Shown here one piece after another: positions 1-64,000 of a stretch of DNA of 64,000 nt; positions within the stretch are counted from its first letter, which is position 1; each line of letters opens with the position of its first letter. The notes under the pieces were generated by a model. The model made no database searches, was not told the origin of the DNA, and saw nothing but the letters and a program-made list of their open reading frames with translations. The stretch spans positions 20,294,341-20,358,340 of the forward strand of contig NC_083409.1 of NCBI RefSeq assembly GCF_020745735.1, given 5' to 3'. The position numbers were made by a program, and so were the translations under genes. The DNA comes from Hemiscyllium ocellatum (taxonomy: Eukaryota).

Positions 1-925
1 TGCAGAGTCCTGTGTGAAATTCCGAGCAGTGTTCTGCACAGTGGCTTTTACAGGTATAGCAAGCAGGAAAGCATTGCATAATAACAGGAAATACAATTTA
101 AGGCTGTTAATTCTGTAAACTATAAAATGAATTTGTAAGAGCAAAATTTTGAAACAAATTAGATTGTGATAAGATAGACAGTTCCCTCAATGTTATCAAA
201 GCATTAGGATTGTTCAGCTGCATTAAGCAGAATTAATTATAAATGCAGTCTGGGTAATTAGCAGAAGGACGTGAGAAATCTCACAAATTATGAGTACCTT
301 TGGCAATTCCAACTTACAGACTTCGGGAGATAAGGGATTCTGATATTAGAAAAAGTAATTTCATCCAAAGGAAAAATGTATGAAGTCAGTAGTGGAGTAA
401 CTTACACAATAGGGCAGGGCAAATTGAGAGATCTGATAAATGTTAGGAGAATAGAGAAAGGACCTCCATAAATGAAGCATCAACACAAATCAGGGATTTG
501 TGTGATTGGATGAATGCAAATATCTCAGAGGTTTGTGAGCTGGGGAAATTTACAAGTCTGGATTAGTATCTGAAAGACTGCTGGAAAGCTCGACGTTGGC
601 CAAATGCAGCAGGACAACACGTGTGAGAAAAGCTAGCAACACCACTTCTGCAGAGAAGCTGCTGTACATCTAGATTTCACTTTGTTTTACAGATACCAAT
701 TTTCTAAATAACGTCAGCTTGTTATTTTGTTTCAGTCTGATGTAATGAATAATGTTTACCTTCATATATTTGTTAAACGACTGAAACTAATTATAATGAT
801 GATTCATCTTTTTGGACTCCCTGGAGGTTGGATGCCTACATAAATATAGATTTGTTTTCATTGGCTCAGTTGTGCATCCATCAGATTCATCTAACTCAAG
901 CACAAATCACTCATTCTCACAGAAA

Positions 926-2284
926 ATGGGGAAGCCAACTATTCTGCTGGTGAAAGAGATTTACTATCCAATTCTCACAGCAATTGCGCTTCCTGGTGAG
1001 TCGTTGAAAGTGTTTGTTGTTGATCAACGTTGACTGTCTTCTTGTTCATACCATTTTAGATCAGGTAACTTGTTTTTCTGATACCAGCAATCTGCAATGG
1101 ATATTCTCTACAACAAATCCATCAATTTTCAATTTCCATTTTATCAATTTTTCACCTTCTGAAGATTTTTTTTTGATAGAATGTACCTTGCTGGTTTCGT
1201 ACAGTAGATTATTTGATTCTTCATTCTGTACAGAGCGAGCTCTGGAGCTGCTCATTAAATACTTTCCTGTTTTGATAGCCCAACATAATGGTTTTAAATG
1301 TGCTCAGCAAATTTATTGAATGCAACCCAATACTTGAATATTATGTACTTCTGTCTGTCTCTCTTTTACAGCAAACTTGATGACCATTGTGATTCTGTCA
1401 CGAGGAAACTGTGGTCTTTCAAAGTGTATTTCTGTCTACATGATGGCCATGGCAACAACAGACCTTCTTGTTATTATCTTCTATGTAAAAGTGCATTATA
1501 TCTTCAATTATCACTTTCCATTTTCAATCCTGTCCCAAACATCTTGGTGCACAGGCATTATATATTCCAGTGGTGTCAGTATAGATTTATCTGTCTGGTT
1601 CAATGTCTCCTTCGCATTTGACAGATATGTTGTGATCTGCTGCCAGAAGTTTAAAACAAAGTATTGCACGAAGAGAACTGCAATTATCATTGTAACAACC
1701 TTCTCTTTCCTGATGGTGTTGAAGAATATTCCACTTCTATTTGCTTATGAACCTCAATACATAATCAACAAGGTGCAGTGGGGCTGTCGAGCAAGTGTGT
1801 CTTTCTTTTCATCTTCTGCAGGTACAGGATACCTCTGGTTCTACAGCGCCTGGCTTGCCTGGCTTCCTTTGACTTTCATTGCCATGTTCAATTCTTTAAC
1901 TATTCAACGTATTGTAATGGCCAATCGAGCCCGTGCCAGACTCCAGGGTCACAAAAGTGAGGATCACAGCAATTCAGAGACAGAGAGCCGACGGAAATCT
2001 ATATTCTACTGTTCTCTATATCAGTTGGTTTTATATTGCTTTGGTTAACCAATTCAGTGACTTTAGCGATTACCAAAATTGCAAATCCCAATCATTATGA
2101 AGGTGGCTTCACAAACCCAAATTATATTGCCATGGAAACTGGAGAGTTTCTGAAGCTGCTGAGTTCCTTTCTCAACCCATGTATCTATGCAGCAACTCAG
2201 AACAAATTCAAAGAGGAACTGAAGGTTCTTTTGAAATCTCCATGGAGAATATTTAAGAGATTACTTAAAAAAATGTCAGTATGA
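926..2284 (+). pseudogene. GPR139-like class A GPCR, two exons (926-995, 1372-2284), 1-nt frameshift near 2001-2003
   Basis: Exon 1 MGKPTILLVKEIYYPILTAIALP ends at cctg|gtgagt. The acceptor ttttacag|ca at 1371 continues in phase as ANLMTIVILSRGNCGLSKCISVYMMAMATTDLL...AFDRY...RRKS. After a single missing base the next frame reads ILLFSISVGFILLWLTNS...NPCIY...FKEELK to a stop at 2284. The motifs match the GPR139-like family expanded in sharks. Confidence 0.85.
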
Positions 2285-3599
2285 AGAATCATTTTGAACT
2301 AAAATCTGTTTTCTTGTTAAATTTCAACCCCACCTTCTTCTTATGGAAACCTCAGTTTCAAGTGACAGTTTAGGTGGATTGGTTATGCTAAATTGTTCCA
2401 TAGTGTCGAGGGATGTGCAGGCTTGATGGATTAGTCACAATAAATGCAGGGTTACCAGGATAGTGTGGGGTCTGAGTGGGATGCCCTTAGAAGGTCAGTG
2501 CAGAATTCAATTGGCTGATAAGCCTCGCTCAGCTCTGTTGGGATTCCATGATTCTGTGTCAGAAATATGGACAACAAAGGTATCCACTGCTCATGCTGGG
2601 ATTGGAGGCACCAATCTAACATCGTCAATCAAGATTCCTTGGATGCCACAAACGCTTTCTGCTTGCTGATCTCAATGATTCTTCTGAAGGTTTGTCGTGA
2701 ATATTGCTGGGGAGCAATTTGCAAATTGATACAGATCTTCAATGCAGGATTATTTGAAAAAGATTTTAAGATAAAGTCAACCTAAACAATTAATTGCACA
2801 GAATGCAATTGGTACATTCCAAAACACACTATAAAATACCATCCCATCTAATTTCAATACCATCAGTTAACGATATTAAAATACCAGAGAGAGTTCCAAT
2901 GTCTATCACATCTTTAGGTTTGAATTAAGTGTTGCTTTAAGTTCTAGCCTGAGAATTTGATAGCTTCTTCCTCCATTAGGTACAGAACTAACCTCAAACG
3001 TTTTTAACTTCAAATAATCAATCTGGTGTCCTAACCAAACACTTCAGGACTGGAATTTCCAATTATTTCCCAATATTCTGAACTATCTCCTTACTTCAGC
3101 TTAAATTGTGTTCTTAACATCTAACTTCAATCAGGACTTCCACCAATTACAGTAAGAACCATTTCAATTCACTGGGTTTTTCACCCTAAGAAGAAAAAAG
3201 CTAATTCCTGATTCTCCTCAATTAAAAGCAAGTTACTGCTTTTCAATCTGTACTTTGTCTGATCACAAAACTTTCATACATCACTCCAAAACCTTTGCTT
3301 CTCATCTGAAAATTGCAAAATAAATACTTGGTCTGAAAAGGCTGCAAGGTTGATCATGAAATTCCCTCATATACAAAGAACAAAACTCTCATGTCACTCA
3401 TACAAAGACCATTGTTTCTGCTTTGTCTGTCACATTGAATGTATCGTTTTTCATAAAATGCCATTCTGTTTGGTATTAAGTTCCAGCGAAGTGTTTCAGA
3501 TAAGTGGTTACTTTTAGATTTTTTTTAAGAATGAAGTTTCAAGTTTGGACTTTCATGTTTTTGCTAAACTGAATATTCAAATATTATCTAAATGTATTG

Positions 3600-4108
3600 A
3601 AGAATCTTTATTTTCTGATAGGTTTTTACTCATGAAAAGTTTATTTGTGTGAATGGGGTGAATTTGTACTTGCAGAGTTACATTGTACTTTGCTCAAAAA
3701 CTGCATGAATCCATGTAAGACTCTGTTAACTCAGTTTTTAGATTAAAATCAGTCTAAACATTATGGCACAGTCAAGGGACACAGGGGGCTAACACCTTCA
3801 ACATATTATCTGGCTGACACAAATTGTTACAGTTAACCTGAGAATGTAACTTTTAAAAAATAATTTGTGATTTACGTATGAAGGAAGTGAAACTATCATG
3901 GTCATTCTAACAGAAGAAAGACTCAACAAAAAATCAAGGTATTTTTCAATGTATAATTTCAGTTACACCACACTGTAAACTTTTGCTATAAATTCTGTGT
4001 CTTACAATTGTGTACTCCACAACCACCTGATGAAGGAGTGGCCCTCTGAAAGCTAATGCTTCCAATTAAACCTGTTGGGCTATAACCTGGTGTTGTGCGA
4101 TTTTTAAT
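3600..4108 (+). mobile_element. PLE-derived non-autonomous repeat ending in a degenerate hammerhead motif
   Basis: Terminus cacCTGATGAaggagtggccctctGAAAGCTA...aaacctgttgggctataacctggtgttgtg is shared with 16731-16815 (+) and 37752-37840 (-). The left boundary is uncertain. Confidence 0.55.
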
Positions 4109-4510
4109 TTGGTGTATAAGAGGAATGAAGTCTCCATTCAACTGCACAAGTTGCTGATGGGCCCGCATCTGGAGTACTGGGAGCAGTTTTGGTCCCCTTA
4201 TTTAAGTGCATACATTATTTCATTAGAGGCACTAGGAAAGTCTGTGACCGCAGAGCATAGTCTCATAATAAAGGGTTGCCAATTTAAGACTGAGATAAGG
4301 AGGAATTTATTCTCTCAGAGTGTTGTGAGTCTTTGGAAATTCTTACCACATAGAGCTGAGGGGAGAGCCCTTGTGTATATTTCATGCTTAGATAGATAGA
4401 GTTTTGTTCAGTAGAAGATTCAAGGGTGACAGGGAAAAGACAGGAAAGTGGACATGAGGAATATTGGATTATCCATGATCCTACTGAATGGTGCAGATGG
4501 CTTGAGAGGC
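4109..4510 (+). mobile_element. CR1-type LINE 3' fragment
   Basis: Translates as PHLEYWEQFWSPY and FKTEIRRNLFSQSVV, matching the C-terminus of the intact CR1 ORF2 at 31071-32618. Confidence 0.8.
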
Positions 4511-4844
4511 TGAATGGGTTTTACTCTTATTCCTATTTCTTATTGTCTTGTGGTCTTTTACATTGTTTTTAATCTTGTTGCTCTATTAGGGCACAGTTGT
4601 TCAAATTGTTCTACCTGCCACTATCCATGCTCTTTTTGCAATTATTGTCTGCTCTCTTGGTGCATTGTTCAGAATGAAGCCATTCACCTCCATCCATTTT
4701 CTTTTAAACTTTTGGTGTTGTCTCCAGAATGAAGTCACTCCACTTTCACCTGTCTAATATGATCACAGGTGGAATGCCTTGAATAGTGTTGAGGTCCTTA
4801 CCTAAGGAAAGATCTTTTCAATTGGATGCGGTTCAGTGGAGTGT

Positions 4845-7100
4845 CTAGGCTGGTACCAGAGATGGAGGGATGGATCCCTGTGGAACACCACAGGTCACAG
4901 TTTTCAATTTTGAGAAACTCCCTTCCTCTACCACTGTCTGCCTCCTGTTATTCAGCCTATTCTCTATCCATCTGGCTAGTACACTCTGGACCCTATATGA
5001 CTTTAAATTCTCCATCAGGCTATCATGGGGAACTTTGTGAAACACCTTACTGAAGTCCATGTATATGACACAAAAAGCCCTTTCCTCATCAATCAACTTT
5101 GTCACTTCTTCAAAGAATTCTATTAAGTTAGTAAGATATGACATTCCCTGCACAAAATCATACTGCCTATCACTGATAAGTCAATTTTCTTCCAAATGTA
5201 AATAGATCCAATCCCTCAGTATCTTCTCCAGCATCTTCCCTACCACTGATGTCAGGCTCACTGGTCTATAATTACCTGGATTATCCTTGCTGCCCTTCTT
5301 AAACAAGGGGACAACATTAGCAATTCTCCAGTCCTCTGGGATCTCTGCCACGTTTAAGGCGGCTACAAAGATATCTGTTAAGGCCCCAGCTATTTCCTCT
5401 CTCGGTTCCCTCAGTAACGTGGGATAGATCCCATCCCGACCTGAAGACTTGTCCACCTTCATGCCTTTTAGAAAACTCAACACTTCCTCCAGCCTTAAAC
5501 CGACTTGACCTAAAGTAATCAAACATCTATCCCCAATTTCAACATCCATCTTTTCCCTCTTCTTGGTGAATACTGAAACAAAGTACTCATTAAGAAGCTC
5601 TCCCATTTTCTCTGACTCTACACCTAACTTTCCTCCTTTGTGCTTGAGTGGGCTAACCCTTTCACTGGTCACCCACTTGCTTCTTTTATATAAATAAAAG
5701 GCTTTGGGATTTTCCTTAACCCTGTTTGCTAATGATATTTCATGACCCCTTTTATCCCCTTTAATTCCTCATTTCAGATCTGTTCTACTTTCCCGGTATT
5801 CTTCCAAAGCTTTATATGCTTACAGCCACCTAGACCTTATGTACGCATCCTTTGTCCTCTTAGCTAGTCTCACATTTTCATCTGTCATCCAGGGTTCCCT
5901 AATCTTGCCATCCCTCTGCTACCTTATCTTGAACCCTCCCCAAGAGTATGAGCAAAAGTACCCCAGAGGACATTAGTTCCAGTCCTGCCCAGGTGTAGAC
6001 CATCTGATTTGTAAAAGTCACACCTCCCCCAGAACTGGTCCTAATGTCCCAAAATTCTGAGCATCTCCCTCCTACACCATCTCTCAAGTCACGCATTCAT
6101 CCTGCCTTTTTTTTTCATTCCTGCTACGTGGCAGTGGTAGCAATCCTGAGATTACTACCTCTGAGGTTCTACTTTTTAACGTGGTTCCTAACTCCTAAAT
6201 TCTGCTTGTAGGACCTTATCCCATTTATTACTGATATCATTTGTGCCTACATTCACCATCACAGCTCGCTGTTCACCTCCCCTTTCAGAATGTCCTGCAG
6301 CTGATCTGAAACATCCCTGACCTGTGCACCTGGGAGGCAACATGCTATTCAGAAGTCTCATTTTTGACCACAGAACTATCTGCCTTCTCACCTTACAAAG
6401 TCCAAACAAACCATATCCATGGGATCCACATGATCACATCCACTTGCTACACCCTTGAACAATTCCAGGTGATTTGTTACGCATGATTTCCCTTTCGACA
6501 ATCCATGCTGACTCTGTCCAATTCTGTCACTGTTTTCAAAGTGCTAAGCTGTAAAACATTTTAGACTGATCTTGAACATTTTCTCCACTGCTAATGTCCG
6601 GTTAATTGGTCTCAAATTCCTTATTTTCCCTCTCTCTCTCTTTTTCAATAGTTGTGTTAAATTAGCTGCCCTCCACTCTCTAGAACCTATCCCACAGCCA
6701 ACAAACAGATAACTGTCAGTGTTTCCAGTATTTTACAACCACTTCCTGAAGTACTCCCAAAAATCGATTATTTGTCCCTGCTGATTTAACATACTTTAAT
6801 TTTCCCAGAACCATTTCCCTACAAAAACTGATTCCTTTAGTTCCTTCCTCTGATAAGACTCTGGGTTCACCAACATTTTTAAGATATATTTGAGAATTCA
6901 TTTGTGAAGAAAGATCCAGAATATGTTCATCTGTCATCTCTTTGTTTCAATTATGACATTATAACATTTGTGTGTAACTTCCTTGAATGTCATCTGAACG
7001 TCCATATAAACAACACATTCCCTTATCTCACACATTAGTGACCTCTTTATAGTATGTCACCAGGTTAGTTGAAGATGTCTGAACCTTTTTAAATCCATGA
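4845..7100 (-). mobile_element. Degraded CR1-type LINE fragments (RT, linker, ORF1 esterase)
   Basis: ORFs with YMDFSKVFHKVPH, GVPQGS, NYRPVSLTSVVGK and VNVGTNDI (SGNH-esterase-like ORF1). Confidence 0.85.
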
Positions 7101-7259
7101 TGACTTACTCTGATCAGTTTAGATTTGTCAGACATTTTGTCTCTAAAACTAGATTCAATCAATTCGCAACAACAGACATTCATCAGAGATGTTCATTGGG
7201 AGTGAGGTTAGTAAACAGATAGCACTGACACGAGGGGCTGAACAACCTCCTCCTGGAGT

Positions 7260-8520
7260 CATTAAGTCATAGAGATGTTCAGCACAGAAACAGACCCTTC
7301 AGTCTAACCCACCCATGCCGACCAAACATCCCACCCCAATCTTGTACACCTGCCAACACCCGGCCCATGTCCATCGAAACCCTTCCTATTCATATACCTA
7401 TCCAGATGCATTTTAAATGTTGTAATTGTACTAGCCTCCACCACCTCCTCTGGCAGCACATTTCACACTCACACCACCCTCTGCGTGAAACATTGGCCCC
7501 CTCAAGTCTCTTTTATATTTTTCCCCTCTCACCCTAAACCTATGCCCTCAAGTTTTGGACTGCCCAACCCCAGGGAAAAGACCTTATCTCTTTATCCTAT
7601 GCATGCCCCTCATACTTTTATAAACCTCTATAAGGTCACCCCTTAGCCTCTGATGCTCCAGCGAAAACAGCCCCAATCTGTTCAACTTCTACCTATAACA
7701 CAAATCCTCCAAACCTGGCAACATCCTTGTAAATCTTTTCTGAACCCTTTCAAGATTCACAACATTCTTCCGATAGGATGGAGACCGGACTTGTGCACAA
7801 TTTTCCAAAAGTGGTCTATCCAATGTCCTGTACAGCCGCAATATGACCTCCCAACTCCTACACTCAGTGCTGTGACCAATAAAGGAAAGCATACCAAATG
7901 CCTTCTTCACTATCCTATCTAACTGTGACTCCACTTTCAAGGGGCTATGAAACTGTACTCCAAGGTGTCTTTGTTCAGCAGCACTCTCTGGAACCTGGCC
8001 ATTTAGTACATACATCCTGCTAAGATTTACTTTGCTAAAATGCAGCACCTCGCATTTATCTAAATTAAACACCATCTGCCACTCTTCAGCTCATTGGACC
8101 TTTTGATCAAGAGCACATTGTTACCTGAGGAAACCTTCTTCGCTGTCCACTACACCACCAATTTTGGTGTCATCTGTAAACTTACTAACTGTATCTCCTA
8201 TGTTCACATCCAAATCATTTCTATAAGTGACGAAAAATAGTGGATTCAGCACCAACCCTTGTGGCACTCCACTGGTCACAGGCCTCCAGTCTGAAAAGCA
8301 ACCCTCCACCACCATCCGCTGTCTTCTACTTTTCAGCCAGTTCTGTATACAAATGGCTAGTTCTCCCTGTACTCCATAAGACATAACCTTGCGAACCAGT
8401 CTCCCATGTGGAACCTTGTTGAATGCCTTACTGAAGTCCACATAGATCCCGTCTAATACTCTGTCCTCATCAATCCTCTTTGTTACTTCTTCAAAAACTC
8501 AATCAAGTTTGTAAGACATG
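7260..8520 (-). mobile_element. CR1-type LINE RT and 3' end fragment
   Basis: MDFSKAFNKVPHG, GVPQGLVL, KFTDDTK, LERVQKRFTRMLPG. Confidence 0.9.
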
Positions 8521-9949
8521 ATTTTGCATGCATTAGTGGGGAATACACAGTGTACATTGTGTCCAGGAGCATCTTGAAAAGATGTCTTTCTCTGTTTCCA
8601 TTTTCAGCTCCAGGGCTGTCATGAAGGAGCTGAAAGAATCTTTGGTGAAGAAGTTTCTGGACGGTGAGGGCTGTGTGAAGGGTTTCAGCAGTGACTGATG
8701 ATTGCAGCTCCTTGTTCAGACTGCTCCTTCCCACCACTGATCAAGCCATGTAACCTCCTGTCACAATGAGTGACATTACAATCCATATCACAGTATCAGT
8801 GCCAGCAAACAGCAGTATCAAAGTCTGACCCACTGGGACAGGCATCACTGCCTGACATCAAAGAACGGAGCCTGAATCCCCTCCCCCCATGCTCATAAAC
8901 CCTACAGCATCGAAAATATACTGACACACAGCCCCTTCTATTACACACTGACCATCAGAGAGCCCCTTCAGAAGTAGAAGTCAGCATCGAGACTGAGAGA
9001 GAGGGAGAGATGGGGTGATGCAAAGACAAAGAGAGGGAAAGGGGGGGGGAGAGAGAGAGAGATGGAGAGGGAGCCAATTATTGGGAGCAAGCTGTTGTCC
9101 ATGTCTGAGGGAAGGAGTCTTATTCCAATTATGTCAGACCTTGGTGAGGCCGCACCTGCAGCACTGGGTCCAGTTTTGATTTCCTTCCCGATGGAAGGAT
9201 AGACTCACCCAGACTCTACCTGGAAGGAGTGCAGCAAAGATTCGTGAAGCTGATTCCTGACAGAAGGGGATTCTCTGATGAGGCCAAATGGAGTCTATTT
9301 GACATTATTCCCTGGGGTTTAGTGGAACAGGCTGGAGGGACTGAATGGCCTCCTGCTGTCCCTATTTCTTCTGTTCTGTTGATGGTGTCAGTGTGTGCTG
9401 ATGAGAAATGGAGTTCCTCTGTTGAAACTGCTCCTGATTTAATGATGGAGCTGGAAGCCAGGAGAAGCTTCAGAAGCTTCAATTTCTAACCAGAAACTGC
9501 CCACTCGGCCTCTTGGACACCATGAGCTGGGTTACTGTGCCTAGCACCAACATCCCCCTCCCTCCCTCCCTGACAAGGCCCTGTCTGATTGGATTCGCAT
9601 TGTTACATTTTCCCAGTTCTGGAAGGGACTCCATCCTCTGATCCAGCATCCCGGCACATTCCCAAACCTGAGATTCAAATCCGGAGTGGACCTGTTCCTC
9701 TCAAATATCAATTCCAATGATGACATTCCACTGGGTCCCTTGCTGCAGGGAAAGGATCAGCCAGGGCCATATTCTTCAGCCATGAAGAATAATGACGGGA
9801 TATTTGGAGTCTGAGTTTGATGATGTAAATGTGAACCATTGCAGCAAAGACATTACAGATGGTTTGTACAGACAGCAAAGCCCAAACCAGAGCATTGTTA
9901 CAAATGACTTTTTCCCAGTGAAGGGGTCCATCCTGCTGAGTATTCGACA

Positions 9950-11100
9950 AATCTGGGCTTTGGAGAAATATTGGGCAGATGGAGTGTAATGTGGGGGATA
10001 TGAATCACAAAGTTAGAACGCAGCTACAGCAAGTGAATCCGGAGGCAGATGGAGTGTTGGTGCTCCTTGTAAAGGGAATGCAATCTAAAAGCAGGGACAT
10101 TTTACTGCAGCTGTTACGGTTAGGGGTTTGGTGAGAGCACATCTGGAATATGGTGTCTAGTATCAGGCTTCTTATTGAAGAAAGGACAGGAGCTGCATTG
10201 GATATAGTTCAGAGATGGTTCCCTTGACTGATTCCTGGTATGGAGCGATTGTCTTATGAGCAAAGGTCAAACAGGTTAGGAATCTGATCCCTGGAATTTA
10301 GAAGAATAAGAGGGAATCTTATCGAAATGTATCAAATCCTTAAGGGGCTTGACCGGGGAAATGCTGGATGTTTCCCTTCATGAGAGAGTAAGGGCTACAC
10401 AGAAAACCACTGGGTAACCACTAGGACAGGATCAGGAACACATGAGGACCAGAAAGCTGAACTATATCTATTTTAATGTAAGGAACTTGACTAGTAAGAT
10501 GGTTGAACTGAGAGCATTGACCAGCACGTGGGAATATCATATTGTTGCAATTGCTGAGACATGATTGAAGAAAGATAGGACTGGCAGCTCAACATTCTAG
10601 GGTAGAGAAGTATCAGGTGGGGTAGAGGGAATGCAAGAGAGGTGGGAGTATTGCATTATTGATAAAGGAGACCATCACTGCAAGATTGAAGGAGCATTTC
10701 TTGGAAGGCTCTTCAAATGAGGCCATCTGGGTAAAGCTAGAAATAACAAAAGACAATCACTTTGCTGGGATTATACTACAGGCCCCCCAATTGTCAGATG
10801 GAGAGAAAGAAGCAGATATGTTGGCAAATCACAGAGAGGTGTGAGAGGAATAGGTTATATTAGTGGGGAATTTCAACTTCTCTAGCATGAACTGGGATTG
10901 CCTTTGTGTGAATGGTAGAAATTTTAAAGTCCACCCAGGAGAGCTTTTGGTGCTAGTACATAGATAGTCCCTCTGTACATGGGCAGTGCAGGACTCAATC
11001 CTTGGTAATGAAGCCGGTCAAATGGTTGAAGAGTCAGTGGATGAGCATTTTGGAGATAGTGAACATAAGTCCGTAAGATTCATAGTTATTATGGAAAGGA
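9950..11100 (+). mobile_element. Degraded CR1-type LINE fragments (3' part and APE region)
   Basis: Nucleotide similarity to other CR1 copies in the window; GGGAATTTCAAC (GxFN-type APE motif) near 10865. Confidence 0.6.
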
Positions 11101-12479
11101 GGAAGGGTCATCCCCATCTCCATTATACTCACTACTTGACAAATCTGTACATGACACGATAGTTCCTCAAAAACTGGGAGAGGAATTAAGGATACTGGTT
11201 TTGTATTGAGGTTTACCTACAACTTGACAAGTAGGACAAGTTTTATAAAACTGCACCACATCTTTATCCAATTGTAGCTCAGTAAAATGCCTGTTTCTGG
11301 ATGCCTATGTTTTCCAAATCCCCATGTGATCTGCCATGGGAGTCTCATGTGCTCCTTGTACTAGCTCCCTCTGATAGCTGGTGGGACCACTAGCTAATGT
11401 CTAAGCAACCATTCTTCATCTAGGGGTCCATGAGGTGGTCTCCACTTCCTCATCAGCACTCTGTTCTGAAGTTAACCATGGTGGCCCGGGGGCTCAGTGG
11501 TTAGCACCGCTACCTCACCGTCTCAAACTCAGTAGATGTTTGTCCAGGCTGTTTCTGTAAGTTCTGAAATATCTGTCTGTATGTTTCTGGGACTGACACA
11601 ATAAAACAGAAACCAACAGAAACAGGCCAACATAACAGAGGGCTTCCATGTTGGAGAATCAGTTGATTGAACCAAGTCAGAATAATTGGTGTTCTCCTGT
11701 AGCATTGGTTCCTGAACCAAACTGTTCAATTTGAGTCTGTGTAGACTCTAAGAAAGTGAATATAGTCCCAAAGCCAGATTCATTCCCTATTCACAGATGA
11801 GAAGATTACATAGATAAGATAAGAAATGTATTATTCTTTCCTAAAATTGATTTGTGAAACGGGTGTTGATAAGACCTCATTGATAACTAGAACTATGTGA
11901 GTTTCTGCCTCTCTTACACCTTCAGGATTATACCCAATTGCCATTTGAACTTAAGTGTGCGCCAGTCACATTTGAATGATTATCGTGAAGGTGAACAAGG
12001 TCACACTTCCTCACATTACACTTCAAAGCCCAGCTGTATCTAATATTCAGCAGGATGGACCTTCACAGGGAAACAGCCATTTGTAACGAGAATAATGACA
12101 CATCTCTGAGAATCACATTAATAATTGTTTTTATTGAAGCATTCATAAGTTCTGTGTTGATTGACACAATGCTCTGGTTTGGGCTTTGCTGTCTGTACAA
12201 ACCATCTGTGATGTCTTTGCTGCAATGGTTCACATTTACATCATCAAGCTTACACGCCAAATATCCCATCATTGTTCTCTGTGGGATTCACTGGCATTGG
12301 CTCAGATCGGGCACCCAGCAGCTCTGAATGAGGGGGGGATGGATGTCAGAAAAAGAGAGAGAGAGAGATGGGAGCTTTGAGAGAGAAAAGAGGGATTAAA
12401 ATCAGAGTAAGATCCATGCAGCTGAGGTAGAGAGGGAGGAGGAGGATACAGCGAGAGAGAGAGATGGAGGTCAAGGAGT

Positions 12480-14940
12480 TGTATATCAAAGATAAATTAT
12501 ACTCTGTTAAAGACTGCCCTGGTTGAATGCTGTATGACTCTCTGACTCTGTCGACACTGTCTACAATGCTGCCAAACTTTGTGTTATTAGCAAACTGAAA
12601 TATCTGTGCCATTATCCAAGTCATTGATAAATAATGTAACTAACTGAGTTGTGAGCACACATTCCTATTGGACACGTCACATCCTGCCGATTTCAGCACT
12701 TACTCATTATCCCTACTTTCGGTCACCTGTCACTCAACCAGCATTCCAATGTGCCAGTATTTTAGCCTCAATTCTGTGGACATTTATCGAAGTTGACGTT
12801 TCCTTACATAGGACACTATCAAATGTCTTCTGGAAGTCCCAATAAACAACATCCATTGACATTACTGTGTCCAATACGTTAGTCTCCTCTTCAAAAAAAT
12901 TCAATGAGGTTTTTCACCATGACCACCTTGTCATGAATCCATGCCGACTCTCCCTGAATAACTGACCATTTTCAAAGTCTTCAGTTACCCCCATCCTTGA
13001 TTGTAGACTTCAACAATTTCCACACTACAAACTCTGGCTGAGTGACCTGTAATTCCCTGGATTTTCTCTCAAATCCTTGTTAAATGTGAAGTGACGTTTG
13101 CAAATTTCCAAGCCAGAGGTACGACTCCTGTATCCAGGGAACTCTGAAAGATTATAGTCAGAGTGTCTACAATGTGGTCTGTTGCTACCTTTATCACCCT
13201 CAAATGGAGAATATCAGATCCTGAGGGATTGTCACTCTTCATTTTCACTATTTTCCTCATTACAGATGTTTTTGTGACATTAATGTTATTCAGTCCCTGT
13301 CCCGAATCCCCGTTAATTCTTTTGGGACTCCACGCAAGTCCACCTCATTTTCTACTGCAAATCTTGAGGTAAAGTAATTATTTCAGTTGGCTGTTATTTC
13401 CCCATTGTCACTGACAATATCCCCCACTTTCAGTCTTTAAGGCCAACATTGCTCCTGACCTCCCAGATTCCCTTTTGTGGAACTGAAACATTTCTCCTTA
13501 TTGATTTTGTTATCCCTTACATGTTTCCTTTCAGAATCCCTTTTGGTAGCTCTTAGAAGCTGCTTTGTGGCCCTTTGTATCTTTCCCATTCAGAAGATGA
13601 TGTCATTTTACTTGCTTTTTTGTAAGCCCTTGTTTTAGTTTTATTCTTTCCCTAATCTCTTTTATTGTCCATTGCTGTTTGTTTGAAGAAGTGGAGCTTT
13701 CCCCTCTCAGGTATAAACTGGTTTTGTTTTATGTTGAATGTTTCTTTAAACATCCCCCACTGTTCTTCAGTTGTTTTACCCATGAGCAGATTTTCCCAGT
13801 TTACTGTGGACAGTCTCTGTCTCATCTTGTGAAAGTCGGCCCGTACCTTAATCTCAAACTCTAGTAGCTGATTCATGCTTTTTAATTTCAAATGTGACAC
13901 TGAACTCGATCGTGTTACGATCACTATTTGATAAATGTTCATGTACAAGTAGTTACCAACTAAATCTAGTTCATTATTCATTACTAATTCCAATATTGTT
14001 TGTCCCCTTGTTGTATCCAGGACCTATTGCTGTTGGAAACTATTCCGGATACCCTCCAGAAATTCACTACCTTTCTGACAGAGTGCTTGTCTCTCTCCTA
14101 ATCTAAGTTAAAATTAAACTTCCCCATTAATAATAAACTGGCTTTGCTGCACACTTGCCTAATTCCTACATTTATACAATCCAGCACCTCAGAGCTGCTG
14201 CCGAGGGGAAGGTCTGTATCCAACATCTATTACAGTTTTAGATCCTTTCCTGCTTCTCAGTTCCACTGAATGCTTTCCCCTCATTTTAACCTCCCTCACC
14301 GTTGAAGTAATTTTGTTTCTAATGAATAAGGCTGCTCCACCTCTTCTGCCATTTCCCCATGTCCATCCTGTGAACCTTCTAACCCGATATATTTAGTTCC
14401 CAATCCTAACTATTCTGCAAATATATCTCAGTAATTGATCCTACAGCATAATCTTAAATTTGAATTTGTGCCTGCAGATTATTGTATTTATTCCTTTCGC
14501 TCCGTGCATTCATATATAGAACTCTCATTTGGTCCATTCACTGAATTTCTGTTCCTCAGCACTGATACGGTATTCACCTCTTTCTTATTTCTCTCTATCT
14601 GTTTAATCAATATCCTTCTGATAGCTTTCCTGATATTGCCCAAGTCGGACCTTTAGCCTATGTTGCCAATGTTGTTGGTCTCAACACGCACAACAACTGG
14701 AGTATCCTCCCCGCCCCCACTCCAATATCCTTTCAAGCTGGTTCTAGATGCCCCTTATCTTGGCACCAGGCAGGCAACACACCATGTGGGACTCTCAATC
14801 CTGCTCACAAAGGATGCTATCAGTCCCCCTCATTATCAAATCCTCCTCTTTCCTTTGTGCTCCCCCAGTCTGAATGGCCTCCTGGACCATGACGCAGTGG
14901 TTTTCATTCATTCATTCATAGGATATGGGCATCTCTGACC
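12480..14940 (-). mobile_element. Degraded CR1-type LINE (RT to APE to ORF1)
   Basis: ORFs with SLDTGVVPLAWKFANVT and ADFHKMRQRLSTVNWENLL; the ORF1-like segment resembles 6000-6400. Confidence 0.75.
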
Positions 14941-15059
14941 AAGCCAATATTTACTGCCCACAGGGCAGTTAACAGATAACCACATGGAATCGTACAATCA
15001 TAGGGAAATGAGGAAACTGGTGAAGTCGAGTCTCTTTCAGTACATGGTTGAAGAGCTCA

Positions 15060-15497
15060 TTTCCCCTCCCTCCACCTTACCCCAGTTCCAACCTTCCAGA
15101 TCAGCATTGTCCTCATGATCTGTCCTACCTGCCGATCTCCCTTCCCACCTATCTGCTTTACCCTCCCCTCTGACCTATCACCTCCATCCCCACCCCCATT
15201 CACCTATTGTACTCTTTTCTACCTTCCCCCACCCTCCTCTCCAACCTATCACCTCCATCCCCACCCCATTCACCTATTGTACTTTTTGCTACCTTCTCCC
15301 TAAACACGCCCCTCCCCACCCACCACCTCCATTTATCTCTCTACCCTGGAGAGTCTCTGCCTCTATTCCTGATGAAGGGCTTTTGCCCAAAACGTCAATT
15401 TTCTTGCCCTCAGATGCTGCGTGACCTGCAGTGCTTTTCCAGCACCACTCTGATTTAAACTCTGGTTTCCAGCATCTGCAGTCCTCACTTTTGCCTA
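15060..15497 (+). mobile_element. Penelope-like element 3' end (pLTR-like) with a mutated hammerhead motif
   Basis: Pyrimidine-rich tract, then attcCTGATGAagggcttttgcccAAAACGTC and the common tail gatgctgc...ccagcatctgcagtcctcactttt. Confidence 0.75.
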
Positions 15498-16297
15498 GTT
15501 GAAATTGGATATCCCCCATTTTACACATTTAATTTTTGCTTCATCTTTATCTCTTTACATGATGACTTTTAAACTTACAGAGTTATGGTCATTATCACCA
15601 AAATGCTGAGACTAGGTTTGCCCATTCTCCCAACAAACATTTCCCTCACTGACACAGGGAGCAAGTACCTCATTCCTGTTGGACAATGAGCTGAGACTCC
15701 TGCAATACTACATTCAGGCTGCATCGACCTGCTCACTTATCGTCACACCCTCCTGTCCCTGACCACTGACTATAATTTGAAGCATTTAACCTACAAGGTG
15801 TGACTGCCTCCCCAACCATAGTGTCCAGGTAACTCTCCCCCTCCCTCGCAGTGTTTGAAGCTCAGATTCCAGCTCATCAACTCTGAGCTGGAGTGCCTTG
15901 AGCAACCAACACTTGCTGCAGATGTGGTCACTCTGAGCTACAATGGGCTCCACCAGCTTCCCCATCGTACAATTACTACACATCGCCTGGCCCTGTATGT
16001 GGAAATTATTTGAGGAGTTTTTAATTTTTTAAAAAAGTTGCTGTTAGTCTTTAATTTTTAATCTGTAAAATATTCCCATCACGGAGACAGAGAAGGCTCC
16101 AGCTCAGAAGGAGGCTCTTCAGCCCCTCATGTCAGTGCTAGCGGTTTAGTAACCTCATTCACAATGAACATCTCTGTTGAATGTTTGTTGTCAGGAAGTG
16201 ATTGAGTCTGTTTTTAGAGAGAGAATAACGGACAAATATGAACTGGTCCGAGAGAGTCAGCATGGATTTACAAAGGTTCAGACATTGAAGGTTCAAT

Positions 16298-16578
16298 ATA
16301 GTGGCTCAGTGGTTAGCACTGCTGCCTCACGGCACCAGGGGCCTAGGTTCAATTCCAGCCTCGGATGTGTGTAGAGCTTATACATTCTCTCTGTGTCTGC
16401 GTGGGTTTCCTCCCACAGTGTAAAAATGTGCAGGTCAGGTGAATTGGCTATTCTAAATTGCCCACCGTGTTAGGTGCATTAGTTCTGAGGGAAATGGGTC
16501 TGGGTGGGTTTCTCTTCGGAGGGTCAGCGTGGACTTGTTGGTCCACAGGGTCTGTTTCCACACTGTAGGGAATCTGAT
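16298..16578 (+). mobile_element. tRNA-derived SINE (HE1/V-SINE-like)
   Basis: A box tggctcagtggtt, B box ggttcaattcc, central gtgtctgcgtgggtttcc, LINE-like tail cactgtagggaatct. Confidence 0.85.
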
Positions 16579-16879
16579 CGTATCTTTAACTAACGAGGTT
16601 ATACGTTGTTAGGAGGTCCCTAATGTGGGATTTAAGGGAATGTCGATGGCTATTGTCCATAGGGAATTCCAGAAGACATTTAAGAACATTCCACAAAAGA
16701 AACATGGAATCAGATCTTGCGCTCCACAATTACTTGATGAAGGAGCACCGCTCAGAAAGCTGGTGTTTCCAAATAAACCTGTTGGACTACAATCTGGTGT
16801 TCTGTGATTTTTAACTTTGTACACGACAGTCCAACACTGGCACCTCCAAATCATGGAATCGGATGGAATTTGAGAAATG

Positions 16880-17120
16880 CATTTACCTTGGGTGAGAAAT
16901 GGGTCTGTCTAGGAGACAGAGAGGAGGAATAATGTGTATAATGTGTTCCAATGAGCCAGATGTGAGTAGTGGTGTTGCCAGGGATCTGTACTGGGATCTC
17001 ATCTTTTCACAATATTTCTCAATGACTTGGATGAAGAAACAGAGAGCCATATATCGAAGATTGCTGACCACACTGAGGTGGCTTGGAGGAGGTCACAGAG
17101 ATAGGGAGGATGGGAGGACA
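16880..17120 (+). mobile_element. CR1-type LINE RT fragment
   Basis: agtggtgttgccagggatc...aagattgctgac corresponds to the SGVPQG...KFADD region. Confidence 0.65.
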
Positions 17121-18181
17121 GGGAGCGGTTTAAGAACAAGGATGAGAATTTGAAAATCAAGGTGTTGCTGGACCAGGAGCTGATGTCGGTCAGTGAGGAT
17201 TGTGGTGGTCATGGTGGGACGGAAGATAGGGACGGGGGTGTGGGGTGGACTTGGTGTGAGTTGGAACACCGATAGCAGAGTTTGGGATGAGCTGATATTT
17301 ACGGAAGGCAGTGGCTGTGACGTGGGCCTGGATAAAATTGTAATAGTCACATTTGGAGTCCCAAAAACATGGTTGAGATTTTCAGTGGCTGATAATTGTG
17401 ATGTGGAGGACTTGGGCCTCAAATCAGCCTCAAAGATGAGGCCAAAGTTATGAAGAGTCTGGTTGAGCAGCAGACAGTGCTCAGGGAGAGGGATGGAGTT
17501 TGTACCAGGAGCTGAAGAGGATGGCTTTGATCTTCCCAATGTGTTTGACAGTGAGCCTGGCTCCTCAATCCTGACTGCTCTTAGCTGCTGTGATTGTCAC
17601 TGATCGGACACATATTATTAGAGATTCTGACCACAGCAGAAAGCCCCAGTGTAAAAAATAAATGCAAAGACTGTCAGATCGCAAGGTTGAAACTTCACCA
17701 AGAGAGGAAGTGAAAGAAGGAGCTCGGAGCAGCTGGACGTTTGTTACTAAGACGGGAGAAAACTGTGAACCATCTGCACTCCCTGGAATCTGACAGCACA
17801 GGAGGCGGCCATTCAGCCCATCATGCCTTGGAATTACTCAATTATCCCCATTGCTCTCTCCCCATAACTCAGCAAATCTTTCCTTTATAGCTCAATCTCC
17901 AATTCCCTCTTATAGACCTCATGTCCACAGAGTGATACTGCTCTGAAGCTGGGCTTCAAATTGGCATCTCATACATTCATTGGGAGACAAACTGCCTGGG
18001 CTGGGAAATGGAGCTCAGGATCCTGAACATTCCCTCTCCCCTCCTGAGGAACACTTCACTTGGTTTTAAGTATTCACTCATGGGAAGTGTTCCCGTGTAT
18101 CTGCTGCTCTTGTTCTAAATGGACCTGGACGTGGGTTTAGAAGGGAACCAGAAGGATTGCAATTGCTGTAAATACGAGACA

Positions 18182-18316
18182 AAAATAGAAATTGCTGGAA
18201 AAGCTCAGCAGGTCTGGCAGCATCTGTGAAGAGAAATCAATGTTAACATTTCATGCTCTGATTTCTCTCCACAGATGCTGCCAGATCTGCTGAGCTTTTC
18301 GTGCAATTTCTATTTT
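18182..18316. repeat. Inverted repeat with 47-bp arms (18182-18228 / 18270-18316), PLE-terminus derived
   Basis: aaaatagaaattgctggaaaagctcagcaggtctggcagcatctgtg versus the reverse complement of the right arm: 44/47 identical. Confidence 0.85.
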
Positions 18317-18329
18317 CCCATATGGGTTT

Positions 18330-19900
18330 GGAAGGTGCTATCTGGGGATCTTTGGTGAGTTTCTGCTGAGCATCTTATCAATAATACACGCTGCTGCTAT
18401 GGAGCAGTGGTGGGAGTGGATGTGATGCCAATCAAGGAGGCTGCTTGGCTCTGGATGGTAGCAAGCTTTCTGAGTGGATAAGAATGACATAGGATATGAT
18501 AGACATAGACAGGAATGGATTAGAGGGATATGGGCCAAATGCAGGCAAATGAGAATAGTTAACTTCAGAAAACCTGGTCAGAATATAGACGTTTGGCTTA
18601 AGGGTTTGTTTCTGTGATGCATGCCGCTGTGACACCATTATTCTATGAATGTTGTTGGAGCTGCACCCATCCAGGCAGGTGGGGAGTATTCGATCACACT
18701 CCTGGCTTTGGAGGAATCAGGAAGTGAGTTACTCGATACAGTATTCCTTGCCTCTAACCTGCTCATGTAATCACTGTGTTTCTGTGGTGAGTCCAGTTGA
18801 GTTTCTGGTCAACGGTACCTCAGAATGTTGATAGTGGGGATTCAGTGATGGTAATAGCATTGACTGTCAAGGGACGATGGCTAGTTTGTCTCTTATTGGT
18901 GATGGTCATTGGCTGGCATTTGCAAGGCACCAATGGGAAATATTGCTTCTCAGATGAAATTGGATATTGTGCAGATATTGCTGCAATCGAACATGGACTG
19001 TTTCAGTATATGAGACATTGAGATTGTGCACTCATTGTCAATGCTCCCCATTCATGATCATTGCCTTGAGTTGCAATATCTGTTTGGAGTCTGTCCTATT
19101 TAGCATGGTGATAGTACCACACACCAAAATGGAGAGTATTCTCAATGTGAAGGTCAAACTTTGTTTCTACAAGGACTGTGTTATGGTCACTCTTACCAAT
19201 ACTGTCAAGGACAGATGCATCTACAGCCACAAGATTGGTGAGGATGGGGGTCAAGCACGTTTTTCCATCTGTTTGGTTCCTTCACCACCAGCTGCAGAGC
19301 CAGTCCCTCAGCTACACCCATTAGGAACCAACTAGCTCGATCAGTAATGCTGCTGCCGAGCTACTCTCAGTGGTGGACATTGAAACCCCCGAACCCAGAG
19401 TACATTCTGTGTTGTCACCAGCCTCAGTGCTTCCTCCAAATGTTGTTCAACATGGAAGAGAGACTGATTCATCAGCCGAGGGAGCAAGATATCTTGTAAT
19501 CACCAGGAGGTTTCCTCGCCCATGTTTAGGCTGGAGTCATGAGACTTCATGGGGTCCGGAATCAACTTTGAGGCCTCTCAGGGTAACTCTCTTCTGGCTG
19601 TAGACCACTGTGTCATCAGCTTTGCTGGGTTTGCCTTTCTGTGGGACAGGATACATGCAGGGACAGTGATGGTGGTGTCTGGGACATTGTCTGTAAGGTA
19701 TGGTTCTGTGAGTATGGCTGTGTCAGGCTGTTGCTTGACTAGTCTGTGAGACAGCTCTCCTGAATTTGGCACTTGCCCCCAGATGTCAGTAAGGAGGATG
19801 GAGCAGGTATGTCAATACCTTTACTGTCTCTGCATCGATGCCCGTGGTCTGTCCGGTTTCATTTCTTTGTTGAGAGGTCGTCACAATTGATACAACTGAG
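18330..19900 (-). mobile_element. Degraded non-LTR retrotransposon with APE endonuclease remnant
   Basis: Minus-strand QQPDTAILTEPYLTDNVPDTTITVP. Segment 19370-19500 is also found at 52170-52290. Confidence 0.65.
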
Positions 19901-20644
19901 AGCCTTGCTCGGCCATTTTACAGGGCAATAGAGAATCAACCACATTACTGGGGGACAGTGCCAAGGATCCCAACATCACATTCTGACCTCCCCGACTTTC
20001 CCATTCTGTATGTGGAAGGCTGAAGCCTGCCAGCAGGATATTCAACTACAGGAGCTTTCACAGCCTCTGGACAATTCTGTCCCCACATTAATTCAACACA
20101 AATCTTGAATTCACATCGCACCTTCAATATCCAAAACATTCCAAGATGGTTCACAAAGTTGCAGTAAGAGGAATGGGGGAAGAGGGTGGGGGAACATAAG
20201 AACTAGGAGCAGGAGCAAGCAATTCAGCCCCTCGAGCCCACTCCACCATTTAATACAATCATGGCTGATCCCATCTCAGACTCAACTCCACTTTCTTGCC
20301 CACTCTCCATCATCCTTTAACCCATTACCCATTAAATGTCTGCCCATTTCCTCCTTGGTGTGAGACAGGGAAATGATCACTCCATTTCAGACAATTGGGC
20401 TTTATGGAGCGGGTGGAAGGAAGGTGGGAGAGGACATCAGGATTATGGAGTTAGGAGGTGGGATGAACAGGAATAAGGGTTTCTGTGGTCAAGGGGCTGA
20501 CGTAGTGCAGAGAGACAATGTTGTGGAGATAGAAAAGAGGCCCACGTGATGGAGAGGGTGTGCGGTTTGAAGCTCAGATACTGAAGGGTGCAGTGGCATG
20601 GAAGCCCATGTTGACTGGTCTCTATAGGAGGATCAGTGGGAACA

Positions 20645-20955
20645 GGATGCATGCCTACTGGTCTCTATTGTAAGGTTCAGGGGAAAGAAGGCCCTAGTTT
20701 ACTGGCCTCGACTGAAGTATCTTGTGAGATGGTGACCCATGTTTACTGGAGTCAATTGGAGCATCCAGTGGGCTGGGGGCCTGTGATTACTGGTGTCTAT
20801 TGAAGGGCCCAGTGTAATGGAGGTCTATGTTTACTGATATGCATTGGATGATCCAATGGTATGGAGATCCATATATACTGGTTTCTGCTGGACATCCATT
20901 GGGAAGGAGGCCGATGTTTACTGGTCTCCATGACAGAGTCCAGTGGGTCATGGAC
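20645..20955. repeat. Degenerate 44-bp tandem repeat, about 7 units
   Basis: Core TACTG at 20656, 20700, 20744, 20788, 20832, 20876 and 20919. Confidence 0.8.
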
Positions 20956-21359
20956 ATCATGGTGGGTGTGGGGCTCAGTTCCTTTCTGTTGTAATTGTGT
21001 GATGGTCCTGACCTCATCGCAGTAAAACACCTTGACCCAGAGCCTGACTGTGGAAGGGGAAGGAGAGGGGAAGGGATTGGAACATGTTGTGAATGGACAG
21101 GATGGGTCAGTGGGTCAGAGCCTGTCCTGTCCCCCTAGCTCACACTGATGGCCTGAGGATCTCCTCTCTCTGCTGGATCTTCATGGAATGAGGTTTGTGT
21201 CCAAACCAGTCCCCAGTGAGAATAGGCCAACAGCACAGAACTGTCTTCATTTAACAAGAATCTGTTCATCATCTTGAGACAGGCTAATGCCTGGTCAATG
21301 TGGGAAATGGGGCCTTACTCCAGGAGAAGACATGCTTCTGAGGTTAAGAGTTAACATCC

Positions 21360-21670
21360 ACTGTTGTGGTTCTGTTCGCCGACCTGGAAATTTATGTTGC
21401 AGACGTTTCGTCCCCTGTCTAAGTGACACCCTCAGTGCTTGGGAGCCTCCTGTGAAGCGCTTCTGTGATCTTTCCTCCGGCATTTATAGTGGTTTGTCTC
21501 TGCTGCTTCCGGTTGTCAGTTCCAGCTGTCCACTGCAGTGGCTGGTATATTGGGTCCAGGTCGATGTGCTTATTGATTGAATCTGTGGATGAGTGCCATG
21601 CCTCTAGGAATTCCCTTGCTGTTCTCTGTTTGGCTTGTCCTATAATAGTAGTGCTGTCCCAGTCAAACAT
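21360..21670 (-). mobile_element. Penelope-like element 3' fragment (GIY-YIG C-terminal tail plus hammerhead-like motif)
   Basis: FDWDSTTIIGQAKQRTAREFLEAWHS; same family as 49010-50180. Confidence 0.8.
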
Positions 21671-21739
21671 CCATTAGTGGGCCAGAGCAGAGGGAGATTT
21701 GCCCTGCAATTAACTGTCACCACTTGGGATACTGTGGGA

Positions 21740-22200
21740 AAGAGAGGGAAGAGATACAGAATGAGAGTTGGAGGGAGAGCATGTGTGTGAGAGAGAGAGG
21801 GAGGTGTGTCTGCGATAGCGTGAGATGTGTACAGGGAGCGAGAGAGATGCAGATGGAAGTAGAGATGGTGAGGTTGAGGGAAATGAGGAAAGAAATAGAG
21901 TGTGAGATAGTGTGACTAAGGGCGTCGGAAAGAGAGAGACCAGGTAGGTGGAGAGGAAGGATGGAGAAAGAAAAAAGAATAGATAAGAAACAAGAAAGGG
22001 AGTAAGTGAGGGAAACAGTGAGAGATGGAGAAATAGAGATTATGAGACAGAGTGAGAAAGTGTGAGTGAGTTGAACAGAGTGTGAGAGAGAGAGAATGGG
22101 AGAGATTAGGAGTGCCAAAGAGAGAGATAGAGAGAAAGAGTTGGCAGATGTGAGACAGAATGGGAGTGATAAAGAGAGAAAGTGATAAAGAGAGACAGAC
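21740..22200. repeat. GA-rich low-complexity tract
   Basis: Irregular (GA)n/purine-rich sequence. Confidence 0.85.
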
Positions 22201-23190
22201 AGGATCTGGTCACCACATTCTGGGAAGGAAGTGATTGTACTCGGAAGGGTGCAGAGATTTCCCAGGATGCTGCCTGGGCTGTAGGGTCTGAGTGATGAGG
22301 AAAGATTGGAAAGACTGGGGTTGTTTTCCTTGGAGCAGTGAACGTTGGGAGGAAACCTGACAGAGAACTGTAAGATTATGAGGGGCACAGATAGATTCGA
22401 CAGGAAGGCACTTTTTACATGGATAAAGGTGTCAGAAACTAGGGTCAGAAACTGAAGGTAACATAGAGACAGAAACACAGAAACAGGAGTAGTCCACTCA
22501 GCCCTTTGACTTTGCTCTGTCATTCAGTATGATCACGGTTGATCCTCCATCTCAAAGCCATATTCCTGCTTTCTCCCCATTCCATTCATGCTGTGAAAAG
22601 GCAAAACAATAATCTTGAACATATTCAATTCTCTCTCCTCCATAGCTGTCAGGATCGTAGGTACAGAGTTCAACAGGTTGACTACCCTCTGAGTGAAGAA
22701 ATGTTTCCTCATCTCAGTCTTAAATGGTCAACTTTGTATCCCCCAAGACTGGGTCCCCTCGTTCCAGAATTCCCAACCAGGGGAAACCTCCTCCCTGCTC
22801 AGCCCTGTTAGAAATTTACAGATTTCAATCTGATCCCCTCTTATCCTTCTGAACTCAAGTGAGTTCAGGCCCAGTCGACTTAGAGAGTGAGAGGTGAGTT
22901 GAGGAGAAATGTTTTCACCCAGAGGGTGGTGGGAGTCTGGAACTCAATGCCTGAAAGGCTGTTTGAGTCACAAACTCTCGTGACATTGCAGCAGTGTTTA
23001 GATATACATTTGTGTTGCTGTAGCTTCCAGGCCTATGGACCAAGAGCGGGAAAATGGGATTAGTTTGTCAAGGTCTTTGTTGTCCAGCACAGACACAATG
23101 GGCCAAATGGTCTAATTCAGCACAGTTCACATCAATGTCTCTCTAGGATAGACAGAGAGAGAGGGAGAATGGGGAGACAGAGAGAGAGAG

Positions 23191-23290
23191 AAGAGGAAGT
23201 GTGAGGGGCTGACGTGGCTCTCTCTGCCTGATGCCATTTACATACTGAGGAACACCCAGTCAGATTCTCACAGGCTGCAGCTTTATAAAG
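23191..23290 (+). promoter_or_regulatory. Ig light-chain V promoter
   Basis: AAGAGGAAGT (PU.1/Ets-type) at 23191-23200, TGACGT (CRE half-site) at 23210-23215, ATTTACAT (octamer variant) at 23236-23243 and TTTATAAA at 23282-23289, all upstream of the leader ATG at 23348. Confidence 0.75.
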
Positions 23291-23347
23291 CAGAACCCAG
23301 TGAAGGGAGAGTTTATCAGGAACCAGGCACGGACAGGAGCACAGACC

Positions 23348-23396
23348 ATGATTTCACACATCCAGCTGATCTGGCCCCTGGCATTCTGTGTTGCAG
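23348..23396 (+). CDS. IGKV: Ig kappa (NS4/type III) leader exon
   Basis: MISHIQLIWPLAFCVA(G) followed by the donor g|gtacaa; matches my recollection of the nurse shark NS4 leader. Confidence 0.92.
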
Positions 23397-23582
23397 GTAC
23401 AAATCTCTCTCCTTCCACCTTGAATCTTTAGCTGCTCTCCATTTCACTCCAATTCCACTGACTTGTGATTGAAGAGAAAATGCTGAAACCAGATGAATGC
23501 TCAGTGTCTCCAACAATCTCTCATTTGACCGGCTCTTTCTGTGACAGTTCTGACATCACTGTGTTTCTCTCTGACCCCTCAG

Positions 23583-23912
23583 GTATCAGTGGGGACATCA
23601 GCATGACCCAGTCTCCCCCGGTGCTGTCAGTGGGACGGGGCCAGACCGCAACCATCACCTGTACGGCCAGTCAAAGCATTAGCAGCTCCCTTGCTTGGTA
23701 CCAGCAGCGAGAAGGTCAGAAACCCTCTCTCCTGATCTATGCTGCATCAACTCAATTCACAGGAGTCTCTGATCGATTCACTGGCAGTGGATCAGGGACC
23801 AGTTTCACCCTGAAAATCAGTAACGTTCAGAATGAGGATGTCGCTGACTATTACTGTATGCAGCATTACAGCTGGCCTTTCACGTTCGGTAAAGGAACCA
23901 AACTCAGACTGA
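23583..23912 (+). CDS. IGKV: Ig kappa (NS4) joined VJ exon, in frame
   Basis: Acceptor ccctcag|gt. [14 protein letters not shown]...TITC(23660)...LAWYQQ...DYYC(23855)[19 protein letters not shown]. Donor a|gtaagt at 23913. No stop codon and no RSS between V and J. Confidence 0.95.
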
Positions 23913-24273
23913 GTAAGTAAACCTCAATCCTCTGTTAGTAACCCTGTCAATACTGAAACACAATTTCTAAAACACAAATGCTGAATTGTTGAAGGTGTTC
24001 CTGAGAAGCTGCAGTGAATGAAGGAGTTGATTGAGGAGCATTGTGTCTAATAATGTGTTCAGCTGTATTTTTTTTCGTTCCATCGCCCCCTTTAAAAAGC
24101 AAGATATAAGTCAGTAAGTTTTACTCACCGTGTGGATGAGCTCTGTCCATTTGCACTCCTGCAACATGGAGTGAAATCAGTGAGTAGCCTCCTGCCAGTC
24201 TCAGTGTGACGGACACGGGCAGAGTTTGATGTGAGCTCTGGATCCCTGTCCCAGTCTCTGATCTCACTGACCT

Positions 24274-24303
<30 letters not shown>
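24274..24303. repeat. (CAG)10 microsatellite
   Basis: Direct reading. Confidence 0.95.
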
Positions 24304-24305
<2 letters not shown>

Positions 24306-24359
24306 CAGTGAGACACCGAGCTCCCACCTCCCCCAGCTTTAACTCTGCTCAATCACACA

Positions 24360-27300
24360 ATCACAGAATTGTTACAGTGCACAAGGAGGCCATTCCACCC
24401 ACCTGTCTGTACTGGTTCTCTGAATGAGCAATTCACTGAGTGTCATTCTCCTGTCTTCTCCCTGTCACCCTGCACATTGTTCCTTTTCAAATAACAGTCT
24501 CATTCCCTTCAGAATGTTTCAATTGAAGCTGCCTCCACCACACTCTCAGGCAGTGCATTCCACACCGTAACCACTCACTGGCCGAAAATATTTTTCCTCA
24601 TCTCATTTTTGTTACTTTTCCCAATTACTTTCAATCTGTGTTCTCTCGGTCTCAATCCTTTCTCAATTGGGAACATTTTCTCCATATTTATTCTGTTCAG
24701 GCCCCTTCTGATTTTGAATTCCTCGAATAAATCTCCTTCCAGCCTTCTCCAAAGAAGACAGTCCCAAATTCTCCAGTAGATCTTCATTACTGATGTTCCT
24801 CATCCCTGGAATGACCTTTGGGAATATAATTTGTTATCTATCCAAAACATTCACATGCTTCCTGAATTAGTCACATTATCTGTGTCCCTCATGATTTTAT
24901 AAATTTCTCAGCCTCCGATGTTCCGATTCATCCTCTCCCTATCGTTCAAACGCTCCAATTCCTAGCAAAATTTTTGTAAATCGTTTTCTGCACCTTTTAA
25001 AAGTTGAACAACATCCTTCCTATCACAGAATGATCAGAATTGTTCACATTATTGCCAAAGTGGCCTCACCAATCTCCTGTACAGCTGCAACATGATGTCC
25101 TAACTCCGATACTCAATACAGTGACCAATAAAGGTAAACGTTCCCAAAACCTTCTTTATCGCCCTGTCTCCCTGTGATCCAGTTTTAAGAAATAATGTAC
25201 ATTTCCCTTACCTTCACCCCTCACCCCCCCACCCCTCACCCTTCACCCCTCACCCCTCACCCCTCACCCCTCACCCCTCACCCCTCACTCTCTTTGTCCA
25301 GCAACACTCCATAAGGCCCTACCATTAACTGTATAACTCCTGCCCTGGTTTGCCTTTCCAAAGTGCAACATCTCACATTTATCTAAACTGAACTCCATTT
25401 TCCACTCCTCTGTCCATTGCCCCATCTGATCAAGGTCCCACTGTACCCTGAGATAATCTTCTTCACTATCCACTGTCCCACCAATGTTGATGTCATTTAC
25501 AAACTTTTGTTAACTCCTATATTCACAGTGAAATCATTTATTTAAATGACCAAAAGCAGTGGACCCAGCACCACTCCTTGTGGCACACAGCTATTCACAG
25601 ATCTCCAACCCTTTACCATCACACCCTCTCTCCTATCTTCAAGCCAATTTTTTTTAACCCAAATGGCTAGCTCCCTCTGGATCCCATGTGGTCTAACCTT
25701 ACTAACCATTCTATCATGTGGAACTTTGTCAAATACTTTACTGAAGTCCATACAGACAGTGTCTACTGTTCTGCCTTCATCAGTCTTCTTTGTCACCTCC
25801 TCAATCAAATCAGGGAGACACAATTTCCCATGCACAAAACCACATTGATTATCCAAATGGATGGAAATCCTGTCCCTCAGAATCCACTCCAACATCTTAC
25901 CCAGCACTGACATCATGCTCACTGGCCTATAGTTCCCTGGCTTTTCCTTATAGCCATTCTGAAATAATGGTACAACATCAGCCAACCTCTCTGGTTCTCC
26001 AACATCTTACCTGTAGCTGTCGATGATAAACATATCTCAGCAAGGGGCCCAGCAATCTCTTCCCTCGTTTCCCACAATGTTCTGGGATACACCTGATCAT
26101 GCCCTAGGGATTTATCTACCTTTATATGTTTTAAGACTTTTGCATCTCCTCATTTGTATTGTGGACTTTTTGAAAGCATCACTATTTTTTCCAAATTCCC
26201 TCGCTTTCATGTCCTTCTCCACAATAAATACTGATCTGAAATATTTTTTTCGGACCTCACCCATCTCCTGTGTCTTTCCAAAATACAGCACTCACATTTA
26301 TCTGAATTAAACTCCATCTGCCATTCCTCAGCCCACTGACCCTGTTGGTCAAGATCCCATTGTACTCTTTGACAGCCTTTTTCACTGGCCACGATGCCAG
26401 CTGAAAATTCACCTGAACGCAGTCTCACAGCTCTAGCCCCTCTCTGCCCGTTACATTGCTACTATCCCAGTTTATATACAGAAATTAAAGATCCCTTCCC
26501 CGCATTTATAACCATTTTATCATATTTGCAGGTTTCTGTAAATTCCTTGCATTTGTATTCTTCCACATCCTTCCCACTGGGTGGTGATTTATTGACTGCA
26601 TTGAGAATTCTGTGGACCTTGATGTCGCTCTCTGATATTCCCCCTGGCTCCCACAGCCCTGCCAAGTTAGTTTAAATCCTCTTCAACAGCACTAGTAGAT
26701 CCCCCCAAAGGAACTCAGTCCAAGCTCTGTTCAGGAGCAACACTGTCTGGTCTGTCCAGATGCCATCTCCCCCAGACTTACTCCCAATGTCCCAAGAATC
26801 TAAAGCCCTCCCTCCTGGACCCTGTCTCCAGCTCCACAGTAACCTGTGTTACCCTCCTGTTCGTCTTCTCACTTGCATGGGGTAATGGGGGTAATCTGAA
26901 GATTCCTACCGTTTAGCTCCTACTCCTAATTTCCTCCCGAGCTCCCTAAATTCTGACTGGAGGACCACATCCCTTTTCTCCCTCTGTCACTGGGACCGAT
27001 GTGGACCACGACTGCTGCTTGTTCCCCCTCTCCACTCAGGGTGCTCTGCAGTCGCTCAGTGACATCCTTGACCCTGGCACCAGGGAGACAACACACCATC
27101 CTGGATTCCCATCTGCAGCTGCAGAAACACCTATCGATTGCCCTCAGTCTCGAATCTCCTCTCCTCTCACTCTTCCAGTCTTCTTGTGCGCCCCCCCCCA
27201 CACCCTCTACAGCTGACCAACGCGTGCCGCCAGGGACTTAGCTCTGGCTGCACTCCCCAGATTAACTATCATTCTCATTAGGATTCTGAACTGAATCCTG

Positions 27301-27510
27301 GTTGGAGAGTGGGATGCACTCGGGGATTTCTGTGCTAACTGCCTGATTCTTTTGGACTGTCTGCTGCTCTCCCATCCCCTGTCTCCCTGCATACTCTGAA
27401 GCTGCAGAGTGACCACATCTAGAAACGTGCTCTCCAAGGAGTTCTCAGCCTCACGGATGCTCCGCACTGACACCAGCTGCTGCTCAAGCTCTGAAACCCG
27501 GAGCTCCAAC
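24360..27510 (-). mobile_element. Nested CR1-type LINE fragments in the J-C intron (3' ends, RT, ORF1)
   Basis: NYRPVSMMSVLGK, MDFSKVFDKVPH, MVCCLPGARVKDV (SGNH esterase), ELRVSELEQQL (ORF1 coiled coil). Confidence 0.85.
25214..25287. repeat. (CACCCCT)n heptamer microsatellite
   Basis: About 10 imperfect units. Confidence 0.9.
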
Positions 27511-27699
27511 TGCTGTCACTGACCACACTTCCTGTAATCATGGCATTCTAGGAGCTGGGAAGCATTCTGAAATTCCCACATGGATGCACACCCTCTCCAT
27601 TCTTTGGTTATCTCTTGGCAAAGTTCTGATAACAAACAGCTCCAGTAGGGCTCACAGTCCAGTGGGTTCAGTGTTCCAGGGTTTTGGGGAAACTTTCCA

Positions 27700-30560
27700 G
27701 AAGACTTTAAGAAATAGGAGCAGAAATCAGCCATTCAGCCCATTGAATCTGCTCTGCCATTTGATCTTGGCAGATATGCTTCTCAACCCCATTCTCCTAT
27801 CGACTCCACAGGAACTTTCGATCCCCTTTACAATCACAAATGTTTCTATCTCTGTCTTAAATACACTCAGTGATTTGCCTCCACTGCCCCCTGTAACAAT
27901 GAGTTCCACAGATTCACCACCCTCTGGCTGAAGAAATTCCTCCTCATCTCAGCTCTAATGGGTCAGCCCTTCATTCTGAGGCTGTGCCTTGGTTACCGAG
28001 TCTCTCCTGTTTTTGGAAACATCTTCTCTGCTTCCACTCTATCCAGGCCGATCAGTATTCTGTAAATTTCAATGAGATCCTTCCTCATCCTTCTAAACTC
28101 CATCGAGTACAGACCCAGGGTCCTCAACCATGGCAAGCCCTTCATCCCCAGGATCATTCTTGTAAATCCCTCCAATGCCAGCACATTGCTTCTTAGAATA
28201 TGAGTCCCAAATCTGTTCACAACATTCCAAAAGCAGTCTGACCAGAGCCTTACACAGCCTCAGCAGGACATCTCTGCTCTTGTATTCTGGTCCTATTGAA
28301 ATGAGTGCTATCATTTCATTTGCCTTCCCAAGCACAAACTGCACCTGCCTGTTAACCTTCAGAAACCCTGAAAGAGGTTTGTGCTTTAGATTTCCAAAGG
28401 CTTTCCTCATTTAGCAAACAGTCTTTGTATTTCTTTTTCCAACCAAAGTGCACACCCTCACACTGTAACACATTGTATTCTATCTGCCACTTCTTTGCCC
28501 ACTCTCCGAGCCTATCCAGCAGCTTTTACAGCCTTCCCACTTCCTCAACACTATCTGTCCCTCCACCTACCTCATGTCACCTGCAAACTTAGCAACAATG
28601 TCTTCACTTCCTTCATCCAGATTGTTCATGTATAACGTGAATAGTTACGGTCCTAACATTGACACCTGCAGAACTCTACTCGTCACCAGCGGCCATTGTT
28701 CCTCACGCTCTGCTTTATGCCAACCTGCCAGTCCTCGGTCCATGCAATACATTGCCCCTAATACTGTGGGCACTTATCTTATGTCAAATGCCTTCTGGAA
28801 ATCCAAATAGATTATTTCCTCGGACTCTCCTTTGTCTGACTGGCTCATTGCCTCCTCAAAGAATTCTAGCAGATTTGCCAGGCAGGACCTCCCCTTGATG
28901 AAGCCGTGTTGACTTAGCCCTAGTTTACCATTGCACTTCCAAGTCCTCTGCAATTTCATCCTTAAATTGAAGTCTAAAACCTTACCAATAATGGTCCAGG
29001 CTAACTGGCCTATAATTTCTCATCTTTAAACTCCCTCCCTTCTTAAACAGGGCTGTTATGGGAGCCATTTTCTATTTCCTTGCCCCCACCAAATTCCTCC
29101 CCACCCCACCTCCACACCCCGACTCCATTGATTCCTGAAGGATCATCACCAATGTCTCCACAATCTCCTCAGCGATCTCCTTCAGAACACACAGATGTAG
29201 TTTATCCAGTCTGGGTGCGTTATCCACATTCAGACCTTTCAGCTTCCCCAGTACCTCCTCCTTAGTGATGGCCACCACACTCCCCTCTGCCCCCTGACAG
29301 TCTTGAATTACTGGGACACTGCTGGTGTTTTCCATGGTGCAGACTGATGCAAAGTATCTATTCAATTCCTTTGCTATTTCTATTATTCTTTCTCCAGCCT
29401 CATTTTCCAGTGATCCAATGTCTATTTTGGCCTCCCTCTTCCTTTTTATATATCTGATAACACTCTTAAAATCTTCTTTTGTATTACTGGTGCGCTTATC
29501 CCCATATTTCACCTTCTCCATCCTTAATGCTTTTATCATTGTCCTCTACAGGTTTTTAAATACTTCCTAACCTTCTAGCTTCCCACTATTCTCCACCATG
29601 TTGTCTTCCTTTTCCTTTTATGCTGTCCTTGATCTCCCCCATCAGCCATAGTTGCCTTGTCCTCCCCTTAGTATGTTTCTTCTTTTTTGGGATGAATTCC
29701 GACTCTACTTCCTAAATTGCCCCCATAAACTCTGCTGTTTGCTGCCCCACCATCTTACCTGCTCGGTTCCCCTTCCAATTAACTCTGGCCAGCTCCTTCC
29801 TCATGTCTTTGCAGTTACCTTTACTCAACTGAAATACGGTTCCATCTGATTGCAGATTCTCCCTCTCAAACTATAGGGGGAATTCTATCGTATTATGGTC
29901 ATTTATCCACAGGGATACTTTCACCTTAAACTCACTAGTCAAGTTTGACTCATTACACATCACTGAATCCAGACCTGCCTGTTCCATCATGGCTCAACCA
30001 CAAGCTGCTCCAAAATCCATCTCATTGACATTCCATGAAATCCTTTCCTTGAGACGCGCTACCCAGTCCACCTATTCATTGAAGTCTGCCCTGACATTTT
30101 GTATACAGCTTCTCTGTCTCCTGATTGATATTCTTCCCCACCCCCTGATTACTGCTTGGAGACCTGCACATAACTTGCATCAGATTCTTTATTTCTTGTG
30201 GTTCCTCAACTCTACCCACACAGATTCTACACCTTCTGACTCTCTATCACTTCTTGCTATTGATTGAATTTTATTTCACACTAACAAGGCAACTCTTGCC
30301 CCTCTGCCCATCTACCTGTCCTTTTGATAGGATATGTACCATTGGATATTTAGTTCCTAGCCCGGATCCCCTTACAGCCATGTCTCTGTGATACCCACAA
30401 CATCGTACCCGCCAGTTTCAATCTGCACTACAAACTCAATGTGTATACTATGTGTATTAAAGTACAACACCCTCAGTCCTGCATTGACTGCCCTCCTTCC
30501 CATCATTGTCCTCTTATCTACTGTGCTTTACCTTCGACTCCTGATCCTTTCCACACTCTC
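27700..30560 (-). mobile_element. Degraded CR1-type LINE (3' end, RT, APE)
   Basis: HGFIKGRSCLANLLEFF, YLDFQKAFD, VLGKLKGLNVD...KLHLCVLKE. Confidence 0.85.
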
Positions 30561-30907
30561 TGTCCTTTTACATCTTCTGGAAACTTAAATAATCTCCATT
30601 GAGCCCTCCTCCACTTTAACTAGTTTAAATTCCTTGGAAACTCAATTTACATAGATTTGTGGCATCACTTTGTCTCCCTTACTCGGAATGCTTCGTGCAT
30701 TTAGTTACAAACTCTTTAAGTTTATTCTATTATTGATTTTCCCAGCGCTTCTTTGGTTACTTTGATTTTAACATTTCCGTCCCTACCTTTTATTTTCTGA
30801 TAACAATCAATCCCATCACTGACCAGCAATCGTACCTTCTTCTTCACCTTCCGTTTTCTCATTTTCCATCCAATTGAACCAAATTACTTTCTCTTGGGGT
30901 TACCTTC

Positions 30908-32860
30908 AGGCATGCTGGCTCAGTGGTTAACACTGCTACCTCACAGCACCAAGGACCTGGGTCCAATTCCCATCCTTGGGAAACTGTCTGTGTGGTGTTT
31001 GCAAATTCTACCTGTGTCTGTGTGGGTTTCCCCCAGGTGCTCTGGTTTACTCTCATTGTCCAAAGATGTGAATATGGAATCACAAATAATTAGAATGGAT
31101 GCCCTGGAAATATGCAGGGAAGAGGTTTTGGGAATATTGGAAAGGATGAATATAGATAAGTCTCCTGGGCCTGATGGCATTTACCCCAGGATCCTATGGG
31201 AAGCTAGGGAGGAGATAGCAGAGCCATTGGCCTGGATTTTTATGTCGTCATTGTCAACGGGAATAGTACCAGAGGACTGGAGGATAGCGAATGTGGTCCC
31301 ATTGTTCAAGAAAGGGAGTAGGGATAGCCCTAGTAACTATAGGCCAGTGAGTCTGACTTCAGTGGTGGGCAAAGTCTTAGAGAGAATGGTAAGGGATAAG
31401 ATTTATGAACATCTGGGTAGGAATAACGTGATCAGGGATAGCCAGCATGGTTTTGTGAAGGGCAGGTCGTGCCTCACAAACCTTATTGAGTTCTTTGAGA
31501 AGGTGACTAAGGAAGTGGACGAGGGTAAAGCAGTAGATGTTGTGTATATGGATTTTAGTAAGGCGTTCGATAAGGTTCCCCATGGTAGGCTAATGCTAAA
31601 ACTTCGGAGGTATGGCATTGAGGATACATTAGAGGTTTGGATTAGGAATTGGCTGGCTGGAAGGAGACAGAGGGTGGTAGTTGATGGATTGTGTTCATCT
31701 TGGAGCGCAGTTACTAGCGGTGTACCACAAGGATCTGTTTTGGGACCATTGCTTTTTGTTATCTTTATAAATGATCTAGAGGAAGGACTTGAAAGCTGGG
31801 TAAGCAAGTTTGCGGATGACACAAAGGTCGGTGGAGTTGTGGATAGTGAGGAAGGAAGTGGTAGGTTACAGCGGGATATAGATAAGTTGCAGAGCTGGGC
31901 GGAAATGTGGCAAATGGAATTCAATGTAGCTAAGTGCGAAGTCGTTCACTTTGGTAGGAATAACAAGATGATGGATTACTGGGCTAATGGTAGGCTACTT
32001 GGTAGTGTGGATGAGCAGAGGGATCTTGGTGTCTATGTACACAGATCTCTGAAAGTTGCCACCCAGGTAAATAGTGCTGTGAGGAAGGCATATGGTGTGC
32101 TGGGCTTTATTGGCAGGGGAATTGAGTTCCGGAGTCCTGAGGTCATGTTGCAGTTGTATAAGACTCTGGTGAGGCCTCATCTGGAGTATTGTGTGCAGTT
32201 TTGGTCGCCATACTATAGGAAGGATGTGGAAGCTTTAGAACAAGTGCAGAGGAGGTTTACCAGGATGTTGCCTGGAATGGTAGGAAAATCTTATGAGGAA
32301 AGGCTGAGGCACTTGGGGCTGTTCTCATTGGAGAAGAGAAGGTTTAGGGGAGATCTGATAGAAGTGTATAAGATGATTAGGGGTTTAGATAGGGTAGATA
32401 CTAAGAACCTTTTACCGCTAATGGAGTTAGGTGTTACTAGGGGACATAGCTTTAAATTAAGGGGTGGTAGGTATAGGACAGATGTTAGGGGTAGATTCTT
32501 CACACAGCGGGTTGTGAGTTCATGGAATGCCCTGCCCGTATCAGTGGTGAACTCTCCTTCTTTATGGTCATTTAAGCGGGCATTGGATAGGCATTTGGAA
32601 GTTATTGGGCTAGTATAGGTTAGGTAGGATTCGGTCGGCGCAACATCGAGGGCCGAAGGGCCTGTACTGCGCTGTATCCTTCTATGTTCTATGTTCTATG
32701 TGCAGGTCAGGTGAATTGGCCATTCTAAATTGCCTACAGTGTTAGGTGAAATAGTCAGGAGTAAATGTAGGGACTGTTTCGGTGGGCTGCTGTTTGGGGG
32801 GTTGGTGTGGACTTGTCAGGCTGAACAGCCTGTTTCCACACTGGAGGGAATCTAAGGCCA
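30908..32860 (+). mobile_element. HE1/V-SINE-like SINE split in two (30908-31070 and about 32698-32860) by a LINE
   Basis: The 5' half ends ...ccaaagatgtg and the 3' half resumes gtgcaggtcaggtgaattgg, reconstituting the junction seen intact at 49460-49485. Confidence 0.9.
31071..32700 (+). mobile_element. Young 5'-truncated CR1-type (HER1-like) LINE with an uninterrupted RT ORF
   Basis: Open frame to 32618 with NYRPVSLT, YMDFSKAFD, GVPQGS and FADD (31809-31820); (TTCTATG)3 tail; ATGTG at both junctions (31066-31070, 32698-32702). Confidence 0.95.
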
Positions 32861-33049
32861 ATATTTATCATTAATCCAACATCATTATTGCTCTTTGATC
32901 TCATTGCTTCTACTTGGATCTTGCTTTCTAGAAAGTGGCTGCCACGTTCCTGACATTGCGACAATGTAGTTTGTCAAACAAAACTGTCTGTAAATGTTTT
33001 TGGAAGACCCTGAAATGTTAAGGGCTGGATTGATGCCCATATTCCTCTA

Positions 33050-34680
33050 AACTCTTCCTATATACATATCCATGCCCTTTAAATGTTGTAATCATACCAG
33101 CCTTCACCACTTCTTCTGGCAGCTCATTTCATACATTTAACACCCTCTGAAAGAAAACATTGTCCCTTAGGTCCCTTTTAAATCTTTCCCCTGTCACCTT
33201 CAGCCTATGCCCTCCAGTTCTGGACTCCCCCAGTCTGGAGAAAAGATCTTCTCTATTCACCTTTTCTATGCTGCTCATGATTTTATAAACCTCTATACGG
33301 TCACCCAACAACCTGCAATGATCCAGGGAAAACAGCCTCAGCCCATTCAACCTCTCCCTTTTGCACAAAGCCTCCAATCTTGGCAACATCATTGTAAATC
33401 TTTTCTGAACCATTTTAAGACTCACAACATTTTTCCTCCAGCAGGGAGACCAGAATTGCACACAGTATTCCAAAAATGGCCGAACCGATGTCCTGTACAG
33501 CACAACAGCTCCCAACTCCAATATCCAATACACTGTCCAATAAAGGAAAGCATACCAAATGACTTCGTCACCCCCCTACCTACCTGCAACTCCACTTTGA
33601 GGGAAGTTTTCTTCATTTTTTTGGATGAACTGAGAGTCTTTCAGTTGTGTAAGATGCCATTCCATGGCACTATTGGATGAAGAGCAGGCAGTTCCCTCTG
33701 GTGTCCCTGATCAATATTTATCCCTCAGGCAAAATCACTAAAAATCTATTTCGCTGCTAATTGTCATACTGTGTTTGGGATCTCGCTGTGCATAGTTTGC
33801 TGGAAAGAACCATTGGGACATCCTGACTTGGACAGGTGCTACACAAATGCAAGTTTTTTTTAAGGTTGGAGTCTCCTGATCCGGGTCCTCATCCATTGCC
33901 TGCGCACTCTCACCTTCCAGGAGTTGTAGGGTCATTTGGAGCAGTGACTCTGTCTGACCCCAGGACATTGAGACTCTTCGCAGCCTCACCCTTGACCCTC
34001 AGCCCAGCAGTGTGCAGCAAGGTTTGAATTGTAATCTAGAACCTTCTACACAGACATCCCAATGTGACTCTTTCCCAAAGTGTGTGGATCCGAGTCTGCT
34101 CCAATGTTCTCGGATAAGGTTCTCCTGATCTGTGGGTGATCAGAGATTTATTAAATAGGTATCGAGCTCCATCCCACTTTCCAGCTCTTGCTCCATAGCT
34201 CTAGAGGGTTCACTGTTTCAAATGAATATCCAAGTGTTTTTTTCAATGTGATGAGTGTTTCTGCCTCTCCCACCCTTTCAGACAGTGAGTCCCACATCCA
34301 ACCAGCCTCTGGGTGAAAACAAATACCCTCAACTGCCCTCTAACCCTGCCTCCAACTGATTTCAATCTCTCCCCATGGTTATTGCCCTCTGTGCTGGTGA
34401 AAATCAGTCCTTCCTACCCACTCTGTCCAAGCCCGTCATCATTTTACACACCACGATCAAACCTCCCCTCAGTCACCTCTGTTCCAAAGAAAACACTCCC
34501 AGCCAAACCAGTCATTCCTCAAAGCTCAAAGTCCCCATTCCAGACAAACTCCTCCTCTGTCCCCATCTCTAATGGAATCACATCCTTCCTGTAATCTGGT
34601 GACCAGAACCGTACACAGTTCTCTCACTGTGCTCTAATTGGGGTTTTATACAGTTCCAGAATAAACAAACTCCTTGCTTT
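33050..34680 (-). mobile_element. CR1-type LINE 3' fragments
   Basis: FLEYCVQFWSPCWRK...MVQKRFTMMLP; a second similar segment lies at 34100-34680. Confidence 0.8.
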
Positions 34681-34704
34681 CACAGTCAACCAAAAATGAG
34701 ATAA

Positions 34705-35045
34705 GGGAGGTGATGGTCTAATGGTGATATTGCTGAGCTGTTAATCCAGAGATCCAGGTAATGTTCTGGGGACCAGGGTTAGAATCCAGCAGATGGTGGC
34801 ATTCAAATTCAATCAAGAAAATCTGCAATTTAGAGTCTAATGACGACCATGAAACCATTGTTGATTGTCACGAAAAAGCCATCTGATTCCCTAATGTCCT
34901 TTAGGGAAAGAAACTGCCATCCTTATCATGTGACCTCAAACCCACAGCAATGTGGTTGACTCTAAACTGCCCTCTGGGTGATTATGGATGGGCAATAAAT
35001 GCTGCCGATCCAGCAATTGCCCTCATCCCATCAAGGGAAAAAGAA
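34705..35045 (+). mobile_element. Second tRNA-derived SINE family
   Basis: A-box-like ggtctaatggt, B-box-like gggttagaatcc; the 3' part ends in an A-rich tail. Confidence 0.55.
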
Positions 35046-36167
35046 AAACAGTTTATCCCATGTGTCTTCTTACCACCTCACTGACCAGTATTCATTAATC
35101 ACCATGGCCACATCTTCCACCTCCACACACATTTGACTTCCAGCTTCAAACTGATGAGAGACATTTCTTCATTATCTGGGAAACAGATAGAAACATCCAA
35201 ACCTGGAGCAGCAGTAGGCCATTCGGCTCCTCAAGCCTGTTTCACCATTCAATATGATCATGGCTGATCATCCAACACAGTCCCCTGTTCCTGCTTTCTC
35301 CCCACATTCTTTGATCCCTTTAATCTGAAGAACTATATCTAATTCTTTATTGAACACATACTGCATCTAATTCCACCATGCTGGTAAAATGGATGAGAAT
35401 TATTGAGTTGTGGTTTTTTGACCAGTATGGACACAATAGGCCTTTGGGTCTTTCTGACTCTATTATATTATATTATGAATAACTGAGTACCAAAGACTGA
35501 CTCGTGTGGCAGCCTAAGTTGTAACTACCTGTCATTCAGAAAAAGACTCACTCCTTCTGTCCTGTCCGCCAATCAGTTCCCAATCCATGTCAGTACATGA
35601 CCCCAATCCTGTTGTTCATTCAGTCTAGACCTGGAAGTCCCACCCTTACTCATTGTGGGAACAGATTCTGAACAATCTCTGTCTCATCCTTCGAGGGCTC
35701 CCATTGCCTTGACACTGATTTCCAATCATGTCGCTGGTTCCAATGCACTTTTACCAAAGCACCACACAGTTTAGTAAAATGGAAACTTTTACACTTGGTC
35801 CATGGTTCTCCATTTCCATCCCTACTCTCAAGCTCACTGAGTTCTGATCACTGCCACTGAAATGCTCCCCCATTGATAGCCTTTCCAGCTGCCCACATTC
35901 ATTCTATAAACAATGATCCAAAACTGTCCCTTCTCTCTCTGCTGCTTCACCATCACCTTCTCAGGGGCAAGTAGGGATGGGTAATAAGTGTTGGCCCTGC
36001 CAGTGACACTCACATCCCAAGAAGCAACTTGAACAATGCCTGGTCGTTTGTTGGGTTTATTCTGTATTGACTACAAATATTAAAAAAGATTGAATGGCCA
36101 GTGAATATTGGGAGGTTTGAATTCCCTTTTAGTGGTAGGAATTAAAATTGTTTCTCTTGTCTTTCAG

Positions 36168-36496
36168 GCCGTGAGAACTCACAACCCAAGCTGACACTGC
36201 TGCCCCCTTCCCCGGAGCAGGTCAATGCCAAGGGCACTGCCACCCTGGTGTGCCTTGCCAATCACTTCTATCCCGATGAGCTGGAGGTGCAGTGGAAGAA
36301 GGATGGTGCAGTCATTTTGGACGGGGTTCAGACCAGCAACTACCTGCGAGCTTCGGACAGCACCTACAGTGTCAGCAGCCTGCTGACCCTCTCTGGGTCT
36401 GACTGGGAGTCCGACGCTCGCTTCTCCTGTGCCCTCACCCACGTGACCCTCCCCTCTCCCCTCAGCAAGAGCATCAGGAGATCAGAATGTGTGTAG
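36168..36496 (+). CDS. IGKC: Ig kappa (NS4) constant exon, copy 1
   Basis: Acceptor ctttcag|gc in phase with J. RENSQPKLTLLPPS...ATLVCLANHFYP...VQWKKDG...YSVSSLLTL...FSCALTH...SECV stop. Leader+VJ+C = 708 nt (235 aa). Confidence 0.96.
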
Positions 36497-36985
36497 AGTG
36501 TTGGAGACAGTCCACAGAGGAGACACAACTTTAAATAGAACAGGGCTGAGCTGGCAGGACAAAGGTCATTGTCAGCACTGAATTTCTCTTCCTTCCTTCT
36601 CAGGATTGCTCAGAGAAACATCTGAGGTTTGGATGTTGAAGCATGTCATTGGGATAGTGGTGAGAGAACTTTACACCATGTCAAAACTCATACTGTTCTG
36701 GGAGTGTTTGATGGGGACAGGATTGCTTTGTGATGTCAGCTGTACAAAACAATGTGACTCTCAGAAGTCTCTCCTTCAGGAAACCAGATCTTCTTCCTGC
36801 TCAGCCACCAGTTCCAATTTAAGGTTTTGTCACTATTTAAAGGGACAGGATTCTCATGTTATTGAGAAAATCTCTCCAAGTGTTTTCCTCAAGCTCCATT
36901 GTGGCTGTGAATTTGAGCAACTTCCTCTGTCTGGGCTGTTAATTGCAGTTGTTTCTTTTTTGGTCAATGTGAATGTGGAAAAGGG

Positions 36986-36991
36986 AATAAA
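36986..36991 (+). terminator. Polyadenylation signal of kappa copy 1
   Basis: AATAAA followed by a GT-rich stretch; conserved in copies 2 and 3. Confidence 0.7.
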
Positions 36992-37997
36992 GGTGAAGAT
37001 TCAGTCTCTGTGTGTGTTGGAAATAACTGACCTCTACCCCACCCAGCCCCAACCCCTCAGTTGATTGATTGCATTTCAGCAGATCCTTGTCACAATTGGT
37101 TACTTGGCCTGTCAATCAATTTCAATCATCAATCATTTTCAAATGATCCCTTTGATCAGGGATTTGTGTAGGTGACAAGATTCCGAAAAGAACAGAAACT
37201 GAAAGTTGTTGGGACTCAATAAGTACAATCTGATGCATTCCCTCTTCACTCAGTTGGTCCAGGCCCAGCTGATGGGATCGAACTGTGCAATCTCTGCTGC
37301 ATGTCAGACAGCCGATGAAACAATCATCAGCCATTCACAGACATTGCCGGCTGTGTCTCTCTTGGCGTGATTGTTCAACTTAATGCTACCTGTAGGTGTC
37401 TCTCTGGGCGTGGGCGTGTTACTCACAGAGCCACTCACAGGCAGCGCTCAGTAATGCACCTACATTCGGAGACACCTTCAGGCAGCATGGAGTGTGAGCA
37501 TGTGACTCAGTGCGGCCTGTCTCTCAGAATGCGTGTGTTACTTAGTGCTGCCTGTAGGTGTCTCTCTCAGTGCGAATGTGTTACTCTGTGCTGCCTGTAG
37601 GTGTCTCTCTGAGGTCTGTGTCTCCGAGCAATGGATTGGGAATGGGCTTTGTGCTGGGGATTGAAGATGAGGTTTTAATCTTCTCAAATCATGAATGAAA
37701 AAACGGTTCATCTGATTCAGTCTGAGATGGCAGCTCATTCAGATAGCCAAAGTTAAAAAACACACAACACCAGGTTATAGTCAACAGGTTTATTTGGAAG
37801 TAAAAGCATTTGGAGTGCTGCCCCTTCATTAGGTAGCTGGAAGTGCAGGATCATTGGGCACAGAATTTATAGCAAATTCAGATAGCAGCTGAAAAAGGTG
37901 AATACTGAGAGTGTATTCTCAGTAAGGGAGGGATTTCAGAGGCAGTGGGCACTGTGCTCTCATATGTGTTGCCGAATTCCGATGGGATTTTCTGGAG

Positions 37998-38126
37998 GAG
38001 AAAGTGAGGACTGCAGATGCTGGAGATCAGAGCTGAAAATGTGTTGCTGGAAAAGCGCAGCAGGTCAGGCAGCATCTGAGGAACAGGAGAATAGACGTTT
38101 CGAGCATAAGCCCTTCTTCAGGAATG
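37998..38126 (-). mobile_element. Short PLE-terminal repeat with an intact hammerhead core
   Basis: Reverse complement reads attcCTGAAGAagggcttatgctcGAAACGTC. A related copy lacking the core lies at 44648-44765. Confidence 0.8.
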
Positions 38127-38804
38127 ACTGGATCCAGGGTCAGAGCAGTCATGGCTGCCTGCCCAGCCAATGCTGGCTCCCCATAGTCATATTTCAGTGG
38201 TTTATTAACCCAAAACAAGGTGCAGCAATATTACCTTCCAGGGAGGGGAGCTGGTGAGGGAGGGAGGTTGAATTCTTGCAGCTCCAATAGAAGTTGGGGT
38301 GGATTAATGACAGGTATGACCACCATGAAGGTGCCACCTTCTCTCCCCCAGCTACAGCTGTGATGACCCTCAGGTTAAAAGTGTGACTGGTCTGGGATGA
38401 TGACCACATTCCTGGATGATGGAGGGAAGGCCAACCTCTCCCAAAGGCAGCACAGGCTGGATCAAAGTGGCATCAAGAATAAGCATAGGGAGATTGAGGG
38501 TGACAGAAGGAGGGGGGTTGGTTGGCAAGTTGTTATTCAGAGTCAGGTCCCAGAGTATCAGTCCTTCTGACATGCACCTTTTTAATCTGTCAGCCAGGGC
38601 TCCCTGATTGGACAAAGTTAACCGTCCCTGTCAGGGAACTCATATTTTATCAAAAAGAATAAAGCATTTATTGAACATGGAGCTCAAGAGCTAAACGACA
38701 CGAGACAAAATGAATGGTTTGAAAGGTTTCATCATGGACACCGCAAATAAGGTTTGGGGAAGAATGTTTTCACTCAGCAGGTGGTGGGAATCTGGAATGG
38801 ACTG

Positions 38805-39110
38805 TCATAGAATCCCTACTGTGAGGAAACAGGCCATTTTCACCAACAGGTCCACACTGATCCTTGGAAGAGTAACCCACCCAAGATCCAATCCCCTATC
38901 CCATTACTCTACTTTTGCCCTGACTAATAACCTAACCTACACATCCCTGATCACTGTGGGCAACTTAGCACAGCCAATTCACATAAGCCGCATGACTTTA
39001 GATTGTGGAAGGAAACCCAGAGCACCCAGAGGAAACCTACGCAGACACTTGGAGAATATGAAAACTCCACACATACAGTTGCCTGAGGCTGGAATTGAAC
39101 CTGGGTCAAA
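38805..39110 (-). mobile_element. HE1/V-SINE-like SINE
   Basis: Reverse complement of the SINE body and tail seen at 16298 and 49311. Confidence 0.8.
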
Positions 39111-39289
39111 ACACTCAGACTGGCCTTGACTTCGCTCCAGCTTCTGCCTCCACTTCTGGCCCCACCCACTCTGCAACCAAGACTCAGACTGCATTTCCCA
39201 GGGACAGCCTGAGTCCAATTGCCTACCTGCAGCCAGCCAGCACACTCGCTCTGTCTCCTCACCCATCTACCCCCACAGTGCATCCTATC

Positions 39290-41790
39290 CCTCCACTTCT
39301 CCCTCTTCACCTCATCGCCATCTCCCCACTCCCCCACCTCACTCCACAACCCACCTCCGTCCCAAACTCCTTTCTCTCCCACACCCATTCCCCATGCAAC
39401 ATCACAACCAACCCTCACCCACCACATGCAATCATCCTTCTCCCCTCCCCTCCTTCAGCCAACTTGGGCCCCCCCCGAAAACCTCACCCCTGAGCCCTGC
39501 ACCACATTTACTATCCCCCCTGACCTCGAACTTTCTGAGGCCAAAAGGTCTATCCTCAGGAAAGGGCTCACAGTCATTCCCGCCAGACCCCACCTCAAAA
39601 AGTCCCACACCCACCACGATGCGGAGCTCTTCTTCCGCAGCTTCGACTTCCGTGTCTTCTTCTTTAATAAAAACTCCCAAAATCCCTCTGAGGACCCCTT
39701 CGCTCGCCTCCAACCTTCTTCCTCCATTTGGTCACCCCCCCAACCTCCCACCACCAGCTGTGTACACACCCTAGACCTCATCATTGCTGACTATTGATGT
39801 GCCATGAGTCGCCTCAATTTCTCCCCTCACCTGCTACAACCACACCCCCTCCAATCGAGCACTCCACTCTCTCTGCGCCAACCCCTGGTTCATCATCAAA
39901 CCCACTGAAAAAGGTGGGGTGGTGTTAGTCTGGAGAACAGGCCTAAATGTCACAGAGACCGAACCCCAATTCTCAGCCACCATGTCCTACCTCCCCCTTG
40001 TCCATAACCCCGCGGTGACCCATCAGGCCAAAATCACTCGCACTGTCAGTGCCCCCATTGCCTCCAGTGATCTCCCCTCCACTGTCTGCAACCTCATAGT
40101 CCCCCAGCCCTGCATTGCCCAGTTCTATCTGCTCCCTAAGATCCACAAGCCCAACTATCCAGCTGACCCATCGTCTCAGCATGCCCCTGCCCCACCGAAC
40201 TCCTCTCATCCTACCTCAACTCTCCTCCTTGGTTCAGGCACTGCCCACCTACATCGGCTACACCAACCATGCCCTCCATCTCTTCAGTATCCTCCAGTTC
40301 CACAGCCCTAAGTGCTTTATCTCCACGATGGATGTGCAGCCCTTACATATGTCCATACCCCACAAGGATGGCCTCCAGGCCCAACACCTTTACCTCTGCA
40401 ACAGACCCGTCCAGTCCCCTTCCACCAATCCATTCCTCAGCTTTGCCAAACTGGTCCAGGGGGTGCCCATGGGCACCCGGTTGAGCTATGTTCACCAGTC
40501 CCTCTTCAGTGACTATACAATTTCCCCACAATTTCCACCCTGTCTTCAACATCACTTCATCCATCTCAGACACCTCCCTGCCCTTTCTTTACCTCTCCAT
40601 TTCCAATTCTGGTGATAATCTTCAGACAGACATTTACTACAAACCCACAAACTCCCATTACTACCTGGACTACACCTCTTCCCAACCAGTATTCTGCAAG
40701 AACTCCATCCCATTCTCCCAATTCCTCTGCTTCCGCTCCATCTGCTCGGATGAGGAGACAATCCACTGATCACAGATGTCCACCTGTTACGAACAACGTG
40801 TTTTTCCTCCTTCTGTCATTCACTGCACCACTTCCACTTCCCGTTCCATTGGTCTAAACCCACCCCCTCTCCAAACGCAATAAAGTCAGAGTCCCCATTG
40901 CCCTCAACTATTACCAATCTTCATATGCAATGCATCATCCTTAAACACTTCCACCAACTCCAACTAGACCACACCACCGAGAACATCTTCCTCTCCCCAT
41001 CCCTGGCTGCCTTCCACAAGGACTGCTCCCTTTGACAATTCTTGGTTTGTGCCACTTGCCCACCTACCCTCCCGAACCCCCAGGAACCTTCCCTTGCAAC
41101 CCAAAAAGATGCAATGCCTGCTGGTAAACCAATCCCTCCCCTCCATCCAGGGCCCCAAACAGTCCTTCCAGATGAGATTTAGGTTCACCTGCTTCTCCTC
41201 CAACCTATTTCACTGCATCAGGTGCCCGTGATGTGATCTTCTCTACATTGGGAAGACCAAATATAATCTTAGGGAACGTTTCACTGAGCATCTTAGCCAG
41301 GCTTGCAGGGGCCGACCAGACCTCTCAGTCCCTACCCATTTCAATTCCCCTTCCCATTCCCATTCCCTTTCCGACATGACCATCATTAGCCTCCTCCATT
41401 GACACAATAAACCAAACCACAAATTGGAGGAACAATACCTCATCTTCCATCTGGGCAGCCTACAGCCCAGATGACTCAACATTAAGTTATCCAATTTCAA
41501 ATAACTACTCCTTCCTTTCCCCGATTCCCTTCCCAGCCCCTCTCCCTCCCTTCCAATCCTGCCTGCCACCTACCGGATTCAGTCCTCCCATTGACCAACC
41601 AAGTTGTACCATCTACCTGTCATCACCTATCCTAACTTAATCATACTGTCCCCACTACCCCCTTTGTCTGCAGCTTTCTCGTCACCTAACCCCATTCCTG
41701 AATAAGGTTTACACCCGAAACATCAACTTCTACACTGCCTCATGCTGCCTGACTTGCTGTGATCTTCCAGCCTCCTGCCTGTCATGAATG
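39290..41790 (+). mobile_element. Long degraded Penelope-like retroelement (RT plus GIY-YIG)
   Basis: Frameshifted pieces FYLLPKIHKP, TMDVQPLHMSIPH, GVPMGT, KPTNSHYYLDY, CIRC.*CDLLYIGKT..LRERFTEHL; ends with a degenerate hammerhead CTGAATA...GAAAC ATC at 41698-41733. Confidence 0.88.
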
Positions 41791-44700
41791 GAACCAGCAG
41801 GAAAGGGTTAGATAATCAAGTGTCAGGGCCATCAACAAATGGGAATGGGGCATGCTACAGACAGTTGCATTGAGACAGTCAATCACAAAGATTGACTGTC
41901 TCAATTTTATTCCAAACTGGAAATAAAACATTAATACACAGTGGACGGAATTTAATGTAAGAAAGTGTGAGACCATGCACTTGAGTCGGAATAATCTAAA
42001 AGTTGACTATTATTTAAATGTGAGAGATTCCAACAAAGTGCAGTACAGAGTGATCTGGGTAGTATTGTGCATGAAACACAGAAAGTTAGTGCAGGTACAG
42101 CAAGGAATTGAGAAGGCGAATGGAATTTTCGCCTCTATTGCTGGGGGTTGGAATTTAAAAGTAGAGAAATCCTGATAAAACTATCAAGGGTGTATGTGAG
42201 CCTGCATTTGGAGTATTGTGTGCAATTTTGGTCCCTGTATTTAAGAAAGGATGGTCAGCTATTCGAGGCTTCATCCTGCTCCTATTTCTCATGGCCTTGT
42301 GTGCTCCAGTGTCCTTCCCTCACAGCAGAGCTGGTTGGACCATGCCTGCAGTAACAGCCTCCAGTCTCTGGGTGGTGCTGCCAAATGATCTGCCTTGCCC
42401 AGGCTGTCACAGTTCCCACATCACAACAATGTCTGGACTTCGGAAGTATTCCATTGGCTGTAAAATATTTCCAAACATCCTAAGTTCAAGGAACGTATAA
42501 CTCACATATAATTCTCTCTCATTTTATATTTTATCTCCATGTCTCCCAGCTGTCGCCTGACAACATCACACACTTGTGTAAAACCCAGAATGAATCATGA
42601 ATCTCTGGGAGAACTTAATCTATGACAACACTGGGACTAATGACCACCTCCTCAGTGGAATTTGAGGGTGAAGGTCAACAGCAGTCTCACTGGGACTTGA
42701 TCTGGGTTATCTTGATCGTGATCCAGTCAGTCAGTATTTTTGTCTGGGTCCAGATAGTACAGACCAACCTCGGACCCTGTGATCTGATTGAAGTGAAGGG
42801 TTAGCTGTGCTGGGTTTTCACCCATGGCTCACACACATAGTGAAGCAGGGATTACACATTTCATGAGAGTAAATGAGACCCACACACTGTCTCCAAGAGA
42901 GTGGGGACAGGAACAGTAATATTCTCAGACAAAAAAGGATGGTAAAAATGATATCCCACAAAGAGAGAGGAGACAGGAAAAGTGACGCTCCCCAGAGACA
43001 GGCGAACAGTAACTGTCTGCTCCCCACTTTCTTGTTGTGACATATTTCCTTGGGAAATTGGTTTGGTTTATATTTTCTCAATTGTATTTAGGTTTGATGA
43101 GGTGATTCGGGAACAAGGATTCCAATTCCATATTTTGTGTAGCAGCAGATCTACTGAAGTTCATGTTTTCATTTGGAGTTTGCCAGGATTCTGTCCAGGC
43201 TGATACAGCATGATCTACCAGAGCTGCTCCTATTGGGCTAAACCATCACACACCATGAAGTCTTTTGTGCACTTCCTCTTTGTGCTGGAAAAGGGAAGGA
43301 TTTGCTTTTCCTGCAATGGCAGCCAAAGAAATTAGTCAGTGGATGTTGTTCCAGCTGAATATAATGTTCTGATGTTCATGATGGGATTAACCTCGAACGT
43401 TCCCACTTGCCTTTACCCCGACAGTGGAACAGGAAGTCACCACGCAGTGGTCTCCTGGCTCACACTGAGAAACGAAGTTGATGGTATAACTGCAGAGAGC
43501 AAGGCAATGGCTTAGACTCACCGAACAACCAAAGGCTTTGGCCAGCAACTGGATCACAGGCAAATGGAGTGTTGTGTAAACTTCCAGTGTCTGGGGAACA
43601 AACACAACTATTGAGCTACAAAACTGAACAGGATATTTTTATGACAAATTGGCATTCCAAAATTAAATAAAAACACAATATGCAATAAAACCTGAGTACA
43701 ATCTAATTTCAGAGAATACAGCATTTTCTTTGAAAGCTGTATGATAATGAGATGAGAATTCAAACAGCCACCCACTCCCTCAAATGGTGTTGAAGTTGCA
43801 TTGTCCTCATCATAATAAGTTTGCAAGCTTCTTAATAACACAAAAGGGGAGCGAAACATTGCAAACTGTATTAACACGAGTGAGGATCCATTAAAAACTA
43901 GGACCATGATGTTAAATGCTCCCAGCCATAAATAACACTGATGCATTCACATAATTAGAGGATTAAATGATGTTAAAACGTCTGCCAACCACTTTCATGA
44001 AGATGGAGTATTTAAAACTCAAGAGGTATTGATGACTATTTTTCAGTTCTATGCAAGGAAGCAGCAGCTGACATATGAACTCTAACAAAATGATAACAGG
44101 CACTGAATACAGAGCAGACTCCTGGGAGAGAGAAAAAAATCAACAGCAGAGATCTGTCCAGTGCTGGGATCATTTTAGACAAGACTCCTTGTTGCCAGCA
44201 AGTTACTGCAGCTTGAAAACTCCAGTCCGGTCAGAAAGAGAAAAAGGACAATGTGCAGATTGTTGAACAGGCCCCTACACCTGGGCCTGAGGCAGGAGCC
44301 CAAGCTCCAACACACTGGCCTCACTTCACACCAACCTTCACACAGTGCGGGGTCATGAACTCCAATCATCAATTCTGGGACTGGGACGGAGGGAGCAGGG
44401 GTAATTGTAGAAGTGTCAATAGAGAGTAAAGCAAGATGGAGAGGGTGTTTTGGAAAGGGGTTAGAGGAGGAAATATACTTTGTGCCATTCAGTACTGACA
44501 TTGTCTATGTGTATCACAGAATAAACAAAACAGCACACTGTGAAGACAAACAAAAGTCACATCAAAGTACTTTTCTTATCCCAGGGGATATTTTCATTGT
44601 GGTGTGATAAGTACCCTGCTTCTAAAGCTGTACACCCGATGAGTCTGGATGAGAAAGTGAGGACTGCAGATGCTGGAGATCAGAGCTGAAAATGTGTTGC

Positions 44701-44838
44701 TGGAAAAGCGCAGCAGGTCAGGCAGCATCCAAGGAGCAGGAGAATCGACATTGCCTTCTTCAGGAACTTCATGTGTCTACAGATTGAGCCTGTTAGCTTC
44801 AAGCAGAGTCCCACTTTACTGATCAGGGACAGTGAAGC

Positions 44839-44857
44839 AGCTGCCCTCTAGTGGCGA
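44839..44857. promoter_or_regulatory. CTCF-type motif
   Basis: CTGCCCTCTAGTGGC closely matches the vertebrate CTCF core; lies in a small CpG-containing patch. Confidence 0.6.
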
Positions 44858-46672
44858 GAGAGCGCTTGCGCTGCTGCTGAGGATTATGGGTAAAGTCCCC
44901 TTCCATTCGCGCCCACACAAACCAGCAGCCACTTCAGCTGCTTTATTGAAAACCACAAACTTTAAGGCGTTTCAACGGTGAAACTGGACACATGATCATA
45001 CGAATTAGGGACAAAAATGAAGGAGATTCATCCTCTTGAGCCTGTTTCCCATGGCTGACCTGATTATTCCACAATCTTGCCTCACTCCAACAGATTTATG
45101 ATAAGCAATGGCTATCTACTTCTTCACTACCAGCATTCAGAGGTTTCATTTCTATGTTTGAAGAAGATTTCCAAAGATCTATGACCTTAAGCAAGAAAGA
45201 ATACCTGCTTATCGCGGTCTTAAATCAGGGAACTTATTTCAGTTTTATATTCTTCCTGAAAAGGAAGCATTCATTTCACATCCACGCTGCATTCCATGTT
45301 CATGTTGATATGGCATCTGCTTTAATCAGCTGCTCTCCCATGAGAACAGCAGCCTATCCTGCCACCTTCAGTGACTGATGCACATAAACATCCAGGTCCT
45401 ACTGCCTCTACACCCACCCATAGTTGTACTCTTTAGTTTGTTTGTCTCTCCACGTTTTCCTTCCAAAATGAATCAGTGACAGCTCTTTCCATGAAATTCT
45501 ATCCGCAACCATCTGCTCATCCCAATAACACATATATATATATATAGAAGTTAGACACCATCTTGTTCATGAGCCATAATACATCCAAGTTTCATACCAT
45601 CAGCAAATTTTGAAATTATGCCTTGTACACTCAGGTTAACATAGATTTAACTATTTAAATAGTTTTTAAAGTGAACTATTTTATAAATTATTGTAAATTA
45701 AACCTCAAATTTATTGCTCATCTCCAGTTACTGGGACTCAGTTCTGAGCCAAATCTTGGGGCCTTAAGAATGAATCACGTCACTGTGTGGGACTGGAGCC
45801 ACAGACCGGGTGATGACTGGGTTCCCTTGTCCAAACTACATTCATGAACATGACATTGAGTTTCATGGGTTTTTTTTTATTCAGACCCCAGCGCCTTCCT
45901 TCCCAGATATTACATGGCTCACTACTACCCTCTCCAGGACAATTAGGAAAGGGCAACAAATAACTGCCACTTTTGTGCCTGCCCATCCCAGGAGAAACCA
46001 AAATAACCAAGGTACAATTCAAATCATCAAACTGGTGATGGTTGAATTCATCTCTTTGAAAAACTGGAGCCTAGGCTAGAAATAGAGCCATGACATGGGT
46101 GACCCTGGTTTGTCAGACTGAAAGGTGGAGTGTCCTTCGGATTGACACTGGGATCAGACACAAAATGAATTACACTCAAAGACCGAAAAAACGGCTATCA
46201 AAGCGGGTCACCAAACTGCAAAGAGCAGCAATTTATCCAGGTGCACTCAACAAGTATCAGTGGGTGTCAGAGCATTAGGCAGGCAAGTGTCAGATATTGT
46301 TGAACACACCAGAAGCACAGTCACACAGAAAGGGAAGCTATTGGGATAGAGCAGGGAAACGGGAATAACTGAATTTCTCCACTGAGAGCTGGAAGGGGTT
46401 TTCCCGGTTGTGAAGCCTCTGAGAACGATAAAGGTTGAAGGGCTGTTTATATTATAAACAACACTGCAGCGCGCAAGAAAGGATGCCGAGTGACATGTCT
46501 CCTTTAAATTGGAAACAATATCAGAAATAAAGGTCAATGTGTTTTTGGACTGAATATTGAGGAGTGAGGAGATGGAGGGGAGAGTGACCAAGGCAGCCGT
46601 CCTGAAGAATGGTTAGGTCACGTCCAGAATATGGTGCACAGTTAGGGGCTGCTTTGAGGAACAATACATAAT

Positions 46673-46700
46673 GGGACAGGGACAGGGACAGGGACAGGGA
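46673..46700. repeat. (GGGACA)4 microsatellite
   Basis: Direct reading. Confidence 0.9.
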
Positions 46701-49009
46701 ATCTCGGTCACAAGGTTTTATTTCGGAATGTCGATTTCTTTATACAGAAGGTAGTAAGAATTTGCAATTTTCTGCCACAGGCTGTTAAAACAAAACCTAT
46801 CCATGTTTTATTCTCCGGTGGGACATGGGCACTGCTGGTTGGCAGCATTTCCTGCCTGTCCCTCATTTTCTTTGAACGTGGTGAGGAGCTGCCATCCTGA
46901 ACCTGCTGCAGCCATGTGCTGTAGGTAGACCCAGAATGCCCTGAGGGAGAGAATTCCCTGATAATAACCCAGTGAGAGTGAAGGAACAGGGATATATTTC
47001 TTAATCAGGATGATGAATCCTGCAGGTGGCGGTGTTCTCATGTGTGTACTATTTTAAATGGGATTTAATAACCAGGAGGAATAATAAAGGGAAAGTAATG
47101 CTAGAAAGCATTCAACTGGATGGTGATGGACTAATTATTGCGGTGACGTTTTGGGCAGAGTTGGCTGTTCTTGTGCAGCAGCAACATTCTCCATGGTAAC
47201 GCTTCATTACATTCCAAAAGAACACGTTAAAACCTCAAAACTCTGACTTTGCACAAAGACAATACGAACTACTGACAGATTTTATGACTTTTCAAAGTAT
47301 CAGTCTTAGCTAAGTTGGTAGAACTCCTTCCATGGAGTCAGAAAGGTTTGGGTTCAGTCCACTCTAAGGTGAGCCAACAACAATCGCACCCATCAGTGAC
47401 AGATCTGCTGGGGAGCTCCTTTTGGTTCCTGGGGAGGTACCCAATTGGGAGTGAGCAGAGCAATGCTTGTTGGAGTCAGGGCTATCATTGGAGACCTTGG
47501 CTTATTATGGAATCCCAGACCAAATGCAACTAGAGGCAGGTGTGGGTCATGGGAGAGGTGGCAGTTTAATATGAGGACGTCATCTGAAGCTCGGTCCATT
47601 AATTGGACAAATTGTGGGAAAGCCAAGCCGATTTAATCCTTGAGCTGCCATATAATCAGGATGGATTCAGGAATTTAGGGGTCAATTGGTTCCTCAGTCA
47701 AGTTGATATCGTCTGATGACAGCTGAGAGTTCCAGTTCATTACTTCTATCCTGATATTCATTGAGAGAGATTTGCTGCCATTGGGGGCATTGAAATGGGC
47801 TTCATGAATGATTAAGTTTGCTTAGAGTCATGTTTTCAACTGAGCGGCAAAATGACACATTCTCCAGTCATATACCAAGTTCAGAAAGGAAATCAGGAAA
47901 AATATTTTGATGCAGTTATTGGAATTTAATGATGAATGATGTATAAACTGAGTGCTCCATTCAAAAAAAGACAATTATTTTTAGAATTTCAACAGGTCTA
48001 AAGCAAAAGAGGAAATCAGGATCAAATAGTCATTTGAGAATCTGGAACTTGAGTGAGAGAAAGTCCTTCTTATGAAAACATTTCATTTTGCCTTGCTTTC
48101 TCTCCATGGATGATGCCTGACCCGCTGGAGTCTCGAGTCTACATGGTGTTTGCCTTTGCTATGCTATTTCTTGCAAATTGCCCTGATGTGTGCAAGACAA
48201 AAGCTTCGACAAAATGTCTCTTTTTTTCAGCAACACTCAAATTCAGATCAGTTTGGAGAGAAATCAGGGCTATGGAATCATCTGCAGGGAGGGAGGGAGT
48301 GCGTGTGGAATCTCCCATGGGCAGGGTTCTCCTGGCTGCCACCACACCAGGAAGGCTGGAGCTTGATGATCGAGCTGAATGGACAGGGCTTACTCTTACA
48401 GTCCTCAGGGCCATGGAGCCTCTTGTGATGGGAGCATCTACTTGGTGTCAGAGTAGACAATGACATTGCAGTGGGATTGGAAATGGGACAACTCGACACT
48501 GGATGCTGCACAATGGCTGCACTGACCCTTCCTCTCTGCCTGATCCCTTCAGGAGTGAACGTGAATGTACAGAATAGCTGAACACCTTGGTTTTTGAAGA
48601 AGGCATGTGCAATGGAACATTATTCTCCAGCTGACTGTCACCAGCTTGGTGCTAGAAAAGGTTCCTTTATTCATTGAGCTGAGAGTTTTGCTCCTGACCT
48701 AGCAGATTGGTGTTGAGTGGAGTTTCAGGAGATAAAGAGAGGCTGAGGAGGAAATGAATGAGCAAGTGAATATATCTGCTTCTCAAATTTCCCAGCAACA
48801 ATGAGAGCTCAGGGTTAAGACACGAATGAGGAAGGGTGAAGCGTTGAAGAAATCTTTTGCACAGAGAGTGTGCATGAGTGGGTACAGAGAAAATTAGAGG
48901 CTGAATTAGGCCATTCAATCCTTCAAGACTTCTCGACCAATGAATAGGACCATGGCTGATGTGATTTTGCTTCCAATGCCACATTATCATCCATCACAGA
49001 ATGGTGAAT

Positions 49010-50180
49010 GCACAACAAAAGTGGACAGAAAAGCCAGAATCTGAACTACAACAGCAACCATCCAAACACACACAGGAGAAGCTGCATTAGGCCCCTGTTC
49101 AATAGGGCTACAACACACTGCAGCACTCCCGACCTGTGAAGAGAAGAACATTTCTACAAAGTCTTTGCCAAGAATGGATTTTCCTGCAACTTCATCCGCA
49201 GATACCTAACAGACAAACAACACGATGAGGACATGTTACAACCTAACTCCTAGCCATGCTACCGTATATAAGCAAATGCCACAGAACTTACAGCCAGACT
49301 TGTCCAACCATGGAGCAGTGTCTCAGTGGTTAACACTGTTGCCTCACAGTGGCATGGATCCGATTTCAATTCCCACATCAGGCAACTGTCTGTGTGGAGT
49401 TTGCACATTCTCCCCGGGTCTGATTTCCTCCGGGAGCTCCGATTTCCTCCCACAATCCAAAGATGTGCAGGTCAGGTGAATTGGCCATGCTAAATTGCCC
49501 CTAATGCTAGGTGCATTAGTTGAGGTCAGTATTGGTTAGGAGACTGGGTCTGGGTGGGTTATCTTTGGAGGGTCGGTGTGGACTTGTTGGGCCGGAGGGC
49601 CTGTTTCCACACTGTAGGGAATCTAATCACTCATAAACTGCCCAGAAACTGCCAGCCACGCTCAGACAACAATGCGTGAGAACAAAAGACCCAAAACCAA
49701 TCATGTGAAAGACAAATGTAGTTTACAAGATTCCATGCAAAGCCTGCATGAAAAACACAGGACACACAGCCAGACAACTAGCCATCCACATCCATGAACA
49801 CCAACGAGCCACTAAACCCCATGAGCAGCTGTCCCGAGTAGTTATACACACAGGTGACAAGGACCACAAATTTGATTGGGCCAACACTATGATCATAGGA
49901 CAAGCTCAACAGAGGGCAGCCAGAGAATTTCTAGAGGCGTGACACTTATCCATGGGCTCCATCAATATACACATTGACGTAGACCCAGTATACTGTCCAC
50001 TGCAATGAACATCCGGAACCAATAACCGGAAACAGCAGGAATGGAACCAAATAAATTCCAGAAGACACAGCACAACAGCACTTCACAGGAAGCTCCAAAG
50101 CTCTGATGATGTCACCTAGACAGAGGACAAAATGTCTACAAATCAACTTCCCAGCTCGGTGAGCATTCCCACAACTACAG
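49010..50180 (+). mobile_element. Degraded Penelope-like element (RT C-terminus, GIY-YIG) interrupted by a SINE
   Basis: VVYKIPCKAC...GHTARQLAIHIHEH, KFDWANTMIIGQAQQRAAREFLEA; hammerhead-like CTGATGAtgtcacctagacagaggacAAAATGTC at 50103-50136. Confidence 0.8.
49311..49628 (+). mobile_element. HE1/V-SINE-like SINE nested in a PLE
   Basis: A/B boxes, V-like core, tail cactgtagggaatctaatc. Confidence 0.85.
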
Positions 50181-50689
50181 CAAGAGTGGGGGGTTTTCCT
50201 GTCCTACAGTGCTCTCCAAATCCTTACCTGCCATCCTCATAGTCATACCCTCCTGTCCCTTAATACTTATGAAATTGGACTGCCTGGTCCTCAGGATCAT
50301 AGGATCCTTCAGGAACAAGATCTCCAGGTATCTCTGCACCTCCCTGATGTATCACCAATTAATTCAACTCAGCCTTCAGTCCAAACACCGTGTGGGAGTT
50401 GTTGTAGATTTATACATTCCCGACAGACATAGTTAATCTGAGTCACTTTAATTTAAGAAAGAAATATAGATCCCACTTACAAATGGAAGATACCCATCCC
50501 TCTATTAATCTAGTAATTGTCTTCAGTATCTCAATTTAAGTTTTCGTGCTTTCCATTTATTGACCTTCGCGAATGGGGGTGTCCGCAGCAGTACAAGACG
50601 ACAAGAGGATTATAGATGGGCTCGGAGGGTCAGATGGGCTAATCAGTAACAAGTGGAATTCATTCCGATAAACGTGAGTCAGTGGACTG

Positions 50690-50900
50690 AGCTCTCCCTG
50701 CCAGGCTCTACTGGAAGATGGAGGGACTATTGGGGAACCCGTGGGACAGACAGCTCCATCAATATTGTTGGTCTTTAAACATGAAGGTGAACTTGTCCTG
50801 GTCGTTAGCTCTCCCTAACCCGATACGGACCAAGGCACATTCAAAATGACCAACTGTGTAAAGACCCATTGCCAGTCCATCAGCAATGAGCCAATCTGCT
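50690..50900 (-). mobile_element. Retrovirus/LTR-type RT remnant
   Basis: Minus-strand DQDKFTFMFKDQQY*WSCLSHGFPNSPSIFQ resembles the retroviral FAFT..GQQY.W..LPQGF.NSP..F motif. Confidence 0.55.
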
Positions 50901-51369
50901 CTGAATACTCCCTGAGTGAGCTCACTCCATTATGTTCAGATACACTGCCATTGAGTACCCAGGGAGCCCATCCCTCCACTCCAGGGTTTTGATAGCCCTC
51001 CCATCACACAGTCCCCCCGTGAACCCCTTCAGTTCATTCTCCACTGATGGGGCATTATGGAGTGAAAGGTACCCTCCTCACTCTGGGTTTGGACCTTTCC
51101 CATCTACACTGAGTTCAGCTCACTCTCGGCATCATTCTTCGATCTTTCCGAAGCCAACATACCTTTCTTCTTTTCCCCATTTATTGGGAAAGATTTTCTC
51201 AGGGCCCTGAATTCCTGCTGAAAGTGCCCCTTCTGTCCCTAACTGTAGTATTGCCCTCCTGCTCCCAGGACCCCATTGCTCTCTCTATTCTCCCCCTCCT
51301 GTTCCGTGCCTTGATGGTGGAGGGTTTCAATTCACACACTCTTTCCCTGAGGCTTCAGCTCGGGCCATT

Positions 51370-52100
51370 TCCAAAGCACACACGAGACAGAGACTGAATC
51401 TTCTTCATCTTTATTCCCTTTTCCAGATTGACATTGACAGAAAACAATCAGCAATTAACAGCCCAGACAGAGGAAGCTGCTCAAATTCACAGCCACATTG
51501 GAGCTTGAGGAAAACACTTGTGGAGATTTTCTCAATAACCTGAAAATCCTGTCCTTTTAAACAGTGACAAAACCTTAAATTGGAACTGGTGGCTGAGCAG
51601 GAAGGAGATCTGTTTTACTGAAGCAGAGACTTCTGAGGTTCACATTGTTTTGTACAGCTGATAGTTTTCAATATCTTTGAAAGGTTATGCTTGTTATTAC
51701 AAGTCAACACTGTCCCCAACAAACAGTCTCCTGGACAGGGACAGAATAGGGTTATATACAGAGTAAATCTCTATCCACACTGTCCTCATCAAAAACTCCC
51801 AGGACAGGGACAGCACTCAGTTGGGTACAGAGTGAAGCTCCCTCTACAGTGTCATAGTTACCTGCCTTAACCCCTGAACCTCGGAGTCTCCCAGAGGCCA
51901 GTCTCACGAAGGAAGAGAGTTGAAATTCAGTGCTGCCAATGACCTTTGTCCTGCCAGCTCAGCCCTGTTCTATTTAAAGTTGTGTCTCCTCTGTGGACTG
52001 TCTCAATTACTCTACACACATTTTGATCTCCTGATGCTCTTGCTGAGGGGAGAGGGGAGGATCACGTGGGTGAGGGCACAGGAGAAATGCACGTTAGTCT
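51370..52100 (-). pseudogene. IGKC: Orphan 5'-truncated Ig kappa C remnant (copy 2) with 3' UTR
   Basis: Last ~25 codons FSCALTHVILPSPLSKSIRRSKCV with stop at 52012, a 3' UTR homologous to 36497-37020, and AATAAA at 51410-51415. Homology is lost above about 52100. Confidence 0.9.
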
Positions 52101-52434
52101 GGCAAAAGTCCCATTTTGAATATTTGTATCCAATACCCAACAAACCCGATGTTTTTAAAATTCCTTTTTGATTGTGGACATTGAAGTCCCCCCACCCAGA
52201 GTACATTCTGTGCCCTCACCACCCTCAGAGCTTCCTCCAAGTGCTGTTCAACATGGAGGAGAGACTGACTCATCAGCCGAGGGTGGACAGAACATGGTCA
52301 TCAGCCAGAGGTTTCACAGAATCAGAGAATCATAGTGTGGAAGAGGTCCCTCATCTGATCATGTCTGTCCCACCAAGGCAAAACTAAATCTACTGCCCAT
52401 CCACTTTCTCAAACTGGGCTCAAGGTATTGAATG

Positions 52435-52600
52435 GGGAGAAAGTGAGGACTGCAGATGCTGGAGATCAGAGCTGAAAACGTGTTGCTGGAAAAGTGCAGG
52501 AGGAATTGAGCCCTGAAGAAGGGATCATGCCCGAAACGTCGATTCTCCTGTTCCTGAATGCTGCCTGACCTGTTGCGTTTTTCCAGCAATACTTTCAGCC
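52435..52600. mobile_element. Fold-back PLE terminus with a central hammerhead core
   Basis: ~30-bp inverted arms 52471-52500 / 52569-52599; CTGAAGA at 52513, GAAACGTC at 52533-52540. Confidence 0.75.
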
Positions 52601-52779
52601 CAAAGCATTGAATATTCGGATATTTCAGGTGCTCATCCAGGTTATTATAAAAGGTATATTTTTAAAATATTGTCCAGGACATCATAAGGATCTGCTCTGC
52701 TCCTCTCATAGTGTCATGGCATCTTCTACTGTCCCTTGAGAGGGCAGACATGAGAACAACCCATCTGAAAGATGGTCCC

Positions 52780-53120
52780 TGAGCACTGACCTCTGATAGT
52801 GTTGCACTCCCTCGGTATTGACACACCAGCAGTGCTGCACTTCCTCACCATGAACTGACAGTGCGGCACTCCCACAGTATTGACTTTCTGACAGTGCGAC
52901 ATTCCCTCAGTACGAAACCCTCTGACAGTGTGGCACTGTCTCAGTACTGACCTTCTGACAGTGCAGTACTCCCTCAGTACTGACCCACCATTAGTGCAAC
53001 ACACCCTCAGTACTGACCCTCCAAAAGTCTGGCACTCCCTCAGTACTTTCCTTCTGACAGTGTGGCAGTCCCTCAGTACTAACCCTCTGACAGGGCCGCA
53101 CTCCCTCAGTGCTGCACTGC
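52780..53120. repeat. ~33-bp minisatellite (cagtgcggcactccctcagtactgaccctctga-like), about 10 units
   Basis: Recurrent ctccctcagtactgac...ctgacagtg. Confidence 0.85.
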
Positions 53121-54293
53121 ACTCTCAGCCTAGATAATTTGCTTCAGTGATAGAATCATATAATGATGGAATCTGTACAATGTCGAAGCAGGCCATTCAC
53201 TCCAATGAGTTCACACCAATGTTTCAAAGAGCATCCCACCTAGATTCAAACCACGACACTATGCCTGTAACCCTGCATTTCCCAATGGCTCATCCACCTA
53301 GTCTGCAACTTGGTGAGTCTGAGAGGAGAGTGCTCCCCACTGAGACCAGGCTGACACCTCCCGTCCAAGAGCCTGTCTTGCTTCACCATCCCACGCCACA
53401 CTTGGAGGAATGACACCATCTGGAGATGATTCCCAGCTAGAGATAGTGCCTTCAGAAGAGAGATGGAGAACAGACGATGGGGGCAGGGGGCAGTGGGGTC
53501 TGTTGTCTCGAGGTGAGGTGTGGGACATTGAAGCAGGCGATGGCAGGTGCTGAGCCCTTTCCCCGGAAGGAGTTTGTAAGTTGATGGGTGAAAGTGGGAG
53601 GGGCACTAGAGTAACACCTTTGTTGCTGCTGAAACCCTCGCTGTCTGCTCAGTCACGTCTGAGAGACACACAGATACATCAGACACACAGGAGACAGCTT
53701 TTGTGGATGTTCACCTGGGGCAGGCCTCATCAGTCATGGAGCTATGGTCAGTAACAGTGTAAGCGGTGCGGCCCTGAAAGTCTGAGTCTGCAACTCAGCT
53801 CGGAAGGACATCAGCTCATTCGTCAAACCTGGTTCTGTCCCTCTGCAGCCTAGCCAGGCTGCCTGTGCCTTTTCACCACTCCCAGGTTTTCCCTTGTGCC
53901 ACAGCTCATTCTCCTGAGGGTCAGCTGTACTCAGGCCCGGCACATGATCTGTCCCTCTGTCAGATCCTCTTCAAGAAACTCATGGCTCACCACCGCCCTC
54001 TCCAGGATAGTTAGGGAAGGGCAATAAACAGCAGACATCAATGCCCTCCCCATCCCAGGAGTAATCAAAACAACTGATGGACAATTTAATCAATCAAACT
54101 GGTTGAAGGTGGTTAAATCATTCCAGTGATTAAATTTCACTTGGTAATTCCTGTATTAAGTTCAAGGTGAAACTTTCCTGGTCTTTGCTGAATTTAGGAG
54201 TAAAAAATGAGGTTTGCAGATGCTGGAGATCACAGCTGCAAATGTGTTGCTGGTCAAAGCACAGCAGGTTAGGCAGCATCTCAGGAATAGAGA

Positions 54294-54329
54294 ATTCGAC
54301 GTTTCGAGCATAAGCCCTTCATCAGGAAT
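54294..54329 (-). ncRNA. Minimal type I hammerhead ribozyme motif
   Basis: Exact reverse complement of the motif at 55264-55299. Confidence 0.75.
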
Positions 54330-55263
54330 AAGAGAGAGAGAGCCAAGCAGGCTGAGATAAAAGGTAGGGAGGAGGGACTAGGGGGAGGGGCGATGGAGGT
54401 TGGATAGGTGGAAGGAGGTCAAGGTGAGGGTGATAGGCCGGAGTGGGGTGGGGGCGGAGAGGTCAGGAAGAGGATTTCAGGTTAGGAGGGCGGTGCTGAG
54501 TTGAGGGAACCGACTGAGACAAGGTGGGGGGAGGGGAAATGAGGAAGCTGGAGAAATCTGAATTCATACCTTGTGGTTGGAGGGTTCCCAGGCGGAAGAT
54601 GAGGCGCTCCTCCTCCAGCCGTCGTGTAGTTGTGTTCTGCCGGTGGAGGAGTCCAAGGACCTGCATGTAAAACTTGCGCCCACACCTCCACACTCACTTC
54701 CCTCCAAGGCCCCAAGGGATCCTTCCATATCCGCCACAAGTTCACCTGTACCTCCACACACATCATCTATTGCATCCGCTGCACCCAATGTGGCCTCCTC
54801 TATATTGGTGAGACAGGCCGCTTACTTGCGGAACGCTTCAGGGAACACCTCTGGGCCGCCCGAACCAACCAACCCAATCACCCCGTGGCTCAACACTTTA
54901 ACTCCCCCTCCCACTCCACCGAGGACATGCAGGTCCTTGGACTCCTCCACCGGCAGAACACAACTACACGACGGCTGGAGGAGGAGCGCCTCATCTTCCG
55001 CCTGGGAACCCTCCAACCACAAGGTATGAATTCAGATTTCTCCAGCTTCCTCATTTCCCCTCCCCCCACCTTGTCTCAGTCGGTTCCCTCAACTCAGCAC
55101 CGCCCTCCTAACCTGCAATCCTCTTCCTGACCTCTCCGCCCCCACCCCACTCCGGCCTATCACCCTCACCTTGACCTCCTTCCACCTATCCCACCTCCAT
55201 CGCCCCTCCCCCTAGTCCCTTCTCCCTACCTTTTATCTCAGCCTGCTTGGCTCTCTCTCTCTT

Positions 55264-55299
55264 ATTCCTGATGAAGGGCTTATGCTCGAAACGTCGAAT
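55264..55299 (+). ncRNA. Minimal type I hammerhead ribozyme motif
   Basis: Stem I ATTC/GAAT, core CTGATGA, extra A, stem II GGGC-TTAT-GCTC, then GAAAC and GTC (predicted cleavage after 55295); palindromic ACGT as stem III. Confidence 0.75.
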
Positions 55300-55949
55300 T
55301 CTCTATTCCTGAGATGCTGCCTAACCTGCTGTGCTTTGACCAGCAACACATTTGCAGCTTTGCTGAATTTAGATCAATTTTCATTGTTAACTTAATACAT
55401 TTCCATCTTCATTCTTTCTCTCCAAACTGATCCCAATTTGAATGTTGCGAAAAACAAAACATTTTGTTGAAGCTTTTTGTCTTGCATACATCAGGACAAT
55501 TTACAAGAAATGTCACCGCAAAGGAAAACAATATTTAAACAGGCGTGTTCATAGTGACAACACCTCAGCCCATCAGCACTTTCCTCATATGCAATATCAA
55601 TGTCATGTTTTTCTCCTTTGATTGGTACTTTTACAATTATCCTGATGAGTGTAAAATGAAAAGCTTCCAAACACCGGGCATTTTTCAGGCCAGTTCAATA
55701 TTCTCAAATGACTATTTGATCCTAATTTGCTCTTTTGCTTCAGACCTGTTCAAATTCCATGAAGTAATTCTGTCCCATTTTGAATGGAGGACCCATTTTA
55801 CCAGCACTCACTAAATTCCAATTTCGACACCAAAATATTTTTCCTGATCTCCTTCCTGTATCTGGTGTATGACCAGAGAATGTGTCATTTTGCCTTTCTG
55901 TTTGTCGGTATTGACAGTAAATCTACATTTACTGTGTCGATTTCATAAA

Positions 55950-58900
55950 GAAGTTTTGTTACGAGAATACCCTCCCTCCCCCCTCGAGATTCTGTTCTGG
56001 TATTTCCCTGTAACCTGGATCCCCTGTCCCTGTCCCATTCTGCATTGCCCCTCAATGAAGCCCCTAATTGTCCACCATATTCCAGATGTGTCCTAACCAT
56101 TCTTCAGTACATCTGTCCTGGCCACTCTCCCTTCCATCTCCTCACTCTCAATATTCATTCCAAAGTCCCATTGCCCTTTCCCATTTCTTTTTTTCTGATT
56201 TTCTTTCCCAATTTTAAGCATTTATGTTGCTCAACATCCTTTCTTGCCCACTGCAGTACATTGTTTACAATATGAGCTACACTTCATCCTTTTAACGTTC
56301 TGGGTCATTACAACCAGGAAAGCTCTCAATAGAAAAATTCAATTAATCCCATTGCCCTGCTCTATCCCAACAGCTTTAGTGCATTTATGGTGCATATGGT
56401 GCATTCAATGACATCTGACACTTGTCTGTCTTACCCACTTACACCCACTAATGGCTTTCTCTTGAGTTCTTCCTGACAAATTGCTGTTTGTTGCAGTTTG
56501 GTGACACACTTTGGTAGCCGTTTGTTCGGTCTTTGTGTAATTCATTTTGTGCCTGATCCGTAGGGCACTCCACCTTGCAATTTAAAAATGCAGGTTCACC
56601 CATGTCATGGCCGAGGCTCCAGTCTTTCAAAGAGATGAGTTCAAGCCTCACCAGTTTAATCATTCGAATTGTACGTCATTTATTTTGATTTCTCCTGGGA
56701 TGGGGCAAGCTTTGATTTGTCTGCTATTTGTTGTCCTTCCCTAATTGTCCTGGAGAGGGCGGTGGTGAGCAATGTCATATTGAGAACATAGAACATTACA
56801 GCGCAGTACAGGCCCTTTAATCCTCGATGTTGCACCAACCTGGGGAACCAATCTAAAGCCCATCTATCCTACACTATACCATTTTCATCCAGATGTTTAT
56901 CCCGTGACCATTTAATTACCCTTAGTGTTGGCAAGTCTGCTACTGTTGCAGGCTGTGCATTCCATGCCCCTACTAGTCTCTGATTAAAGAAACTACTTTT
57001 GACATCTCTCCTATATCTATCACCCCTGAATTTAAACCTATGTCCCCTCAGCATCTGAGGAAAAAGGCTCTCACTATCCACCCTATCTAACCTTGTGATT
57101 ATCTTAATATGCCTCAATTAAGACAACTCTCAACCTTCTTCTCTCTGACAAAACAGCCACAAGTCCCTCATCCTTTCCTCATAAGGCCTTCCCTCCATGC
57201 CAGGCAACAACCTAGTATATTTCCTCTGAACCCTTAAGTTCCCACATCCTTTTTTTTAATGCGGTGACCACAACTGTATGAAATGCTCCAATTGCGGCCA
57301 CACCAGAGTTTTGTACAGCTTCAGCATGACCTCATGGCTCCTAAACCCATCTCTCTACCAATAAAAGTTAACCACCATAAGCCTTCTTAACCACCCTATC
57401 AAACTGGATTGCAACTTTCAAAGATCTGTGCACGTGGACACCGAGATCTCTCTGCTCATCTACACTACTAAGAATCTTACCATTAGCCCAGTGCTCTTTA
57501 TTCATGGTGCTCCTTCCAAAGTGAATCACCTCAACTTTTCTGCATTAAACTCTGCATTTGCCACCTCTCAGCCCAGCTCTGCAGCTTATTCATGCCTCTG
57601 TGTAACCTGCAATATCCTTCAGCACTATCCAGAACTCCACAAACCTCAGTGTCATCCGCAAATTTGCTAACCCATCTTTCGATGCCCTAATTCAGGTCAT
57701 TTATAAAAATGGCAAACAGCAGTATCCCCAAAAGAGATGCTTGCATTACACCGCTAGTAACTGAACTCCAGGATGAACATTATCCATCAACAACTACGCT
57801 CTGTCTTCTTTCAGCTAACCAACTTCTGATCCAAACCGCTAAATCACTCTTAATCCCAGTCTTGGTATTTTGTGGAGAACCTTATCCAATGCCTTACTGA
57901 AGTGCATATTCATCACATCAACCGCTTTACCCTCATGTACCTGTTTGGTCACCTTCTCAAAGAACCCAATAAGGTTTGTGAGGCCGGAGCTACCATGCCG
58001 ACTCATTCCTTTCTAGATGATTATAAATTCTATCTCTTCTAACCTTTTCCAACACTTTACCCACAACTGAAGTAAGGTTCACTGGTCTATAATTACCAGG
58101 GTTGTGTCTATTCCCCTTCTTGAACAAGGGCAGTAGACACAACCCTTGCTTTCCTCCAGTATTCTGGCACTGGATTTGTCGACAATGATGACATAAAGAT
58201 CAAAGCCAAAGCCTCGGAAATCTCCTCCCTGACTTCCCAGAGAATCCTTGCAAAAATCCCAACTGGCCCAGGGAACTTAAATATTTTCGCCCTTTCCAGA
58301 ATTGCTAACTCCTCCTCCTTAAGAGGGAAATCAGGATGGCACAAAGGTAACATGAGATAGCTTTGCGTAATTTGGCTAAGGAAAATCCAAAGGGATTTCA
58401 TAAATGCATAAAGGACAAAAGAGTAATAATTAACTGAATAGGACCCCTCAAAGATCAGCAAGGCAGTCTATGTGTGGGCAAGGAGATGGGTCAAATACTA
58501 AACAAGTACTTTGTGTCAGTGTTTACTGTGGAGAAAGACACAGCAGATAGAGAATTTGGGGAAATAGATGGTGACATATTACAAAGGAGGAAGTGAGGTA
58601 TGTCTTAAAATGCATAAAAGTAGATAACTCACTGGGACCTGATCAGGTGCACCCCAGAACTCTGTGGGAAGCTGGGGAAGTGATTGCTGAGCCACTTGCT
58701 GAAATATTTATATCATTGATGGTCACAGGTGAGGTGCTGGAAGACTGGAGTTCAGCTAATGTGGTAAGGAAAAGCCAGGAACCGGTGAGCCTGACATAGT
58801 GGGTGGAGGGAATTGTTGGAGGGAATCCTGAGGGATAGGATTTACATGTATTTGGAAAGACAAGGACTGATTCAGGATAGTCAACATGGCTTTGTATCTG

Positions 58901-59400
58901 GGAAATCATAACTCACTAACCTGATTGAGTTTTTTGAAGATGTAACAAAGACAATTGATGATGTCAGAGCAGTGGATGTGATGTATATGGACTTCAGTGA
59001 GGCATTCAACAAGTTTTCTTGCGTTGGATTGGTTTGCAAGGTTAGATCACATGGACAAACAAAGAGAACTAGCTGTTTGGATATAGAAATGGCATGAAGG
59101 TAGAAGACTGTGAGTGATGGAGGAGAGTTGCTTTTCAGACTGGAGGCCTGTGATCAGTGGTGTGCCATAAGGATCGGTGCTGGGTCCACTGCTTTTTGTC
59201 ATTGACATAAGGATTTGGATGTAAACATAGGAGGTACAGTTAGTAAGTTTGCCCATAACATCAAATTAGAGATGTAGTGAGAAGTGAAGAAGGTTACTAC
59301 AGAGCACAATGGGCGGACGAGTGGCAGATGGAGTTTACTTTAGATAAATTTGAGGTGCTGTATTTTGGAAAGTCAAATCAGGCCAGGATTTAGATGCATA
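55950..59400. mobile_element. Cluster of degraded CR1-type LINE fragments (- strand to about 58330, + strand after)
   Basis: The tail gaacatagaacattacagcgcagtacaggccc at about 56783 matches the young LINE's 3' end; RT-region ORFs on both strands. Confidence 0.8.
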
Positions 59401-59730
59401 ATCATGGAATTCCTACAGTATGGAAACAGGCCATTTGGCCCAAGAAATCCACACCGACCCTCTGAAGAGTAACCCATCCAGACCAATTCCCCGGCCCTGT
59501 TCCTTTACATTTATCCCTGACTAATGAATCTAACGTACTTATGCCTGAACATTGGACAATTTAGCATGGCTAATTCACCAAACTGCACATCTTTAGACTA
59601 TGGGAGGTAACCCACGCAGACACATGGAGAATGTACAAATTTCGCACGGACAGTCACCCCCAAGATTTGAACTGAACCAAGGCTCTGGCACTGTGAGGCA
59701 GCAGTGTTAACCACTGAGGTACTGAGTCAC
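59400..59730 (-). mobile_element. HE1/V-SINE-like SINE
   Basis: Reverse complement of the SINE consensus seen elsewhere in the window. Confidence 0.75.
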
Positions 59731-60490
59731 CGTGTCATCCCTTAATGGTAACGTACTGGGGAGTGTTGCTGAACAAAAAGACCTTGGAATGCAGGTTCAT
59801 AGTTCCTTGAAATTAGAGTCACAGGTCAAAAAGATAGTGAATAAGGTATTTGGTATGCTTTCTATTATCAGTCAGAGTATTGAATACAAGAGTTGGAAGG
59901 TCATATTGCGGCTGTACAGGACATTGGTTTGGCCACATTTGGAACGTTGTGTGCAAATCTGGTCTCCCTCTTATCAGAAGGAAGTTGTGAAACTTGAAAG
60001 GGGTCAGAAAAGATTTACAAGAATGCTACCAGTGTTGTTTTTTTTAGCAATGGGGTGAGGCTGAACAGACTTGGGACTGTTTTCTCTGGAGTGTCGGAGG
60101 CTGAGGGGTGACCTTATAGAAGTTTATAAAATCATGAGCAGTATGGGTAGGATAAATAGACAAGGCGTTTTCCCTGGGGTGGGGGAGTCCAGAACTGGAG
60201 GGCATAGATTTAGAGTGAGAGGGGAAAGATTTGAAAGAGTCCAATGGAGCAACTTTTACACACAGACGGTGGTGCCTGTATGGAATGAGCTGCCAGAGGA
60301 AATGGTGCAGGTTGATATAATTACAACATTTCAAGGACATTTGGATGGGTGTATAAATACGAAGGGTTTGGAGGGATATGGGCCAAGTGTTGGCAAATGG
60401 GTCTAGATTAGTTTCATATATCTGGTCTATATGGATAAGTTGGACCGAAGGGTTTGTTTCTGTGCTGTCCATCTCTATGATTCTGAGATT
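59730..60490 (+). mobile_element. CR1-type LINE 3' fragment
   Basis: LYRTLVWPHLERCVQIWSPSY, GLFSLECRRLRGDLIEVYKIM. Confidence 0.88.
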
Positions 60491-61252
60491 CTATGAAATG
60501 CAGCAAAGTTGAGAAACAAATACACAGACATTAACTGGGTAACAGTCCCACCCACACACAGAGACACACGCCTACAGACAGTACTGGGTTACAGATACAT
60601 GAACAGTCAAGGATATACACCGACAGACAGTACTGAATAACAGTCACACCCACACTCACAGACATGGACCATCAGTCAGTACTGGGTAACAGTCATGCCC
60701 ACACTGACAAATGCACCTACAAGACATCATTGGGTTATAGTCATACCTACACAAGGTCATGTATGATGTACGATCCTGACTGATCCCCTCTCTGAACAAA
60801 TACCTCACTCAGTTCAGTTCTGAGCTGTCACTGTGAGGAACAGGCTAAGGAGGGAGAAATGAATGTAATGACTGAAGCCTCCAGTGTCTGAGATTGGCCC
60901 CAGCTCATTTCAAACATTACCCAGCAATAGTAGAGACGGCACAGTGCGATCCCACCAGCTGGGTCTGCAACAACAGAGCGAAGAGGGAATGCCTCAGATT
61001 GGAATGATTGTGCCCCAGCAGCTTTCAGTTTCAGTTCTGTTTAGCATATTGTCAACTTGACAGATTCAGATCGAAGGGATCACTTGAGAATGGTTCAAGA
61101 TTGGCTCCAATCCAGCCTTTAGCTGATGTGTCTTTGATTGACCATCCAAGCAGCCAATCAGGACAACGATTTGCTGAAATGTAGCCAATCAGCTGAGGCT
61201 AGAGCAGTCTATATACAAAGCACTCAGAGACAGAGACTGAATCTTCTTCATC

Positions 61253-61258
61253 TTTATT
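61253..61258 (-). terminator. Polyadenylation signal of kappa copy 3
   Basis: AATAAA at the position homologous to 36986 and 51410. Confidence 0.7.
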
Positions 61259-61693
61259 CCCTTTTCCAGATTGACATTGACAGAAAACAGACTGCAATGA
61301 ACAGCCCAGACAGAGGAAGCTGCACAAATTCACAGCCACAATGGAGCTTGAGGAAAACACTTGTGGAAATTTTCTCAAAAAAATGAGAATTCTGTCCCTT
61401 GAAACAGTGACTGAACCTTGAATTGGAACTGGGAGCTGAGCAGGAAGGATATCAGGTTTACTGAAGCAGAGACTTCTGAGGTTCACATTGATTATGTACA
61501 GCTGACAGTTTTCAGTATCGAGGAGTTTTACTTGACATCATAACGCTGTCCCCAACAAACACTCCCAGAACAGGGGCAGCACAGGGTCACCTACAATTAA
61601 ATCTCCTTTAAATTGCCCCAATGAACTGCCATAACACCTGAACCTCAGAAGTGTCTCTGAGCCAGTCCTGAGAAGGAAGAGAGTTGAAATTCA

Positions 61694-61998
61694 ATTAGAT
61701 TAGATTAGATTAGATTACTTACAGTGTGGAAACAGGCCCTTCGGCCCAACAAGTCCACACCGACCCGCCGAAGCGCAACCCACCCATACCCCTACATTTA
61801 CCCCTTACCTTACACTACGGGCAATTTAGCATGGCCAATTCACCTGACCCGCACATCTTTGGACTGTGGGAGGAAAACCCACGCAGACATGGGGAGAACG
61901 TGCAAACTCCACACAGTCAGTCGCCTGAATCGGTAATTGAACACGGGTCTCAGGCGCTGTGAGACATCAGTGCTAACCACTGTGCCACCGTGCCGCCC
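61694..61998 (-). mobile_element. Young HE1/V-SINE-like SINE in the 3' UTR of kappa C copy 3
   Basis: Full head gggcggcacggtggcacagtggttagcactg and (AATCT)n tail; absent from the homologous sites in copies 1 and 2. Confidence 0.92.
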
Positions 61999-62059
61999 AA
62001 TGCTGACAATGCCACCACAGTGCTGACAATGACTCTTTTCCTGCCAGGTCAGCCCTGTT

Positions 62060-62430
62060 CTATTTAAAGTTGTGTCTCCTCTGTGGACTGTCTCCAACAC
62101 TCGACACACATTCTGATCTCTTGATGCTCTTGTTCAGTGGAGAGGAGAGGGTCATGTGGGTGAGGGCACAGCAGAAGCGAGCGTTGGAATCCCAGTCAGA
62201 CCCAGAGAGGGTCAGCAGGCTGTTGACACTGTAGGTGCTGTCCGAAGCTCGCAGGTAGTTGCTGGTCTGAACCCCGTCCGAAATGACTGCACCGTCCTTC
62301 TTCCACTGCACCTCCAGCTCATCGGGATAGAAGTGATTGACAAGGCACACCAGGGTGGCAGTGCCCTTGGCATTGACCTGCTCCGGGGAGGGGGGCAGCA
62401 GGGTCAGCTTGGGCTTAGAGTTCTCATGGC
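62060..62430 (-). CDS. IGKC: Ig kappa (NS4) constant exon, copy 3, with a 14-aa C-terminal extension
   Basis: Acceptor ctttcag|gc at 62431. HENSKPKLTLLPPS...ATLVCLVNHFYP...FCCALTH...SECV-SSVGDSPQRRHNFK stop. The upstream intron is homologous to about 35560-36167. Confidence 0.93.
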
Positions 62431-63129
62431 CTGAAAGACAAGAGAAACAATTTTAATCCCTCCCACTCGAATGGATTTCAACTCTCCAAACATTAACTGG
62501 TAAAACAATCCATTTGAACATTTGTAGCTAATACCTAACAAACCCAACAAAGGGACAGGCATTGTTCAAATTGCTTCTTGGGATGTCAGTGTCACTGGCA
62601 GGACCATCATTTGTTACCCATCCCTAACTGCCCCAGAGACAGTGATGATGAAAGTGAAGAGACAGTTTTTAGACCATTGTTTATGGAATGAATGTGGGCA
62701 GCTGGAAGGGCAATCAATGGGACAGCATTTCAGTGACAGTGATCAGAACTCAGTGAGATTGATCGGAGGGATGGAAATGGAGAACCGTGGAGCAAGTGTA
62801 AATGTTTTCATTTGGGAATGAACCATTTTACTGAACTGTGCAGTGATTTGATAAAACTGACTGGAATCAGCGACTTGACTGGAACTCAGCGTCAGGGCAG
62901 TGGGGGGCCTCCAAGGACGAGACAGAGATTGCTCAGAGGAGGAAGGGTGGGGATGTACAAATCTAGACTCTCAGCCTGGGATGTCAAAAGACAGCCAGAG
63001 TAGGGAAGGCCAAACAGGGAATGTGATGTTGGTTATCTGGAGATCAAACCTGCAGAAAGCTGAGAGGAGGATAGAAAATGCAGGGGTGAAATTGAACAGG
63101 ACCTGAGGAAAGCAAAGAGCTGACAGGAT

Positions 63130-64000
63130 GAATTGGAATAACAGAATTTATAGTACAGAAGGAGGCTTTTCAACACATCATGCCTGTGCTGGATCCAGAA
63201 AGAGCTATCCAGCTAGTCCCATTCTCCAGTCCGATCTCTGTTGCTCTCTAACTTCATCAATTTCAAATATACACATTGAAACCTCCAACAGAATGCACCT
63301 CCACCATCCTGTCAGGGAGCATGTTCCAAGTCCGAACAACTCTCTTCGTAAAGGCATTCCTCCTCATCTCACTCCACCTGTCTTGCTAACCATCTTGAAA
63401 TTGTTACCCATAGTTACAGAGATACCAACTCATGGTAATGGAATATTCTCCTTAATCCTGTCAAAAATTGTTCAAAACAGTGAACAACTCTATAAGATCA
63501 CCTCTTAACCTTCTCTGCTCAGTTGAGAATAAGCCCAATCTTTCTCAGCTTTCCCTGTATCGAAAACCACTCATTCCTGGTATCATTCCAATAAAACTCC
63601 TTTGAATTCTCTCCAGGGTTTTAATATTGTTCTTTAAATAAGGTGCTCAGAACTGAACACAATCCTCAAATCTGGTCTGATCAGTGATTTATCGAGGTGT
63701 AGCATCCCTTCCTTGCTTTATACTCTGTGCTGTATTTTAAAACCTAAGGATTTATAACTAAAGCTTATAACTAAGCTTATAACTAAAAATACAATAAGAG
63801 GTTAGAAGATGAAATATGAAGAATAGCCAGCTCGTAGTATAAAAGAGGATTGCAAGTTTTTTTTGGAGAAATATAAAAGCTTAGAGGAAGGCAAGACTGG
63901 ATGTTGGACTGCTGGAAAATGAGGCTGGAGAGGTACTAATGGGGAACAAAGAAATCACAGAGGATCTGACTTTACATCAGTCATCATGGTGGAAGACACC
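63130..64000. mobile_element. CR1-type LINE fragments (- strand 63130-63760, + strand 63790-64000)
   Basis: Similarity to CR1 3' ends and to the KREAKIDIGSLENEAGE region at 29300-29480. Confidence 0.7.

Follow-up and report, generated by a model that had tools for sequence, protein, structure and literature searches.

The 64,000-nucleotide stretch of the epaulette shark (Hemiscyllium ocellatum) genome analysed here, which we call the window, covers positions 20,294,341 to 20,358,340 of contig NC_083409.1 (assembly GCF_020745735.1) and carries on its plus strand a kappa light-chain gene whose V and J segments share a single exon. The gene begins with a 49-base leader exon (23348-23396, with the ATG at 23348) that encodes MISHIQLIWPLAFCVA and supplies the first base of a glycine codon; the leader residues are the same in kappa chains of Chiloscyllium punctatum, H. 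ocellatum and the nurse shark. This exon ends, as read from the sequence, ...gttgcag/gtac, and is followed by a gt...ag leader intron of 186 bases (23397-23582) with the acceptor ...cccctcag/gt. The fused VJ exon (23583-23912) is one open exon that ends in ctg a/gtaagt, a phase-1 donor. Its V part (23583-23879) extends from FR1 into CDR3, finishing ...AGCTGGCCTT, and aligns to the V segments of three split kappa genes of the brownbanded bamboo shark, C. punctatum (contigs BEZZ01006054, BEZZ01005289 and BEZZ01006767, hereafter L001 to L003). The J part (23881-23912, CACGTTCGGTAAAGGAACCAAACTCAGACTGA), which leads into the gtaagt donor, matches the J of L002 and L003, and between the two parts lies a single T (23880) unaccounted for by either flank of the bamboo-shark genes. 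A J-C intron of 12,255 bases (23913-36167) then separates the VJ exon from a phase-matched kappa C exon (36168-36496) lying 12.3 kb downstream behind the acceptor tctttcag. With the trailing A of the J segment this exon reads S-RENSQPKLTLLPPS..., and it ends in RSECV followed by a TAG stop at 36494-36496. The spliced leader, VJ and C exons specify a light chain of 235 residues. An AATAAA hexamer at 36986-36991, 490 bases after the stop, is a candidate polyadenylation signal, and no other hexamer of that type occurs in the 1.7 kb that follow the stop.

No stop, frameshift or splice defect was seen across this 13-kb gene. It has the layout of a minicluster, with one leader-V, one J and one downstream C between 23348 and 36496, all on the plus strand; no second V was found in the window, and the FGxGT motif of J segments occurs just once in its six reading frames, in the J of the fused gene. 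A scan of the whole window for the heptamer/spacer/nonamer pattern of recombination signal sequences (RSSs) returned no signal near the gene, the sole hit being a weak one at 38952. Upstream of the leader are an octamer-like ATTTACAT (23236-23243) and a TATAAA (23284-23289), and the three split C. punctatum genes carry both motifs unchanged, with the surrounding bases in agreement as well. The original prediction of a fused, in-frame VJ exon lacking an RSS is thus confirmed by direct reading and by the window-wide RSS scan, as are the intact leader, promoter and splice sites that it described and the phase-compatible C exon, to which the phase-1 donor joins at 36168. The observation of a fused VJ kappa gene is real, and lies far beyond what chance would produce.

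Further upstream, about 5.5 kb before the leader, a non-coding block at 17453-17800 (plus strand) is 95% identical over 348 bases to positions 3269-3615 of L002, where it lies about 6.4 kb upstream of the split C. punctatum V; the alignments that neighbour it are 74-83% identical. The block contains GGAAGTGAAA, an EICE-type motif, at 17706 and a CAGCTG at 17730, and is a candidate enhancer of the cluster on the grounds of its conservation and motifs. A second conserved block, at 21040-21360 and about 2 kb upstream of the leader, is 84-90% identical to L001 32-354, L002 8362-8651 and L003 900-1227.

The J-C intron is littered with retroelement debris, including two open reading frames with reverse-transcriptase (RVT_1) domains, one on the minus strand at 25545-26006 and one on the plus strand at 30894-32618 that remains open for 574 codons. 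Parts of these repeats recur at 7256-8522, 58410-60495 and 33035-33604. A (CAG)n microsatellite of about 11 units is found at 24268-24300, 350 bases after the J, and the alignment to L003 breaks there (24145 to 24233). Annotated relatives of the gene span 9.1-11.7 kb from start to stop, so that long J-C introns are usual in the group.

Two further pieces of kappa C sequence lie in the window. The first is a second C exon on the minus strand (62430-62060), opposite in orientation to that of the fused gene, with 87% DNA identity over the 930 bases around the exon. Its stop has changed from TAG to TCG, letting the frame run for 17 more codons after ...SECV; it has acquired an extra cysteine (RFCCAL), and its V would lie past the end of the window. 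The second piece, also on the minus strand (52086-51367), is an orphan fragment made up of the last 75 or so bases of a kappa C exon and its 3' flank, with the upstream part of the exon absent; its identity to the sequence that follows the C exon of the fused gene is 81-94%.

The protein encoded by the fused gene has both expected domains, a V-set (Pfam E 3.6e-19) and a C1-set (E 5.5e-22). In a first protein search the closest sequences were brownbanded bamboo-shark V genes, whose models read through the RSS after ...YP; when a second search used a length range that admitted whole light chains, the best matches were hemiscylliid 'kappa light chain-like' proteins, at 84-91% identity, and nurse-shark NS4 cDNA, at 81%. 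By these matches the gene is recognisably a shark kappa (NS4 / type III) light-chain cluster. Human and mouse kappa V regions from the PDB give gapless alignments to its V region (E about 1e-40 per domain), with all three CDRs equal in length to those of the aligned chains. The third is the nonapeptide MQHYSWPFT, set between Cys88 and FGKG, with Q at its second position and P at its seventh, equivalent to Gln90 and Pro95 of the class-1 canonical CDR-L3. By the sequence criteria for that class (nine residues, Gln, Asn or His at 90, and Pro at 95) the loop belongs to it, bearing out the prediction of a canonical nine-residue, proline-containing CDR3: its length and key residues match the commonest form of CDR-L3 in mammalian kappa chains. 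This likeness to mammalian kappa in CDR lengths, Gln90 and Pro95 is accompanied by only about 55-62% identity between the V regions, and whereas mammals make such a CDR3 somatically, in the window it is encoded pre-joined.

Comparison with the split bamboo-shark genes defines the joint closely. All three are collinear with the window on both sides of it at 84-89% identity, non-coding DNA included, so that promoter, leader, leader intron, V framework, J and the start of the J-C intron correspond in order; on the J side, the J-C introns of the split genes line up in order with window positions 23883-24808. The split clusters, however, keep a V with a 12-RSS, a spacer of 0.5-0.7 kb and a 23-RSS before the J, and the window has none of these. 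Against each split gene the window lacks a single internal piece (515, 708 or 674 bases), and that piece reaches from the V coding end to the J coding start, which is to say that it is the spacer from RSS to RSS. After the V, the split genes read CACAGTG, a spacer of 12 or 13 bases, and ACAAAAACC (TTAAAAACC in L002); before the J they read G(G/A)TTTTTGT, a 23-base spacer and CACTGTG. The V part of the window gene aligns up to 0-2 bases before the CACAGTG heptamer of L001, L002 and L003, and its J part matches the J of L002 and L003 from the fourth base after the CACTGTG heptamer. The V has thus lost 0-2 bases and the J three, at most one base is untemplated, and there is no N stretch. The T at 23880 may be an N or P base, or may reflect a species difference at the J end. 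To judge from these borders, the joint is a RAG-type coding joint, with cleavage at what would have been the heptamer borders.

We regard as very likely the explanation that best accommodates these features, namely a RAG-type germline V-J fusion within an NS4/type III minicluster that left the remainder of the cluster intact. RAG-type recombination of V to J in the germ line of an ancestor would have fused the two segments of one shark kappa minicluster; a spacer of about 0.5-0.7 kb, with its 12-RSS and 23-RSS, would have been excised, and the coding ends would have been joined with little trimming and no more than one added base, the join falling in frame by chance.

A 2015 study of kappa cluster usage in the nurse shark, published in J Immunol, reportedly found six of about 39 kappa clusters to be germline-joined. 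The source on germline-joined genes of the nurse-shark NS4 (kappa, type III) family is Lee, Fitch, Flajnik and Hsu (J Exp Med 2000; PMC2193156), who cloned six of them, R4, R7, R18, RE18, R6 and R19, from erythrocyte DNA. Joined genes were estimated to make up about 10% of some 50 NS4 genes, and a joined EcoRI band was present in all seven wild nurse sharks tested (PMC2193156). The authors inferred five or more separate joins and placed those of four genes no further back than 7, 11, 38 and 49 million years; of the six genes, four are joined in frame, and message from two (R4 and R18) is seen in pups and hardly at all in adults (PMC2193156). Few or no N bases were added at the germline joints, whereas N stretches mark the joints of somatic cDNAs, and the octamer is common to joined and split genes (PMC2193156). 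The statement in the original prediction that sharks possess germline-joined kappa (NS4) genes therefore has a published precedent from 2000 (PMC2193156), and the class of gene having been known since that year, the window gene is a further example of it in another shark lineage.

The resemblance between the window gene and the nurse-shark joined genes extends to detail. They share the light-chain family and the V-J-C minicluster plan, the leader intron is 186 bases long in the nurse-shark NS4 genes as in the window, and an octamer-type promoter is common to joined and split genes in both the nurse shark and the family of the window gene. PstI sites around the fused gene are 734 bases apart, against a predicted 727-754 for five of the six nurse-shark genes (RE18 being the exception), and a ClaI site lies just after CDR2 as in R4 and R7. 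Joints with little or no N addition characterise both, and members in frame and out of frame occur side by side among the nurse-shark joined genes and among the relatives of the window gene. There are also differences: the EcoRI fragment is 1949 bases in the window and about 2.1 kb in the nurse shark, the C region reads RENSQ...SECV rather than RDRSQ...SECA, and identity of the VJ to P0077, a nurse-shark cDNA, is only 81%; in its C region and V the window gene agrees better with hemiscylliid sharks than with the nurse shark. The kind of evidence also differs: for the nurse-shark genes, germline origin was established by Southern blots of erythrocyte DNA and in seven wild animals, and expression was shown in pups, whereas the window gene is read from a genome assembly.

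Other fused genes are found among automatic RefSeq-type gene models, with the qualification that their junctions are known from the protein models only. The nearest is P0070, an H. ocellatum 'immunoglobulin kappa light chain-like' protein whose V core is 92% identical to that of the window gene and whose C region differs by one residue over the shared stretch. It reads ...MQHSSWP-L-RSVKEP, in which RSVKEP is the J of the window gene translated one base out of frame; P0070 is thus also a fused VJ, out of frame by one base at the joint where the window gene is in frame. In a tree of V regions (89 columns) the window gene and P0070 pair with support of 95/87, the sole supported pair in the tree, the placement of P0066 being unsupported. 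In the chromosome-level annotation of C. punctatum three models, P0066, P0068 and P0073, read cleanly through from V to J, whereas in the same annotation the models of split genes (P0080 and P0083) read through RSS remnants. The V core of P0066 is 90% identical to that of the window gene, its C region differs at 3 of 108 residues, and its CDR3, MQHYSWSLT, has the same length with seven of the nine residues shared; P0073 is encoded at two loci. The models P0066 and P0073 start inside the leader intron, as does the window's own read-through reading frame, and an exact look-up of that intron-to-J frame found nothing on record. All four fused models run V straight into J as the window gene does, but with different residues in CDR1, CDR2 and J. 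Our literature search found no paper on joined kappa genes in epaulette or bamboo sharks.

Since all the other parts of its cluster are kept, the joined gene should be open to transcription and splicing like its split sisters. What remains in place includes the candidate enhancer block, the promoter with its octamer and TATA motifs, leader exon and leader intron, the splice donor of the J, the C exon and the candidate polyadenylation signal. Transcription from the V promoter in cells of the B lineage, followed by splicing of leader, VJ and C, would yield a light chain with the fixed CDR3 MQHYSWPFT, and a B cell would need no RAG activity to make this 235-residue chain. We infer that the gene is expressed. 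That its use falls mainly early in life, in line with the invariant or early-life light chain suggested in the original prediction, is an analogy with the nurse-shark precedent (PMC2193156) that might hold or fail with about equal chance.

It is also possible, though on balance doubtful, that the gene is germline-joined but transcriptionally dead or irrelevant, an unused in-frame accident heading, like its out-of-frame relatives, towards pseudogene status. One third of random joins fall in frame by chance, and the closest relative, P0070, is out of frame, but the window gene has no stop, frameshift or splice defect over its 13 kb. Its surroundings include a damaged C copy and an orphan C tail, yet its promoter does not differ from that of functional split genes, and the block upstream is conserved at 95%. 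No RNA run in a search of public data held the whole exon, the best run containing 0.52 of its sampled words; and in the nurse shark little joined-gene message is present in adults, but pups do express R4 and R18 (PMC2193156).

Alternatively, Hemiscyllium and Chiloscyllium might share an ancient lineage of pre-joined kappa genes maintained by selection, with a CDR3 of the frame MQHYSW-x-x-T, and the window gene might be one of its members, retained as an invariant light chain of innate-like character that could, for example, pair with germline-joined IgM heavy chains early in life; out-of-frame copies such as P0070 would then be its decayed duplicates. We think this unlikely. If the junctions of the window gene and of the fused gene in the other genus proved homologous, however, an old and retained invariant light chain would be suggested. 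Pre-joined antibody genes are a sign of the RAG recombinase acting on inherited DNA, and they can supply ready-made receptors with no rearrangement. With an intact kappa gene joined in frame in a shark other than the nurse shark, a close relative fused out of frame and a similar gene in a second genus, such joins could be dated, and whether selection keeps any of them as invariant light chains could be put to the test. As a single locus it is one more example, not a principle.

A further alternative concerns the joint itself: a somatic V-J rearrangement, or the clonal expansion of a B cell, in the sequenced tissue could have entered the consensus, the true germline locus being split. Somatic and germline coding joints do have the same structure, but the assembly is a consensus that represents the majority of molecules, so the joint of one B cell would not normally become fixed in it, and any given joint in a kappa cluster is present in a tiny share of cells. 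The joint moreover has none of the N stretches typical of shark somatic light-chain joints; V and J are fused as well in P0070, the nearest relative in the epaulette shark, and several models from another genus are fused too, one of them encoded at two loci. Public read data bear on the point through run X1, in which a contig agrees with the window as far as 23879 and continues as CACAGTGATA; the same or a closely related species thus has a split V whose coding end is identical. With its identical 3' end and CACAGTG heptamer, this V could be the unrearranged allele of the window locus, or else a paralogue, the relation that S10 bears to R7 in the nurse shark. The same run has a contig spliced from J to C, which covers only the J, a segment that other clusters share. 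The Logan contigs of runs X1, X2, X4 and X34 are unitigs of about 60 bases from a multi-copy family, too short to bridge 23879/23881. Given the consensus, the lack of N stretches and the fused relatives, a somatic joint is quite improbable, and the join in the window is very probably inherited. The germline-joined NS4/type III reading put forward in the original prediction is supported by the missing RSS-to-RSS piece, the retained introns, the fused relatives in annotations and the scant junctional addition; the proposed check against unjoined V and J ends for N or P additions gave at most one untemplated base.

A primordial V gene that was never split (a relic from before the RAG transposon) and a retrocopy of a rearranged mRNA would each be expected to show a fused VJ with no RSS, but both are scarcely conceivable here, the former being ruled out because both flanks, non-coding DNA included, are 84-89% identical to split genes of another genus, with the boundaries of the missing piece falling within 0-3 bases of their RSS heptamers and the window V placed among split genes in the tree, and the latter because the leader intron and the J-C intron are both retained; for the nurse-shark joined genes the same two origins were rejected by phylogeny (PMC2193156).

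Two further features lie elsewhere in the window. An open reading frame of 236 codons on the plus strand (1338-2045) encodes a rhodopsin-type seven-transmembrane domain (7tm_1, E 1e-12), and its identity to members of the extensive 'GPR139-like' family of sharks does not exceed 67%. An ATG is missing where one would be expected, and the frame falls short of the roughly 325 residues of its relatives, so that it is probably a gene fragment or pseudogene. At 54190-55362, two arms in opposite orientation match one and the same stretch of L001 (6662-7253) at 80-82% identity, an arrangement consistent with a fold-back insertion of the Penelope type.
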